Shown here one piece after another: positions 1 to 64,000 of a DNA stretch of 64,000 nucleotides; position 1 is the first letter of the stretch, and each line of letters opens with the position of its first letter. The stretch is taken from NCBI GenBank assembly GCA_030390025.1, contig CM059431.1, forward strand, positions 125,304,001-125,368,000, given 5' to 3'. The translations under genes were made by a program, and so were the position numbers. The DNA is from Squalus acanthias (taxonomy: Eukaryota). The notes beneath the pieces are model-generated. The model worked only from the letters and a program-made list of their open reading frames with translations. It did not search any database and had not been told where the DNA came from.

Positions 1-1783
1 GTTATTTTGAAGCAAACCTCCAGATCTGTTGAGGCATCAGAATCTTCACTTGCTCTGTGAGAGCCCTGGTCTGGTGTGACTCTCATTTTATGTATGCTGT
101 GCATCTGTGGAATCATGAGCCTGGTGTTCAGAGGACAGCCTTTGTCCTCAAGCAGCCAGCCTAACACCCGACAGTCTGGGTGGAAGAGATTCGGTATTGA
201 GGACTGACGTAGGATGAGGCCATCAGGACTACTGCCAGGATACCAGTCACAGACCTGCATAAATCATTGCCTATGGTCGCAGATAGGTTGTTCATTTAAC
301 AAATTAAATCCCTTCCTGTTGCAGTAGAGGGTTTGGTCTTGTACAGGAGCACACAGAGCCACATCGATGCAGTTTATGACCCCCTCCACCTAAGGAGGTC
401 CAGAAACTCTTGCAAACCCCACTGCACTCTCCTCCTGCTTGGCAGCCTCCATTGGTGATGAATTCCTGGCAGCTAGCAAACAGTGCATCTGTGACCCCCT
501 TGTTTGCATTGTGCGCAGCAAACTGAGAAATGCTACTGATGTCACCTGCTCAATGTTGTAAGGAGCCCAATGCAGAAAGGTTCAGGGTCAGTGAGCTTCA
601 CAGCCACAGGCAGTGCTGTGGACACCCTGGTGCAGGGCTGCAATTTGTGGTTCAGCAGGTGGCAGAGGTAAGGCACTACCTCCTTGGGGAAACGGAGCCG
701 CTGGATGCACTGCTCCTCTGTAAAGTTGAGGTAGGTAATCCAGTTCCTGTGCACCCTCATGGTGTAAGGCTTCCTTCGCCTTCCCTCCTTTTGCTCTCTT
801 CCAGCAGCCTGTACAGCCCTCTGCGGTCTTTCTTGCTGCTGTTGCCATTGTCCCTGCTCCTCATGTCATAACCCCAAAGGCAGATCAAACAGAATACTTA
901 TGTTCCAACAATGTTGGGAAGGCAATCCTTGGACAGAGTGCAGGACCTCCCAAAAATCACACTTTGAGTTCAGGTCAGTGAAACAGCAGCTGAAACAAAC
1001 ATCAGTACCACACTCTGCAGTAACCTAACAACTCCAAACAGAGACTTACCTTAATGGAGGTGAGTATCCCTTTAAATAACACTTCTGGAGCATGCTTCCT
1101 GACTGTTAAGCCAATAACTTCCAGGTCAAGGTTAAGGCCCAGCGAATCAGGTGCTTCCACACACAAATTTAAGAAACAGGTCCTTATTTTTTTTCATTCA
1201 TTGGATGTGGGTGTCACTGACAAGGTCAGCATTTATTGCCCATCCCTAATTGCCCTTAGAAAGTGGTGGTGAGTCACCTTATACAAATGAGTGGCTTGCC
1301 AGGCCATTTCAGAGGGAAGTTAAGAGTCAACCACACTATGGGACTGGAGTCACATATAGGCCAGTATTTACTTCCCTAAAGGACATTAGTGAACCAGATG
1401 AGTTTTTACGACAATCTGGTAGTTTCATGGTCACCATTACTGATCCTAGCTTTTTATTCCAGATTTATTTAATTAACTGAATTAAAATTGTCTAGCTGCC
1501 GTGATAGGATTGGAATTCATGTCTCCAGATCATTACTCCAGATTACTAGTCCAGTAACATAACCACTATGCTACCATACCCTATGATTAGGCACAGGACC
1601 CTCATTTTAATATTTAAACCAAAACTGTGCTTCTTGCTGGCCGCCTAAAAAATCTCAGGACAAATTTAGCTGTGGCACAGGTGCACATGCAAATTGGGCG
1701 CGGGAAATCGCACTGCTAAATTCGTCATTGTTGCACTTGTTTCACGCCTGAGAAACAGGCGCAACTTTGTGGAATTTAGACCC
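1..1783 (-). mobile_element. Degraded PIF/Harbinger transposon (transposase relic about 20-870, terminus near 1783)
   Basis: ORF 542-760 (YLNFTEEQCIQRLRF...LQP...LPVAVK) matches the transposases at 14428 and 39843; YPGSS-type codons near 230-245; TIR-like GGAATTTAGACCC ending near 1783. Confidence 0.8.
1186..1581 (-). mobile_element. tRNA-derived SINE sharing its 5' about 300 nt with the LINE at 3357, followed by a LINE-type 3' tail and A-rich end
   Basis: Reverse complement of about 1285-1581 aligns with 3358-3675 (GGTAGCATAGTGGTTATGTTACTGGACTAGTAAT...GCAAGCCACTCA); ends in AATAAA...GAATGAAAAAAAA. Confidence 0.85.
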
Positions 1784-1989
1784 CAACATATCTTATTGGA
1801 GTCTAGGGACTGGCGGATCTTGGGATATCTGTGAGTATTTCCTTCGTTCTCATTCTGCGAGTTTTTCCTTTGGTGTTGAACATTGTGCAAGTAACCTTAG
1901 TAGAGATCAAACAGTGTTCAAGTTGCTGACCTCATCTGAACTAGGTGGACATTGATCATTTTGCGTCTAGCAAATCCTATGTTCCCAAG

Positions 1990-2220
1990 GAGGCATGCTC
2001 ACGGGAATCCTTCCCCTCCCTAAGGGCCCAGGACTACATATCTGCACTTATCTGAGGAGCAGTGCTTAAGGAGGCTGCACTTCTCAGGGAGGCAGGCAGA
2101 GAGTTCCACCACTTCCTGCAATAAAGCCTGCAATCAGCTGTGACAGGTAAGGCTATATTGTCTATTGCAGCCAAAGTCACTACAGCCCTGAACTTCTTTG
2201 TCTCTGGATCCTTCCAGGTT
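1990..2220 (+). pseudogene. Harbinger transposase N-terminal relic
   Basis: tctgaggagcagtgcttaaggaggctgcacttc (SEEQCLRRLHF) and gccctgaacttctttgtctctggatccttccag (ALNFFVSGSFQ). Confidence 0.75.
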
Positions 2221-3356
2221 AAAGTACTTTTCTCTTATTCTAAAAGAAACCACTGAATATTTGAATATTTATCTCCTGTTTTTCAATGGCATCTACTCAC
2301 ACTTGATCACACAGTGGAGAAAAAGTCCTATGCCGCCGTCATTTTCTCATCAGGCCTATTAAAGAACCAGTTTTATACCCGGCACAATGTTAGTACATTT
2401 CTATTGTACACGGTTTAGTATTTGCACCATGAAAGTGAAAAATTCTGCCATCTATTAAATATCGATTGTAGCCAATACATTACAAAGATAGAAACTATTT
2501 TAAATAAAGCATTTGGGTTTGAACAAGCTAAGCAATTTTCCAAGTTTCATAATCAGCTATTGCTAGATTAGCCTTCAACATAACATATTGGTTCAATTAC
2601 AAAACCATTTACAGTAATTTGGTTAAACATAATAAAGTTATGAGTTCCCTCAAATCAGAGTCAGAAGCGTAATGCTGTGATAGCTTTTTAGGACATCTTA
2701 ATTATTAGAAATTAAATTACTTCAATTTTACTGTTAAGGAGGGAAAACAATTAAATGAGATAGAGATTGCAAAATGTTAATGAGATTGGTTCACTGCACA
2801 TGACCATGAAAGCTTTAAGTTAAACAGATGCTTCTCATTGTGCAAACAAGCACTCCTTATTGTGTGCCAAGGAATCATGGGGTCGATTTTTGTTTCTGCC
2901 CCATTTAGGCCCTATAAACAGAGAGGTAGCTAGATTGGGGGGTGAGGGGGAAATTGACTCACTGTTGGAGGTCGGTGCATTCTGATTTTCGGCCTGACCT
3001 TAATTTAGGTGACCAGCACTCCCGCTGGGACAAGCAGGGACCTAATTAAAATATTCAAACAGGGGTCAACTGATGTCAGGAGCCCCAATGCCATTTTTGT
3101 GTCTATCAGCAGTATTTCCTCAATCCTCCCACAAATCATAGGAGACAATAATAGCGCTATTTAAAGGGATACTCACCTGCTGTCATTTAAAATGCTGTAA
3201 AGTTTTGGAAGATATTTTGCTGGTAGTTTCTGGAGGTTTTGGCTTCTTAGGTGATGATAAAGTTCTTGTTGTTGCTGTACAACCTTCTGAAATCTAACAC
3301 ACAAAGGCAAACTAGATGGACCTTGGTCTTTTCTCATCGAGCAAAACCTATATTGT

Positions 3357-5324
3357 GGGGAACGGTAGCATAGTGGTTATGTTACTGGACTAGTAATCCA
3401 GTGGCCTGGACTAATGATCCAGTAGATGTAAGTTCAAATTCAGTTAATTAAATAAATCTGGAATATAAAAAAAGCTAGTATCAGTAATGGTGACCATGAA
3501 ACTATCGGATTGTCGTAAAAACCCATCTGGTTCACTAATGTCCTTTAGGGAAGGAAATCTGCCATTGTTACCTCGTCTGGCAGCTATGTGACCTCAGACC
3601 TATATGTGACTCCAGACCCACAGCAATGTGATTGATTCTTAACTTCCCTCTGAAATGACCGAGCAAGCCACTCAATGTAACAAACTGCTACAAAAAACAA
3701 TAATAAGAATAAAACCGGATGGTTGACTTCAGCACCGGCTTCTGATACGATAACGACACAGTCGACCCTGCAAAGTCCTCCTCACTAACGTCTGGGGACT
3801 TGTGCCAAAATTGGGAGAGCTCTCCCACAGACTAGTCAAGCAACAGCCTGACATAGTCATATTCACAGAATCATACCTTTCCTTCAATGTCCCAGACTCC
3901 TCCAGCACCATCCTTGAGTATGTCCTGTCCCACCGGCAGGACACACCCACCAGGGATGGTGGCACAGTGGTATATACAGTCGGGAAAGAGTGGCCCTGGG
4001 AGTCCTCAAAATTGACTCCGGACCCCATGAAGTCTCACGGCTTCAGGTCAAACAGGGGTAAAGAAACCTCCTGCTGATTACCACCTACCGCCCTCCCACA
4101 GCTGATGAATCAGTACTCCTCCATGTTGAACACCACTTGAAAGAAGCACTGAGAGTAGCAAGGGGACAGAATATACTCTGGGTGGGGGACTTCAACATCC
4201 ATCCCCAAGAGTGGCCCGGTAGCACCACTACTGACCGAGCTGGCTGAGTCCTGAAGGACATGGCTGCCAGGCTGGGCCTATGACAGGTTGTGAGAGAACC
4301 AACACGAGGGGAAAACCTACTTGACCTCATCCTTACCAATCTACCTGTCGCAGATGCATCTGTCCATGACAGCATTGGTAGCAGTGACCACCGCACAGTC
4401 CTTGTGGAGACAAAGACCCGTCTTCACATTGAGGTCAACCTCCATCGTGTTGTGTGGCCCTACCACCATGCTAAATAGGATGGATTCAGAACAGATCTAG
4501 CAGCTCAAAACTGGGCATCCATGAGGCGCTGTGGGCCATCAGCAGCAGCAGAATTGTATTCCACCACAATATGTAACCTCATGGTCCGGCATATCCCTCA
4601 CTCTACCATTACCATCAAGCCAGGGGACCAACCCTGGTTCAATGAGGAGTGCAGAAGATCATGCCAGGAGCAGCACCAGGCATACTTAAAAATGAGTGCC
4701 AACCTGGATAAGCTGCAACACAGGACTACATGCAAGCTAAACAGTGGGAGCAAGATGCTATAGACAGAGCTAAGCGATTCCACAACCAACGGATCAGATG
4801 AAAGCTCTGCGGTCCTGCCACATCCAGTCGTGAATGGTGGTGGACAATTAAACAACTAATGGGAGGAGGAGGCTCCATGAATATCCCCATCCTTAATGAT
4901 GGCGGAGCCCAGCACGCTAGTGCAAAAGACAAGGCTGAAGCCTTTGCAACCAGCTTCAGCCAGAGTGCCGAGTGGATGATCCATATCGGCTTCCTCCTGA
5001 CGTCCCCACCATCACAGAAGCCAGTCTTCAGCCAAATTGATTCACTCCACGTGATATCAAGAAACGGCTGAGCGCACTGGATACAGAAAAGGCTATGGGC
5101 CCCGACAACATCCCGGCTGTGGTGCCAGTACAGCTACAAGACTGGAATCGACCCGACAATGTGGAAAATTGCCCAGGTATATCCTGTCCACAAAAAGCAG
5201 GACAAATCCAATCTGGCCAATTACCGCCCCATCAGTCTACTCTCAATCATCAGCAAAGTGATGGAAGGTGTCGTCGACAGTGCTATCAAGCGGCACTTAC
5301 TCACCAATAACCTGCTCACCGATG
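3357..5324 (+). mobile_element. CR1-group LINE, 5' portion: tRNA-derived leader, APE endonuclease and start of RT; frameshifted and 3'-truncated
   Basis: LTNVWGL, PDIVIFTESYL, YRPP, WVGDFN, PTRGENLLDLILTN, SDH (APE); GPDNIP, WKIAQVYPVHKK, NYRPISLLS (RT N-terminus); A box TAGCATAGTGG at 3366-3376. Confidence 0.9.
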
Positions 5325-7127
5325 TTTTATCGGAAAGAGGACGAGGTGATGGTCGGTGATAGAGGAAAGCTAAGGAGTGTAGGACTGTTGGTGAATGGGG
5401 AGGTGTGGTTCAGGTTACTGGTATCACTCTGAATAATGTGATCACGGGCTCCCAGAAAGACAGGGGCTGTCTACGTTGTAGACTCCCTTCCTCTTCCTGT
5501 TCCTCCACTTCCTGTTGCACTTTCACCTGCTCCACTTCCTACGACTCCTCAGCTTCTCACCTGATAGGTATTGGCAAAGGCTGTTCCCTCACAATAGCCA
5601 GGTTGTGCAGCATGTAGCATACTACCGCAAATCTTGATACCCGCTCAGCTGAGCACTGCTGTGCTCCTCCAGCATGGTCCAGGCAGCAGAAGCATTGCTT
5701 GAGGATGCCGATGGTGTACTCTATGATATTACTTGAGGGAGCATGATTCTCATTGTACGCCTGCTTTGCATGTGTGCATGGGTTCCTGACCGGAATAATG
5801 AGCCATGTCATGAGGGGATAACACTTGTTGCCCAGTAGCCAGCTTTTGACTTGCCGTGGCAGTTCAAATACAGGTGAAACAGAGGACTGCCGCAGAATGA
5901 AACAATTGTGACTGCTGCCAGGATAATGGGCATCCACCCTAATGATGCCCTGCCTGTGGACACACACCAGCTGCACAATGAGGGAGTGGAATCCCTTTCA
6001 GTTGATGAAAATGGCCCTGTTCAGATGAGGAACACATAAGGCAATGTGCATGCAGTCAACGGCACCCTGCAACATGGGGAAGTCTGCAATCCGTGCAAAA
6101 CTTCATGCTTGCTCCCCTGCTTGTCTCTGGCAAGAGGGAATGAGATGAATGTGTTTCTCTGTGTGTAGAGAGCCTCAGTGACCTCCCTTATACAGCAGTG
6201 CACTGCAAACTGCGAGATAGTGCTTATATCTCCAGCAGCAGCCTGAAAGTAGCCAAACACATGAAAGCTAACAGCCACAGTTACCTTGACAGCCACAGGC
6301 AATGCTCTCCTTGCCATGCTTTGTGGCTGCAGTTGTGGCTGCAGCAGTTGGCAGATTTCACTTACGCCCTCTTTTGTGAAGCGAAGACGTCTCAAGCATC
6401 AGTCCTCGCTGCAGCTGATGTAAGTGTATTGCTCCCTGAAGACCCTTGACAGATATGGCCTCCTGCTAAGAGAGCCCTTTTTCCCCCTTTTCCTCCAGAG
6501 CAGCTTGTCCTGCTCTACGTGGCCTCTCTTCATTCTCCCAGTCATGTTCAATTCCTTCATTCTCCCAGTCATGTTCAATTCCAAGAGGAAGTCTTACCAG
6601 GCCACCTATGTCTGTAAGCAACTTGTTTCTGCACAAGCTTTTAATGAACAAAGATTAATTCAGCACCAGCCAGACCACTCCCTGTAGAGTACTCAAACTT
6701 TAGCCAAATTTAGAAAAATTCCAAAAATGCGTTCAATTGCATCAGCAGCCAGAAGAAATAATCCAGCAACTGATCTGTAAATAATTCGTCATCCCCTTTA
6801 AGTAGTGATGGTGGCGGGGGTTCTTCATTCCGTTTAACGTCGTGATTAGCAGTGTGAAGTTAAGACAGGGAGTTGGCAGGAGTGTGGGGATTCGAAAATG
6901 GCAGCGGTGGCTTCAAATCAGCATTGCACACTGATTTACGTCATCATCTCATTGCTTTGCATGCTGCCAGCGGTTGTTAGGCGTGAGCGTTCAAACCCCT
7001 TTACCAAGATGGCACCATGCGTACTTCCCATCGGAAGTGTGCGTGCGCATCTCGGACCCCATTTTCGAGTGTTAGGTAGCTGTGTAGCACCTAAGAAATG
7101 GTCACTACATGGCCCAATTTAGCCCCC
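5325..7127 (-). mobile_element. Truncated Harbinger transposon with disrupted transposase (about 5480-6580)
   Basis: ORFs 6021-6395 and 5557-5976 (QLVCVH, YPGSSHN, LLGNKCY, IIEYTIGILKQ); terminus CCCAATTTAGCCCCC near 7127; 27-bp tandem duplication at about 6530-6582. Confidence 0.88.
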
Positions 7128-7269
7128 ATGGAGTCATCTGGGAGTGTTGAAGGAAAAAGCAGGACTTTTGATATGTACCATACAATGCAGATATTTCACG
7201 ATTTGCACTGTAATAGGCGTTGATTTTAACTGCCACCGTGATTCCATCACACACCTCTTTGAGGATAAT

Positions 7270-7757
7270 ATTTCTGGCGCAGAGCTGCTGGAATTTCCAC
7301 TGACCGGCGAACTGCCTGTGAGTGTTGGTACAGCGCGTGCACCTTGCAGGCTATATTGAAATGAGGCTTGCCCCTTAAAATGGCTTGGGCCTCTCGGCAG
7401 GGGCTTCAAGTGAGCGGCACCAGCGTTCCTCCAGACACCTGACCAAAATCTGCCCAACGTTACCTGAAAGGCAAGTGGATCCCAGGCCAGAAGAGGCTCA
7501 GAATGATAAGTGTTTTAAATTTTTCTTTTGGTTTCCTTGTGGGCCAGGAGGAGCCTTCCCTTGGCCATGGCTACCCTCCCCCTCCCCCAACGACGATGCC
7601 CTGCCAAGCCCCATCCCAACCGCTTACCACAATTAGCAGCTACAGTTCCGACATATCCTCTGCCTGTAGCCGCCCGAAATCACAACGGTTACTGTCTGTC
7701 TCAGCACCCAGCCCACCCCCCCCCAACCCGATTCACGCCCTGAATTAAAATTGGGCC
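7270..7757. mobile_element. Probable Harbinger-type MITE
   Basis: GC-rich island bounded by GCTGGAATTT and AAAATTGGGCC; internal gggccaggagga motif shared with MITEs at 31495 and 57580. Confidence 0.5.
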
Positions 7758-8255
7758 TTATTCTTTTACAATTTTGATGGCAGTGATTACTTAAAGGTAA
7801 ATGCCTGCTTATGGGGGAAAACAATTCTATTGGTCCTTATAAATGGATTTAAAATCATTTGCAGCCTTTACAAAGGCTGTAAATGGAAGGGCAGTAAATA
7901 CCTGGCAAGAATGAAATGAATGCATGAAATGGAGACAGAGTAAATGACAGTGCAGCACAACACCTACCCGCTATTTGACAGCTGGCAAAGTGGATGTTCT
8001 GTCGTCGTTCTGTTTGGCACTCAAGGACGGCAGTGGACCAGGTCAGGCAAAGAGCTGCACCTAGGTACAATACTGGATACATTACAACAACAATAAAAAC
8101 AACTTGCATTTATATAGCGCCTTTGATATAGTAAAATTCCCAAGGTGCTTCACAGGAGCATTATCAAACAAAATTTGACACCGAGCCACATAAGGAGATA
8201 TTAGGGCAGATAACTAAAAGCTGGTCAAAGAGGTAGGTTTTAAGGAGCGTCTTAA

Positions 8256-10402
8256 AGAACATAAGGACATAAGAAATAGGAGCAGGAGTAGGCCATATGG
8301 CCCCTCGAGCCTGCTCCCCATTCAATAAGATCATGGCTGATCATCCACCTCCACTCCACTTTCCCACCCGATCTCCATATCCCTCGATTCCCCTAGAGTC
8401 CAAAAATCTATCTATCTCAGCCTTGAATATACTCAAAGACTAAGCATCCACAGCCCTCTGGGGAAGAGAATTCCAAAGGTTCACAACCCTCTGAGTGAAG
8501 AAATTCCTCCTCATCTCAGTCTTAAATGGCCTATCCCTTATCCTGAGTCTATGCCCCCTAGTTCCAGACACTCCAGCCAGGGGAAACAACCTCTCAGCAT
8601 CTTCCCTGTCAATCCTCTTCAGAATCTTGTATGTTTCAATGAGATCACCTCTCATTCTTCTAAACCCCAGAGAGTAAAGGCCCATTCTACACAATCTCTC
8701 ACCATAAGAAAGCCCTCTCATCCCAGGAATCAATCTAGTGAACCTTTGTTGCACCACCTCCAAGGCAAGTATATCCTTCCTTAGATAAGGAGACCAAAAC
8801 TGTGCACAATACTCCAGGTGTGGTCTCACCAAGGTCCTGTACAATTGTAGCAAGACTTTCTTACTCTTATACTCCAACCCCCTTGCAATAAAGGCCAACA
8901 TGCCATTTGCCTTCCTTATTGCTTGCTGTACCTGCATTCTAGCTTTCTGTGTTTCTTGCACGAGGACACCCAAATCTCTCTGAACACCAACATTTAAAAG
9001 TTTCTCACCATTTAAAAATGATTCTGTTTTTCTATTCTTCCTACCAAAGTGAATAACCTCACATTTCCCTACATTATACTCAATCTGCCACCTTACTGCC
9101 CATTCACTTAGTCTATCTATATCCCTTTGCTATGTTCTCCTCACAGCTTACTGTCCCATCTAGTTTTGTATCGTCAGCAAACTTGGATACATTGGCCTAG
9201 AAATTCGGGTGGCCGGCTTGCCGCGGGGTTAAGGATCGCGCGCGCTCTTACCTACCGCGCCTGCCGTTGTGTTTCAGGGCCCACAGGAACTTCGGGTCCT
9301 GGGCCTCTCCCTAGTGCCGGCGCGCAGTGCTTGCGTGTCCCAGGGGCGCAGTTAGTGCGATGCGACTCCTGGGATCACATGGGCCATGGAGAGCCAATGG
9401 CAGCAGACCATCTTTCATTCATAGATTTGACAGGAGACCTGTCAAATCTGTGAATTGAAATCGGCCCCAAAAGAACAGCTAAACCTCAAATAAATTTAAA
9501 AAAAAACATTTATAAAATAACTATAGTTAAATAAATTAACCACTTTAAACAAAAATTTAAATTTTTGAAAAAATTAAAATTCTTTTTAAAAGTTATAAAA
9601 ATAAACTTACCTTTCTTTAAAGTTTCTAAAAAAGATAAACCTGTTGAAAAAAAATTAAAATTATACTTAATTAACTACTTACCTTGATCAAAAGGAGTCT
9701 TACGCCTCCTTTTTACTTGTGTAAAATCTTCCATACTTACCCTCGCGTTGAAACCTGAAAAAAAACCTAAGTGTGCTGCGTGCGCGCAGCCTCTAGTGCG
9801 CACGTGGTTCACCTAGGAACCGCCCCCTTCGCCATACTGGAAGTGCCGGTTTCCCGTGCATGCAGGAAACCGGCACTTCGGGAACGAATACGGGTGAGTA
9901 TGCAGCGGGTACTCTCCCGTATTCGGACGAATTTTTGGGCCATTATACTCGGTCCCTTCATCTAGGTCATTAATATAGATTGTAAATAGCTGAGGCCCCA
10001 ACACTGATCCTTAAGGCACCCCACTAGTTACAGCCTGCCAACCTGAAAAAGACCCATTTATCCCTACTCTCTGTTTTCTGTCCATTGACCAATCCTCTAT
10101 CCATGCTACTATTTTAGCCCCAACCCCATGAACCCTTATCTTGTATAATAACGTTTTATGTGACACCTTATCGAATGTCTTTTGGAAATCCAAATATTCT
10201 ACATCCATTGGTTCCCCTTTATCTACCCTGCTAGTTACATCCTCAAAAAACTCGAATAAATTTGTCAAACACGATTTCCCTTTCATAAAACCATGTTGAC
10301 TCTACCGAATCATGTTATGATTTTCTAAGTGCCCTGATACCACTCACTTCCTTAACAATGGATTCCAGCATTTTCCCGACGACTGGTATAAGGCTAACTG
10401 GC
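8256..10402 (-). mobile_element. CR1 LINE, 5'-truncated RT region, interrupted by a MITE
   Basis: ORFs 10011-10286 (KSCLTNL, YLDFQK, SGVP) and 8440-8973 ([17 protein letters not shown]); (CTTATGTT)-type tail at 8256. Confidence 0.95.
9194..9941. mobile_element. MITE with GGCC termini and ATT TSD
   Basis: TIRs GGCCTAGAAATTCG / CGAATTTTTGGGCC; ATT at 9191-9193 and 9942-9944; removing it restores the CR1 sequence. Confidence 0.92.
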
Positions 10403-10733
10403 TAAAAAAGTTAATTAAAGGAGGAAAGAGAGGTTTACGGACAGCATTCCAGAGCTTAGGGCCATAGCAGCTGAAGGCATGGTCGCCAATGCTGGAATGA
10501 TTAACATCGGGGATGCACAACAGGCCAAATTAGAGGAGCGCAGCTATCTTGGACAGTTTTAGGGCTGGAGGAGGTTACAGAGATATGGAGGGGCGAGGCC
10601 ATGGTGGGAGGCATAAACATTCAGGGCAGTGGCAATGTTGCAGGCCACGAGCAGTACCTTGACTATTTGCAGGGTGGTGCTGGTGTCCTTGCAGCAGATG
10701 GCAAGATTCTGCCCCCCTCTTTGCTGACTCAGA

Positions 10734-12519
10734 GGACTGGATTTTGCCGGCGCTCTGAGGGCAGGTTTGGAGGTGGGTCCGTTGTCAAAATAGCAAAGAT
10801 TGACAGCGTTTAGGAAACCCGCCTCCACGCGAGTCTCCCAGGTGTCGGGTCTGTCTGCGGAGAACTGACCCGACACCAAGCGACGGGGGAGACAATTGAA
10901 ATCATTAAATGGCTTGTTAAAAGCCAATTTAATGCTATTTTGAGGCTACCTTCCAATTTTATGTGCTCCCCCACGGGTTACCCACTGCTCGGGGAACACG
11001 CCAGCTCACCCTGGCGTGAGTTGAGCCTGCTTTGATGTATCTGAGAAGCTGACAGCTGCAGAAGTGGTATAAAGGATGCCATATTGCAGATGTTCAGTTT
11101 CATTTGGTTACTGCATTTGTAAGACCTATAGAGATTTCTTTAGCTTGCAAGTGTTTAGAGCCAACTGTATGTCCAGTGCCACCTCATTGGAACAACCAAT
11201 CTCACCATTGACAGATCACTTCTGTCATCTCACCTGCAGCTGCCATCAATTGCAGCAACATTGGTGCCCTTGATACTATCTCACCTTGGTCCTCTGATTC
11301 CTTCCATGCTAAGCCCCAATACCAATATCACCAGGCACACCAGCAGCACCAACACCATCACCAACCTTCTCCGCCAACACCTGATGCTGCACAGGACACA
11401 GGGCATCAGCCCCAGGCAAAATTGCTGCCCGGGAGGCCAGCGATGGCATCACCGTGGCCAGATTTACTTTGGTTGACGCTGGTATCCTTGGCTGCCACAT
11501 GATGCGCCAGGTTGACACCATCCCACACCAGCACCGTGAAGGATCCCTTTAATGTCCAAGCCATTCCATGCACACTCATCACTATAGCGGGGCGGGGGGG
11601 GGGGGGGGGGGGGGCGGCGCGGGGGGCTGGAAGTTATGCCTCAACATTCACTGGAACTCAGTAAGACACTTCTCAAGGTACGCACAGATCTGTCCAATAA
11701 GTTGAAGTGTTGAAAATATAGATTTCAGTGATGACAACACATTACCAGAAACTTCACATGAACATTGGCTAAACCTCTCAAGTGCCTACCCATAGTTGGT
11801 ATGCTTGCAGTAGAATGAGGGTGAGTGTGAGGATGGCTAGTGAGATGGGGAAGTGATAATATAGATAGAGAGGGTTGAGTGGAGATGCAAGGTAAGTTGG
11901 TGTGAGTAAGGATGTGCAGGAGAAGGGTATGGAAGGCAGAGTGATGGGGATGTGTTGAGTGGCACAGCAGGGTGAGTTTGAGTGTAGCTTTGCAGCAATG
12001 TTTTGTGATCCACTGAGATCATTGAAAGGTTGGCGTCACTGCAGCCAGGGACTCCTGATGACATCCCTACTTTTGCCCTCCTGTGCAATGTTCAACCAGG
12101 CTGCGTTGGTCTCCTGGGGAGGTCTCTTCCGCCCTTGAAGGGACGAGAACCTCCCTGCGTGCTGTGACTCCCTCCATAAGCATATGGAGGGAGTCATGAG
12201 AGAGCCTGGGTGCAACTGTCCACCTTTGTGCAATGCTTGTCAGTGTTTGCAGCACCTCAATACTGTAAAACACTGACAGAACAACTGTCAAACTCAATGT
12301 GGCCGTGGTCCCTTTAAGAAAACCGTCTGATGACGCGTCATCAAATGACGTCATCAGACCCGCTTCCTGTTAATTGGCCTGGGAAGCCCGCAGGGCGGGC
12401 TTAACAAGGCCAATCAAGGGAAAATCCCTTTGACAGAGCGGCTGCAGCCGGGAGCAGGACCAAAACCCGGTAACCAGCTATCCCGCCACCATCCCGACAC
12501 CACAGAGAAAATCCAGCCC
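10734..12519. mobile_element. Non-autonomous Harbinger derivative of about 1.8 kb, copy 1
   Basis: Termini GGACTGGATTTT / AAAATCCAGCCC; colinear with 52033-53830; Myb exon-1 relic on the - strand at about 12010-12240. Confidence 0.85.
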
Positions 12520-12586
12520 TGCGGAGATAGTTATCCTCAGTCATTGACAGCTAGGTGTGCCTAGGTCTGCCGATATGCTTGAGGGC

Positions 12587-13147
12587 TGTTGGTGAAAAAT
12601 TAATTCACTCGAGTCTGTCTTAAAGCAAAAGATCACAGTTTATTATTCAGAGTGCTCCGGCAGAATTCAGAGCGCTCTGGGAGAAGGATCATAGCCCATG
12701 GTCTCATGACCAGCTTCTCAATTTAACAATGGCAGCCACGCTTCTTTATACACCTCAAGAAGCCAGAAAATACAAACCTCAGCACAGTCATTACATCATA
12801 AGCGACTCTTATGGTCTCTAAAAACAACTCGATTAGAATTTACACTGTTAGCGAAACTTATTATTTTACTTCTGCTTTTGTCAGCCATCTGTGCTGCAAG
12901 GTTTCATTCTTACACCTATTCGAGATTAGTTTATAGAAAAACAATGATTCACATTTTTGTTCTGCAGTGTCTGCATTATCTATACTGCAGCCGAAGCAAG
13001 TTGGTCTTTTATCTAATTATACCCCTGTCTCCATGCCTTCAGGAGATACTTTGACCTTTACTATAGTCCTTTAAGCAGTTCAACTAATCTTAAACATTAC
13101 AACTGATTTGCATTACATTATTACAATTAATTTTTTTAACTCTTACA
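12587..13147 (-). mobile_element. Solo LTR, 561 bp, ERV-like
   Basis: TG...CA termini; TSD GGGC at 12583-12586 and 13148-13151; on the - strand TATAAA (12750-12745) lies about 100 bp before AATAAA (12644-12639). Confidence 0.85.
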
Positions 13148-14427
13148 GGGCATAATAGCAGCTACAGCCAGTGTGGCTCATTGGCCTGCTGATCTCCCCA
13201 TAATGCCTTCTTTCATCTTGCCCCACTTCAAACATCAAATTCTGTATTTGATGCACACTTAAACTCATCGCTGTCATTAACTTTACCTTTAGTTGTCCAT
13301 CACCATGGATTTCTGCAACTTGCACTTGTGGCTCCCTGAGCTTCCATTAAAGTTCGTATTTTACTCCAGATCCCAGGACCTAGAGAGATGGTCAGGCCTG
13401 TGGGAAGATACATAATGAGTAAGCTTAGTGTTCTTTTTCCAGAATTATGTAATTTTTATTTACTTATTTTTTTTACATGTATGTAGCTGTGTATGTGCAA
13501 AAACAACATAGCCAATTTAAAGATTGGAAGAAAATTATTTGAGCATTTCCTTTGCTCAATTTTGAGATACTTGCTGATTCCTGGTAACTTTGGAATAAAA
13601 ATTAATAATTTGGTTGATTTGGCAGTAGCTGCTGATTATTTGTCAGCTTTACCTAATTAATGGGATTGGTTTTTGATTGGTTTGCATTTACTCAATGGGA
13701 TATTTGAGCCAATCAGCATAGTTAACAGATATAGGTTATTTGAACTCAATCAAATTTTTTTGCTCGAGCAATATGTCGCTTTTGAGCTACGACAGCTATT
13801 GAGCTCTGATCTATTTGGGGTAAGATACATTTGAGAGTCCAGACATGTGTAACATCTAAGACTTTGGGGGAAAAATTCGGTTGATTAGAGCCTCCCGTTG
13901 GTGCCCTAAGAGGGCGGTAACGGGGCGCAAAGCAACTAGCGCCCGGGCGTGGTGATGTTTGCGCCGCTCGCGAAATTGACCAGACATTTTGCGGCGCCGC
14001 TAAACACTAACGCCACGATCTCCTGCGCCCGCAGATCGTGATGTCAGTCGAGCGTGCAACGCCCCAGCAGCACCCCGGACCAGATATTGAGTGGTGCCCC
14101 CTGCCTTTCCGCCTGCCGCTAGCAACGACAGGTAGAGGGGAACGTTTTGCAGTCGGGAAGGGGCTGGTGGAGCGCTACTTAAAGGCGGCCGCTTCCTGCC
14201 TTTTTTTGTCGGTGACATTTTTGCACCACACATTCTGAGAGAGAGAGAGAGACTTCTGGAGAGATTCAACACTGTGTGAAGGAGTTTTGGGTACTGAGCA
14301 ACACTTTGAAGGTTCATTTTGATTTGCCCTTCCTTGTATCGATTTAGAAGAGACTCTGGGGGCTGCACTGATTCGGGGCGTCGTCCTGCGCCTGCAGAAT
14401 CGGAGGCATCAGAGACGCAGAGAGAGA

Positions 14428-15435
14428 GTGGCAAACATGGCCAGAGGGAGGAGGGCCAACAGGCCTCTGCACAGGAGACGTAACCCTCCCAGGGTATTCT
14501 GGGAACAATTCTCCTACATTAATTTGTCTGAGGAGCAGTGTTTACGCAGGCTGCGCTTCAGCAAGGAGGTGGTCACTGAGCTCTGCCACCTGCTGCAACC
14601 AGATCTGCAGCCTCAACTGAGGTCCAGGACGTCTCTGTTGGTGGCAGTGAAGGTGACAGTGGCTCTGAATTTTTATGCCAGCAGCTCCTTTCAAGCATCT
14701 ACTGGGGACATTGCCAATATCTCCCAGTTCGCTGTCCATTGTTGTATCCGGGAGGTGACAAATGCTCTCTATAAAAGGAGACGCCAGTACATCTCTTTCC
14801 CCATGACCCGGGCCAAACAGCATGAACATGCATGTGGCTTTGCTAGGATAGCGGGCTTCCCCATGGTGCAGGGCGCCATTGACTGCACACATGTGGCATT
14901 GTGGGCACCGCATGAAAATACAGAGGTATTCCGAAACCGCAAGGGGTACCATTCCTTAAACATGCAGTTGGTCTGTGACCACAGACAGCTCATACTCGCT
15001 GTCAATGCCCGCTATACTGGCAGCAGCCACAATGCTTTCATCCTGTGCCAGACTGGTGTGCCAGACCTTTTCCAGGCACTGCATCACCCAAGTGGATGGC
15101 TCCTCGGGGACAAGGGTTATCCACTCTGCACCTGGCTGATGACACTGCTCTGTAACCCCAACACCCCTGCCGAGCTGCGGCATAATGAAAGCCATATCGC
15201 CACCAAAAACATAATTGACCAGACGATCGGCGTGCTCAAGCAACGGTTCCGCTGTCTGGACCACTCAGGAGGAGCCCTGCAGTACTCTCCTGAGCGAGTC
15301 TCCCTCTTCATAGTTGGGTGCTGCATGCTTCATAACTTGGCAATCCTGAGGACCCAGCCAATGCCACCAGGAATTGGTGCATCACCTGAGGAGGAGGAGG
15401 AAGAGGAGGAGGAGGATGAGGAGGCTGATCAGTAG
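14428..15435 (+). pseudogene. Harbinger DDE transposase (HARBI1-like family), copy A, probably inactive
   Basis: GAIDCTH, LLGDKGY; NIIDQTIG where copy B has the catalytic E; stop codon about 27 codons earlier than in copy B. Confidence 0.9.
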
Positions 15436-15786
15436 CAGCACCAACGTGCAAGGGAGGCCCACAATGTTGCCACTGCCAGGGCCATCCGTCAATGGCTGGT
15501 AACAAGCCGCTTCTAGGCCCCTACTCAGAAGAAGTCTTCTGGCATGGAGAACAACATCATGAAAAGCAACCCGCACCCCCTATTGCCGGCCAAAGCTGGA
15601 ATGATTCCAAAGGCCAAAAATGTAAATTTAGAATACAGCAACTTTTTTCTTTAACAAACTCTGTGTGTGTCATTTATTCAGGACAAACAATTAGAAACAA
15701 ACACAACAAATCATGAATAGCCAAAACAGTAAACAAATGTAATCACACGAACCTCGACCTTTACGACAAACATTCCCACCATTTAT

Positions 15787-17620
15787 TTAGACCTCCAACT
15801 GTTTGCCCTTCGAGGGTGATCTCCTTCCCTTACGCACTTCCCCCCTTCCCACCCTACTGCTCCTCCGTAATGGGGCTCCAGTGGCTGCAGCAAGGCTGGT
15901 GGAAGGCTGCTGATTTTCAGATGCTGAGACTACAGATGCCCTTGAAGGACGCCCTTGACCAGCTCTGGGCCTGGAGGCCCCGGCTGCAGACTGCACCAAC
16001 TCTGCATGGGCGGCAGCAGTCTGGGCTGGCTGTGTTGCAGGCGGTGGCAAGTGCAATGGGGAAGTGACAGTGGTGGGAGCAGGAATGCTGTCACCCTGAG
16101 AGAGGACAGCACCTTCCTGCTTGACCGACACACTGGCACTCCCACGGGGCAGTACCTCAGCATCCGGAGCAATCTGCTCGAGCACAGATTGGTGGCCTGC
16201 TGCGGCACCGTAAGAGCCCCGGGACAATGTGGCCGACCCAGCGACAATGGCAGCAGTCAGTGCTTGCGTTACATCAATCTGAGACTGCATGCGAGCAGTC
16301 TGAGAGTGGTTGGCAGCAGCCAGTGACTGAATTGCAGCACTAAGCCATTGTGTTGCGTCGGCCTGTGCTGCAGCGGAGTGCTCCACACTCCTTGCCAGTC
16401 CAGCAATGCTTTCGGGCACCCTTCCCATTGCACCCATGAGCTCAGTGTGCATGCTCAAGGCTTGGCTATTCATTTCCACGATGACGCACTCTTCCTCTGC
16501 GTCCAGTGCAGCTGGACTCACTTGCCTACTCTCCCTCCGGGGAGATGGCCTCCAAGCTTCCCTACCCCCATCGCGTTGCTGCAGCCCGCTGGGTCTCGGA
16601 GTTTCGTCCTCATCAGACCCTTCCCCCTCCTCCCCTCCAGGGAAGGTGTAGTCCCAGTGTGGGCATGGGCTCCCTCGGGAGACGCAGGCGGTGAGGCTCC
16701 GGCTTCCGCTTCCTCCTCGCCTGGGGCATCGCTGCCACTGCTTGGTTGAGGGACAGGCTGGTCAGCTGGTGGTTCACTATCTGAAAGCAGGAAGGTACAA
16801 GAGTGGCTTTAGCGTCAGGACAGGGGGGCAGTAAGGGAGCACGGACTGGAGACATTTAGTAAGTTGGATTGAAAGTGTAAAAGGCTGGTGTTGTGGGGGG
16901 CAAGTGGAATGAGAGAGGAGAGAAAGCTGATGAACATACCATTGCTGTCCCAAGGGGGTTAACCTCTCCAGCGGCCACGGCACCTATCACCTGGCTGGCA
17001 ACGATCCTGTGGACGCGCGCCTCCAAATCGCTGAAGGTCTGCAGCTCAGCCGGCCCTCCACCCGTCCGTTGCTGCTGGCGCCTGTTATGTGATAGCTTGG
17101 CCTGCAAGAAAAAGGACGGCGTCTGAGTGAATGTGCAGCCATGGTCTTGCCTGATGTGCCTCCCATAGTTGAATAGCCCTTAATGTATGCAGCCATGTGC
17201 TTGCCTGATGTGCCTCCAAATGTTGAATAGCCCTTCATGTATGCAAGGTGTGGAATGTGCGTGTGTGTTTTATGAGATGGCCATAGGTCTTGGATGAGTG
17301 TTGGGCATTTGGGGTTTTCAAACCCTCTGGGCACAGAGTGAAGTTGAGATGGAGGGATGTAGAGGTATTGAAAAGCAGCCACTCACCTTGACCACCCTAG
17401 TGAGGTCGTTGAACTTCTTCCGACATTGGGTGTGGGTCCTGGGCACCAGGCTCCTGGAGGAGACGTGCTGAGTCACCTCACTCCAGACTCTTCTGTATTC
17501 GCGTGGCAATGGCCTCCTGCCACTCTGGTAGAGTATTGCCCTTCGCCGCTCCACAGCACCAACCAGAGCCACCAAGGCCCGGTCGCTGAAGCACTGAGCT
17601 CTTTCTCTGGGCCTCTCCAT
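15787..17620 (-). pseudogene. Harbinger Myb/SANT-like DNA-binding protein gene, 3 exons (17620-17387, 17101-16940, 16780-15787), frameshifted
   Basis: Exon 1 MERPRERAQCFSDRAL...VWSEV...RTHTQCRKKFNDL (trihelix/Myb); GT-AG sites gtgagt, ttgcag, gtatgt, tttcag conserved in copies B and C. Confidence 0.88.
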
Positions 17621-18004
17621 TGTTGGTTCCAGCAGAATTGATGTACAGGTGTGTCCAGGCCGATATTCAAGGCTGCAATGAGCAGGGTGTAGCTGGAGAG
17701 CAAGATCGACCCTCCCCTTTAAGAACTGGCCGGCGCCAGTCTGTCTGTGTTCCATCGCTAACTGACATCACCTGATCTTCGCCCGCGCTCAGAGTTAGCG
17801 CCTCGCTCCTCGGCGTTAGCGCCTTAAGCCTGATTTAGCACTCAAATCACCTCCAGGGCCGATAGAGGCCAAGTTTGCAGTCAGAGTCGATAAATAGCGC
17901 CAGGCGCTAAACTTTGCGCCCGGCCGATAATTGCGCCCCAAACGGGGCAATACCGAATTTCTCACCCTAATGATTGACTTTGTTATAATTATAGTCACTA
18001 ATAA

Positions 18005-18272
18005 ATCCTTTAGGGAATTCAGGACAAACCTATTTACTCCGAGTGGTTAGAATGTGGAACTTGCTACCACATGGAGTAGTTGAGGCAAATACCATAGATG
18101 CATTTAAGGGGAAGCGAGATAAGTGCACGAGGAAGAAAAGAATAGAAGGTATTGCTGATAGGGTTGAAGTAGGATGGGAGGAGGCTCGTCTGGAGCATAA
18201 GCAACGGTACAGACCAGTTGGGCCGAATGGCCTGTTTCTGTGCTGTACATTCTATATAATTCTATTCTATGT
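18005..18272 (+). mobile_element. CR1 3' end fragment
   Basis: VVRMWNLLP...AFK motif; gggccgaatggcct stem-loop region; (TTCTA)-type tail. Confidence 0.75.
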
Positions 18273-18299
18273 CATTTTTCATGAGAGTGATCTGTAATA

Positions 18300-19100
18300 T
18301 TTCAGAAAACAAAATAATAGTGATGAACATTAAAATAGTAGATGAAGGTTTCATCTTAGTAAATATGTACATCACATACAGAATAGAAACAATTTTTGGC
18401 CCATTTTGCCTCTGCTGTGTCTCAGTTATCCAGTAAACTACAAATTAGAGGCAGAGATTTTAATAATATAACCGGACCAATTTTAGATAGCTTGGCAAAT
18501 AGTTCGCACACATAAAAGGCCTTTTGAACTTTTAGATGGATTTCTTAAGAAGATTCATCATAAAAATATCTGGAGAACAGTAACCTAAATGGATAGGTTT
18601 ATATTTATCGCTCTCAGGGGCGTGATTCATTCCAGAATGGATTTTTCTTTGGTCTCTGGGAACTTCAGCAACATAACAATGAGTTCCCAGACAGGGAACA
18701 TGACTATTTTGAGATCATGTTCCAATTTCTACAGCAGGATTGTATAGAAAAAAAGAACAGAGGTTCTATACATTATGTTGAATTTTAGATAAAAAGGATC
18801 TTTTATGAATAATGAGACAAATTAGATGCAACTATATTATTATTATAGTAATTTCATGGCTAGCAACATAGCAGGCAACAAAAGCAAAAAGAAGGTCCAT
18901 GACATGGACAAATAGTTGGACGAACAGGAGAAGAAATATAACATTCATAGACACTAAATCATTGGAAATTTTGCTGAAAGCTGAATGCAGTTAAATATGC
19001 ATTCACAGGGAAAGCTGAATTCTAAATATAAAGAATACAGCATTACTTTGATAACAAAGAAAAGGCAGGATATTTAGTTTATTAACTATAGATGCAGACA
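18300..19100 (+). mobile_element. Highly degraded L1/Tx1-type ORF2 endonuclease relic
   Basis: Ordered motifs FILVNMY (about 18349), RDFNI (about 18454), IWR (about 18568), HSRMDF (about 18628), DH (about 18714). Confidence 0.55.
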
Positions 19101-19354
19101 CAGTTTCATTTTTACTAGCTATTGTATGGAAATAAATTATGTCTGATCTTCAAAAGATACGAAAAGAACTAAAAGAAGTTTAGAATATATATTTTACAGA
19201 ACAAGATCCAACAAAAGACTCTTGTCCTTGGCAAACACTCAGGCGAAAGTATTAGAAACCCAGAATAAGAATGTCTCTTGTTGCTATGTCTGTTATTTGT
19301 AAGGACTTTGGTCTTTCTAGTGAAGTGGTAAAAAAATTCCAAAAGAAAAGGATA

Positions 19355-20215
19355 TAAGAACATAACATAAGAACATATGAAATAGGAGCAGGAGTCAGCC
19401 ATTTGACCCTTCGAGCCTGCGCCGCCATTCATCAATATCAGGGCTAATCTTCTACCTCAACTCCACCTTCCCGCACTATCCCCGTATCCCTTAATTCCCT
19501 TCGTTCCCAAAAATTTATCGACCTCTATCTTGAATATAATCAATGACCGAGATCCACAGCTCTCCGGTGTATAGAATTCCAAAGATTCACAGCCCTTTGA
19601 GTGAAGAGATTTCTCCTCCTCTCAGTTCTAAATGGCCAGCCCCTTATTCTGTGACTGTGATCTTGTGTTCTAGATTCCCAGCCAGGGGAAACATTTTCTC
19701 TGCATTAACCCTGTCAAGCCCCTTAAGAATTTTATGTTTCAATTAGATCACCTCTCATTCTTCTAAACTCTAAGGAATATAGGCCTAGTCTACTCAATCT
19801 CTCCTCATAGGGCAATCCCCTCATCCCAGGAACCAGTCTAGTGAACCTTCGTTGCACTCCCTCTAAGGCAAGTATGTCTTTCCTTAGGTAAGGATACCAG
19901 AACTGTACACAATACTCCAGGTGTGGCCTCACCAATGTCCTGTATAATTGTAGTAAGACTTCTTTACTCTTATACTCTAATCATTTGTAACAAAAGCTAA
20001 CATACCATTTGCTTTCCTAATTGCTTGCTGTACCTGCATGTTAACTTTCTGTGATTCATGTACAAGGACACCCAGGTCCCTCTGAGTGCAAACATTTCTC
20101 AGTCTCTCACCATTCAAAAAATATTCTTCTTTTTTGTTTTTCCTACCAAAGTGGATAACTTCACAGTTCCCCACATTGTAATCCATTTGCCATGTTCTTG
20201 CCCACTCAATCAACC
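19355..20215 (-). mobile_element. CR1 LINE 3' fragment
   Basis: ORFs 19977-20234 and 19732-19935 ([22 protein letters not shown]); taagaaca tail repeats. Confidence 0.93.
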
Positions 20216-20769
20216 TGAGTGGGCAAGCACACACACACCTGAAATTTCTGCAGATTTTCTGACAAAAGATTGGCAGAACTCCCAGACAAATGGCATAAAC
20301 AGCTTAAAATACACATGTGAGCAAGTTCTCCAGGGTTTCTGTGATCTTATAACAAAGTTATGGTGGGAGATCAGGAGGACCCAGCCGACATTTGAGGCCG
20401 TGGTGACCAGATAAATACTTTACTCATTGTTGCCTAAAGAATTAATAGTACAAAAGTAAAACATTCCTCAGGTAACTTACTAGGCCTTGAAGGGTTGACT
20501 ATAGATTTTACAGAACAGCATGTAATCAGTGCTCTACTGTATTACTTGAAGGATTCAATGGAAATAGGAATTCTATTCTTTTTAGTTTGGCTCTTTTCAC
20601 AGTAATGATAATCAGAGAGAAAATATGTCTTCCAAATTCAATTATAACAAAAACATTCTTAGTGCTTTTTCTTCAATTTAGATTATTGTTGCTTAGAAGT
20701 TTGAAAGAAAATTTTTGGTTTTCATTTTTCCTTCTCACCAATTTTCTTCATCATATCCTGAAGGCAGAG

Positions 20770-21112
20770 CTTCCTTACTAGGATACGGTTTCCTCAACAA
20801 TTGTCAATCTCCAGTACCTCGCCCAAGTGGCCATTATTCAATTGTGAACTTAGACAATGAATATTGTTAGGTTATTTGAAGGTAGAGGTTTTACAATTAA
20901 GCCCAATTTTGTCCTCATCCACTATCCACTTAAGCTCATTTCTACTTTCAGCAGAAACAAAGGTGCTAAGAACAATGACAGTATCCTTACTACCACCCCA
21001 ATGAAATCAACTAACTCAGCCAACATAAACTTGGGATCAGATCTGGGAACCTTGCTGGTCTGTTAGACTAACTCTTCACTGGCCAGACTTGCTGAGCCAT
21101 CAGAGGAGCTCT
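20770..21112 (-). mobile_element. Old SINE-like repeat; related copies at about 46271-46510 (+) and 51825-52029 plus 53834-53945 (+)
   Basis: Shared head gctcctctgatggctcag (21096-21112 reverse; 46274); shared body motifs gttatccagtga, ccacttgg. Confidence 0.5.
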
Positions 21113-22399
21113 TCATTTTCTTAATAAGAGCTGTTATTATATTGTTTGAGAAGCAAGCAGAAAGATCTGTATCTGTATAAAGAGACAAATCATTTGGAGT
21201 TCCTTTGCATTCCACTGAAGGCTAATCTTTTTCTGAAATAATTTTCTTCATTAGGCTTGATACTGATGCACTTTGTAAACAACTTAATAAAAAACAATAA
21301 TGTACACTTGATAATAATATAACAGCTGTAATCTGGCCTATAGATTCAGAATATTATAAACATGAGCAATGCATGAGTCGTTTCTAAGTGTCATTTGAAC
21401 CCTGGGATTAGATTATTGTCCTGAAATTACTCCAGGGTCTCTGTAATTTCTTTATTGCATACATACTGTAAATTTTATGGGACAGTTTTATCCAAGTCTT
21501 GAGCTTATTTTTATACTGCTAGCAGATGTTTATTTAGATTTTGAAGGCTAGTATCCTCTATATCAATGTGTGATAGTATTTAAGTGGAAGGATTAATGAT
21601 TGTGTCATTGTTGGTTAAGCAAACATTATTGAGAAATAAATTGCAATTGAACAACAGGAAAATTTGTGACAGTTTATATCGTAAAGAAATGGAATCTTGT
21701 GGGAATAGAATAAAGGGATTCTTTTAAGATGTATTGTTTCCTCTAGCATTCCTCTTTTATCCTTAACAGTTCAGTCGCTTTGACATTATTTTTTATGCTG
21801 ACGCAAATGGCTGGAAAGCAAGGGTTTTCTTCTCAAGTAACAGGGTTTTGGTCTGTCCCTGGTGACTGTTGATAACACTGTCAAATGAAACCTGTAACAT
21901 GTTCATTTTTAATGGCTTCCACCTTTAATACTGATTTACTGCATCAAAGTGAAGTATTGCAGTTTGTCACATGTAATGGTAGAAGTCTCCAATCCTTTTA
22001 CAATGCCTCCATTATTTGGATCTTGTACACAAAGATAAATCCAACGACTTTGATTTTCTGTTTATTTTTCTTGTGGAAATGAATGAGATTATAAGTGCAT
22101 AATTCAGACTTGGTGCCCTACAGACTGCTGCAGCGCCAGAATAGAAATATTGGCCCAGATATTCCAATCCCTACGGTGGGTACGTGCTGTGTACCCACCC
22201 GTAGGGACATCGGAAATGCCGGTTTCAGGCATGCACAGCGCATGCGCTGAAAACCGGCATTTCCGATCTGTCAAGAATGCTCTTGACAGATCCTCCGGCT
22301 GCCCTGGAGAAGGGCCTCTGCGGGCGGAGAGTTCCGCTTTTTGGAGACCTTCCGCCCGCAGAAAACCCTTGCAATTCTTACGCCTGGTAAAAGCAGGCG

Positions 22400-23988
22400 T
22401 AAGAACATAAGAACATAAGAACATAAGAAATAGGAGCAGGAGTAGGCCAATCGGCCCCTCGAGCCTGCTCCGCCATTCAATAAGATCATGGCTGATCTGA
22501 TCCTAACCGCCAATCTACTATCTATCACAGAACCATCTCCTGCATCTAACAGAATTGCACACACGAAATAGGAGCAGAATCAGGCTTCACAGTCCCTGGG
22601 CCCGCTCCACTACCCACAGGGCCATGACCGATCCGAACCTAGACTCATGTCCAAATTCCTGCCCGCTCCCCGTAACCCTTAATGCCCTTTACTTCTAGGA
22701 AACTGTCTATTTCTGTTTTAAATTTAATTAATGTTGTAGCTTCTACAGCTTTTTGTGGCAGCATATTCCATGGACCTACCACCCTCTGAGTGAAGTAGTT
22801 CCTCCTCATCTCAGTTTTGAAAGAGCAGCCCCTTATTCTAAGACTATGTCCCCTAGTTCTCGTCTCACCCGTCATCGGGAACATCCTCCCCGCATCCACC
22901 CGATCCAACCCCTTCACAATCTTATATGTTTCAATAAGATCGCCTCTCATTCTTCTGAACTCCAATGAGTAGAGTCCCAATCTACCCAACCTCTCCTCAT
23001 ATGACCACCCCCTCATCCCCGGGATTAACCGAGTGAACCTTTTTTGCACTGCCTCGAGAGCAAGGATGTCTTTCCTTAAGTAAGGACACCAAAACTGTAT
23101 GCAGTATTCCAGGTGCGGTCTCACCAATACCTTGTACAACTGAAGCAATACCTCCCTATTTTTATATTCTATCCCCCTAGCAATGAAAGCCAACATTCCA
23201 TTTGCCTTCTTAATCACTTGCTGCACCTGCATACTAACCTTTTGAGTTTCGTGCACCAGGACCCCCAGATCCCTTTGCACTTCAGTACTCTCCAGTTTCT
23301 TGCCATTAAGATAATAAATTGCTCTAGGATTTTTCCTGCCAAAGTGCATCACCTCACACTTTCCAGTGTTGTATTCCATCTGCCAAATCTCTGCCCACTT
23401 ACTTAGCCTGTCTATGTCCCCTTGCAGGTTTTTTATGTCCTCCTCACTCACTACTTTCCCTCCCATTTTTGTATCATCTGCAAATTTTGATATGTTACAC
23501 TTGGTCCCTTCCTCCAAATCGTTAATATAGATTGTGAAGAGTTGGGGACCCAGCACTGACCCCTGTGGAACACCACTAGTTACTGATTGCCAGTCTGAGA
23601 ATGAACCATTTATCCCAACTCTTTGCTTTCTGTTAGATAGCCAATCCTCTATCCATGCCAGAATATTACCCCCAATCCCGTGATTTTTTACCTTAAGCAA
23701 TAATCTTTTGTGTGGCACCTTGTCAAATGCCTTTTGGAAGTCTAAATACACTACGTCCACTGGTTCCCCTTTATCCACTCTATATGTTACTTCCTCAAAG
23801 AACTCCAGCAAATTTGTCAAACATGACTTCCCCTTCGTAAAACCATGCTGACTTTGTCCTATTAAATTATGATTATCCAAATGTCCTGTTACTGTTTCCT
23901 TAATAATGGACTCCAAAATTTTACCTACCACAGATGTTAGGCTAACCGGTCTATAGTTACCAGCCTTCTGTCTACTGCCCTTTTTAAA
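22400..23988 (-). mobile_element. Young 5'-truncated CR1 LINE
   Basis: Uninterrupted RT ORF and a perfect (TAAGAACA)n tail at about 22400-22428. Confidence 0.95.
22645..23931 (-). CDS. CR1 ORF2 reverse transcriptase, C-terminal 428 aa (open but 5'-truncated)
   Basis: QHGF, YLDFQKAFD, GVPQGSVLGP, FADD, RDLGV, RPHLEY motifs with no stop. Confidence 0.9.
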   Translation of the reverse strand: MVGKILESIIKETVTGHLDNHNLIGQSQHGFTKGKSCLTNLLEFFEEVTYRVDKGEPVDVVYLDFQKAFDKVPHKRLLLKVKNHGIGGNILAWIEDWLSNRKQRVGINGSFSDWQSVTSGVPQGSVLGPQLFTIYINDLEEGTKCNISKFADDTKMGGKVVSEEDIKNLQGDIDRLSKWAEIWQMEYNTGKCEVMHFGRKNPRAIYYLNGKKLESTEVQRDLGVLVHETQKVSMQVQQVIKKANGMLAFIARGIEYKNREVLLQLYKVLVRPHLEYCIQFWCPYLRKDILALEAVQKRFTRLIPGMRGWSYEERLGRLGLYSLEFRRMRGDLIETYKIVKGLDRVDAGRMFPMTGETRTRGHSLRIRGCSFKTEMRRNYFTQRVVGPWNMLPQKAVEATTLIKFKTEIDSFLEVKGIKGYGERAGIWT

Positions 23989-25132
23989 GGCCTGCTTTTA
24001 CCAGGATAAGAGTTCAAAAAAGTTACAAAAAAAAGTTTTTTCACTGATTTATCATTTAAAAATACTTTCAAAAAAGGTAAGATTATTTTTAGCCCCGTAA
24101 AAAACTTTAATTATTTTTTTCAAATTATTTTTTAATTTATTGTAATTTCAAGTCATTTTAAAAATGTGATTTTTTTTTTTATTTATTTAAAGTTTTACTA
24201 TGTTTTGGAGGTAATCTCCATTCATATATTTGACAGGTCTTCCTGTCAAATGAATGAAGGGAGATTCCCTTCTGGGATTGGCTCCCCATGGCCCACGTGA
24301 TCCCAGGGACGCTGCAAACTACATGCGCCCCTGGGATACGTGGGCCCTGCGCACTTCAAGTTTGGAGAGGCCCAGGAGCGGAAGCGTGTGCGTCCCGGGA
24401 GCCCTCAGGTAAGGGCGTAGATTTTTCCAGATCGCAGGCCTCCGCCCGCGGAAGGCCTGCGATCGGAAAATACGGGCCAACGTCCACCCGAGACAAAATT
24501 TACTGCATCTTGGGAAAACCATGTGTGAAAGATTGCAGACATTTATTGCTCAATCAGAGCATTTAAAAGAAAGGGAAGAAGCAACTAAGTACTTGGATAA
24601 GATAAGATAAAAACAAGTGTTACCTATGAAAGTGTCTACTCATCAATGCTATTATTTAAACTGTCCAAATATGTGTAATGGTCGCTTATGTTGACCCATC
24701 ACTTGTGTTGACAAAATTAGAATGGTCCCCAACATGTTGACATGAGTGGGTAGGACTGAATAAGTTCCTAAGTACAAAGATAAAGAACAGTGTAACAGCT
24801 AATAGAGAAAATAAAGCATGCGCAAGGTTAGCCAATGTTAGGAAGAGATGAAGACAACTGAAGAAGACGAGTATGAAAGATGACTCACTGCAGACGTGAA
24901 CTCAGTATCACAAAGGAAGAGAGCAGTGCCCACGTCACAGCCAGCCTGCTCCCAGGGAATGCGATTTTATGGTTTTATGCTCACTTCACCCAAGGGACAG
25001 CCTTAACACTGGAAGCCTGCCAGTGATACATTGAACATAGCCTTTGAACTTAACCTTGCAAAGTCCATACTGCAATTTCAGATTCTGAACGTAGTGCTGT
25101 TATGCTGTTAAAAAGCAAAACTCAGCTAATAC

Positions 25133-26737
25133 TGTAAAGTTTCGCAATTGTCGCGATTCGAAATAACGAGATAGAAGCAGATTCGTTTGATCAGTTTATT
25201 TAAACGAAATGCTGTCATGATTAAACAGGACACAGAAGCCTGTAAAATGGCCGCCGCGCATCGTGGCAGAAGTTTCCAGAAGTACAGTGGGCAGACAAGA
25301 TGGCGTCGAATAAACATTTCAGTATAAGATTGGATCATACTCGGTAAACATTGATAAAGACAGGATGCAACCTGTTTGCATTTGAAACAATAGCAAAGAT
25401 ATAAGTGCTGGAATCGTTTTCCATGCACAAGTAAGGACCATTGTACTGGGCAATCGAAGGCCCATCCAGACACAGCAACACACATATACCCCCACGGCTC
25501 TACAATGAGAGAGCCATTCACGGGTGATTAAGTCAGTATTCGAGGAGGCCCCAAAACCAGTCAGTGAGACTCCTAGCCGGTTCGACAATGGGGAAAACAT
25601 TAACGGATAGTTGGCCAGTCTCAGGTGCTACCGAAACCCGTTAAAGGAAAGAATCGCCCCATGCTGGGAGTTTTGTGCACCAGTATTACACAAAGGACAA
25701 ACATTAAGATTTGAGCGGGAGATAAGGGGACACAGCACTATAACTATAGTGAACAAATGTCCATCGGTCTCTTATCTCGCTGCTGACTGCTGAACTCTTT
25801 ATTCTCTTATCCTGATCCTCGGGTGTCGCTCTGCTGGATGAGCAGCCTTTGTGTCTTCTCTGGACTTTGTTGACTTTTAGCCGTACTGGTCGGTTATTCG
25901 AATGTTGGGTGGAGCTCCAACGGAACGAGCCGCCTCGACAAGGGCAAGTGACCGGGTGCACCATCCTGAGGGTCGGTAAACAGTGTCTGGACCTGAAGGC
26001 CCGAAGAGACAAGACGAAACGAGACGAGAAGAAGAAGAATCCACGTGCCGCCACGGTCAGTAAACCCCGACCGCGCCCGAAAATACGATAGAAGACTCTT
26101 CTTTGAATTCTACAAACGTGTCCGAGTTCTGTCGAGTTCTTCATGACAAAAGACGGTCTGGCCTGCTTGTCGCAGCAGTGAAGATAAACAAGTGGGGTAC
26201 AGAGACCCCTCCAAACACGTGACCGTCAGGCGCTGCAGCGAACGAGCCGAGTGCCTCACTTTAAAATTCTCCGAAGTATCACGAGTGGTGAGCATGTTTC
26301 CCGATCCTACAAATCTAGATGTAGTGTAGGTATTGATAGGGGAGGGTGGTTTTATTAAGGATAAAGTATAATGTGTTCCCCTTTTTACGATGTGCCGTGC
26401 GTTCTTCATTACCATAGGCCAAGCTTTATGAATGTATGTATAGTTGTACTATCGTTAATTTGTGCCTATGACATGTACTTCATGATCTTGGACGCTATGC
26501 AATAAAGATTTCCATTTCGTACTATTCAACCGGGTCTATTTGAGTTTTTCTCTGCATTACTGCTCTCGCACCTAAGTCCAGTGTTAGAACCGTAAGGGCG
26601 AGTGGGTCGAACCACTCACAGGTGCTTATTGCAACAAGGCTGGCCGGAGACCAGAGCAAGCAATAGTATTAGGCAACGAAGGCCTAACCCCGCACCAGCA
26701 CCGTCTGCGATACAAGCACGACACAAAACCCCTTACA
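25133..26737 (+). mobile_element. Solo LTR, 1605 bp
   Basis: TGTAA...TTACA termini; TSD ATAC at 25129-25132 and 26738-26741; AATAAA at 26501; CpG-rich against CpG-poor flanks. Confidence 0.88.
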
Positions 26738-27169
26738 ATACGAAGATATTATAATACTTACTGTTAAGTTGGCTGACCTGCTTATGATGATTTAAATGCT
26801 GTGGACTGCAATTAAGTATCAGTTTATTTTAAATTAAAATTGCCAATATTAAACCTAGCAATGGTACTAATTGTAATATTGTAGATGTTGTTTAATAAAA
26901 TAGGATTGCATCCCTGTATCTGCTTTAGTCTTTGTTGCTCTGGATAGTAACGATTGCGATGCACTTCACTCAGCATCGTACTGTGGTCCTGCTGTTAATG
27001 CATCTGGCTTGGTTGATGATCAGTCTTTCAGGCTGGGCTATGTGGGGCAGATTAAAGCAAGCTAATTTGAACACTAGATATGACACCGTAAAAATATATG
27101 GCAAATGCCAAACTAATTTTTCAATATGTAATGATGAGAGGGGCTAAGATTGGTGTGGAAAACCCATTA

Positions 27170-28075
27170 TTCTCCTCAAATATAGGCATCATGAGTATTC
27201 CCTAGAAATCATGCTTTGAGATGATGAATTCTTTGCCATTGGGTGCACACCATTTAGATGTTCATAGAGTGATATCTTTTTTCTGTTGGTGAATCCCATG
27301 AGATGCTATGCAGATGCTTGAATGGCCAGATGATGCATTTGAGAGTCCCTTATAATCTGTGAAGGCCATAATTTCAAGCAGCCTGCTTGCCCTTCCTGCT
27401 ATCCCAGTGCTGAATTTAATGTTGTCATCAGCATGTTGAAACTAGATATTTGCTGCAGTGAACCACATACTGACAGATTCTTGTCATGTCCCAAGCTATT
27501 ACGTAGAAGGATCATGTAACAAAAAAGAGCCCTATTGCCACTTTTGTTCATACTGGCAGCACAGCGCTGAAATTGCTCCTTGGCTGCAACTCTTGTGCCA
27601 GCAGATGCTAAAACTGGTTTGGGGCTTCCTTGGTACCGTATCCTGCTCACAGTACAGCTTCATGAGATGGAGGAAGTGTCTATGAGCTACCTGGGGTGTA
27701 AGCAGACCCTAATCACCATCTGTGTATGGCCTTCCCTGTATGACCTTATGACTCCTTGGCCCTCCTTTGCTGCAGTTTTTCCTCCTCCTCTTCCAAAACA
27801 TCCTGCAAAATGCAACCTGCTCATACTCCTGGGGTGGATTGAAAGAGTGGAGCCACTCCTTACAATTTCTTCTGCTTAGCTTTGTGCTAGACCAGTGCCA
27901 AATTGCTTTGCTACTCAATGCCACATTTATGGCAGGCATCGTAATCATGATGTAAGCTGGAAGGAAAATATCAGTCAATTTTGCATACTTGCCTTTAATT
28001 GCTGCTTAACAAGCCATTAACCAGCCAAGAAATATTAACAATGGATCGGTCCACTAGCTTGTGAAATTTGAGGAC
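27170..28075 (-). pseudogene. Old Harbinger transposase relic
   Basis: Minus-strand remnants FTNRKRYHSMNI and GNTHDAYILR at about 27170-27300; arginine-rich N-terminal remnant near 27780. Confidence 0.7.
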
Positions 28076-28144
28076 AATAGACAAAAATTAATAAAACACA
28101 AACACGTTTAAGGGCCAATTCAGTGATCTCAACTACAGCAAAAT

Positions 28145-30955
28145 AACAACAACATCCATTGAATATAGCACCTTTAATGTAAAAAATGTTCCCAAGGAAC
28201 TTCACAGTGGTGTAAATAAAAATAGATGCCGAGCCAAAGAAGGAGAGATTAGGAGGGGTGACTGAAAGCCTGTTGAAAGAAATGGGTGTCCAGGACGGTC
28301 TTAAAGGAGGAGAGGGAGCAGAAGGATTTTAGGGAGGGAATTCCAGAGTGTGTGGCCTAGGTTCAGCCACTAATGGTGGGATGGAAGGAGGAGGGAAAAG
28401 GAAAAGATGCCAGAGTTCAAAGAACAGAAAGTACAGAAGGAGTAGTACAACAGGAGGAGGTTATGGTGATAGGGATGGGCAAGGTCGTGGAGGGATTTAA
28501 ACACAAGGATGAGAATTTAAAAGTTGTGGAATTTGGGAACCGGAACCAATATAGGTAATTGAGGACAGGGGTGATGAGTGAGTGGGACTTGATGTGGGAT
28601 AGAATACAGATAGCAGAGTTTTGGAGGAGCTGATATTTACAGAGGGTGGGGGATAGGAGGGTGGAGGATGCAAGGCTGGCCAGAAGAACTTTGGAGACAT
28701 TTATCAAGTGTTTACCAAAGAAGAGGACTTTGCCAAAGCTATGGTAAATGAGGAGGTTGGAGGGATACTGGATGAGATAAAAATAAAGAGGAGCTACTAG
28801 TAAAGCTGGCCGTACTTAAAGTAAATAAATCACATTGCTGAGGGAAGTAAGGGTAGAAATTGCGGAGGTGCTGGCCACAATCTACCAATCCTCCTTAGAT
28901 ACAGGGGTGATGCCAGAGGACTGGAGGATTGCAAATGTTGCACCCTTGTTCAAAAAAGGGGAGAAGGATAAACCTGACAATTACAGGCCAGTCAGTTTAA
29001 TGATGCTGGTGGGGAAGCTTTTAGAAACAATCTGGAGAAAATTAAAAGCCACTTGGACAAGTATGGACTAATAAAGGAGATCTAGCACGGATTTGCTGAG
29101 GGCAAATTGTGTTTGACTAACTTGATTGAGTTTTTTGATGGGGTAACGGAGAGGGTGGATGAGGGCAGTGCAGTTGATGTTGTGTATATAATCTTTCAAA
29201 AGGCGTTTGATAAAGTACCACATAATAGGCTTGTTAGCAAAATTGAAGCCCATGGGAAAAAAGGGGCAGTAGCAACATGGATACAAAATTGGTTAAGGGA
29301 TAGAAAACAGAGAGGGGTGGTGAATGGCTGTTTTTCAGACTGGAGGGAGGTATGTTTAGGTGTTCCCCAGGGATCAGTACTAGAACCACTGCAGGTTTTG
29401 ATATGCATTAATGACTTGGACTTGGGGGTACAAGGCACAAAATTTGCAGATGGCACGAAACATGAAAGTGTAATAAACAGTGATGAAGATAGTAATAGAC
29501 TTCAAGAGGACATAGACAGGCTGGTGGAATGGGTGGACACATGGCAGATGAAATTCAATGCAGAAAAGTGTGAGGAGCTATATATTTGGTAGGAAGAATG
29601 ATGAGAGACAATACCATCTAAATGACACAATTTTAAAGTGGGTGCAAGAACAGAGAGGCCTGGGGGTGTTTGTGCACAAATCTTTGAAGGTGGCAGGACA
29701 GGTTAACAGAGCAGTTAATAAAGCATATGGGATCATGGGCTTTATAAATAGAGGCATAAAGTACAAAAGCCAGGAAGTTATGCTAAACCTTATAAAACAC
29801 TGGATTGGCCCCAGCTGGAGTATTGTGTCCAGTTCTGGGCACCACACTTTAGGAAGGACGTGAAGGCTTTGGAGAGGGTACAGAAGAGATTTACTAGAAT
29901 GGTTCCAGGCATGAGGGATAACAGTTACGTGGATAGACTGGAAAAGTTGGTGTTGTTCTCCTTAGAGCAGAGAAGGCTAAGAGGAGACTTGATAGAGGTG
30001 TTTAAAATCATGAAGGGTTTAGATAGAGTAAATAAAGAGAAACTGTTCCCAATGGCTGAAGGGTCAATAACCACAGCGACGACATGAGGAAAAACTTTTA
30101 CATGCAAGGAGTGGTTAGGATTTGGAATGCACTGCCTGATAGGGTGGTGGAAACAGATTCAATAGTAGCCTTCAAAAGGGAATTGGATAAATACTTGAAG
30201 GGGAAAAACTTGCAGGGATATGGGGAAAGAGAGCCGGGAAGTAGGACTAACTGGATTTCTCTTCGCAAGAGCCGGCGTAGACTCAATGGGCCAAATGGCC
30301 TCCTTCTGTGCTGTACTATTCTATGATTCTATGAATCAAACCTAGAGATGATAACGGCATAAAGTGGCTGTAGTTAGGGATGGAGGTGAACAAAGTTATG
30401 GAGGTGGAGGTAGATGGCCTTTTTGATGGAAATGTTACGGGGTCTGAAACGTAGCAAAGGGTTAAACATAATAGTAAGGTTACAAACAGTCTTGTTTAGT
30501 TTGAGGCAGTGTCCAGGAGGAGGACATTTTGCCAGTGACAAAGGTACGGAATTTGTGTTGTGGGTCAATGGCTTCAGTCTTCCCAAAGTTTACCTGGAGG
30601 AAATTATGTCTTATTCAAGACTGGATGTTGGACAAGCAATCTGAAAGCACAGAGGAAGCGGAGGGGCAAAGAGAGGTGGTGGAGAGCTAAAGTTGCATGT
30701 CATCAATGCACATATGGATGCCAAAGAGGAGGGGTCAAGATAGATCTTTGACAAACTACAGACTTAATGGTGAGAGGGCAGGAAAAGAAGCTATTGCTCG
30801 AGATGCTCTGGCTACAATTGGATAGGTAAGAGTGGATCCAATAGAGGGCAGTCCCACTGAGCTGAACAACAGAGGAGGAGTGATGAAGGAGCATGACGTG
30901 ATCAACTGTCGACAACTGCAGAGAGGTTAAGGAGGGATAATGCACCACTGTAACA
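28145..30955 (-). mobile_element. L2-type LINE 3' region (28145-28696 and 30335-30955) split by a CR1
   Basis: YQLLQNSAICIL..HSLITPVLNYLYW (ORF 28417-28707); VDH..LL..L, WIHSYLSN (ORF 30703-30990). Confidence 0.8.
28697..30333 (+). mobile_element. CR1 LINE, degraded RT region
   Basis: ORFs 28835-30326 with PEDWRIANV, NYRPVSL, FQKAFD, GVPQGSVL; tail ctatgattctatga. Confidence 0.95.
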
Positions 30956-31494
30956 TTCACAGAGGCTAGAATCAAAGAATGATACTGCACAGATGGAGGT
31001 CATTCGGACCACCGTGCCTGTGCCGGCTCTTTGAAAGAACTATCCCATTAGTCCCATTCCCCTGCCCTTTCCCCATAGCCCTGCAAACATTCCCCTGTAA
31101 GTATTTATCCAATTTCCTTTTGAAAGTTATTATTGAATCTGCTTCCACCGCCCTTTCAGGCAATGCATTTCAGATCATAACAACTCGCCACGTAAAAAAA
31201 ATCTCTTCATCTCGCCTCTGGTTCTTTTGCCAATGACCTTAAATCTGTCTCCTCTGAATACTGACCCTTCTGCCACTGGAAACAGCTTCTCCTTAATTAC
31301 TCTATAAAACCCTTCCTGATTTTGAACACATCTATTCAATCTCAACTTAACCATCTCTGCTCTAAGGAGAAAAACCCCAGCTTCTCTAGGGTCTCCGCAT
31401 AAGTGATGTCCCACATTCCTGGTACTATTCTAGTAAATCTCCTCAGCACTCTTGACATCCTTCCTAAAGTGTGCAGCCCAGAATTGGACACAAT

Positions 31495-32172
31495 GGGGGG
31501 AATTTTAACCCCAAATAATGGATGGGTTCGGTCAGGTGGGAGGTTACAATATGAAAAATGTGAATCCCGACCTCAACCCACCTCCAACCTGCCCACTTCC
31601 GGGTTTAACAGATGCAGAACGGTGGGCGGGCATATTATAATGAGACTGGAAGCCTCTGATTTAAGCTGCTGTGCAGGTTTAACTGTGGCCAGTCGGGGAT
31701 CCCAGGGTCTCGGGATTCCTGGCAGCTGCAGCGAGGCGAGGACAGCCTTGGGGAGCAATCCTTGTGGGCTGGGAGGAGCAGGAGTGCTTCCTCCCAGCCC
31801 CCCAAGCTCCTCCACTATCAGCCCCGCCCTCCCGGTGTCAGGGACAACTCTGCCCCCAGGTTGGACCCCCGCCCAACCTGGGCTCGGGGATTGAACCTCC
31901 CCCCGGAACTGTTCGACCACCCCTACCACCCCCCCGGGTTGAAGTTTGGACACCCCCCCCCTCCACGGGTCAGGGGTCGTATCCCCTTGGGAATTGAGCC
32001 CATCCCCCAGGGGGGCAGCTTCCTGTCCAGCGTTCCCCGCCCTATCGATCAGGCTGACTTCTGGGCGGGGGACCTGCTGGTGACGTGTGGGGAAGGGTTT
32101 CCTGCGCTCTACCAGCTCCACCCCCTCCCACACCCCCCACTCCCGGTGAGTCAAAACTTCAAAATTCAGGGC
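31495..32172. mobile_element. GC-rich MITE with AAT TSD
   Basis: Ends GGGGGGAATTTT / AAAATTCAGGGC; AAT at 31492-31494 and 32173-32175; CR1 rejoins across it. Confidence 0.88.
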
Positions 32173-32235
32173 AATATTCCAGCTGACCAGTGAGTTATGT
32201 AGGTTTAGCCTAACCTCCTTGCTTTTGTACTCTAT

Positions 32236-33113
32236 AGCCACGATTTTTCCTATCGATGCGGCTTGAGGGTGGGACAGCTGCCTTCCGGGTTCCAGTCCCG
32301 CCCCCAACAACAGCAGATGCACAGACGCGATTTTGCGTCAATTGGCTTTGTTGAGCCCACCCTGCAGGCTTGCCGGCCAATTAAGAGGAAGCCGGTGTGA
32401 GATGACGTCAGTTGATGACGCGTCATCTGCCGGTTTTCTTAAAGGGGCCATGCACAATTTTTTTTGACAGCTGATTTTTCAGTGTTTGACAGCATTGAGG
32501 TGCTGCAAACACTGACAATCACTGTACAAAGGTGAGCCCTTGCACCCAGGCTGTCAAGTGACTCCCTCCTTAAGCTAGAACAGATGGCAGCTGCAGGTGA
32601 GGTTACAGAAGCGATCTGTCACTGGTGAGAGAGGTTCTCCCAATGAGCTGGGACTACACACACAATCCAAAACTTGTCACCTACAGAAAAGTGTAAATGC
32701 ATTAAAAATGATTTTCCCAACATTTTCTTACCTCTGAAACTCACCAGTGTACCATTGGATCCTTCACACCACTTCTGCAGCTGCCATCAATGCAGAAACA
32801 TTACAGTAGACCCACAGCATGCCACACTTACCTGGCATGGTGTCCGGATGTCAGGAAGCCCACAATAGACCTGTGAAAATTGCAAAAAGCCTCTTAACTG
32901 CCTGTTAACAACCTGTTAACAAGCAGTTAAGTGGCTATAATCCTCTTCCCGCTGCTAGGTGTCGGGTCCCTGCGCAAATCGAGGACCCGGCACCTAGGAA
33001 AGATTGTCTGGAGGCGGGTTGACAGCGGGTTTCTGACCCACTGTCAATCTTTGCGATTTTGCCGGATGTCCTGCCTTCTAACCCACCCCCTGAGCGCCGG
33101 CAAAATTCCAGCC
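32236..33113. mobile_element. Shorter, inverted member of the 10734/52033 non-autonomous Harbinger family, TAT TSD
   Basis: TAT at 32233-32235 and 33114-33116; shares tgatgacgcgtca, cagcattgaggtgctgcaaacactgac and gccggcaaaat blocks. Confidence 0.88.
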
Positions 33114-34745
33114 TATGCCTTTGATTATAAAGCCAAGAATTCTGGCCATTTAACAGCCTTCTCAACTTATCCTGCGACCTTCAAAGATTTATGTACATAT
33201 ACCCCCAGGTCTCTCTGTTCCTGCACCCGCTTTAAAATTGTACCATTTAGTTTATATTGCCTCTCCTTCTTCTTCCTATTAAAATGCATTACATCAAACT
33301 TGTATCACTTCAAAATTCTCTGTGTTAATTTGCATCTGCCATGTGTTTGCCCATTTCACCAGTCTGTAGTCTGTCTATGTCCTCCTGAAGTCTATTACTA
33401 TCCTCCTCACTGTTTACTACATTTCCGAGGTTTGTGTCATCAGCAAACTTTGATATTGTGCCCTGTGTACCCAAGTCCTGGTCATTAATATATATCAAGA
33501 AAAAGCAGTGGTCCTAATACTGACCCGTGGGGGACACCACTTCTTTCGAGTCTGAAAAATAACCATTCACCACTACTCTCTGCTTTCTGTCTCTGAGCCA
33601 AATTTGTATCCATGTTGCCACTGCCCCTTTAATCACGTAAGCTTTAATTTTGCCAACAGGTCTATTATGTGGTACTTTATAAAATGCTTTTTGACAGTCC
33701 ATGTACACAACATCAACCGCATTACCTTCATCAACCCTCTCTGTTATTTCATCAAAGAACTCAATCAAGTTAATCAAACAAGATTTGCCTTTAATTAACC
33801 CATATTTTTCCAAGTGAAAATTAATTTTGTCTCAGATTATTGTCTCTAAAATTTTCCCCACCACAGACTTTAGGCTGACCGGCCTGTCGTTGCTCCGTAT
33901 TATCCCTCTCCCCTATTTTGAACAGGCGTAACATTTACAATCCTCGACTGCTCTCGCACCACTTCCATAAGGAGAATTGGTAGATGGTGGCCAGAGCATC
34001 TGCTATCTCCACCCTTACTTCCCTTAGCAAACTAGGATGTATCCCATCTGGACCGGGTGACTTTTCTACTTTGAGCACTGCCAACCTTTTAAGTACCTCC
34101 TCTTTATCTATTTTTATCCTATCCAATTTCTCTACTCATGGAAATGTTTTCTATCTCCTCCTTTATTATGACACTGGCAGCATCCTGAGCCGTGCCCTAT
34201 GCCTCCACAAGAAGATCACCTTTTTAGTCCCTATTCGGCCCATCCTTCCATTTACTACCCATATGATTATCAAAGACTCTGAGTTCCCTTTTATTTTACC
34301 TGCTAATCTATTCTCACACACATCCTTTTTGCCCCTTATTTCCTTTTTTGGTTCTCTTCTGTACTTTTTGTATTCAGCTTGTTTCTCTACTGTATTATGA
34401 GCCTGACATTTATCTAAGCATACTTTTTCATTTTAATATCTATGGCCGCAAAATTCGGTTCTGTAGCTTTGGCTGGTTTGAAGAAAAAATGCCGTCTGCC
34501 TCATTTCTGCCCAGTTCCGGCATGGCCCACGCTGAACACCATCTTGGTGAGGGCGATAGCGTGGGTAGTACGTGTGTGCGCCGGCAGCATGCAGAGTAGG
34601 AAGATCGTGACATTAATCAGCGTGCAACGCTGATTTGACTCATGGCTTGCCATTTTCAACCTCGCCGCTCCATTCAACACACTCTCTTAAATAAAAGTGA
34701 GAAGTCGCACAACACCAGGTTATAGTCCAACAGTTTTATTTGAAA

Positions 34746-34783
34746 TCACAAGCTTTCGGAGCGACCGCTCCTTCGTCAGGTGA
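34746..34783 (-). ncRNA. Mirror copy of the hammerhead ribozyme motif in the inverted arm
   Basis: Exact reverse complement of 35915-35952. Confidence 0.8.
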
Positions 34784-35243
34784 AGTAAAGGAATACAAAA
34801 TCGACAAAGCATATATAGATAGAGAACAATGCATGTGTAACTTACAATGGCAGACGACTACATTTAATCCTCCTGACTGTTTATCTGCCGAGGTGTGACA
34901 AAAGGCAATCAGGTCAGCCAGGAAGGAACCACATCAAAGACATAGCAAGATACAACTGAGACAATGAGGTGGGGTTACAGGGGGTCCAATGTGTCAAAAG
35001 CTGCAGTCGGTATGTAAAACGATAAACTTTAAAATTTTTACTTTTTTACTGGGAATCACATCTGTGAACAAGCCAACGACGACTCGAGTCTGGATGACTC
35101 TACGTCATGTATCGTGACATAAACCCAAGATCCCGGTTGAGGCCGTCCTCATGAGTGCGGAACTTGGCTATCAGTTTCTGCTCGATGATTTTGCGTTGTC
35201 GTGTGTCTCTAAGGCCGCCTTGGAGAACGCTTACCCGCAGATC

Positions 35244-35598
35244 TACCCACCAGGTACATGGTACATACTCATGTGACTCGGCCAACGTTGTCTTCCTCAT
35301 ACGTTGCAGGAAAGAATGCACCGCGGCATGGTACATCGGCGAGACCATGCAGACACTGAGACAACGTATGAACGGACACCGCGCAACAATCGCCAGGCAG
35401 GATTGTTACCTCCCAGTCGGGGAACACTTCAGCAGTCAAGGACATTCAGCCTCGGATCTGCGGGTAAGCGTTCTCCAAGGCGGCCTTAGAGACACACGAC
35501 AACGCAAAATCATCGAGCAGGAACTGATAGCCAAGTTCCGCACTCATGAGGACGGCCTCAACCGGGATCTTGGGTTTATGTCACGATACATGACGTAG
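35244..35598 (+). CDS. GIY-YIG endonuclease domain of a Penelope-like element (C-terminal fragment)
   Basis: SCDSANVVFLIRC...YIGET...LRQRMNGH...VGEHF...RKIIEQELI...GLN. Confidence 0.92.
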
Positions 35599-35914
35599 AG
35601 TCATCCAGACTCGAGTCGTCGTTGGCTTGTTCACAGATGTGATTCCCAGTAAAAAAGTAAAAATTTTAAAGTTTATCGTTTTACATACCGACTGCAGCTT
35701 TTGACACATTGGACCCCCTGTAACCCCACCTCATTCTCTCAGTTGTATCTTGCTATGTCTTTGATGTGGTTCCTTCCTGGCTGACCTGATTGCCTTTTGT
35801 CACACCTCGGCAGATAAACAGTCAGGAGGATTAAATGTAGTCGTCTGCCATTGTAAGTTACACATGCATTGTTCTCTATCTATATATGCTTTGTCAATTT
35901 TGTATTCCTTTACT

Positions 35915-35952
35915 TCACCTGACGAAGGAGCGGTCGCTCCGAAAGCTTGTGA
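35915..35952 (+). ncRNA. Minimal type I hammerhead ribozyme motif
   Basis: TCAC-CTGACGA-A-GGAGC(GGTC)GCTCC-GAAA-GCTT-GTGA: core boxes, helix I TCAC/GTGA, helix II GGAGC/GCTCC, palindromic helix III. Confidence 0.85.
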
Positions 35953-37304
35953 TTTCAAATAAAACTGTTGGACTATAACCTGGTGTTGTGCGACTTCTCA
36001 CTTTTGTCCACCCCAGTCCAACACCGGCATCTCCGCATCATGACCACTCTCTTAAATAGGCACAGCTAATCATGTGTTCAACTGCACAAGGGACCCGCCA
36101 CCAGCGCTACTTAAAGAGATACATCCAGCTTGCAGGTTACTTGCTTATTGCTATGTATTGGCTCTTGCAGAGTTTGTAGGAATATTGGGTTGCTGAAAGA
36201 GATTTGAAAAGTTGTTAAAGTGAGCAGGGAGTGCTGCTGGACATTAGGAAGGTGTTGGCTGCTACTGGAAGGCCTCTGAGTACATCACTTGCTCCCAGTC
36301 ATGGGGGCTCTAGTTGCAGTCACCCTTGTGCTGCAGCATGATGGAGATGGAGCAGAGGCAGCAAAGAAGACAAGCTGCTTGCAGAGGGAGGAGAAGGAGG
36401 AGGGTTCTCAGCAGGAGGCCTTACCCAACTAGGGTCTTTAAGGAACACTTCTCCTACCTGCATCTAAGCCAGGAGCAGTGTGTTCGGCAGCTCCGCTTCA
36501 TGAAGGAGGAGGTCACAGAACTCTGCCACATCTTGGAACCAGACCTGCAGCCTCAGAGCATGGTGACGATGGCACTGCCAGTGGCCCTCAAATGACCGTG
36601 GCCCTGAATTTTTTCACCAGCGGATCCTTCCAGGCTGGAACAGGCTACATAGCAAACATCTCGAAGTTCGCCATCCATCGCTGCATCCGGGTGGTCACAG
36701 ATGCTCTGTACGCTAGAAGAGGGGAATTCATTGTCTCCTTTCTAAACAGAGAGAAGCAGGAGGAGCGCCCATGTGGCTTTGCCAAGATAGCAGGCTTCCC
36801 CATGATGCAGGATGCCATCGACTGCACACTGTGGCTTTGCAGATGCTGCATCTCAATGGTGAGATGTACTGTAAACGCAAAGGGCACCACTCACTTCATG
36901 TGCAGTTAGTGTGCAACCACGCCCAGCACATCATGCTGGTGAATACCCGCTATCCTGGCAGCAGTCATGATCTCTTCATCCTGCGCCAGTCCGCTGTGCC
37001 AGCAATCTTCCAGCCACCTGTGGGTGGCTGCTCGGCGACAAGGGATATCCGCTCTACACCTGGCTGATGACTCCCCTTCGCAATCTCACCACTTGTGGCC
37101 AGGACTCATATAATGAGAGCCATGCTGCCACGAGGAACGTCACTGAGCAGACCATCGAGGTGCTGAAGCAACGGTTCCGCTGTCTTGAACACTCGGGAGG
37201 AGCCCTCCAGTACTTGCCGGAGCGGGTGTCCCAATTCGTGTTGGTCTGCTGCATCCTCCACAACTTGGCCATCATGAGGGCATAGCCCTTGCCACCACTC
37301 AGGA

Positions 37305-37408
37305 GAAAGAAAGACTTGCATTTATATAGCGCCTTTCATGACCACCGGACGTCTCAAAGTGATTTACAGCCAATGAAGTACTTTTGGAGTGTAGTCACTG
37401 TAGTAATG
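37305..37408 (-). mobile_element. 3' fragment of Deu-domain SINE inserted in the acidic tail of transposase D
   Basis: Matches 62950-63050; flanked by aggag repeats. Confidence 0.8.
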
Positions 37409-37902
37409 AGGAGGAGGAGGAAGGGAGGAGGCAGCCTGCACATCCATATTCTAGACAGGCTGTCCATCATCAGTCTCTGGTACCCCTAAATGAAACTTTG
37501 TAGGAGCACAAGGACAGGCAAAGGCACATGGAAGACAGAATGAAACTCCAGATCCCCACTGCTCAACACTTCTCCACCTTACCATACCTCTGTCACGGAA
37601 CATCACAGTGTCCTCTTGGCCACAATGCTGAAATGAAAACCACCACCAAAAAAAATTCCAAACCAAAGTCAACTAATCACCCTTGTGCATTCCCTTAGTG
37701 ACTGTCTTGTGTGTGCCTTTGCCTGTCCTTGTGCTCCTACGCAGTGCTACCCCAGTGGCTGCAGCATGGCTGGTGGAAGGCTGCTGACTTTCAGTGGGGG
37801 ATACTGCAGATGGCCTTGCAGAACGACCTCGAGGAGCTCTGCGCCTGGTAGACCCAGCTTCGGACTGCACCACCTCGGCATGGGTGGCAGTAGTCTGGGC
37901 TG

Positions 37903-38101
37903 AAAACAGAAAATGCTGGAAATACTCAGCAGGTCAGGCAGCATCTGTGGAGGGAGAAACAGAGTTAACGTTTCGTCATCGACCTGAAACGTTAACTCTG
38001 TTTCTCTCTCCACAGATGCTGCCTGACCTGCTGAGTATTTCCAGCATTTTCTGTTTTTATTTCAGATTTCCAGCATCCGCAGTATTTTGCTTTTGTGTTG
38101 T
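37903..38101 (+). mobile_element. Short Penelope-like fold-back insertion
   Basis: 72-bp arms 37903-37974 and 37986-38057; TSD AGTAGTCTGGGCTG at 37889-37902 and 38102-38115; right arm matches 61853-61960. Confidence 0.9.
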
Positions 38102-39842
38102 AGTAGTCTGGGCTGGCTGGCTGACAGGCAACAGCAAGGGCAGTGGTGGAGTAGCAGTGGTGGGAGGATGAATGCTGTTATCCTGAGAGAGGACAGCAGG
38201 GCCGTCCTCCACGGAGCCACTGCCACTCCCCTGGGACAGCGCCTCAGCAATCCTAGTAATCTGTTGGAGTACAGACTGCTGGACTGCTGTGACACCCTGC
38301 AAGCCCCTTTCAACACTAGTAAACCCAGCCATGATGGCGGCAGTTTGTGCTTGCATGACTTCAGTCTGAGCTTCCATTGCAGCACTCTGACGTTGGGTGA
38401 CTTCTGCTTGTGCTGCAATTGAAGCTGAGACTTTGGTCATCAGATGCGGCATGATGGTTAGGCTTAGGGTTAGCGTTAGGCCCTCTTCCCCTACTCCGTA
38501 CCTCCTGAAAATGTTATAACTAAGAATGTTAATTTTCCAGCCCTGTCCAAACTTAAGCCACTCTCTGTTATAGCTTTAACTTATCCCTCCATTCATTAGT
38601 GCTTCTAACTTGTTGATATGTTTTGAATGTTTAGTGCATTTGAATCAGATTTCCTTGTTTAGCTGTAAAGCCTGTAGAAACAGGCCCAGTTAAGTAAGTC
38701 ATTCATATTACCAAATCACAGGTTATTCAGAATGGACTATGGCTAGTTCTCTGGACTGCAAAGGGTAATAACTTTCTTTTCATGTGTCTTTTCTAAACTC
38801 ACCTGTGTTTAGTACTCCATTAATTAATTTAGATCATGTATTGTGCAATGAGACAGGGTTAATTAGCAATCTCATAGTAAAGGATCCTCTGGGGCAGAGT
38901 GATCATAATATGATAGAATTTCACATTAAGTTTGAGAGTGACTTGCCTAAGTCCGAAACTAGAGTCTTAAACTTAAATAAAGCCAATTACATGGTTATGA
39001 GGGTGAGTTGGCTAAGGTAGATTGGAAAAATAGATTAAAAGGTATGGCAGTAGATAAGCAATGGCTAGCATTTAAAGAAATATTTCATAATTCTCAACAA
39101 AGCTACATTCCATTGAGAAAAAAAACTCCATGGGAAAAGTGATCCAACCGTGGCTAACTAAAGAAGTTAAGGATAGCATTAGATTGAAAGAAGAAACTTA
39201 TAATGTTGTGAAGAATAGTAATAAGCCTGAGGATTGGGAGAGTTTCAGAAACCAGCAAAGGATGACCAAAAGATTGCTAAAAAGGGAAAAAATAGAATAT
39301 GAGAGAAAACTAGCAAGAAATATAAAAGCAGATTGTAAGAGCTTCTACAAGTAAGTAAAAAGGAAAAGAGTAGCAAAAGTAAACGTTGGTCCCTTAGAGA
39401 CTGAGGGGGAAAAATTTGGTTGGCTTGCACCTCCCGTTAGCGCCCTAAGAGGGCGCTAATGGGGTGCAAAGCAACTAGCGCCCGGACGCGGCGATGTTTG
39501 CGCCGCTCACAAAATTGACGAGAGTTCTTGCGGCGCCGCTAAAGTTTAGCGCCCCGATCTCCTGCGCCCGCAGATCGTGACGTCAGTCGAGCGTGCAACA
39601 CCCTGGTGGTGCCCCGGACCAGATATTGAGTGGCGCCCCCCTCCTTTCCGCCTGGAGCAAGCAACGACAGGCAGACTGGAATGTTTCCCAGTTGGTGAGG
39701 GGCTGGGGGGACACTATTTAAAGGCGGCCTCTTCCTGGCTTTTTCTGTGGTAGACATTTTTGCACCACTCATTCTGACAGAGAGAGTGATTCTGAGAGAG
39801 AGATAGAGAGAATGCATAGAGTCAACGCTGTGTGAAGTAGTT

Positions 39843-41072
39843 TTGGCTACTGAGCATCACTTTGCAGGTACTTTTGGATTTGACCTTCATTACTTTGATT
39901 GCCAAGAAACTGTGGGGGCTGCACTGATTCGGGGCGTCGTCCTGCACCTGCAGAATCAGAGGCAACAGAGATGCAGAGAGAGAGTGGCAATCATGGCCAG
40001 ATGGAGGAGGGCCAACAGGCCTCTGCACAGGAGACCTTACCCTCCCAGGGTATTCCGGGAACAATTCTCCTACATTAATTTGTCTGAGGAGCAGTGTTTG
40101 CGCGGGCTATGCTTCAGCAAGGAGGTGGTCACTGAGGTCTGCCACCTGCTGCAGCCAGATCTGCAGCCTCTACTGAGGACCAGGATGTCTCTGTTGGTGG
40201 CAGTGAAGGTCACAGTGGCTCTGAACTTTTATGCCACCGGCTCCTTTCAAGCAGCTACTGGGGACATCGCCAATATCTCCCAGTTCGTGATCCATTGCTG
40301 TATCTGTCAGGTCACAAATGCCCTCTTTAAAAGGAGACGCCAGTACAACTCTTTCCCGATGACCCGGGCCAAACAGCATGAATGCGCATTGGGCTTTGCG
40401 AGGATAGCAGACTTCCCCATGGTGCAGGGCGCCATTGACTGCACGCATGTGGCACTGCGGGCACCACATGAGAATGCAGAGGTTTTCCGAAACTGCAAGG
40501 GGTTCCACTCCTTAAACGTCCAGTTGGTCTGTGACCACAGACAGCTGATACTCGCTGTCAATGCCCGCTATCCTGGCAGCAGCCACGATGCTTTCATCCT
40601 GCGCCAGACTGCTGTGCCAGAACTTTTCCAGGCACCGCATCAGCCAAGTGGTTGGCTCCTCGGGGACAAGGGTTATCCACTGTGCACCTGGCTGATGACA
40701 CCGCTCCGTAACCCCAACACCCCTGCTGAGCTGCGGTACAATGAGAGCCATCTCGCCACCAGGAACATCATTGAGCAGACGATCGGCGTGCTCAAGCAAT
40801 GGTTCCGCTGTCTGGACCACTCAGGAGGAGCCCTGCAGTACTCGCCTGAGCGAGTTTCCCACTTCGTAGTTGTGTGCTGCATGCTGCTTAACCTGGCAAT
40901 CCTCAGGACCCAGCCAATGCCACCAGGCCTTGGAGCACCACCAGAGGAGGAGGAGGAAGAGGAGGAGGAAGAGGAGGAGGATGATCATCAGCAGCACCAA
41001 GGCGGGAGTGAGGCCCACAATGGTGAAACTGCAAGGGCCGTCCGTCAACGGTTGATAACAAGCCGCTTCTAG
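39843..41072 (+). CDS. Harbinger DDE transposase, open reading frame intact (true start uncertain, possibly ATG 39993)
   Basis: [30 protein letters not shown]; acidic C-terminal tract; no stops. Confidence 0.92.
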   Translation: MATEHHFAGTFGFDLHYFDCQETVGAALIRGVVLHLQNQRQQRCRERVAIMARWRRANRPLHRRPYPPRVFREQFSYINLSEEQCLRGLCFSKEVVTEVCHLLQPDLQPLLRTRMSLLVAVKVTVALNFYATGSFQAATGDIANISQFVIHCCICQVTNALFKRRRQYNSFPMTRAKQHECALGFARIADFPMVQGAIDCTHVALRAPHENAEVFRNCKGFHSLNVQLVCDHRQLILAVNARYPGSSHDAFILRQTAVPELFQAPHQPSGWLLGDKGYPLCTWLMTPLRNPNTPAELRYNESHLATRNIIEQTIGVLKQWFRCLDHSGGALQYSPERVSHFVVVCCMLLNLAILRTQPMPPGLGAPPEEEEEEEEEEEEDDHQQHQGGSEAHNGETARAVRQRLITSRF

Positions 41073-41369
41073 GCCCCTACTGAGGAAATGGCTTCTGGCA
41101 TGGAGAACAACATGAATGAAAGCAACCCGCAACCCCAAAGCCGGCCAAGGCAGCAATGATTCCAAAAGCCAAACCTGTACATTTTGAATACAAAAACTTT
41201 TTTATTTTACAAACTCTGTGTGTGTCATTTCTTCATGACAAACTAACAGAAACAAACACAAAAAATCATTCATTAACATAACTGGTTCTCACAACCTGGA
41301 GATAATGTCCAAAACACGAAACAAAAGTTTGAAGACGAACCTCGGCCTTTAATAAAAAATTGACCAACA

Positions 41370-43201
41370 TTTCGTCACACCTCCTACTTTTTGCTTTTCG
41401 AGGGTGATCTCCTTCCCTTGCGCACTTCACCCCTTCCCACCCTACTGCTCCTCCGTAATGGGGCCCCAGTGGCTGCAGCAAGGCTGGTGGAAGGCTGCTG
41501 ATGTTAGAACCTGAGACTACAGATGTCCTTGTAGGACGGCCTCGACCAGGTCTGGGCCTGGAGGGCCCGGCTGCAGACTGCACCAACTCTGCATGGGCGG
41601 CAGCAGTCTGGGCTACAGGTGGTGGCAAGTGCAGTGGAGAAGTGACAGTGGTGGCAGCAGGAATGCTGTCATCTTGAGAGAGGACAGCAACTCCCTGCTC
41701 GACCAACACACTGGCACTCCCACAGGGCAGCACCTCAGCATCCAGAGCAATCTGCTGGAGCACAGATTGCTGGCCTGCTGCGGCGCGGTGAGAGCCCCGG
41801 GGAAATGTGTCCGAACCAGCGAGGATGGCAACAGTCAGTGCTTGCGTGGCCTCAATCTGAGTCTGCATGAGACCAGTCTGAGATTGGATCACGGCTGCCA
41901 GTGACTGAATTGCAGCACTAAGCATTAGCGTGGCATCCGCCTGTGCTACAGCGTAGTGCTCCATACTCCTTGCCAGTGCATCAGTGCAATTGGGCACCCT
42001 TCCCACTGCACCCATGAGCTCAGTGTGCATGTCCACGTCCTGGGTGTTCATTTCAGCGATGAGCTTCTCCTACTCTGCGTCCAATGCAGCAGGACTCACT
42101 GGCCTACTCTCCTCCGGGGAGAAGGCCCCCGAGCTTCCCTAGCCACATCGCGTTGCTGCAGCCCGCTGGGTCCAGGAGCTTCACCCTCATCAGACCCATC
42201 CCCCCTGCTCCCCTCCAGGGAAGACCTGGTCCCAGTGTGGGCATGGGCTTCCTCGGGAGAGGGTGGCGCTGATGCTCCGGCTTCCTCTTCCTCCTCGTCT
42301 GCAGCTTCACTCCCACTGGCAACTGGAGGGCCCGTCTCCTCAGCTGGTGAATCAGCATCTGAAAGCAGGGAGGTACAAGAGTGGCTTTAGCGTGAGGACA
42401 GGGTGGCAGTAAGGGTGGAAGGAGTGCAGCGATTTAGTAAGTTGGATTGTAAGTGTCAAAGGTTGGTGTTGTGAGGGACAAGTGGAATGAGAGAGGAGAG
42501 AAAGCTGATGACCTTACCATTGCTGTCCCGAATGGGGTCAGCCTCTCCAGGGGCGACGGGACCAAGCACCTGGCTTGCCACAATCCTCTGGACGCGCGCC
42601 TCAAGATCACTGAGCGGTTGCAACTGAGGCCGCCCTCCACCCGTCCGTTGCTGCTGTCTCCTATTGTGAGATAGCTTGGCCTGCAAGAAAAAGGACGGTG
42701 TCTGAGTAAATATACAGCCATGGTCTTGCCTGATGTGCCTCCCATAATTAAATAGCCCTGAATGTATGCAGCCATGGTCTTGCCTGATGTGCCTCCCATA
42801 GTTGAATAGCCCTTACTGTATGCAAGGTGTGGAATGCGCATGTGTGTTTCATGAGAGCGCCATAGGTGTTGGATGAGTGTTGGGCATTGGGGTTTTAAGA
42901 CCCGCTGGCCATAGAGTGAGGTTGAAATGGAGGGATGGAGAGGTATTGAAAAAAAGCCACTCACCCTGACAACCCGAGTGAGGTCGTTGAACTTTTTGTG
43001 ACATTCAGTATGGGTCCTGGGCACCATGCTTCTGGAGGAGACGTGCTGAGCCACCTCCCTCCACACTCTTCTGTAGTCATGCGGCAAAGGCCTCCTGCCA
43101 CTCTCAGGGAAGATTATAGATCTTCTGCGCTCCACCGCACCAACCAGAGTCTCCAAGGCCCACTCGCTGAAGCACTGAGCTCGTTCTCTCACCCTCTCCA
43201 T
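41370..43201 (-). pseudogene. Myb/SANT-like gene of copy B, 3 exons (43201-42965, 42680-42518, 42358 to about 41370); frameshifts in exon 3
   Basis: Exon 1 is 237 nt (phase 0) and exon 2 is 163 nt (phase 1), both open; 1-bp deletion near 42112 relative to copy A. Confidence 0.88.
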
Positions 43202-46200
43202 AGTCCTTGGCTGGAAAATGTAGTCACAGGTCTCTCCAGGCCGAGATTCTAGGCTCCAATGAGCAGGGTGTGGCTGGAGAGCAAGATTGACCCTCCCCTT
43301 TAAGAACTGGCTGGCGCCAGTGTGTCTGTGTTCCATCGCTAATTGACATCACCTGCGCTGCGCCCGCGCTCTGAGTTAGCACCTCGCTCCTCGGCCTTTG
43401 TGCCTTAAGATAGGTGTGAAGCGCCTGATTTAGCGCTCCAATCACCTCCAGGGGCGATAGAAGCCAAGTTTGCAGTCGGAGGCGATAATTAGCGCCAGGC
43501 ACTAAACTTTGCACCCGGCCGATAATTGCGCCCCAAACGGGGCGATACTGAATCGCTCCCCCTTTGACTGCAGAAATTATTATGGGGAATAAGGAAATGG
43601 CAGAAATGTTAAACAAATATTTTGTACCTGTCTTCACAGTAGAAGACACAAAAAGCATACCAAAATTGATAGGGAACCAAGGGTCTAATGAGGGTGAGGA
43701 ACGTAACGTAATTAATTTAAGTAGAGAAAAAGTACTAGAGAAACTAATGGGACTAAAAGCCAACAAATCCCCTGGACCTGACGGCCTATATCCTAGGGTT
43801 CTAAAAGAGGTGGCTGAAGAGATAGTGGATGCATTGGTTTTGATCTTCCAAAATTCCCTAGATTCTAGAACGGTCCCAGCGTTTGGAAGGTCGTAAATGT
43901 AACACCGCTATTCAAGAAAGGATTTAGAGAGAAAACAGGGAACTACAGGCCAGTTAGCCTGACATCAGTCGTCGGGAAAATGCTGGAATCCATTGTTAAG
44001 GAAGTGGTATCAGGGCACTTAGAAAATAGTAACATGATTAGGCAGAGTCAACATGGTTTTATGAAAGGGAAATCGTGTTTGACAAATTTATTAGAGTTTT
44101 TTGAGGATGTAACTAGCAGGGTAGATAAAGGGAAACCAGTGGATGTAGTATATTTGGATTTCCAAAAGGCATTCGATAAAGGTTATTACACAAGATTAGG
44201 GCTCATGGGGTTCGGGGTAATATAATAGCATGCATAGAGGATTGGTTAACGGACAGAAAACAGAGAGCAGGGATAAACGGATCTTTTTCAGGTTGGCAGG
44301 CTGTAACTAGTGGGGTGCCGCAAGGATCAGTGTTGGGGCCTCAGCTATTAACAATCTATATTAATGACCTAGATGAAGGGACCGAGTGTAATGTATCCAA
44401 GTTTGCTGATGATACAAAGCTAGGTGGGACAGTAAGCTGTGAGGAGAACACAAAGAGTCTGCAAAGGGATATAGATAGACTAAGTGAGTGGGCAGTAAGG
44501 TGGCAGATGGAGTATAATGTAGGGAAATGTGAGGTTATTCACTTTGGTTGGAAGAATAGAAAAACAGAATATTTTTTAAATGGTGAGACACTTTTAAATG
44601 TTGGTGTTCAGAGAGATTTGGGTGTCCTCGTGCAAGAAACACAGAAAGCTAGCATGCAGGTACCGCAAGCAATAAGGACGGCAAATGGCATGTTGGCCTT
44701 TATTGCAAGGGGGCTGGCTTATAAGAGTAAGAAAGTCTTGCTACAATTGTACAGGGCCTTGGTGAGACCACACCTGGAGTACTGTGCACAGTTTTGGTCT
44801 CCTTATCTAAGGAAGGATATACTTGCCTTGGAGGCGGTGCAACAAAGGTTCACTAGATTGATTCCTGGAATGAGAGGGCTGTCCTATGATGAGAGATTGT
44901 GTAGAATGGGTCTATACTCTCTGGAGTTTAGAAGAATGAGAGGTGATCTCATTGAAACATACAAGATTCTGAAGGGGATTGACAGGGTAGATGCTGAGAG
45001 GTTGTTTCCCCTGGCTGGAGTGTCTGGAACTAGGGGGCATAGTCTCAGGATAAGGGGTAGGCCACTTAAGACCGAGATGAGGAGGAATTTCTTCACTCAG
45101 AGGGTTGTGAATCTTTAGAATTCTCTGCCCCAGAGGGCTGTGAATGCTGAGTCTCTGAGTATATTCAAGGCTGAGATAGATAGATTTTTGGACTATAGGG
45201 GAATCAAGGGATATGGAGATGGGGCGGGAAATTGGAGTTGAGGTCAATGAACAGCAGGCTCGAAGGTCCGTATGGCCTACTCCTGCTCCTATTTCTTATG
45301 TTCTTATTAAAACATGTTAACAAAAAAGGGTTCGGCTCAGCCTATAGAATCTTTCACTTGAGACTGCAAGGACAACCATAATACTAATCTAGGGGGATAC
45401 ATTTGCTCTGTGCATTTTGTGCAATAAAATCATAAACTCGCTGATAAAGAACATTTATGATTTCACTACAAAGAGCACACAAAGGAAATTTTCCGCCATA
45501 ATTAGCAGCCACTCTTTGCAAAACTAGAATCAGAGAAACTGTCTGTATCTGAATTTATACAACCCGAGCACATTCGCTTCAATTCGTATTTCCAGTTTGA
45601 AGTTCATCCCTGTTGGATATCATTGAAAGCCTGTCTGTTGACTGTCTAAATGCTCTCCTTATTACAAGAAAATGTCAAGCAGCTGGGCAATGCCTCCCTC
45701 CAGGTCTTAATATCTAAATTGCATTCTAGGATGTATCCCACTGGGGCAGGGGGTCAGGGGGTTGCTTTCAGCATAAAATAAAAAACAAGACTGTTTAATA
45801 AAATTCTGTATCCCTTCTTTGCCATATCATTGAAATAAATCAACAGGTGTTTGACCTATCTTTCATAAGAGATCTGATTATTAATAATTTACTTAAATGT
45901 CTAGAGGCTGGCTCTGTCTCCCTGGTTGAAAATCTAATAAAATATTATCCATTAAAAGCATCTGTCTACATTTAGCGCTCCAAATCAGATAATACATTCG
46001 GCACTGAGCATATTTTTTTATTTGCTTCTTTGAAAAGATAATCTTTTTGTGGGTCCTGTTAACTATTTACCATTATCTTTCCACGTATGCTTCAAGCAAT
46101 TCCTCTTCGTTCAATGCAGCCAATCATTTTAGATTCAAGACGGTATTTAAGTTTCCTAGCAATATGATTATTTAGTATGCGAACTAAGATGCCCATTCAT

Positions 46201-47099
46201 AGAATTCAACTCATCCGTGAGATGCAATCAGTAACAACACAATTGCCAGTAATATATGAAAACCAAATTCGAGGCTCCTCTGATGGCTCAGTGTTTTCTC
46301 TATATGTAGCTGAGCCATACAGGCCAGGGTTCCCACTCCTGATTGTTATCCAGTGACCCCTTCTACTGGAAGCACACTTGTGTGGATATCATTAGGGACA
46401 AGGTCAGGCTTGGAGTTGATACCCCGATGTTTAATTGGCCTGTCAATCCTTCTTTGCTCACTGGGGAGCAGTAATAAAGTCTACTGGCCTGAGGATGCAG
46501 AGTGTGTCCAGTATCCATTGAATTGAATGAAAAAAAAGAACACATCTTTAATGAGTATGAACAACAGCTTGGAGCAGTTTGGTGCTATCACCATACTCGA
46601 CGGCGAGAAGTCTAAGTTCATAACGCTTTGATCAGCTGGATGAAAACAGGAATTGGTTCTGGTGAGAATGAAATGTTAAACAACTGCTGAACTAGCTATG
46701 ATTCCCAAAGCCTGCACATTAGTACAGCTCTTGTGATCAGGTAAAAATTGAAATTGTCGTATGAACTGAATAGGTTTAAAATTAAGAACACTGTAAGGGT
46801 AAATTTGCAAATTCTTGTTGCATATTGGAGATTCAGGTGCAGACTCATAAATTGCCATTCAAATGCTTAAACCCTTTTGTTTCTTGGGTACCATGAACAC
46901 CAGCACACTTTTCACTCTTGAAAATGAATAGCTGTCCAAGTCTCCCATCACTATACAGGTTAGTGGGTGGAGGTCCAGAGAATTTCTGTGATATCCATGT
47001 GAAACAGCAGATAAGCAGCAGTTTCTAGACCCTTCACTATTTTCTTCATCTCAAGTGGTTATACTAACCCACTTTTAGCTTATTCCCTTGTTTCCTGTG

Positions 47100-47850
47100 G
47101 ATCAATCACAGCAATATAAATATTCCAGGCTCGTTATAGGGAGCTCATAAGGTAATGTGCATACAGTCAATGGCACATTGCACCTTGAGGAACCCTCCAT
47201 GCGAGCGAAATCTTGTGATGTATCGTCCTGCTTCAACCTTTCAATAGGGAAGGTGATGTAAGTGTTTTTCCTGGTGTAGAGAGCTTCGGTCACCTCCCTG
47301 AAAATTGGTGTACTGCAAACTAACTGAGATGTTGCTGATGTCACCTGTTTCAGCCTGAAAGGAGCCAGTGGCATAAAAGATGAGGTCGACAATGACCTTG
47401 ACAGCCATAGGCAGTGCTGCCCATTCCCTAGTTTGAGGCTCACCTTGTGGCTGCAATAGGTGACATAACTTGGTGACAGCCTTCTTGGTGAAGCAAAGGC
47501 ACCTCATGCATTGCTCCTCAGTAAAGTTGAAGTAAAGTGAGGGACCCTTCATGCGAATTAGCACCATGCTGTGCTGTGTGAGCTCAGCACGTGGCGAATA
47601 AAGCAATGAGGCAATCGTAAATTGAATACGGGTTGTGTAAGAGGAGCAGGATCCTAATTTAAGTACATTATGCAAAGCTTGGAATGCTGCCGGCATGCGT
47701 TCCTGCTGCTAGTATGGCATTTTATACCAATATGGTGGGCTGCGCAATTCTAGCTGGAAATATGCACACGCTTCCTGCCCGCCATATTGGGGGCTTAGTA
47801 GGCCAAATAGCATCTAAGAAACGGGCACCTCACGGACAAATTTATAGGCC
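47100..47850 (-). mobile_element. Harbinger relic: terminus plus N-terminal transposase
   Basis: ORF 47241-47696 (FNFTEEQCMRCLCF...FYATGSFQ); terminus AAATTTATAGGCC. Confidence 0.8.
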
Positions 47851-47963
47851 ATTATCTTTTAACCTTGTTCCTTTGTTCAACCACTCTATGGTGTTCACGA
47901 TACTCATAATAGCCTCATTCTGGGTCACAGTTATATTACTGGCTTATTTCTTTAAAGTCCTCA

Positions 47964-50900
47964 GGGGGAGAAATTCATTATAGCCCAGGAATGGACGGTA
48001 ACTTCAGAAAAGTTTGAGATTTAGCGCCAGGCGCTAATGAATCATGCTGCACACAAAATTAAGTACCATCGCTCAAAGAAAGGATTGGAGCGCTAAATCA
48101 GGTGCTAATGGCCTAGCTCAGTGGCAATACACTCAAAGTGCTAACCAATATCAGGTGCAGTCTAATTGCAAGTCATCATTGCCACAGGCTCTTTCCAGTT
48201 CTTAAAGAGGAGGTTCATTGATGCTGCAGAACCTGATTCTCAACGTTGCTGGCTGTGAACCTGTGTCAGCAAGTAGGAGCAGGCCAAGCCCAAGGAGCCG
48301 GACGACTCAAGCAGGGGTCATGATGGCAGATCCATGACCCAGGGAGAGAGCCCGCAGATTTTGGGACCAAGCATTGGAGGAGTTGGTGTCAGCTGTGGAG
48401 AGACAGTGGGCGGTGCTCACCCAACAAGTGGCAGGAGGCTCTCGCCGCAAATCTTCTGTGCCATGTGGAGGGAGAATGCCTAGCATGTCTCGGGCAGCAC
48501 TGTGGTCCCCAGGATCCACACACACAGTGCAGGAAAAAATTTAACGAACTCAGTCAGGTGGTCAGGGTGAGTGAATGCTTCAACAAATGCTATATACCAC
48601 CATCTGAACCACAGTCTGCACACATTGCCCAAAGGACCACCCCCCCCCAGCACTCACCCACCAACAATCTCTACCTACCAACACTCTCACCCACATCTCA
48701 CACCTTGCACACAATGACAGCTATTCAATTATAGCAGGCACACCACCCAAACACATTGTTCCACACTCGCTCACACACTCTCCTTGCTCTTGCAGGCCAA
48801 AGTGGCTCACAACAGGAGGGAGCAGGAGCACAGGCGGGGGACAAGCCGACACCCAAACACTGTCTGAGCTGGAAAATAGAGTGCTGCAAATTGTTGGGTG
48901 CCAGGTGGTGGGCGCCATGGCCACCAGCGACGTTGACCCCCTTGAGGACAATAACGGTATGTTCATCGCTACTCCTTCTTCCCACATCCCAATTTCCCCT
49001 CACCCAACAAGTCTTTCCCACTTTCCAGCTAATCATGCTGTATGCATGCATTGCTCCCTTCCTGCCACCTTCCCCTCACATTAACCCGACTCTTGTGCCT
49101 TTATGCTTTCAGATAATGAGCAAGCACATGAGCAGCCTGTCCCTGAGGGCACCGTAGAGAGCGAGGCGGGAGAAGAGGAGGAGGAAGAACACACCACGTC
49201 ACTGCATGTCTCACCCACAGGCACCAGCTCAGATACTGGCACTGCGTGTTCTTTAGCGGCTAGTATAGTAGCGGGATCTACACAGGGTGATGTACCGGGG
49301 AGGAGCGGGCTGCAGCTAGGCCAGGGGAAAGGGTAGCTCGGGGGCCAGCTCCCCGGAGGGCGGGTTCGCACGTGTGTTCTGCTGCACAGGACTCAGATGA
49401 GGACCTCGATGGGGAGGCATTTAGAAGAAGGGTGATGGGCATGCACACAAAGATGATAGGTGCAATGGCAAGAGTGCCCGAGAGCCTCGCGGTAATGATC
49501 AGTAACATGGAGGAGTCCGCCTCCAACAAAGCATAAGGCTCTGCGCACACCATGGAGCCCATCATTTCCAGTCTGTAAAAGATGTTAGACTCCCAGAGAG
49601 ACCGTGGTGACCCAGACCCGATGCCGCGTGTGATGGGCGAAATGGCAGCTTCTATTGCAGCACAGGTGGAAGTGACGCAACGTCTTGGTGCTGTAATGCA
49701 GTCTATGCTTGGTGGCATCCAATCTCAGACTGCTCCATGCGGTCTCAGCTTGATGCCACGCAAGCTCTGACTGCTGCCATCATGTCTGGCTCTACCAGCA
49801 AGCCAGCAATTTGTGCTCCACCAGGTTGCTAGGGATGCTGAGGTGCTGCCCCGGGGGTGTGGCAGTGGGTCAGTGGAGCAGGAACCTGCTGTCCTCTCTC
49901 AGGATGACAGCATTCCTGCTCCTACCACTGGCACTCCGCCATTGCCCCTGTTGCTGCCTGTCATCCAGCCAGCCCAGACTGCTGCCGCCCGTACTGAGGT
50001 GGTGCAGTCTGCAGCTGGGCCTTCCAGGCCCAGAGCTATTCGAGGGCCTCCTGCCAGTCCATCTGAAGTCTCCCGCACGGACACTCAGCAGACTTCCACC
50101 AGCCCTGCTGCAGCCACTGGGCCAACACTTCGTAGGAGCTCTAGAGTAGGCAAAGGCACAGTAACGAGAGGCACTAAGGGATTGCACAAGGGTGAATAGT
50201 TAATATTGTTGTTGCAAATATGTGTTCACTGATTTTTTGATGAATTTATTAATTGTTTGGATTCTTTTGTGGTGTGTCTCATTTAAGCTTTCCACTGTGA
50301 TATAGCCTGTGACAGGGATGGAATGATGGGGATGTGGTAAGCAATGGGGATCTGGGGCTTAATTCATTCGAACCGCAGTCTGATGTGGCGGTCACGGACT
50401 GCTCTTCCGGAAGGCCGTTTGAGTGGCTATCTCCTCCCTCGCTCCTGTTCTTCCCCCTCCTCATCCTCCTGTTCCTCCTCCTCGTCCTCCTTGTCATCCT
50501 CCTCATCTTCCTCTTCCTCCTCCTCCTCCTCCTCCTCTCCCTCGTCCTCCTCCTGAGGTGGTCCCGCAATCCCTCGTGGCAAGGGCTGGGCCCTCATGAT
50601 GGCCAAGTTGTGGAGCATGCAGCAGACCATGACGAAATGCAACACCTGCTCAGCCGAGTGCTGGAGGTCTCCTCCCGAGAGGTCAAGGCAGCGGAACCAT
50701 TGCTTCAGCAGGCCGATGGTCTGCTCGATGATGTTCCTGGTGGCAGCATGGCTCTCATTATATGAGTGCTGGGCAGGAGTGTTAGGGTTGCGGAGACGAG
50801 TCATGAGCCAGGTGAAGAGCGGATAGCCCTTGTCTCAATCCACGATCACGATCCACCTGGCGTTGAGGCTCCCGCCGATAACTGTTAGCGGCGCCACTGC

Positions 50901-51023
50901 GGGGTGGCGGGATTTTGCATGCGCCATTGGATTCGCCTCGCCCCAGCGATAATGCTCTAGCGCTCCATTAGTGCCACTCTGCTGGCACTAACAGGAGGCG
51001 CTAAGGTACCGAATTTATCGCCC
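47964..51023 (-). mobile_element. Harbinger copy C, internally deleted: Myb gene on + (exons 48320-48566, 48796-48956, 49113-50199) and only the 3' third of the transposase on - (about 50370-50836)
   Basis: Termini GGGGGAGAAATTC / GAATTTATCGCCC; HTQCRKKFNELSQVVR|gtgagt; ORF 50427-50804 ([17 protein letters not shown]). Confidence 0.9.
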
Positions 51024-52032
51024 AAAGAATTTATTTCTTATCCTCGCTTCAAATACTTTCAAAGAAAAACATTTGCACAGTCAAGCAAACAAGAATAATC
51101 AAAATCCATTCACGCAAAACACATTTAGACACTGAAAATTAGGAAGGTACACAAGCACATTCAAGGAAACATATTCAGCCTAGCAGATTCTGACAAGTAT
51201 ATTCAAGCAAGCACATTCTAGTTCGAATGTTCGAGTATGTAAGGAAGCATAATCAAGGACGCAGACTCAAACACTTTCAAGAAATCATATCCACCACAGT
51301 TAAAAACAGTCACACAAATGAATTCCAGCAAACATTTTGGGCCTATTTTGGGCATGACTTACGAGGAGGTGAAGTACAGGAGCCCACTATGGAGCTGTTG
51401 ATTGATTCAGTATATAGGTTATTTTACTTTGTTCCTGGAAAGAAATGGTAAAAATCATTCAATGTCATCTTTCACATGCCACAGTAACAAGTAAGCAATG
51501 TAGGAGTGCAGAGAAGGAAAGGTTAAGAAGATCGAGGCAACAACATGCTAAGCAATTCATGAGATGGCGTAGTGCATCAAAAGAGGGAGCTTGATATTTA
51601 AAAGCAGCATTGATGCAAGGAAATGCAGACTCATATTTATTTGTTCCACCAAGACTCTCTTATTTCTGGTGATGAAGTTAAGAAGAACTAGAACAAATGC
51701 AACTGGATAGACATTGCAAGATACTGACAATTTGTATACATTGAAGAGTAAATCTAGACTCCCTGATAGCCCAGTGAGTTTATCCAACATAAAGCTCATC
51801 CGTACATGACGGAAAGGTCCCAACTTCAGTCCCTCATCTGTAGTAAGTTAGCTGATCCTACCTGAAACTGTGATAGGAGTGCCGCAATGCCTTGGGTTAG
51901 GAGAAGGAAATCAGGGCTTGGTTGCTATCCAGTGATCCTTGAGAGAAATGTACATATATGTGGACATTGAATGAGGAGAGATTTAGGTTTGACTCTGATT
52001 TCCCCTGAAATTGAATAGTCTGCTGACACTTA

Positions 52033-53830
52033 GGGCAGAATATTGCCAGCGCTCAGAGTGCAGGTTTGGAGGCGGGTCCGCTGTCAAAATCAAAATGATT
52101 GACCGCGGGTTGGGAACCCCCTGTGAACGTGCCTCCATGTAAGTTTCCAGAGTGTCGGGTCTGCGATTTCAGAACAGACCCGACACCAAGCGACGGGGGA
52201 GGCATTTGGCATACTTAACTGCTTGTTAAGTGCTTATTTACTACTACGTTGACAGCCTTTTTCTATTTTACCACATTTTTAACAGGGTACAGGTCATTCA
52301 AAAATCACGTCAGGTAAGTAGGTCGGGTTCTCTATGTCTCCCCATTACTGTGATTAGGTGACAGCTGCAAAAGTGGTATGAAAGATTCCATTTCACAGCT
52401 GGTCACTTTCCAATGTGAGAAGCTTGAGCTTTCATGACTTGGAAGAAACTTTCGAGCTGTATGCAGTTTGGAAGAGTTTGGAGTAATCTCTCTATCCACT
52501 GTCACCTCCTTGGAGCAAGCTCTCTCACCATTGACAGATCGCTTCTGTCATCTCAACTTCAGCTGCCATCTATTCCAGCAACATCGGTGCCCTTGAAAAA
52601 ATCTCAGCTTGGTCCTCAGAATCCCAACACAATCAGCCCCAGCACCAACATCACCGGGCACACCAACGTCACCAACATCCCTCCACAATCAGCTGATGCT
52701 GCACTGAACACAGGGCATCATCACCCATGCACATTTCTGCCCGAGATGCCAGCGATGGCCTCACCATGTCCAGATTTGTTTCACTTAACACTGTACACCC
52801 TGGCTACCACATGATGCACCAAGTTGGCACCACCCCATCCCAGCACCATAAAGCATCCCTACAATGTCCAAGCCATTTCTTTCACACTCATCACCATTGG
52901 TGGGGGGCGGGGGGCGGGGGGGTGGAGAACGTTATGTCTCACTATTCACTGCAACTCACTAAGCCACTTCCAAAGGTGCACACAAATCTGTCTAGGAACG
53001 CAAAGTGTTGAAAATAAAGATTTCAATGTTTGACAGCACATTACCAGGAACTTCACATGACCATTGGATAAACCACACAAGTGCCTACCCTTGTGTGTTG
53101 TTAGTTGGTATTTTTGCAGTAGGATGAGGGTGAGTGTGAGGGGTGGCTAGTGAGATGGGGAAGTGACAATATAGATAGAAAGGGATGGGTGGAGGTGCAA
53201 GGTAAGTTGGTGTGAGTAAGGATGTGCATGAGTAAGGTAGGGAAGGCAGAGTGATGGGGATGTGATGAGTGGCACAGCAGGATGAGGTTGAGTGTGCCTT
53301 GGTAGTAACGTTTTGTGATCTACTGAGATCATTGAAAGGTTTGCGCCAGTACAGCCTGGTCCTCCTGATGACATCCCTGCTTGTGCCCTCCTGTGCAATG
53401 TGCAACCAGGCTGTGTTCGTCTCCTGGAGAGGTGTCTTCCACCCATTGGAAGGGAAGAGAACCTCCCTGCGTGCTGTGACTCCCTCCTAAAGCATATGAA
53501 GGGAGTCATGCGAGAGCCTGGGTGAAGACGTGCACCTCTGTGCAGTGCTTGTCAGTGTTTGCAGCACCTCAATGCTGCAGAACACTGACAGCACAACTGT
53601 CAAAATGAATATGGCCATGGTCCCTTTAAGGAAACCAGCTGATGATGCATCATCAAATTACATCATCAAACCCGCTTCCTTTTAATTGGCCGACAACCCC
53701 GCAGGGCGGGCTTAACAAGCCCTATTAACGGAAAATTCTTTTGACAGAGCGGCTGCAGCTGGGAGTGGGACCGGAACCCGCCAACTACCTCTTCCGCCGC
53801 GATCCCGCCTCCCCTGGGAAAATCCAGCCC
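52033..53830. mobile_element. Non-autonomous Harbinger derivative of about 1.8 kb, copy 2, TTA TSD
   Basis: TTA at 52030-52032 and 53831-53833; termini GGGCAGAATATT / AAAATCCAGCCC; RKPFNDLSRS Myb relic. Confidence 0.9.
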
Positions 53831-56800
53831 TTACTGTCAAAGCTCATACATGCGTAATAGCCACTTGGATGAGGTGTAGCAGGGTGACCAGTGTCCATGG
53901 AACTGTATCCCAACATGGAGTGAAAGCTTTCAAGAGTGGAGCATAGAGGATAAACTTGATGAGAGAAAAAAAGAGTTAAAAATACAAATTTATTTGGAAA
54001 GATTGAATAATATTTAATTGTAGGACCAAACCATGTGCCAAGCTTGGAACAATGCTGAGATTTTGACTTGTTTCTTGAACAGATAATAATAGATGCCTAA
54101 GAATGAGTGTAAGACAGTAATATTATTCATGGTTCAGATGTTATTAATCACAACTAAGGACTAGAGGAATGGTTTAAAAAATATGCATGTTATATGTTTG
54201 GGTCTTTTCTACCCTACTATAGAACTGGATCACTAAAAAATGCAGCTCAGGCCATTTATCAAAATGCTGTTTGTGGCATCTTGCTGTACACAAATTGCCT
54301 GCTGTGTTTCCCTATGTAGCAGGGTGATTGAGGGCAAATATGTCAGCCACAGGCTGATGAGGGCCCTGATCCCAGAGGAAGGGTATCGCCCATTTAAGAG
54401 CCTCCATTTCAAAGATAATTGCACCTGGAGTTGGAGCAGACTTTCCGCAGCCAGCTAAGCATCAAAGGAAAGGTTCAAGAGAAGTAGGCCCTGAAAGAGG
54501 CTTGGAGTTGAAGAGCTGAAGGATGTGCTGTGTGGTCTTGCTTTGTGTTATGTGCATTAAAAGAAGGTGTTTGGAACTTGGATTGCTCAAGGACTACTGT
54601 TTGTAAGGAAAAGGAGGCTCCAAGATGATAGTACTTGGTAACACGTGGTGTCAGAAGTGGGATCTGAGTCCCTAATGGAGAAAGAAAGAGACCAATCCCA
54701 CAGGGCGGGCCTAACAGAATCATGGAGGAAATATTTAGAGAACTGGTGCGGAACATACAAGCTCTGCAAGAGGCCCATGGGGCCGCACAAGAGAGAGGAC
54801 CACTCAGATCCTTGAGGCCTAGCAAGAGACCACCCTACTACTATGATTAGTCAACAACTCCATTATCATTGTATCATGCGACTACCAGCATGGTAGCAGG
54901 CGTACTAGATGGGACTTGGTCTTTTTTCAGCTAGCAATTCCTATGTTCCTATGTAACATTGATCATCTAGGCTCACACATGAAGATGGCCTTGCCAGCAT
55001 TGCCCACTTCCTGAGAACAAATGCAAATTAAAATTTGCCTTTTTTGTATTATAAGGGGCTTTAAAAACTGTTTTCCTCCATTATTAATGCGTAAGCAAAA
55101 TATTCCTGGTTACTCATTTTACTTATTTCAAAACAACAAAACATTGACGAAATTGTCAATTGTTTGACCTCTTGAGTAATTGAGGTTATTTCAAGAGCCG
55201 CCCGAGTACTTGAGATTGTGTCAAGAGGAATATCAAAAATAACCTATATACTGTCATTTACAGAATCACTGAAAAAGCATTGTTTCATTTGTTTGCTTTC
55301 CTATTCCTCTTTTTCAAAGTCAGTGATGTATAACCAATTTGGTGTCTCTCCTGAACAATAGTTACTGCCAATAAGCCATTAATAATTAATTGAGGTCAAT
55401 TGGATCAAAAAAGATCAAATAATTATTTTGAAACTTGATGATAATAGCTAATAGGAATACTTGCTCTAAAATATTCAGCACGTCTTCAAATTTCATTTAC
55501 CTTGGTAGGGACAAAACCTATTAGACCATAAGAATAAAGAAGCAAGACTTTAAAATGAAGCTGGATAAACATTCTATTACAAATGGGATTATGAGCTACG
55601 AGGAGAAGTGCAGACAAAAATGATCAAATGTTGAGTGTGATATGATTTGGATCCTGAGTTCCTGAAACCATGGAACTGTCACACCAAAGAAGGCAGCCAG
55701 CCGAGAGTGTGCATTGTAAGAGGTACGTTTAGATGGGGAAACGGTTCTGGAATTTTGTCTAATTTACCTCTGAGAGGCAAGGAGAGACTTTCATTTCCAT
55801 TGAATCTACTAGTAAAAGGGATCTCCGGAGATTTCACAGCTAATGATGTCACACCTCCAAAGGGAAACAACTCTCAACTATCTCTCTCATATAAATACTG
55901 GGGGTATTTTTCCTGGTATCCACAGACAATAAGAAACCTCATCCGCTGTCAACATTATTGGAAAATAATGAATGTGCTTGTGATTTTCTGATGTGCGCTA
56001 TTGACCAGTGAGTTTCTCCAACATCAATGTGTACTCATAAAATAACCCTGTTATCTAAAAGTACATGAACAGTTATTTGTGGTGGTATATTTGAACTGAG
56101 CCTTACATATGAGGTGCAACACGTGTAAGGAATGCAGGTCGGGAAATCACAGACCCGCAGCCAATGATTTTCTGCCATTAGTTTAATGGACAGAAAATCG
56201 TGGGTTATAGGGCCCAAAATGTTTTGACCTGCACTACCTGTAAGAGCTGTTCCTCACTGAGTGTGTCCAACCATGGAATCAGCCCAGTGATGAACAAGTA
56301 AAGGCCTCAAAGATTAAATAGAGCCAATTGTAGAGTAGATTGTCCAGGGTCTCTGGCAGGTTTGGGTCTGATGTGCTGAATGGCCATTTTGTCCTTGCAT
56401 GCTTGATGTTCTGACCATTCATCTGTGTCAGGATCTCTTTCAGGACTAGATTATATATTTCATCTTATTTACCCTATTTCCATAACCTTTTTATTGCTAG
56501 CTAAATCAAGAATTGATCAAGCTTTCTTTAAATGCTTCAGTTAAGTTAGTATTTACTGCAGTAACTAACAAAATCTGTAACAAAAGCTGACAGCTCTAGG
56601 TGAGAATGACTGATTTTGGAAATTTATTTTGAGCATTTTTAGTCAGTTGTGGGCAAGATCTTTCATAGACTGAGATCAAATTAGTAAGCATTTAAAAATG
56701 CATGGATTAATCTAAGACAGCCAGCCCAAATTTACTGTTGTGGAACCTGCATGATTTTCAGCTGAATGATTGATTTCAATTGGATGAAAATCAGACAGGT

Positions 56801-57579
56801 TCCACAACGAGCAGGAAATCCGCTCCAGCAGATTACTGCCTAGGTGGTGAAGGGAAAATTACCTCTATGGTATTGAAGAAAATATAACAGCATGGATAGA
56901 AAGTAGGCTGACAGACAGGAAACAGTGGGGGTAATTTTAACTTTTGGCAATGGTCTAAAACAGGCAATATTGGGTCAGCTGCCCTTTCTATACTTCTCCT
57001 GATTTTCATTTCCATGATGGTTGCATGAAGCGCACAAGTAAATAGTGTAGAGTTAGCTTGGAGCAGCCACCAACCAATGTTCTGGTTGGAAGTCATGAGT
57101 GGAGAAGGGGTGAATCCAGGAGCCATTGGAGGGGCAGAGTATCGACTGAAGCACTGGTAGAGATTGTTTAGCAGATTCCAAGAGCTGAGGAAGAGTGAAA
57201 CATTGACCCAGGGGCAGCAGAAGTTGATCCAGAGGTCCAGCAGAGATGTCTATTGGCCTCAGCTGTTGTTAGCACGCATCAGCAAGTCTGATGGACCAGC
57301 AGAGAAGCGAGAAGCAATAGTAGTGAAACCTAAGACTAAGAGCAGTGAATATCAGGGAACCAGGGCAGTGAAGTATTAGTCCAAGGTATTAGTGAGGATG
57401 ACGAAGATGGGTCAAGGACCAGTTGAAGGCTATCAAGAACCAAACAAGATTAGGAGCCTGAGAAGCTAGTCGAATCCAATCCAATGAAGGGTGATGGAGA
57501 AACCTGAAGGCAGAGTGGAACAGAGTATAATCAGCAACTGAGGAAAGTGAACAGAGCCCTGCTAGACAAATGATACAAT

Positions 57580-58267
57580 GGCCTCAATATTAACCCCCAA
57601 CTGCCCCCCTCCATAATGGGCATGAGCCGGTCAGGGGGGTTAAATCTTTAAAAATACAAAACACGAGCCCAACCCAATGCATACGTACCTGCTGCCATTT
57701 TTACGGCGGCGGATAACGTGCCGTGCAAGTGTCCCATCTTGGAGAGACAGGACACTTCATTAACATATTTAAATCAGGCTCCCACAGTGCAATTGGGAGC
57801 CTGATTTAAATCTAACTGCTGCCAGGTGGGTTTACCAACTCTTGGAAAACCTGGCAGCGAAATGGAGGCAGGAGCTGCCAGCTCCACAAGTTACGTACTT
57901 TTTATAGCACTCCTTGTGGGACAGGAGGAGCAGGAATGCTACCCAACCACCTCCCCGCCACCTCCCACTCCCCCATCCCTGCTCCTCAAGGAAGCCTTCA
58001 GCCTACCTGCTGCCCATCATTGCCTCTCTCTAGCTCCTGTCACAATAGGCGACCCCCACCACCCCGATCTGCGGCCTCCTGCCATTGATTTTTCCGCCCA
58101 GCAGCCTGCCAGCCTGTCGATTTTTCCGGCTGCTGGGCGGGAAATGGAAGAAAAAGTGATAATGAGGTCCTGCCTTTAAATTCGTCGGGACCTCTGCGTC
58201 TCTGGCCTAGCCAGGTTCCCTCTACACTATCACGTACCCTCCCCGCCTCCCCGCAAATATCAGGGCC
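57580..58267. mobile_element. GGCC-terminated MITE
   Basis: GGCCTCAATATT / AATATCAGGGCC; internal hairpin atttaaatcaggctccca...tgggagcctgatttaaat. Confidence 0.75.
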
Positions 58268-59418
58268 ACCGTGTCTCTAAATACATTTCAACTGTGGGCC
58301 TGTTTAATCAGATACGACTACATATACTATATCTATATATATATATATATTAAAATCAATTTAATCTTCATTTGGGACAGACTTGAAAATCAGCATTGCA
58401 GTTAGTGGACATCTCACTTCCTTCCACCATCAGGCAACCTTACCTCTAAACAGGACACTGCGATTGCAATAGTGCTAGCTCTATCCTAGAAACTATGCCA
58501 GCTGAGGTTCTTCTATGGAGGATTCCCCGGAGCTCAATTCCTAGGTGCAGACTCTCTCCCTTTATACCCTTTCTTATCACTACTACGTGACTGTCAGCAT
58601 TTCTCACCAGCTGTATTTTTCTTTGTTTCCCAGACTTGACATGAACTTGATGCCATTTGTCTGAGCAGATGGCGCTCTGTTGCTGGTACCTCCTATAAAT
58701 GGGTACCAACACCTTAACATCCAGCACATTCTTATTCTGACTTGGGGGTCGTTTCCTACAGCTAAAATGTGCTCAATAAACAAATCATTGGCAGTACTAC
58801 ACTAGAGTCCTGTGGCTGCCCTCAAACAATTGCTTCCTCTGCTCAGCTACAAATTCCACCAATCATTTTGATCTCTATTCTCCCCAAACTTGTAAATCTC
58901 CTACAAAAAATGTATATCACTTACAATCTGACACAGCATTTGACCTTATCTACCTAGTAACTCTAATGTCCTTGTATAATCATTCACTCGCATTGCAAAA
59001 AGGTATTACAGCATTGATCTCTGCCATTTAGCCAAACAGATTACCATTTAACGTAGGAAGATAAAAGGTCTCCAGGATAAGAACTTACAGAACTAATAAA
59101 CAACTTAATGAGGAGTTGTTCATTTCTCAGCTGGTGCAAATAGAGATTCAATTTGTTTATAAGATCCTATTAACCTTTTCTACCAAAAAGAAAATAAATG
59201 TCTCCTTTCCTGTCTTCTTGTTCTCTCAAGCCAATAAAAGTACACTTGCTGTTATACTGTGGCCCTGAATTTCCTTGTTGTCTTCAGCACTTACACCGTT
59301 GGTAGGCGATTATTGTGCTGAAAAGGTTGAGGAAATTTGTGTGAGTGCATTACACCGCTTATGTGCCAGTATTGTGCTGAACGCAAATTCCCTCCATGTT
59401 TTTAACAATGTAAAGCTT

Positions 59419-60166
59419 GGGCTAGAAATTGGGTTGCTTTCTGCCTCTCGTTAACGTCCCCGGGGGGGGCGCTACCGCAGCGCAAATGCTCAAGCGCCCG
59501 GGCGCGGCGCCTCTAACGCCTCCCGCGAAATTCAGCGGGAGGTTAGCGGCGGCGGTAGCCAGTAGCGGCCCGCTCCGCTGTGCTAGCAATGATGACGTCA
59601 TCGCCGTGCACAGTGCCCCGTTTGCGCGCCGACTGCAAACTTCCTTTGCGCTCCCTGACCTATCACCGGGCGATATGTGTGACAGGATCAGAGGGTGGTT
59701 TTGCAGCGGCAGTAGTGGGCGATGGCACAATTTAAAGGGCAGGTGTCAGGCGGCCATTTTAATTTTGTCCGACTGCCAGCACCTGCCCCCTTTCACATTT
59801 GTATGCGGGGAGCCGGCCGCGATCGTTCAGCCCGGCACTCCTCTTAAGTGCCAGGCTGTTTCCACGGCACCCCGTTCCCCGGTGGTCCGGCAGGTCCGGT
59901 GCACGTGGCGCTTGGCCCCTCCCCTTTAATCGGGGAGGAGGCCTGTAATGATGTGCCACCGTGCATGGCGCAGCTGCACGTAGTGCCGCGACATTGAGTA
60001 GTAGCGCCCCAAGAAGGAGGTGGAGGGCTTCCAGTAGCGCTCCACCTCCTTCTTGGGGCGCTACTACTGAATATACGGGGTAGGGCGCTAAGTTTTTTGC
60101 GGCGCTAAAATTAGCGCCCCCGGCAAAGTTAGCACCCCAAAATGGGCTATACCCAATTTTCCCCCC
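59419..60166. mobile_element. CpG-rich Harbinger-derived MITE
   Basis: TIRs GGGCTAGAAATTGGGT / ACCCAATTTTCCCCCC; subterminal TAGCGCC/GGCGCTA motifs as in copies A-C. Confidence 0.85.
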
Positions 60167-60589
60167 GTACATCTATCAAAACTGCTCAAGGCACATTACC
60201 ATAACTGCACTGTTCAAGGTCAGAGATGTTTCCTGGGTTTACATGCAATCAATCTAACTTTACACCCAAAAGAATGATCTAACAGCACTTCAGACAAATG
60301 TTAGTGAGGACTTGGTGAGCTGAAGAGGGCATCAACTTTGCTTACTGATTACAGGCTCCCACAGAACTTTTTATAACCTCTTCCCTCACATTTTTAATCA
60401 TTGACACCTGCACTTCATTTTATTCTTTTCCTCTCTTTTCAAAGAAACATTTTGGGATTGCCAACTTTCCTCATTCCCAAAGCCACACTCTAATTGACTT
60501 AGAAAGGATGGCTTTCCCCATGGGGATACCATTTAATGTCATCATAATGGAGGAGGATTTGCAGTAGCAGTGTGTCGAGGTCAGGAGAA

Positions 60590-61070
60590 TCAGGCTGAGG
60601 ACAGAAGCCTACCAGGTACAAACTTCCCCAACCTGTGTACAGGAGAGGACCTCTCTCAGCAGTTGTTCATCCAGTGGCTTCGCCTCTCCAAGGATGGCAT
60701 TAAGCATCTCTGTCACCCTCTACTGTTCTGTCTGTGGCAATTCAAGTGACAACAGCCCTCAACTTCTTTGGCTGTAGATCTACCACAGGGGATCTGTGCA
60801 ACATTAACCAGAAAGCTATCAGGGTGTGCATCCGTCAGATAACAGACGACTTCTTTCATAGAGCAGCCAAATTCATCCACTTTAACATCAGTCCCAAGCA
60901 GCAGAGGCACAGAGCCTGGGACTTCTACAGAATAGCCAGATTCCCCATGGAGTAGGGAGCCTTGATGGCACGCATGTGACACTGAAGACACTAACTGATG
61001 TATATGAATAGGAAGAGGTTCCATTTCCAGCATGTCTAGCTTGTCTGTGATGGAAACCAGGCTGTATTCT
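60590..61070 (+). pseudogene. Old Harbinger transposase relic
   Basis: AIQVTTALNFF...CIRQITD...FYRIARFP (ORF 60734-60955), then LDGTH and NRKRFH remnants. Confidence 0.75.
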
Positions 61071-61559
61071 CACTAGGCACTGTAAGGCACATCAGAAGGC
61101 AGACTCTGCAGGACATCTTGAGTGATTGGCCGATTGCAGTGGCAGCACCTCAGCCATATTATTTTCTATGCAAACTACCAGATGACCCTAAAGCAGATCT
61201 CTTTGCTCCAGCTGGGTCTTGCTGGAAATCCTCAAATGGGTGAAGATATCTGAACCTGCTGGATGGTCTATTTCCAGACTTACTGTAATGTTCATGAATA
61301 ACAAATCACAAGACAAGTGCCCAGTGTTTATCAAAGCAAACTTTTCTGCATAGATAAGTTGTTGGAAGGTTATGTGTGTGAGGATGATTCAGGAATGTAT
61401 GGTAATTATGATGGAGAGGTTAAATGAGAGATATGGGGGTGTGAGGACCGCAGAATGGAGGAAGGTGTACTAGGGTTGTACAAGGCAGTTGGTGCGTGTT
61501 ATAAGAGTTGTAGCACCCTTACCCACAGTGTAGTGTGAAGGGTTAGTAGTGTGAGGACA

Positions 61560-61963
61560 TTTTGTTTAGCCTTTTTTTCTTCCCTCCCACATGGCAGCTG
61601 TCCTTCATTCTGCCAGCGCAATTCACACTTCATCTAGAGCCATCCTTTGTTCCGTAACCTGTCCCATTACCACCTCCTCTTGCCTTGAATATCTCTTAAT
61701 GTCTCTCAATGTCTCTTAATCTCTCCTGCTTTCTATCCTATCACTGACCTTCTCTTTTGTTCTTTTATCCCCCCCCCCTTTTCCCAGCCCCTAAACTTGC
61801 TTTAAAATCTATTCCATTTCCTGCTTTTTTCCAGTTCTGACGAAAGGTCTTCGACCTGAAACGTTAACTCTGTTTCTCTCTCCATGGATGCTGCCTGGCC
61901 TGCTGAGTTTTTCCAGCGTTTTCTGTTGTTATTTCGGATTTCCAGCATCCGTGGTATTTTGCT
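61560..61963 (+). mobile_element. Penelope-like element 3' remnant with hammerhead motif at 61833-61869
   Basis: Pyrimidine-rich tract, then AGTT-CTGACGA-A-AGGTC(TTC)GACCT-GAAA-CGTT-AACT; downstream sequence matches 37981-38091. Confidence 0.8.
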
Positions 61964-62944
61964 ATAGTAATCCTCTTAATTGCTCAATTCAAATTATCTG
62001 TTAATTCAAACTGAAATCATGCAGAAATCACCACCTGTGCTATTTGATTTAAATTGCTTAATTTGAACTAATGAATAATTCAAAGTTTTTTGAGCAAAAA
62101 ATGACTTCATACAGTTTTGAAAATCTTTCACAGATCTAAAAGTACAATGCCTACCCTTATGCTGCATTTACCATAACAAACAGCATGAATGCATGCAAGA
62201 ATTGACTCCATTGTGTCACTACAAAGAACGTGATTCCATAAATTCATATTGAGCACATCACATCTACTCAGATAATTTAAAGTCAGCAGCAGAATCTATT
62301 TTTGACCTTGGCACAATTTGTAGTTGTGGTAACGTGAAGTCACTGCTGGTCGAAAACAGGACTCCTGTCAGTCTAATTACCTCAAATCCTCCTGCTCCCA
62401 CCTGTGTTATAGCTGAAGCATTTGAATGCTTTTTGTTTCGAATACTTACCAAAACTGTGGCTATCTATCTTTCAAAATAACACTAGCCTAGTTCAAAAAA
62501 CATTGCATTAAAATCAATGTACAGCAGTTGTCGGATGTGAAATTTAGAAAACAAATGTTGCGTTCATTTCATTTTGTTAAATATAGGATTTTCAATTATG
62601 GTAAGTACATCAAAAGTACTTCAGTTGTCATTCAGATAGAAGAGGGTGACCTGAAGCAGTTAGAAGGCAGCCAGACTGGCTGTGACCCATGTTTGTTGGC
62701 CATCACTTCCATTCTTCTGCTGGTGAAACTGCTCCATCCTATAAAGGAGGCAGTTTTATCAGCAGGGAGTTGACACTGCAAATATTTCACAGCCAATTTT
62801 AGATGTATTAAACCTTCACCAAGGTTGAGATCAAGTTTCTCACTGAAGCCTAATAAAGCTGCTTCAGACGAATATTTAGGTCAAAAGCCTGATTAAGGAT
62901 GATTCCACGTTTAGCAAATGTTGACAACATTTTTCTAAATTTTA

Positions 62945-64000
62945 AAGAAATAAAGACTTGCATTTATATAGTGTATTTCACGACCACGAGATGTCTCAAA
63001 GCGCTTTACAGCCAATGAAGTACTTTTGAAGCGGAGTCACTGTTGTAATGTGGGAAACGCGGCAGCCAATTTGCGCAGAGCAAGCTCCCACAAACAGCAA
63101 TATGATACTGACCAAATAATCTGTTTTTGTTATGTTGGTTGAGGGATAAATATTGGCTAGGATACCGGGGATAACTCCCCTGCTCTTCTTCGCCTGAGGA
63201 AGAGAGTGTTTGAAGACCAGGACCACAAACCCAGCACTAAGCTCATGGTCCACAGAGCAGCAGTGATACCTGCCCTCCTGTATTCCTCAGAGACATGGAC
63301 CATGTACAGCAGGCACCTCAAAGCACTGGAGAGGTACCACCAACGCTGCCTCCGCAAGATCCTGCAAATCCATTGGCAGGATAGGTGCACCAACGTCATT
63401 GTTCTTGCTCAGGCCAACATCCCCAGCATCGAAGCTTTGACCACGCTAGATCAGCTCCAATGGACAGGTCACATCGTCCGCATGCCCGATACGAGACTCC
63501 CAAAACAAGCGCTCTACTCGGAGCTCTGACACGGCAAGAGAGCCCCAGGTGGGCAGAGGAAACGCTTCAAGGACACCCTCAAAGCCTCCTTGAAAAAGTG
63601 CAACATCCCCACCGACACCTGGGAATCCCTGGCCCAAGACCGTACAAAGTGGAGGAGAAGCATCGGGAAGGCACCGAATACCTCGAGTCTCTTCGCCAGG
63701 AGCAAGCGGAAGCCAAGCGCAAACAGCGGAAGGAGCGCACGTCAACACAAGCACCCCACCCACCCGCCCCTTCAATCACCGTCTGCCCCACCTGTGACAG
63801 AGACTGTAGGTCCCGCATTTGACTCATCAGTCACCTGAGAACTCATTTTTAATGTGGAAGCAAGTCATCTTCGGTTCCGAGGGATTGCCTAAGAAGAAGA
63901 TTGGCTAGGATGCCGGGGATAACTCCCCTGCTCTTCTTCGAAATAGTGCCATGGGATCTTTTACGTCCACCTGAGAAAGCAGACCGGGCCTCGGTTTAAC
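62945..64000 (-). mobile_element. Deu-domain SINE (SacSINE1/AmnSINE1-like), split by an RTE insertion, runs off the window
   Basis: Minus strand reads GTTAAACCGAGGCCCG...CTCAGGTGGACGTAAAAGATCCCATGGCACTATTTCGAAGAAGAGCAGGGGAG...GCTGTAAAGCGCTTTG...TATATAAATGCAAG, recognised as the Deu domain with an L2-type tail. Confidence 0.85.
63193..63899 (+). mobile_element. RTE-clade LINE 3' fragment with 41-bp TSD
   Basis: TKLMVHRAAVIPALLYSSETW, QLQWTGHIVRMPDTRLPKQALY, C-terminal CPTC..C; (AAG)n tail. Confidence 0.92.

What the first reader, a model, noticed from the sequence alone, without database searches (positions are those of the whole stretch)
1186..1581. SINE that looks like an internal deletion derivative of the tRNA-headed LINE
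Seen: its 5' about 300 nt matches the LINE leader up to GCAAGCCACTCA and then switches to a different tail of about 90 nt ending AATAAA...GAATGA(A)n. Inference: this tail is the 3' end of the same LINE, which is absent from this window. If so, head, body and tail all come from one LINE, unlike the usual tRNA plus LINE-tail fusion. The two copies are also inverted, 1.8 kb apart.
Basis: partly seen in the sequence, partly recalled or inferred. Interest (0 to 1): 0.7.

Follow-up and report, generated by a model that had tools for sequence, protein, structure and literature searches.

The report
Shark SINE cut from its LINE
This short shark repeat looks like a protein-coding jumping gene (a Zenon-type LINE) that lost its coding middle, and because that LINE already begins with a tRNA-like promoter piece, one deletion would be enough to make what looks like a complete SINE.

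Summary
Observation confirmed, with small boundary corrections. 1581-1187 (minus strand, 395 nt) shares its first ~300 nt with the APE+RT LINE at 3357-5324 (222/237 identical in ungapped blocks), then joins directly to a ~94-nt poly(A) tail absent elsewhere in the window. The LINE matches published elasmobranch Zenon consensuses (PMC13343379 supplement); all 7 start with this tRNA-like leader, so such LINEs are not rare chimeras. The tail is very probably the Zenon 3' end: in 4 of 4 runs the commonest loose end beside it reads as an ORF C-terminus like those of the LINE's relatives. No single sequence joining RT to tail was seen. Other leader-tail joints occur in contigs, suggesting several short forms; whether this exact junction is a family is untested. 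Deletion derivatives of Zenon are known (Persaeus), but without a tRNA head; I found no paper noting the head. The inverted placement looks like chance. RNA polymerase III transcription is unproven; the sense strand avoids T-runs more than 76 of 76 distant relatives. This scan noted the LINE family, and SINE-like short forms, before on other DNA of this genome.

The parts
1187..1581 (-). Short non-coding element: LINE leader joined directly to LINE-type 3' end
1490..1581 (-). tRNA-like head (3' limit approximate). Exact A box at 1573-1563; B box at 1516-1508 with 2 mismatches, of which 1516 is private to this copy
   Evidence: table 3 (other letter at 1516 in 17344 of 18716 depth in X1, similar in X5, X20, X6)
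1282..1489 (-). Body = rest of the Zenon 5' leader, in the version seen in the spiny dogfish consensuses; ~17-nt private deletion near 1361-1365
   Evidence: by-eye comparison
1277..1283 (-). Leader/tail junction, resolvable to about +/-3 nt; no foreign spacer
   Evidence: loose-end consensus table 7
1246..1280 (-). Remnant of the last ~11 codons of the LINE ORF, stop codon at 1248-1246, with a 1-nt frameshift near 1257
   Evidence: translations; table 7
1187..1245 (-). 3' UTR (51 nt; AATAAA at 1237-1232; predicted hairpin, not significant) and A8 tail (1194-1187)
   Evidence: (z = -0.60)
3357..5324 (+). Decayed elasmobranch Zenon LINE copy, 5' end intact, 3' ~1.3 kb missing
3357..3753 (+). 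LINE 5' leader: A box 3366-3376, B-box-like 3432-3440; part shared with the short element ends at ~3679; no ORF1
3754..5324 (+). Broken single ORF: APE endonuclease (PF14529, E=9e-13) and start of RT (PF00078, E=0.006; 74-90% identical to shark and ray proteins)
5325..6509 (-). Harbinger/PIF-like transposase DNA that replaces the LINE's 3' part
   Evidence: loose end behind 5324 continues as RT

Best explanation
[quoted passage not shown] It keeps the first ~300 nt (tRNA-like head plus leader) and the last ~95 nt (ORF end, 3' UTR, poly(A)) and lacks ~2.9 kb of a ~3.3-kb element. Shown: shared leader; head fixed in the LINE family; direct junction; ORF-end character of the sequence that normally precedes the tail. 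Inferred: the deletion arose by a template jump during reverse transcription or by DNA repair; the short RNA is made from the internal A/B-box promoter, probably by RNA polymerase III, and is copied in trans by Zenon protein recognising the 3' end. Several such short forms probably arose separately and some multiplied. No separate head-addition step is needed, because the LINE already has the head.
For: Leader identity 222/237. 7/7 elasmobranch Zenon consensuses start with this leader, and a 12-nt leader motif occurs in the first 400 nt of only 6 of ~1,000 CR1-group consensus rows, all elasmobranch Zenon. The short element carries the leader version of the spiny dogfish consensuses, not that of the other four species (by eye), so it descends from a lineage-specific leader. 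Loose ends behind 1257 in 4/4 runs (257, 281, 38, 339 contigs) translate by hand as FKKAAHHHLL; the window tail continues in frame to SKGN-stop; relative P0064 ends FVKRAHHHLIRRR-stop, and close relatives L002-L006 and L009 end 9-19 residues after a similar F-K/R motif. Poly(A) and no ORF1 are Zenon marks. Leader-tail joints at other loci: 1256-1288 (4 contigs X1, 4 X5), 1256-1339 (5 X1, 3 X5, 8 X6), 1248-1304 and 1273/3555 (1 contig each, X20). Zenon is known to spawn such derivatives repeatedly in Lepidoptera.
Against: No single contig, protein or consensus seen here carries both RT and tail: supplement cells are cut at 400 nt, no listed piece spans both, and protein searches gave no close full-length family member. 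A tblastn of 175 proteins against the element gave no clear tail hit. The two multi-contig joints are marked 'between: not known', and 2602 joint rows were not shown. No target-site duplication (best match reached by 31% of random pairs). The tRNA match is below significance. The tail hairpin is not significant.
Confidence: 0.8

Rival explanations
1. One-off copy: this locus is a single Zenon insertion that lost its middle during or after insertion and never multiplied, so it is a deleted LINE copy, not a SINE family. Same origin as the best explanation, no propagation.
For: Only one such copy in 64 kb. Contigs with this same junction would align without a joint, so cannot count them. The other joints listed have different breakpoints. 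Zenon is abundant (4.4% of the spiny dogfish and 6.8% of the white shark genome), so rare deletions must exist.
Against: The breakpoints keep just the promoter-bearing leader and the 3' end. Other leader-tail joints fall in the same two zones, and one (1256-1339) appears in 16 contigs over three runs and two organisms.
Confidence: 0.3
2. SINE first: an ordinary tRNA-plus-body SINE with a Zenon tail existed first, and the Zenon ancestor of sharks and rays captured its head and body as a new 5' UTR. The short element would then be a survivor of the donor SINE, or a later recombinant.
For: The first 400 nt of the hagfish (2) and coelacanth (1) Zenon consensuses show no such head by eye, and 0 of 33 distant relatives with enough upstream DNA have an exact A box plus B box, so the head was gained in the elasmobranch lineage, plausibly from a SINE. 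Zenon-tailed tRNA SINEs exist in bivalves. Module exchange is common.
Against: The short element's leader is the lineage-specific version, ~94% identical to the neighbouring LINE leader; a donor separate since the shark-ray split should have diverged more. Several different junctions fit repeated deletion better than one ancestral SINE. This rival may still be right about the ultimate source of the head.
Confidence: 0.15
3. The tail comes from another CR1-group LINE of sharks, joined to a Zenon leader by template switching.
For: No direct RT-to-tail link was obtained, and an F-K motif near the ORF end is common in the CR1 group.
Against: Poly(A) is reported as unique to Zenon in the group. The CR1-like and L2-like 3' ends in this window differ from the tail. 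The closest C-terminal match, P0064, was found through this LINE's own RT.
Confidence: 0.05

Closest known systems
Persaeus, the short internally deleted element (SIDE) of lepidopteran Zenon (PMC6740152; parts 1-3 of 5 read)
   Same: Zenon parent; keeps the 5' UTR, the end of the ORF, the 3' UTR and poly(A); arose several times.
   Different: Persaeus has no tRNA/5S/7SL homology and no Pol III promoter, and has a variable central region. This element has A/B boxes inherited from the LINE and a direct junction.
Elasmobranch Zenon LINEs (PMC13343379; passages, sections 13 and 43, and supplement rows cut at 400 nt)
   Same: The LINE at 3357 has the same leader, one APE+RT ORF and no ORF1.
   Different: The paper's main text has 0 hits for 'tRNA' (preprint also 0), describes no short derivative in what I read, and says these elements are not formally annotated in a repeat repository.
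Bipartite SINEs such as Bov-tA, AfroSINE, SINE2_Gav, SINE2-1_ACar (PMC5786205; parts 1-4 of 5 read)
   Same: Body from the LINE 5' UTR, tail from the LINE 3' end.
   Different: There the parents are RTE or Vingi and the tRNA head is added later by a template switch. Here the parent is CR1-group and supplies the head. [quoted passage not shown]
Known shark SINEs: SacSINE1 and CmiSINEs (PMC5499810; parts 1-3 of 6 read), HE1 (table row only)
   Same: tRNA-headed short elements of cartilaginous fishes with LINE-derived tails.
   Different: Their tails come from L2-2_CM or HER1 and their bodies carry Deu, CORE or V domains. Their consensuses were not available to compare; from recall they do not resemble this element.

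Membership tests
SINE (SINEBase definition) | Under 700 bp and non-coding | tested here: met
   395 nt; only a frameshifted remnant of ~11 codons
SINE (SINEBase definition) | Head derived from tRNA, with internal A and B boxes | tested here: inconclusive
   A box exact, B box 2 mismatches, 57 nt apart; Rfam tRNA E=1.9 for the LINE copy only; clearer B boxes in published consensuses by eye
SINE (SINEBase definition) | Transcribed by RNA polymerase III | not testable with these tools
   Only contigs were available; no run on record as RNA
SINE (SINEBase definition) | Multi-copy family with a common structure | tested here: inconclusive
   Other leader-tail joints in several contigs; copies with this junction cannot be counted; no genome held
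SIDE of the Persaeus type | 5' end equals the partner LINE's 5' end | tested here: met
SIDE of the Persaeus type | 3' end equals the partner's ORF end, 3' UTR and poly(A) | tested here: met
   Indirect: loose ends, C-termini of relatives, poly(A); no single linking sequence
SIDE of the Persaeus type | No small-RNA head and no Pol III promoter | tested here: not met
   A and B boxes present. Works like a SIDE in origin; not filed as Persaeus
Bipartite SINE (Bov-tA model) | RNA-derived head added onto a headless bipartite RTE/Vingi derivative | tested here: not met
   The head is already in 7/7 LINE consensuses; parent is Zenon
Elasmobranch Zenon (LINE at 3357) | No ORF1; single APE+RT ORF | tested here: met
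   APE starts ~400 nt from the 5' end
Elasmobranch Zenon (LINE at 3357) | 5' sequence matches the published consensuses | tested here: met
   By-eye comparison and motif search of the first 400 nt; not aligned by program
Elasmobranch Zenon (LINE at 3357) | RT falls in the Zenon clade | not tested
   Only 62 residues of RT survive here; no labelled Zenon RT set was available
SacSINE1 / CmiSINE / HE1 | Deu, CORE or V central domain | not testable with these tools
   Consensus files not readable
SacSINE1 / CmiSINE / HE1 | L2- or CR1-type tail | tested here: not met
   Tail does not match the CR1-like and L2-like 3' ends in the window (their clade labels are recalled)

The most novel reading that the evidence does not exclude
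Elasmobranch Zenon is a protein-coding LINE transcribed by RNA polymerase III from a tRNA-derived internal promoter, its sense strand purged of T-runs. Any deletion that keeps both ends then yields a complete, mobile SINE in one step, and this has happened repeatedly in sharks. That would be a route to SINE birth with no RNA-head capture, and a natural case of a Pol III transcript that must be translated.
Probability: 0.35. Interest if true: 0.82.

Novelty: new variant of a known kind. Interest (0 to 1): 0.57.

Why it matters
The standard view is that LINEs use polymerase II and SINEs use polymerase III, and that a SINE needs a small-RNA head fused to LINE parts. A LINE family covering 4-7% of some shark genomes that carries the head itself removes that step. 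It makes two questions testable: can a Pol III transcript supply an APE+RT protein, and do SINE heads, bodies and tails sometimes come as one package from a LINE? It also matters for annotation: short copies would be masked as LINE fragments or called as an unrelated SINE.

Tried and rejected
No genome is held for this window, so the proposed genome search could not be run. Exact tail motif: 0 hits in viral, metagenome and prokaryote contigs; leader motif: 0 in viral contigs. Three protein searches and one representative search gave no close family protein reaching the C-terminus. No RNA holder listed; X20 is RNA only by guess, and contig depth cannot rank parts, so the depth differences between leader, tail and body were not used as evidence for expression or copy number. 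Target-site duplication: none above chance. Folds of head, body and tail: z from -0.77 to +0.32, none significant. Inverted duplication or fold-back artefact rejected: the spacer is covered by ordinary contigs in 3 runs (table 8), each copy has its own indels, and the second small inverted match (1058-1083/3153-3178) is not in mirror order. With two copies in 64 kb, a gap this short in this orientation has roughly a 3% chance per window (my estimate), unremarkable for so abundant a family. The idea that the tail is the displaced end of the 3357 copy is rejected because the short element has its own leader. T-run test: a dinucleotide shuffle shows no deficit (mean 1.06 runs, p=0.33) because it preserves the TT deficit itself; a mononucleotide shuffle gives p=0.05. 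No DNA similarity of tail or leader to 80 metagenome relatives (best E=0.07); no tRNA by ARAGORN in 60 of those 80 scanned (weak, since it also misses the window copies). Paper searches for the sequence motifs: 0. Supplements not readable: PMC5499810, PMC3531059; Repbase, Dfam and the Zenodo consensus set could not be searched.

Full report
What is there. The window is shark DNA: the closest protein hits of the LINE are from sharks and a ray. On the minus strand, 1581-1187 is a 395-nt element. Its first ~300 nt match the start of a LINE at 3357 (E=2e-59; 222/237 identities in five ungapped blocks; local score 263 against at most 31 in 200 shuffles). It then passes, with 0-1 unassigned base, into a tail of ~94 nt ending AATAAA...GAATG(A)8. 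The tail has no other hit in the window. The LINE has a ~400-nt leader, then one broken ORF with an APE domain (PF14529, E=9e-13) and the first 62 residues of RT. It stops at 5324, where Harbinger-like DNA begins; contigs from other loci continue there as RT, and the LINE does not resume in the window.

What the LINE is. Stuart et al. 2026 (PMC13343379) list CR1-group consensuses; I could see the first 400 nt of each. All 7 elasmobranch Zenon consensuses, from white shark, whale shark, catshark, spiny dogfish (3) and a stingray, start with the same tRNA-like head and leader (compared by eye). A 12-nt leader motif occurs in 6 of about 1,000 rows, all of them these Zenon elements; the seventh has a 1-nt gap there. 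Lengths are 2.9-3.3 kb. The paper gives no ORF1 and a poly(A) tail as Zenon marks, says poly(A) is unique to Zenon in the group, and says the elasmobranch elements are not formally annotated. Its text does not contain the word tRNA (preprint likewise). In public contigs, 703 (X1) and 814 (X6) contigs leave the reference at 3358 into unrelated flanks, so the head marks a sharp, shared 5' end. The headed LINE is the family norm.

Where the tail comes from. No genome was available, so I laid contigs of four runs on 1150-5340 at 80% likeness. In 4 of 4 runs the listed loose end behind 1257 (257, 281, 38 and 339 contigs; agreement 0.65-0.84) resembles the element's 1257-1280 but then goes on as something other than the leader. 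Translated by hand it reads FKKAAHHHLL; the window's own tail reads SKGN-stop just downstream. Relatives found through this LINE's RT end the same way: P0064 ends FVKRAHHHLIRRR-stop, and six of the close metagenome relatives end 9-19 residues after an F-K/R motif. The CR1-like and L2-like 3' ends in this window are different sequences. So the tail is the ORF end plus 3' UTR plus poly(A) of a Zenon-type LINE. This is indirect: I saw no contig, protein or consensus that holds both RT and tail, and a tblastn of 175 proteins against the element found no clear tail hit.

Direction. The short element carries the leader version of the spiny dogfish consensuses, including a segment after the head that the other four species lack in that form (by eye), and is ~94% identical to the neighbouring LINE leader. 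It therefore descends from a lineage-specific leader, which fits deletion from the LINE better than survival of an ancient donor SINE. Contigs show other leader-tail joints: 1256-1288 (4 contigs in X1, 4 in X5), 1256-1339 (5, 3 and 8 in X1, X5, X6), 1248-1304 and 1273/3555 (one each in X20). The two multi-contig rows are marked 'between: not known', and 2602 rows were not shown, so they suggest several short forms without mapping them. The ultimate source of the head is a separate question. Hagfish and coelacanth Zenon consensuses lack it in their first 400 nt, and 0 of 33 distant relatives with an ORF of 800 aa or more and 250 nt or more upstream have an exact A box with a B box, a test that both window copies pass. 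The head was probably gained once in the shark-ray ancestor, possibly from a SINE.

Is it a SINE family? Not shown. Copies with this same junction would align without a joint and cannot be counted. No target-site duplication survives (31% of random pairs score as well). A contig of a second organism enters the head from the same flank (X6, 1552-2080), so the insertion appears older than that split. I put the chance that this junction is a one-off at about 0.3.

Promoter. The A box is exact in both copies; the B box has 2 mismatches in the short copy and 1 in the LINE copy (box consensus recalled). One of the short copy's mismatches, 1516, is private: about 90% or more of the depth shows the consensus letter in all four runs. 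Rfam gives only E=1.9 for tRNA and nothing for the short copy. Following a lead from earlier notes of this scan, I tested T-runs. The LINE sense strand has 0 runs of 4 or more T in 1968 nt, against 5.4 per kb in the window; TT observed/expected is 0.67 and TTT 0.16. Among 76 relatives with ORFs of 300 aa or more, the lowest TT ratio is 0.85 (median 1.03), although 2 of 76 also have no T4 run; two CR1-like stretches of this window have 1.11 and 1.16. A dinucleotide shuffle shows no deficit (p=0.33) and a mononucleotide shuffle is borderline (p=0.05). The short copy itself has one T4 run. This fits Pol III transcription and does not prove it.

Inverted placement. The copies are back to back, 1775 nt apart, with ordinary spacer DNA covered by contigs in three runs, private indels in each copy and no mirror symmetry of flanking repeats. 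Zenon makes up 4.4-6.8% of two shark genomes. Chance is enough.

Comparison with what is known. Persaeus is a short internally deleted element from lepidopteran Zenon that keeps the 5' UTR, ORF end, 3' UTR and poly(A) and arose several times, but has no small-RNA head and no Pol III promoter. [quoted passage not shown] Known shark SINEs have L2 or HER1 tails. Nine literature searches found no report of a tRNA-headed shark Zenon or of its short forms. The library lacks most subscription papers, Repbase and Dfam; Ogiwara 1999 and Nishihara 2006 were not read, and two supplements were unreadable. I also saw passages only of PMC11481361, PMC3531059, PMC3747384, PMC10886601, PMC5381603 and bioRxiv 10.1101/443036, and part 1 of 4 of PMC7245038.

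Verdict. The mode of origin has a close precedent; the inherited tRNA-like head is the new part. This scan has noted the LINE family many times on other DNA of this genome (86 notes fit one look-up); those notes are unchecked and were not used as support. What this report adds is the assignment to Zenon, the Persaeus precedent and cross-species evidence that the head is fixed. New variant of a known kind; interest 0.57.

Noticed in passing
window 5325-7128: The LINE's RT is fused to the inside of a decayed Harbinger/PIF-like element, with no terminal repeat evident at the joint; more likely a deletion than a clean insertion.
   Followed up: partly
window 13859-17968 and 39398-43563: Two 4.1-kb copies (85% identical) of a Harbinger/PIF-like transposon with a DDE_Tnp_4 ORF and a convergent Myb/SANT ORF; further decayed copies lie at 36.4-38.4 kb and 47-51 kb.
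   Followed up: no
window 34693-35243 and 35455-36005: A 551-nt inverted repeat, 99.5% identical, with a 211-nt spacer: a young foldback element, a recent inverted duplication or an assembly artefact.
   Followed up: no
window 31305-31395 (-): ARAGORN calls a tRNA-Ser(AGA) next to a repeat region; may be a SINE head or a false call.
   Followed up: no
window 22645-23997 (-), 43925-45307 (+), 8258-10402, 19364-20208: CR1-like LINE 3' fragments with RT hits and short tandem tails; the copy at 8258-10402 is split by an insertion at 9194-9940.
   Followed up: partly
window 3290-3350 and 54898-54949: A short repeat end lies just upstream of the LINE head, with look-alikes at 1940-1985 and 54.9 kb.
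   Followed up: no
window 1058-1083 and 3153-3178: A second small inverted match (26 nt, 92%) near the two elements, not in mirror order with them.
   Followed up: partly
proteins P0005, P0006, P0015, P0017, P0020, P0024, P0166: Pieces of this LINE's ORF are built into shark and ray gene models (aldo-keto reductase, anoctamin-7-like, CSL4 and others): annotation contamination or exonisation.
   Followed up: no

What the first reader, a model, noticed from the sequence alone, without database searches (positions are those of the whole stretch)
3357..5324. Candidate Pol III-transcribed, ORF1-less LINE with a tRNA-derived head and no TTTT terminators
Seen: the element begins with an A box (TAGCATAGTGG, 3366-3376), a 5-bp-stem, 7-nt-loop anticodon arm (CTGGA-CTAGTAA-TCCAG, anticodon position AGT, 3385-3401), a second copy of that arm (3406-3422) and a B-box-like AGTTCAAATTC (3431-3441). 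APE motif I follows at about 3775, leaving no room for an ORF1. Reading the sense strand 3357-5324 by eye gives no TTTT and only three TTT (3544, 3878, 4943). A runs are common, almost all Phe codons are TTC, and the first TTTT is at 5325, exactly where the LINE is cut off. The ordinary CR1 copies in this window have many sense-strand T4-T6 runs. Known: vertebrate Pol III terminates at four or more T, and LINEs are normally Pol II transcripts. Inference: this family may be transcribed from an internal tRNA promoter and selected against terminators along its coding region, which raises the question of how an uncapped RNA is translated.
Basis: partly seen in the sequence, partly recalled or inferred. 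Interest (0 to 1): 0.9.

Follow-up and report, generated by a model that had tools for sequence, protein, structure and literature searches.

The report
LINE family with a tRNA-derived head
This is one copy of an abundant 3.3-kb jumping gene whose complete copies all begin with the tRNA-like start normally seen only on short SINE repeats and which almost entirely lacks the T-runs that stop RNA polymerase III, so it may be a protein-coding retrotransposon copied by that polymerase, though no RNA evidence exists yet.

Summary
It is not a chance SINE/LINE neighbourhood. Window 3357-5324 is a 3'-cut copy of a ~3.3-kb family with one ORF (endonuclease plus reverse transcriptase) and thousands of copies.

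- **Head:** 18 of 29 other loci found with the head alone run straight into the LINE body. Of 30 copies found with the endonuclease region alone, none has a different leader, and the longest end at the tRNA-like start.
- **SINE link:** the companion SINE is the same element with its middle deleted.
- **Long-lived lineage:** variants shared between copies are enriched for synonymous changes (P=2.5e-7).
- **T-runs:** a majority sequence of 17 copies has no TTTT in 3299 nt and 7 TTT. All 39 intact relatives from other organisms have at least 4 TTTT and none has a head. Stricter nulls give only P=0.11-0.21 for zero TTTT.
- **ORF1:** its absence is normal for this clade.
- **3' end:** AATAAA, a hairpin, then 0-8 T before the A tail, resembling mammalian T+ SINEs.
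- **Start codon:** the ORF has no in-frame AUG.

Pol III transcription is plausible (about 0.45) but unshown, because no RNA data were usable. I found no published description of it. The scan had not noted this sequence before.

The parts
3357..3441 (+). tRNA-derived head. A box at 3366-3376, anticodon-type arm at 3385-3401, duplicated arm at about 3405-3422, and B-box-like AGTTCAAATTC at 3431-3441. This copy has the variant with a 28-nt deletion.
   Evidence: An A box plus B box at 64-65 nt spacing was found in 8 of 8 family copies tested. ARAGORN calls a tRNA in 1 of 8 heads. Rfam tRNA finds none of 4 family-1 heads. A related head without the duplication scores 23.8 bits, below the gathering score of 29.
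3442..3680 (+). Leader shared with the SINE form (majority-sequence positions ~90-310). It ends at the in-frame TAA at 3678-3680.
   Evidence: SINE-only copies match element positions 1 to ~274-391 and then jump to the last ~100-190 nt. An older SINE family matches positions ~138-314.
3681..3782 (+). A-rich stretch followed by a CpG-rich stretch. The long open frame begins here in the majority sequence, with no in-frame ATG. This copy is decayed.
3783..4700 (+). Apurinic-type endonuclease region of the single ORF, with stops and frameshifts in this copy.
   Evidence: Pfam PF14529 and PF03372 match the same region of copy L035. tblastn of relative P0004 covers 4062-4685.
4769..5324 (+). Linker and first part of the reverse transcriptase. 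The copy is cut at majority-sequence position 2021.
   Evidence: tblastn of P0001 and P0004. Pfam PF00078 matches L035. The alignment to the majority sequence covers its positions 1-2021 and window 3357-5324 at 88.9% identity.
1187..1581 (-). SINE form of the same family: majority-sequence positions 2-309 joined to 3197-3295.
   Evidence: Its 3' hairpin shows a change on both sides of one pair.

Best explanation
**Shown.** The window holds a 3'-cut copy of an abundant, once autonomous non-LTR retrotransposon of about 3.3 kb.
- Its first ~310 nt are a tRNA-derived SINE-type module: a head with A and B boxes plus a body.
- An ORF of ~970 codons follows, encoding an endonuclease and a reverse transcriptase.
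- The 3' tail holds AATAAA inside a two-tier hairpin and ends in an A run.
- The companion SINE is the same element with its middle removed.
- The headed LINE evolved as a lineage under purifying selection on its ORF.

**Inferred.** RNA polymerase III, recruited by the internal A/B boxes, starts at element position 1. The sense strand has no run of four or more T until the very 3' end, so the polymerase can read through all 3.3 kb. This full-length RNA is the template that the element's reverse transcriptase copies, after recognising the 3' hairpin in cis or in trans as it does for the SINE. The enzyme would come either from this uncapped RNA by non-AUG internal initiation, or from a minority of Pol II transcripts.

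The confidence of 0.45 is for the whole statement including Pol III. For the structural part alone it is about 0.95.
For: **Head at the 5' end**
- 34 of 39 non-self matches to the head start at query position 1-3.
- 18 of 29 fetched loci continue collinearly from the head into the LINE.
- 9 of 12 extended loci are uninterrupted elements of 3041-3333 nt.
- 30 copies were sampled by the endonuclease region alone. Their 5' ends fall at positions 1-2 (3 copies), 6-14 (4), 20-90 (6), 100-200 (4) and 240-400 (13). All are collinear with the head or leader, and their upstream flanks are unrelated to one another.
- An A box and B box are present in 8 of 8 tested copies.

**SINE link**
- 9 of 11 SINE-only loci join the head and leader to the LINE's last ~100-190 nt, at several different breakpoints.

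**Lineage under selection**
- Non-CpG variants shared by 3 or more copies are 50 of 88 synonymous. Singletons are 310 of 1068 synonymous (Fisher P=2.5e-7).

**T runs**
- The majority sequence has 0 TTTT and 7 TTT in 3299 nt, against 45, 49 and 38 runs of three or more A, C and G.
- The part of the ORF not shared with the SINE has 5 TTT against 15.7 expected and 0 TTTT against 3.0 expected.
- A synonymous-codon shuffle gives 5 TTT against a mean of 11.25 (P=0.004).
- Among 40 ORFs the target has the lowest T content and the lowest ratios of T3 and T4 runs to expectation.
- All 39 intact relatives have at least 4 TTTT, 1120 in total against 837 expected.
- None of 80 related loci has an A box plus B box upstream of its ORF on the sense strand.
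- The 17 genomic copies carry 12 internal TTTT in 52.8 kb. Each is private to one copy except one site shared by 3 copies.

**3' end**
- 6 of 25 copies have four or more T directly before the A tail, and the T count ranges from 0 to 8. This is the pattern described for T+ SINEs transcribed by Pol III (PMC9599045, passages read).

**Features awkward for a capped, scanned mRNA**
- There is no in-frame ATG before codon 287.
- Four AATAAA/ATTAAA hexamers lie in the first 345 nt.
Against: - There is no RNA evidence at all. No listed run is on record as RNA, and only contigs could be laid.
- Zero TTTT is weak evidence on its own: P=0.11 by synonymous-codon shuffle and P=0.21 under a first-order Markov model. 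That model also gives P=0.14 for 7 or fewer TTT. Most of the signal is low T content (0.196) and TT depletion (0.72 of expectation), which could be compositional.
- One relative without a head (L115) shows a stronger codon-shuffle depletion of TTT (z = -3.75 against -2.62 for the target).
- Natural Pol III transcripts of this length are not known to me (recalled). Kojima gives weak Pol III processivity as the reason autonomous elements need Pol II (PMC10886601, passages read).
- The conserved AATAAA and A tail also fit ordinary Pol II polyadenylation.
- 19 of 25 copies have 3 or fewer T at the 3' end.
- In 5 of the ~33 heads aligned, the B box is deleted.
- No target-site duplications were detectable in 13 full-length copies.
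Confidence: 0.45

Rival explanations
1. The headed LINE is real but is transcribed by Pol II from an internal promoter in the head or leader, like other LINEs. The tRNA module is a captured 5' end kept for another reason, such as promoter activity for Pol II or RNA stability. T-run poverty is a by-product of T-poor, C-rich codon use.
For: - AATAAA lies in the tail and at the very end before the A run.
- Zero TTTT is not significant under the Markov or codon nulls.
- A CpG-rich stretch lies at positions ~345-420.
- Published opinion holds that LINEs are Pol II transcripts (PMC5786205; PMC10886601).
Against: - A Pol II internal promoter would have to place its start exactly at the Pol III-type start, 9 nt before the A box.
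- The family is the extreme of 40 ORFs for T-run poverty, while its headless relatives are normal.
- There is no in-frame AUG, and four poly(A) hexamers lie in the leader.
- The T count before the A tail varies from 0 to 8.
Confidence: 0.35
2. No headed master ever existed. Each head-LINE copy arose anew when the reverse transcriptase switched from LINE RNA to SINE RNA within a shared leader.
For: The SINE and LINE share ~300 nt of leader, so a switch there would leave no visible joint. The same head variants occur in both body subfamilies.
Against: - 0 of 30 copies sampled by the endonuclease region show another leader or 5' end. All 13 that reach upstream of position 100 carry head sequence.
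- The arm duplication is present in the LINE and SINE forms alike.
Confidence: 0.08
3. This is a chance juxtaposition of a SINE and a 5'-truncated LINE at this one locus.
For: None after testing.
Against: The same collinear junction occurs in 18 of 29 head-sampled loci on many contigs.
Confidence: 0.01

Closest known systems
SacSINE1 / LmeSINE1 Deu-SINEs of cartilaginous fish and coelacanth, with their L2-2_CM-type partner LINE (Luchetti et al. 2017, PMC5499810; abstract and passages read)
   Same: A tRNA-derived head with A and B boxes, a conserved body, a length of ~185-425 nt, and a 3' tail shared with a LINE.
   Different: That paper reports only tail homology with the LINE, whereas here the LINE itself carries the head and body. 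Identity of this family with SacSINE1, or of its body with the Deu domain, rests on my recall and was not tested. No reference sequence was available and the paper's supplements could not be read.
Bipartite non-autonomous LINEs and SINEs whose bodies come from LINE 5' parts, such as Bov-tA/Bov-B and the RTE and Vingi cases (Kojima 2018, PMC5786205; abstract and passages read)
   Same: The SINE consists of the LINE's 5' part plus its 3' part, with a tRNA head in front.
   Different: - In those cases the head sits on the SINE only, and the autonomous LINE is taken to be a headless Pol II transcript.
- Only the RTE and Vingi clades were found to contribute. The C-terminal motif of the ORF here looks like the CR1/L2 type to me (recalled).
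[quoted passage not shown] This is the only printed hint of a tRNA-like piece in a LINE that I found.
T+ SINEs of placental mammals, such as B2, Dip, Ves and Can (PMC9599045; passages read)
   Same: A tRNA-derived head, AATAAA near the 3' end, a T run directly before the A tail, and descendants with shortened T runs.
   Different: - Those elements are shorter than 600 nt, non-coding, moved by L1, and reported only from placental mammals.
- Here only 6 of 25 copies have four or more T before the tail, and the element encodes its own enzyme.
TRIMp3 elements (Cassandra, Helenus, Ajax): LTR retrotransposons with a Pol III promoter (Kojima 2024, PMC10886601; passages read)
   Same: A retrotransposon that has taken a small-RNA-derived Pol III promoter as its own.
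   Different: All of them are short (up to 1263 nt) and non-autonomous. The author argues that autonomous partners must use Pol II.
R2 elements (recalled; no paper read here)
   Same: A LINE with one ORF that is made by a polymerase other than Pol II (as a Pol I co-transcript), is uncapped, and is often without a clear AUG.
   Different: R2 relies on site-specific insertion into rDNA and on a self-cleaving ribozyme. It has no internal promoter.

Membership tests
tRNA-derived SINE head (SINE2 type) | A box close to TRGCNNAGTGG near the 5' end | tested here: met
   TAGCATAGTGG lies at element position 10. It was found in 8 of 8 copies scanned.
tRNA-derived SINE head (SINE2 type) | B box close to GGTTCGANNCC, 30-90 nt after the A box | tested here: met
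   AGTTCAAATCC or AGTTCAAATTC lies 64-65 nt after the A box in 8 of 8 copies. It is deleted in 5 of the ~33 heads aligned.
tRNA-derived SINE head (SINE2 type) | Recognisable tRNA cloverleaf | tested here: inconclusive
   ARAGORN finds a tRNA in 1 of 8 heads. Rfam tRNA finds 0 of 4 family-1 heads. A related head without the arm duplication scores 23.8 bits against the gathering score of 29.
Autonomous APE-type LINE | One ORF with an apurinic-type endonuclease and a reverse transcriptase | tested here: met
   PF14529 and PF03372 match with E values of 2.7e-13 and 5.9e-10, and PF00078 with 2.3e-27. The majority sequence has an open frame of 973 codons. There are 1566 homologues at E<=1e-10, many of 930-990 aa.
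Autonomous APE-type LINE | 5' truncated copies, a common 3' end, and dispersed copies | tested here: met
   The endonuclease region has at least 4791 candidates in the genome.
Autonomous APE-type LINE | Target-site duplications | tested here: not met
   In 13 full-length copies the best flank matches are no longer than in mismatched pairs. Many CR1/L2-type LINEs make none (recalled), so this does not exclude membership.
CR1/L2 clade (L2-2_CM-like) | Placement of the reverse transcriptase with reference clade members in a phylogeny | not testable with these tools
   No Repbase or Dfam references were held. The 3' stem-loop is present. The C-terminal motif that looks like this clade is recalled only.
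Deu-SINE superfamily | Body matches the Deu-domain consensus | not tested
   No reference sequence was available. A 36-nt stretch of the body was found in no paper text.
Pol III type-2 transcription unit | Internal A/B promoter with the start a few nt upstream of the A box | tested here: met
   The 5' ends of the copies lie 9 nt before the A box. This is an indirect proxy for the transcription start.
Pol III type-2 transcription unit | No run of four or more T before the intended 3' end | tested here: met
   There are none in the 3299-nt majority sequence. The statistical weight is moderate.
Pol III type-2 transcription unit | RNA actually made by Pol III | not testable with these tools
   No run on record as RNA was found.
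T+ SINE-type 3' end | AATAAA, then a terminator (four or more T, or TCTTT), directly before the A tail | tested here: inconclusive
   AATAAA is present in nearly all tails. Four or more T before the tail occur in 6 of 25 copies, two or three T in 7, and one or none in 12.

The most novel reading that the evidence does not exclude
RNA polymerase III makes a 3.3-kb protein-coding retrotransposon RNA from a captured tRNA-type promoter. It terminates at a T run at the element's own end, and the RNA is then polyadenylated through AAUAAA, as in mammalian T+ SINEs. The enzyme is translated from this uncapped RNA without an AUG. On this reading the SINE and the LINE are two length forms of one Pol III-driven element, and SINEs of this type arise again and again by internal deletion of a headed LINE.
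Probability: 0.3. Interest if true: 0.92.

Novelty: new variant of a known kind. Interest (0 to 1): 0.77.

Why it matters
- **Textbook view.** LINEs are taken to be Pol II transcripts, and SINEs to be Pol III parasites that borrow only the LINE's tail. Here the autonomous element itself carries the SINE head and body at its 5' end, and the SINE is simply the LINE with its middle deleted.
- **Origin of SINE bodies.** This gives a concrete, testable route for how SINE bodies arise.
- **Pol III limits.** If Pol III does read the element, this would be a natural case of that polymerase making a long coding RNA. It would bear on the limits of Pol III processivity, on translation of uncapped RNA, and on why Pol III templates can do without ORF1 protein in the L1 system (PMC2666806, abstract read).
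- **If Pol II is the polymerase.** A LINE that has recruited a SINE as its 5' end and kept it through subfamily turnover would still be unusual.
- **How to decide.** The Pol III question can be settled directly with RNA 5'-end chemistry and Pol III ChIP.

Tried and rejected
- **RNA evidence.** No RNA holder was listed. Contigs of four coded runs from four coded organisms hold both the SINE and LINE forms, including joints that skip ~2850-2900 nt. Contigs cannot show starts, ends, strand or expression.
- **Target-site duplications.** None rose above background.
- **A second headed LINE family.**
  - The older head type without the arm duplication has at least 2235 candidates, but 0 of 10 fetched copies continue into a LINE.
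  - The single case where such a head is joined to LINE sequence (L010:356-1479) has no closer relatives than family 1, at 72-76% identity.
  - There is therefore no independent replicate.
- **Heads in relatives.** ARAGORN finds no tRNA in 80 related metagenome loci. My first B-box pattern was too strict and missed the positive controls, and I corrected it.
- **Start codon.**
  - ATG(339), present in 21 of 30 copies, is out of frame with the endonuclease and opens only 11-55 codons. By eye I saw no canonical slippery heptamer.
  - ATG(284) is followed by two in-frame stops in most copies.
- **Literature.** Searches for a tRNA-headed or Pol III-transcribed LINE found no description. A 36-nt body string occurs in no paper text. 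The supplements of PMC5499810 could not be read and may hold the SacSINE1 and L2-2_CM alignments that would settle the naming. Repbase and Dfam could not be consulted.
- **Earlier notes of this scan.** No look-alike by sequence and none for this genome. Two word matches from other genomes concern different elements and did not change my reading.
Full report
**1. The observation**

The window lies in a 3.7-Gb genome.
- The A box, the two anticodon-type arms and the B-box-like motif are at the stated coordinates.
- The sense strand of 3357-5324 has no TTTT and three TTT, at 3544, 3878 and 4943. Its A runs are at the expected frequency.
- The first TTTT is at 5325, exactly where similarity to other copies ends.
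- Five other LINE fragments in the window have sense-strand runs of four or more T at 0.9-2.4 times the expectation from base composition.

**2. The unit is real**

The head and leader (3357-3720) have at least 6863 candidates in the genome. Of 39 non-self matches, 34 start at query position 1-3.

Of the 29 non-self loci fetched with 1.5-kb flanks, 18 continue without a break from the head into the LINE body and 11 are SINE-only. Twelve loci were extended. Nine of them are uninterrupted elements of 3041-3333 nt with the same two ends, and three carry later insertions or rearrangements.

To avoid sampling on the head, I also searched with the endonuclease region (at least 4791 candidates, the best 92-93% identical) and fetched 30 copies.
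- Their 5' ends lie at positions 1-2 (3 copies), 6-14 (4), 20-90 (6), 100-200 (4) and 240-400 (13).
- All are collinear with the head and leader, the flanks differ from copy to copy, and none has another leader.
- This is the ordinary 5'-truncation pattern of a LINE whose full length begins at the tRNA-like start.

**3. Anatomy**

*Head (about 100 nt in the full form).*
- It begins GGGGAACGG. The A box TAGCATAGTGG starts at position 10.
- An arm whose loop reads CTAGTAA follows, then a tandem second copy of that arm, then a T arm holding AGTTCAAATCC.
- Three head variants occur: the full form; a 28-nt deletion between two TT(C/T)AAAT repeats that keeps a B-box-like AGTTCAAATTC (this is the window copy's form); and a 20-nt deletion that removes the B box (5 of the ~33 heads aligned).
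- tRNA finders barely recognise the head. ARAGORN finds 1 of 8, and Rfam finds none of the 4 family-1 heads scanned. A related head without the arm duplication scores 23.8 bits against a gathering score of 29.

*Leader, ORF and tail.*
- A leader runs to about position 310.
- It is followed by an A-rich and then a CpG-rich stretch.
- An endonuclease (PF14529, PF03372) and a reverse transcriptase (PF00078) follow.
- The tail reads ...GGGATGGGCAATAAATGCTGGCCTTGCCAGCGACGCCCACATCCCATGAACGAAT, then 0-8 T, then an A run.
- The tail folds into the same two-tier hairpin, with AAUAAA in its internal loop, in 4 of 4 copies folded. Z-scores against shuffles are modest, from -2.15 to +0.35.

*Majority sequence.* A majority sequence of 17 copies (made in a script for counting only) is 3299 nt long and has one open frame of 973 codons. 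The copies differ from it by 2.8-7.5%.

**4. Relation to the SINE**

Nine of the 11 SINE-only loci join element positions 1 to ~274-391 directly to the last ~100-190 nt of the LINE, at several different breakpoints. One such SINE lies in the window at 1187-1581 on the minus strand. Contigs from four other coded organisms show the same kinds of joint. The SINE is therefore an internally deleted form of the headed LINE, made more than once.

**5. The headed LINE was a living lineage**

Within the ORF, non-CpG variants seen in one copy only (decay after insertion) are 29% synonymous (310 of 1068). Variants shared by three or more copies (changes in the source lineage) are 57% synonymous (50 of 88; Fisher P=2.5e-7). 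Both groups of copies defined by these shared variants include head-bearing full-length members. So the element coded for a working protein while it carried the head. It was not a dead chimera.

**6. T runs**

*In favour of depletion.*
- The majority sequence has no TTTT and 7 TTT, against 45, 49 and 38 runs of three or more A, C and G.
- In the part of the ORF not shared with the SINE there are 5 TTT against 15.7 expected by composition, and 0 TTTT against 3.0.
- Shuffling synonymous codons gives a mean of 11.25 TTT (P=0.004).
- I compared 39 intact ORFs of related LINEs from metagenome contigs (30-40% amino-acid identity). Every one has at least 4 TTTT, 1120 in total against 837 expected. 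The target has the lowest T content (0.189; the next lowest is 0.239). Its ratios of observed to expected runs are also the lowest: 0.31 for TTT (next 0.68) and 0 for TTTT (next 0.45).
- None of the 80 related loci has an A box plus B box upstream of its ORF on the sense strand, while 8 of 8 family copies do.
- In 17 genomic copies (52.8 kb) there are 12 internal TTTT. All are private to one copy except one site shared by three copies, where the majority sequence reads TTTC.

*Against over-reading it.*
- The synonymous-codon shuffle gives P=0.11 for zero TTTT.
- A first-order Markov model gives P=0.21 for zero TTTT and P=0.14 for 7 or fewer TTT. TT is at 0.72 of expectation, so the signal lies mostly in T poverty and TT avoidance, which selection against T runs would cause but so could composition.
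- One headless relative (L115) has a stronger codon-shuffle z-score for TTT.

**7. The 3' end**

The number of T directly before the A run varies: none in 1 copy, one in 11, two in 5, three in 2, four in 4 and five in 1, among 24 ends. Copy L035 adds a run of eight. So the only place where runs of four or more T recur in the family is its very end.

This arrangement, with AATAAA nearby, a terminator before the A tail and many descendants with a shortened T run, is what is described for mammalian T+ SINEs. In those, Pol III stops in the element's own T run and the RNA is then polyadenylated (PMC9599045, passages read). That paper says T+ SINEs are known only from placental mammals. It also says T stretches can lengthen after insertion, so this pattern is suggestive and not decisive.

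**8. Translation**

- The long frame is open from position 311, but its first in-frame ATG is codon 287, far inside the endonuclease.
- ATG(284) is followed by two in-frame stops in most copies.
- ATG(339), present in 21 of 30 copies, is out of frame and opens only 11-55 codons.
- An in-frame ACG lies at position 320.
- Shared variants at positions 382-436 are all synonymous in the endonuclease frame (4 of 4), while those at 311-341 are not (0 of 5). This hints that coding starts between them, but the numbers are small.
- Relatives begin with Met just before the endonuclease.
- How this ORF is started is open. Unusual initiation fits an uncapped RNA but does not prove one.

**9. ORF1**

Homologues are mostly 930-990 aa proteins on contigs of 3.2-3.8 kb. 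Related intact elements have 84-330 nt before their single ORF. The lack of ORF1 is therefore normal for this group. In the L1 system, Pol III-made templates need only ORF2 protein (PMC2666806, abstract read). That is compatible with the Pol III reading but adds nothing to it here.

**10. Mechanism**

*Shown:* a headed, autonomous LINE and its deletion-derived SINE.

*Inferred:* the A and B boxes recruit Pol III, which starts at position 1. The T-run-free strand allows read-through to the end, and the reverse transcriptase binds the 3' hairpin and copies the RNA. I put this at about 0.45. The main rival, Pol II transcription with the head kept for other reasons, is at about 0.35. Repeated template switching stands at about 0.08 and chance juxtaposition at about 0.01.

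**11. What is known**

- Kojima's survey of Repbase found LINE 5' parts in SINE bodies only for the RTE and Vingi clades. [quoted passage not shown]
- His 2024 paper argues that autonomous elements must use Pol II because Pol III has weak processivity (PMC10886601).
- Luchetti et al. describe SacSINE1 (tRNA head, Deu body) in sharks and report that it shares only its tail with L2-2_CM (PMC5499810). I suspect this family is of that kind, but I could not test it.
- Seven literature searches found no description of a tRNA-headed or Pol III-driven LINE.
- Repbase and Dfam could not be checked, so prior annotation there cannot be excluded.

**12. Verdict**

- The structural reading is confirmed and extended.
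- The Pol III reading is plausible and testable but unproven.
- This is a new variant of a known kind.
- Interest is 0.77.

Noticed in passing
window 1187-1581 (-): A SINE-form copy of the same family. Its 3' hairpin carries a G-C to A-T change on both sides of one pair.
   Followed up: partly
window 31305-31395 (-): ARAGORN calls a 91-nt tRNA-Ser (anticodon AGA). I did not examine whether it is a gene or another SINE head.
   Followed up: no
window 8389-10343 (-), 22744-23985 (-), 28835-29586 (+), 33364-34126 (-), 43711-45190 (+): Five fragments of other LINEs (22-40% amino-acid identity to the query proteins) with normal or excess sense-strand T runs. I used them as in-window controls.
   Followed up: partly
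majority-sequence positions 284-483 (window ~3655-3830): The long ORF has no in-frame ATG. An ATG present in 21 of 30 copies opens a conserved out-of-frame reading of ~48 codons (MKPDGPPGIDLGTGYGHGNGTPSPVDPAKSSSPTSGDLCQNWESCPTD) that overlaps the start of the endonuclease frame.
   Followed up: partly
L010:356-1479: An older, ~25% diverged copy in which a head without the arm duplication (Rfam tRNA 23.8 bits) and ~180 nt of leader are joined directly to the end of the endonuclease and the reverse transcriptase. This is the only such case seen, and it hints that the head-LINE link predates the duplication.
   Followed up: partly
L133-L142: An older SINE family with at least 2235 candidates. Its head is cleaner and more tRNA-like (loop CTAGCAA), and it is related to this family's body and tail. 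0 of 10 copies run into a LINE.
   Followed up: partly
L031:3762-3918: Directly after the A tail of this full-length copy lies an inverted copy of ~157 nt of the LINE's 3' region, tail to tail.
   Followed up: no
majority-sequence position ~527 (copies L032, L040, L049): The only internal run of four or more T shared by more than one copy. The majority sequence reads TTTC there, so parallel C-to-T change is likely.
   Followed up: no
L019 and L023 (same contig, ~145 kb apart): Two SINE-only copies with the same upstream flank and the same head deletion, so probably a segmental duplication and not two insertions.
   Followed up: no
window 5335-5513: The sequence that replaces the missing 3' part of the LINE resembles L013:509-687 at 69% identity, so it is probably another repeat. 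The cause of the 3' cut at 5324 was not worked out.
   Followed up: no

Follow-up and report, generated by a model that had tools for sequence, protein, structure and literature searches.

The near-perfect palindrome at positions 34680..36058 of the window (the whole 64,000-nt stretch of Squalus acanthias DNA that was analyzed) is, with a probability of about 0.85, an integration by-product of a dead, 5'-truncated Penelope-like insertion that has the standard head-to-head layout. This reading is backed directly by the identity of the element family, both ends of the insertion, the target-site duplication, an empty site in a paralogue, and a tail that ends at the start codon of the family. As a single locus it is of small importance, being another truncated copy in a repeat-filled stretch, and it is a clean specimen for how Penelope-like elements create an inverted copy and a one-sided tail.

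Anatomy of the Palindrome

The first-pass annotation had described a palindrome of about 1.3 kb with 551-nt arms, a loop, an unpaired one-sided 3' extension, and a 14-nt direct repeat. Sequence comparison confirmed that the palindrome is real and has this anatomy (Table 1), except that the arms differ at three positions (34802/35896, 34962/35736, and 35177/35521) rather than at the two that had been counted. The repeat, CACTCTCTTAAATA, is exact and has no further occurrence in the window; when 20,000 pairs of positions with similar spacing were drawn at random, 3 showed a comparable direct repeat.

Table 1. Features of the palindrome and of its surroundings (window coordinates)
Feature	Position	Strand	Details
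Decayed PIF/Harbinger-type DNA transposon hosting the palindrome	34579..38452	+	Extent from paralogue matching; neither true end located
Left copy of target-site duplication	34680..34693	+	14 nt; overlaps left arm by 1 nt, the last base also pairing as first of the inverted arm; single-copy empty site in Harbinger paralogue 6972-6796 (-)
Inverted, tail-less copy of the 3' part of the element	34693..35243	-	551 nt; C-terminal half of GIY-YIG, 3' untranslated region, hammerhead
Minimal type I hammerhead, minus copy	34746..34783	-	C3 34779, H17 34750
Inversion joint	35243..35245	.	0-2 nt microhomology; from loose ends of contigs and arm comparison
Loop, N-terminal half of GIY-YIG endonuclease	35244..35454	+	211 nt; motifs ~35290-35340, two Cys between them
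Final ~117 codons of Penelope-like ORF, up to stop codon	35244..35598	+	89% to P0001
Sense arm	35455..36005	+	551 nt; derived bases 35521, 35736, 35896
Minimal type I hammerhead	35915..35952	+	Helix I 35915-35918/35949-35952; core CUGACGA 35919-35925; extra A 35926; helix II 35927-35931/35936-35940; GAAA 35941-35944; palindrome AGCU 35944-35947; predicted cut after 35948
AATAAA within arm	35958..35963	+	10 nt past predicted cut; mirror at 34735-34740 (-)
One-sided tail	36006..36044	+	39 nt, 69% A+C; ends at family start codon ATG 36040-36042, then AC of Thr codon; loose ends 36041/36042
Right copy of target-site duplication	36045..36058	+	14 nt
DDE_Tnp_4 fragment in Harbinger host	36971-37282
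Second insertion, same layout, other family	37889..38115	.	Duplication 37889-37902/38102-38115, 14 nt; arms 37903-37974/37986-38057, 72 nt, 1 mismatch; loop 11 nt; one-sided tail 38058-38101, 44 nt

When the arms were compared with contigs of the family, the inverted arm carried the family letter at all three mismatched sites and the sense arm carried a derived base at each. Both arms have the same minority alleles at 35488 and 35689, which points to a single source lineage. Upstream of the inversion joint, the family continues as ...GAGGACACC, and position 35244 is T in the window, where the continuation of the arm agrees with the family in having C. An origin of the arm differences by ADAR editing was unsupported, as only one of the three is A-to-G.

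The Harbinger paralogue contains the 14-mer once, at an empty site. We looked for terminal repeats of the host Harbinger and found none. The second insertion lies 1.8 kb from the palindrome; its target duplication is also 14 nt long, and two of three paralogues have gap-free empty sites.

Identity of the Element

Judged by its protein relatives, the insertion derives from an endonuclease-bearing Penelope-like retroelement that is present in many copies in sharks, and it is truncated at the 5' end. A protein search gave 54 matches among 111 candidates, the best being an RT-GIY-YIG protein of Heptranchias (89% identical), and the named top matches came from sharks. The reverse transcriptase, which precedes the endonuclease within a single ORF in such elements, is missing from the truncated copy and is present in the relatives P0001 (89%) and P0010 (RVT_1, DKG motif). 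The family is very abundant (~25,000 contigs in X1, flank included).

The loop had been said to hold the N-terminal part of a GIY-YIG domain, and we agree. The endonuclease domain shows VFLIRCRKECTAAWYIG, with R, H, E, and N conserved. Its Pfam match is weak (E 0.0036, below the cut-off), and Pfam gave no match to a longer 147-aa frame. Fold comparison placed I-TevI best (Z 10.6, rmsd 2.1, 91 aligned), and the top three rows were all GIY-YIG enzymes; Foldseek also ranked I-TevI first, with nothing at E<=0.001. A sequence search of the PDB yielded two chance matches only, and a metagenome scan, in which 1 of 102 stretches passed with a 30% match, was uninformative.

The element probably belongs to the Neptune clade. 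The CX2-5CxxC linker between reverse transcriptase and endonuclease falls outside the truncated copy, and the pattern was matched in 21 of the 54 relatives, including the closest; the label follows from this motif in relatives rather than from a tree, and the motif is also common to Nematis and Naiad. Non-LTR retrozymes consist of non-coding hammerhead units repeated head to tail in tandem; a retrozyme was rejected, given the head-to-head layout with ORF sequence and no tandem copy in the window.

An inverted 5' copy with a one-sided tail is a layout already published for Penelope-like elements. Craig et al. (2021) describe, in the text of their Figure 2, a 5'-truncated inverted copy and, at one end, a tail of 30-40 bp (PMC8557442), and Pen2a of Adineta has a 9 bp duplication and a 31 bp tail (PMC3846280). 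The shark insertion resembles such canonical insertions in its inverted 5'-truncated copy beside a sense copy, its tail at one end only (39 nt, against the published 30-40), its short target duplication (present once at the empty site of the paralogue), its C-terminal GIY-YIG domain, and its pseudo-LTR hammerhead. It differs in that it has no full ORF and in that its inverted arm, with a length of 551 nt, is long and reaches into the ORF; in addition, the duplication is 14 nt rather than the 8-10 nt of Adineta, and the shark joint has no palindrome. The earlier description, in which a Penelope-like element was inserted with its 5' segment inverted and with a tail and a target duplication, is supported.

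Ends of the Element

The end of the tail is shared across the family: loose ends with mixed flanks were found at 36041 (63 contigs, X5) and at 36042 (10 contigs, X19), and P0013 (Scyliorhinus) departs from the tail frame where the window tail ends. The tail frame in the window, PVQHRHLRIM, matches HRHLHIM of P0055, which continues directly into the ORF N-terminus, and by this comparison the pseudo-LTR end overlaps the ORF start of the next unit. At the tail-less end, a joint at 36006 was present in all three DNA runs (one contig each), and this joint carries little weight because its short side is 22 nt. Both ends of the element can be fixed to the base in the shark family, at +5 and -35 relative to the start codon. 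Other opposite-strand joints in X5 lie at 35295/35415 and 35912/36002; the contig sequences suggest that inversion points differ among copies. Per-bin depth drops across 36001/36002, and contig depth is unable to rank the parts.

The tail can be compared with that of PAc, a Poseidon element of Anolis carolinensis, which nicks and extends both strands and whose tail is bounded by its two RT start sites (PMC11167929). In both elements the tail lies between two putative RT start sites, is A/C-rich, and is folded against upstream sequence; both have an AT-rich target and a hammerhead upstream of the ends. In PAc, however, RT starts 111-118 nt inside the ORF, which begins within the hammerhead, whereas the shark tail is part of the 5' untranslated region, with its end 2 nt beyond the start codon. 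Poseidon also lacks the CX4CX2C linker that relatives of the shark element have.

Formation of the Palindrome

As the origin of the palindrome, we infer two-nick priming at two RT start sites, and give this route roughly even odds. The GIY-YIG endonuclease would nick the two strands at positions separated by 14 nt. From the bottom-strand end, reverse transcription would be primed at 36044, the outer start site, and proceed for ~800 nt; from the top-strand end, it would be primed at 36005, the inner start site that lies 39 nt further in, and proceed for 551 nt. The two truncated cDNAs would then be joined almost blunt. L1 twin priming is a comparable process: two target nicks each prime cDNA, and the products join with little microhomology, leaving the 5' part inverted within a single target duplication, with largely non-overlapping parts of one RNA copied. 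The shark insertion also has such an inversion within a single duplication, but the same 551 nt were copied twice, which would require two templates, or else a tandem RNA or fold-back.

Fold-back copying is the strongest competitor, though we think it somewhat less probable than two-nick priming. A cDNA would be made from the tail to 35244, and its 3' end would snap back near 35454 and copy itself outward; the product, cut or stopped 39 nt short, would then join the left target end. The arms duplicate fully and share the two minority alleles, as a single template predicts, and these alleles fit fold-back at least as well as they fit two-nick priming. Self-priming has also been suggested in print and is favored by Arkhipova (2013; PMC3846280), and Craig et al. 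(2021) trace the tail to an intermediate that is resolved by the endonuclease (PMC8557442). The microhomology at the joint is only 0-2 nt, however, and fold-back does not by itself account for a stop at the position of an RT start mapped in a related element. First-strand errors would moreover reach both arms, yet all three differences are in the sense arm; this argument is weak because later mutations would all hit one arm with p = 0.25. Against two-nick priming, Frangieh et al. (2024) found the start site to be alike on both strands and do not discuss inverted copies (PMC11167929), and a title and abstract search of a literature that omitted most subscription journals found no two-nick model for Penelope-like elements. 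The remaining routes are together improbable. With both ends defined to the nucleotide and copies plentiful, a genome-wide count could distinguish two-nick priming from fold-back.

It is also very doubtful that two separate head-to-head insertions, or an inverted duplication that arose later at the DNA level and was accompanied by gene conversion, gave rise to the palindrome. The arms (3 of 551 positions differ) appear younger than the divergence between the window and the S1 right-flank contig (4 letters and 1 gap in 279), and this contrast, with p about 0.045 if the rate is taken as error-free, could mean conversion between arms. Against these origins, a single target duplication flanks the whole unit, target DNA is absent from the joint, and the layout recurs in published elements and in the neighboring insertion.

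Read Support and Age

An assembly or library fold-back artefact, which the first-pass annotation had thought unlikely, is in our estimate very improbable. No contig among those listed crosses the inversion joint, the left junction lies outside the compared stretch, and no run contained half of the sampled words. The exactness of the 14-nt duplication and its single copy at the empty site of the paralogue nevertheless argue for a genuine insertion, as do the three arm differences, which are polarized relative to the family, unlike those of a fold-back read, the coincidence of the outer arm end with a known tail boundary, and the second independent example nearby. In one sample, a 279-nt contig at depth 18 joins the tail to the right flank, with only 19 nt on the element side, below the 31-nt rule. 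No empty allele was seen among the loose ends listed. Palindromes of this kind occur routinely in assemblies of shark genomes, and without reads they should be called neither hairpin-RNA genes nor assembly errors.

The insertion had also been called recent, which holds relative to other repeats and fails in absolute terms: 0.27% per arm equals ~4 million generations at the epaulette-shark rate. At the shark mutation rate, we place the arms at about a million generations or more.

Hammerheads and AATAAA

The proposed hammerhead motif on each strand was recovered by our own descriptor, with C3 at 35919 (+) and 34779 (-), and the descriptor had no matches in 100 shuffles of the window; it matched a third motif at 61837. 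The CUGANGA and GAAA core, helices I and II, the extra base, the G10.1-C11.1 pair, the palindromic helix III region, and an NUH site are all present at 35915-35952. Rfam returned no hammerhead at the gathering score or at E<=5 (three chance-level matches), and folding z-scores of the hammerheads alone were unremarkable (-1.4 and -1.6). Loop II is altered in family variants. In metazoan Penelope-like minimal hammerheads (Cervera and De la Pena, 2014; PMC4209133), helix I is likewise short, an extra nucleotide lies between 9 and 10.1, and the G10.1-C11.1 pair and palindromic helix III region recur. The shark motifs differ in their helix II of 5-6 bp, their CUU cleavage triplet, and their separation of ~1.15 kb, dual motifs on opposite strands having been described at 100-700 bp (PMC4209133).

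The hammerhead and AATAAA are the pseudo-LTR sequence of the family, present twice; a further AATAAA at 34690 (+) is created by the junction. A hairpin ending in a ribozyme and AATAAA had been proposed, but both motifs are internal to the arm, and when a read-through RNA of either strand folds, they become paired along their full length. Freeing the hammerhead within this RNA costs 69 kcal/mol by folding, and its self-cleavage there is predicted to be blocked. Minimal hammerheads require a partner for self-cleavage, either a second copy or a helping protein. They show no activity as monomers in vitro (PMC4209133), and a co-fold of the two copies paired through helix II rather than as a catalytic dimer.

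Functional Interpretations

The palindrome locus is most likely without function, and a functional hairpin-RNA interpretation is unsupported. We regard it as highly unlikely that a read-through transcript forms a 550-bp duplex for Dicer or ADAR and so helps to silence the family. Either strand folds at about -1155 to -1176 kcal/mol, rotifer Penelope copies yield mainly antisense small RNAs (PMC3846280), and the promoter of the Harbinger transposase, a remnant of which lies ~250 nt downstream of the site, could read through. On the other side, a scan of 50 long frames turned up no host gene family (Pfam matches were all transposon domains except one weak low-complexity match), the plus strand upstream of the hairpin would have no promoter belonging to the insertion, the hammerhead and AATAAA are sequestered in the duplex, and the great abundance of the family means that this locus would be no special source of RNA. 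The search of sequencing runs listed no RNA run for the stretch, and X19, a presumed RNA run, gave contigs of the family and paralogues only, which do not bear on transcription of the locus.

Equally improbable is a broader proposal, in which fixed two-site, two-nick priming routinely builds kilobase hairpin loci that, behind a working promoter (possibly that of Harbinger here), become a family-wide source of dsRNA; the element would then seed its own silencing loci, this palindrome being one. The first-pass annotation had also called the site cruciform-prone, which its 211-nt spacer disfavors: in yeast, break frequency is 80% lower already with a 9-bp spacer (PMC8053094).

An inserted Penelope-like copy with mirrored arms

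The palindrome at 34680-36058 is a genuine structure and an ordinary one rather than an exception: it is a truncated shark Penelope-like element (PLE) copy in a head-to-head layout that has already been published, and its host is a decayed PIF/Harbinger-type transposon. The first-pass annotation gave 551-bp arms with two mismatches; the arm length is correct, but we found three mismatches (34802/35896, 34962/35736, and 35177/35521). The lengths that it gave for the loop, the unpaired extension (the tail), and the target-site duplication were all reproduced. The duplicated 14-mer occurs nowhere else in the 64-kb window, and a comparable direct repeat arose in 3 of 20,000 random position pairs. 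When the insertion was deleted by script, the joined flanks matched, through the site, a paralogue lying at 6972-6796 (- strand; 72% over 178 columns), in which the 14-mer region is present once. The left junction generates an AATAAA at 34690-34695 (+ strand), immediately 5' of the hairpin, which could terminate read-through RNA early.

Features of the two insertions, their host, and a related hammerhead
Feature	Position	Size or remark
Direct repeat bracketing the unit (exact)	34680-34693 and 36045-36058	14 nt
Inverted (left) arm	34693-35243	551 nt
Loop between arms		211 nt
Sense (right) arm	35455-36005	551 nt
Unpaired extension (tail)	36006-36044	39 nt
DDE_Tnp_4 of host relic	36971-37282	Pfam
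Second insertion, different hammerhead-bearing family	37889-38115	Same Harbinger relic as main insertion
Solo minimal hammerhead of second family	61833-61963	Helix II and palindrome differ, fold same

A second insertion lies nearby, with a duplication of 14 nt, arms of 72 nt that differ at one position, an 11-nt loop, and a 44-nt one-sided tail. Its empty site is gap-free in two of three paralogues and has nine gaps in the third. A hammerhead remnant lies at its center. From its layout and the hammerhead of a related copy at 61837, this family is probably also Penelope-like. The occurrence of one layout in two families within 2 kb indicates that the layout is routine. The solo hammerhead has neither an inverted arm nor a clear target duplication.

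Family and motifs of the element

A protein search with the frame ending at 35598 yielded 54 relatives among 111 candidates, and the top matches with names were sharks. The closest, a Heptranchias perlo protein (89% identity), carries a reverse transcriptase (RT) and the same endonuclease domain; no RT remains in the window copy, and the N-terminal half of its GIY-YIG domain sits in the loop. The Pfam GIY-YIG match is weak (E 0.0036; 5 of 20 alignment members match at E≤1). In a predicted structure of moderate confidence (pLDDT 67), the domain most resembles I-TevI (Z 10.6, rmsd 2.1, 91 aligned), with T4 EndoII and UvrC next. A CX2-5CxxC linker 5' of the endonuclease domain in 21 of the 54 relatives, including the closest, argues against membership of Penelope/Poseidon and suggests that the family may belong to the Neptune clade. 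Many shark gene models (P0011, P0013, P0025, P0032, P0049, and others) carry the endonuclease piece as predicted isoforms, among them XRCC5, septin 5a, PPP1R12A, a cytochrome P450, and FSTL5, which may reflect annotation noise or exonization.

The segment 35915-35952 has the features of a minimal metazoan hammerhead as defined in PMC4209133: helix I is short, an additional base precedes helix II, the G10.1-C11.1 pair is present, and a palindrome replaces helix III. Rfam gave this motif no score; our own descriptor found three motifs in the window and none in 100 shuffles. Pairs of hammerheads, one per strand and separated by 100-700 bp, have already been reported, and a single minimal motif is described as showing no cleavage (PMC4209133).

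Ends of the unit and its mode of integration

One reading frame of the tail gives PVQHRHLRIM. In the Heptranchias protein P0055, HRHLHIM continues directly into the ORF N-terminus, and another relative, P0056, starts with MTT at that same point; we therefore take the ATG at 36040-36042 as the next unit's start codon and the final two bases of the tail as templated. P0013, a Scyliorhinus gene model, likewise departs from the tail frame there. Counting from the A of this codon, the tail reaches +5 and the inverted arm stops at -35. Among contigs from public runs mapped on 35210-36500, 63 in run X5 have a loose end at 36041 and 10 in X19, a run guessed to be RNA, have one at 36042, with mixed flanks beyond; these positions mark the 3' boundary of the family. 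A joint at 36006, seen in all three DNA runs (two samples) in one contig per run with a short side of 22 nt, hints at another copy ending without the tail.

By eye, the stretch 35995-36016, which straddles the tail-less end just 5' of the start codon, offers a candidate branch point, pyrimidine tract, and CAG, and might act as the 3' splice site of an intron in the 5' UTR; such an intron is known for Drosophila Penelope. The tail (36015-36023) and sequence 5' of it (35966-35974) form a 9-bp stem with the tail-less end inside its loop. This stem may be the counterpart of the A/C-rich stem-loop found where RT starts in the Anolis element; the fold z-score for this part of the sequence does not stand out.

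An inverted 5' copy with a 30-40 bp tail is common in PLEs, and the tail has been ascribed to endonuclease resolution (Craig et al., PMC8557442); self-priming was proposed for the same layout (Arkhipova et al., 2013, PMC3846280). The Anolis element, once purified, was able to nick both strands of its target and to extend them, and its RT began at two sites that flank the tail (Frangieh et al., 2024, PMC11167929). The simplest way of joining these published results, to which we give a probability of about 50%, is that each target nick would prime one cDNA, one at the outer site and the other at the inner site, and that the two truncated products would then be joined. Such a scheme would explain why the mirror arm begins exactly at the tail boundary. 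We did not find this reading stated in the literature searched, outside which most subscription journals fell. L1 twin priming offers a parallel.

A somewhat less probable alternative is that fold-back copying made the mirror arm. At 35488 (78%-93% C in three DNA runs) and 35689 (77%-84% A in the DNA runs), both arms carry the minority letter, which points to a single source lineage or to later homogenization. Such identical haplotypes are explained more simply by fold-back copying, but it requires an additional step to stop at the tail boundary. Given that the family sequence 5' of the loop reads on as ...GAGGACACC, microhomology at the inversion joint amounts to 0-2 nt, and a priming stem is absent. 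Pairing of target end with RNA is possible at both outer junctions, judged from the sequence and the Thr codons of relatives, over 2-4 nt, which is too short to serve as evidence.

Divergence of the arms and the second haplotype

At all three mismatches, the family letter is found in the inverted arm (35521 A, 35736 G, and 35896 G, each in >99% of the depth of run X1), so that the derived base lies in the sense arm each time; the chance that all three changes fall on one arm, either one, is p = 0.25. The three differences give a divergence of 0.27% per arm (95% range 0.06%-0.80%). At the rate reported for another shark, 7x10^-10 per site per generation (PMC10587355), this corresponds to ~4 million generations (range 0.8-11 million) if none of the differences arose with the insertion itself.

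A 279-nt contig from X1 (depth 18) begins within the tail, crosses the duplication, and continues into right-flank sequence, with four other letters and one gap relative to window 36026-36305, and a similar contig was found in X3, from the same sample. The X1 contig has 19 nt on the element side, below the tool's 31-nt rule, and these contigs hint that the insertion is also present on a second haplotype. No contig among those listed for 35210-36500 crosses the inversion joint. The difference between contig and window exceeds that between the arms (3/551), which is a faint sign of conversion between arms, or noise.

Hairpin RNA and cruciform formation

The functional suggestions of the first-pass annotation are not supported. 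It had proposed an RNA hairpin ending in a ribozyme and AATAAA; in read-through RNA of either strand, both are predicted to lie entirely within the duplex, and forcing the hammerhead fold would cost 69 kcal/mol. Because the antisense arm would be made first on either strand, the hammerhead would be captured while emerging. A long RNA duplex, if transcribed, would be a substrate for Dicer or ADAR. It is very improbable that palindromes of this kind serve as silencing loci that the element makes for itself, with this insertion among them. The site had also been called cruciform-prone. For Alu inverted repeats in yeast, a 9-bp spacer is reported to lower breaks by 80% (PMC8053094), and the 211-nt spacer here makes extrusion unlikely; where DNA is single-stranded over a long distance, a hairpin could fold.

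Neighboring repeats

Among 50 long window frames scanned with Pfam, we found no convincing host gene; the matches were to transposase, Myb/SANT, or reverse transcriptase domains, apart from a single weak low-complexity one. There are at least five PIF/Harbinger-type relics (5560-6972, 13859-17826, 36314-38450, 39398-43407, and 49620-50834). Long transposase frames survive in two of them (14323-15435 and 39807-41072), accompanied on the other strand by Myb/SANT frames (17318-17767 and 42434-43348). Three short GC- or AT-rich palindromes of 45-80 nt (59993-60072, 22209-22267, and 57767-57811) had no flanking duplication or further copy in the window. LINE reverse-transcriptase fragments lie at 8336-10349, 22644-23988, 43911-45255, and 29086-33831, and 8336-9130 and 44461-45255 are 95% alike, inverted, and 35 kb apart.
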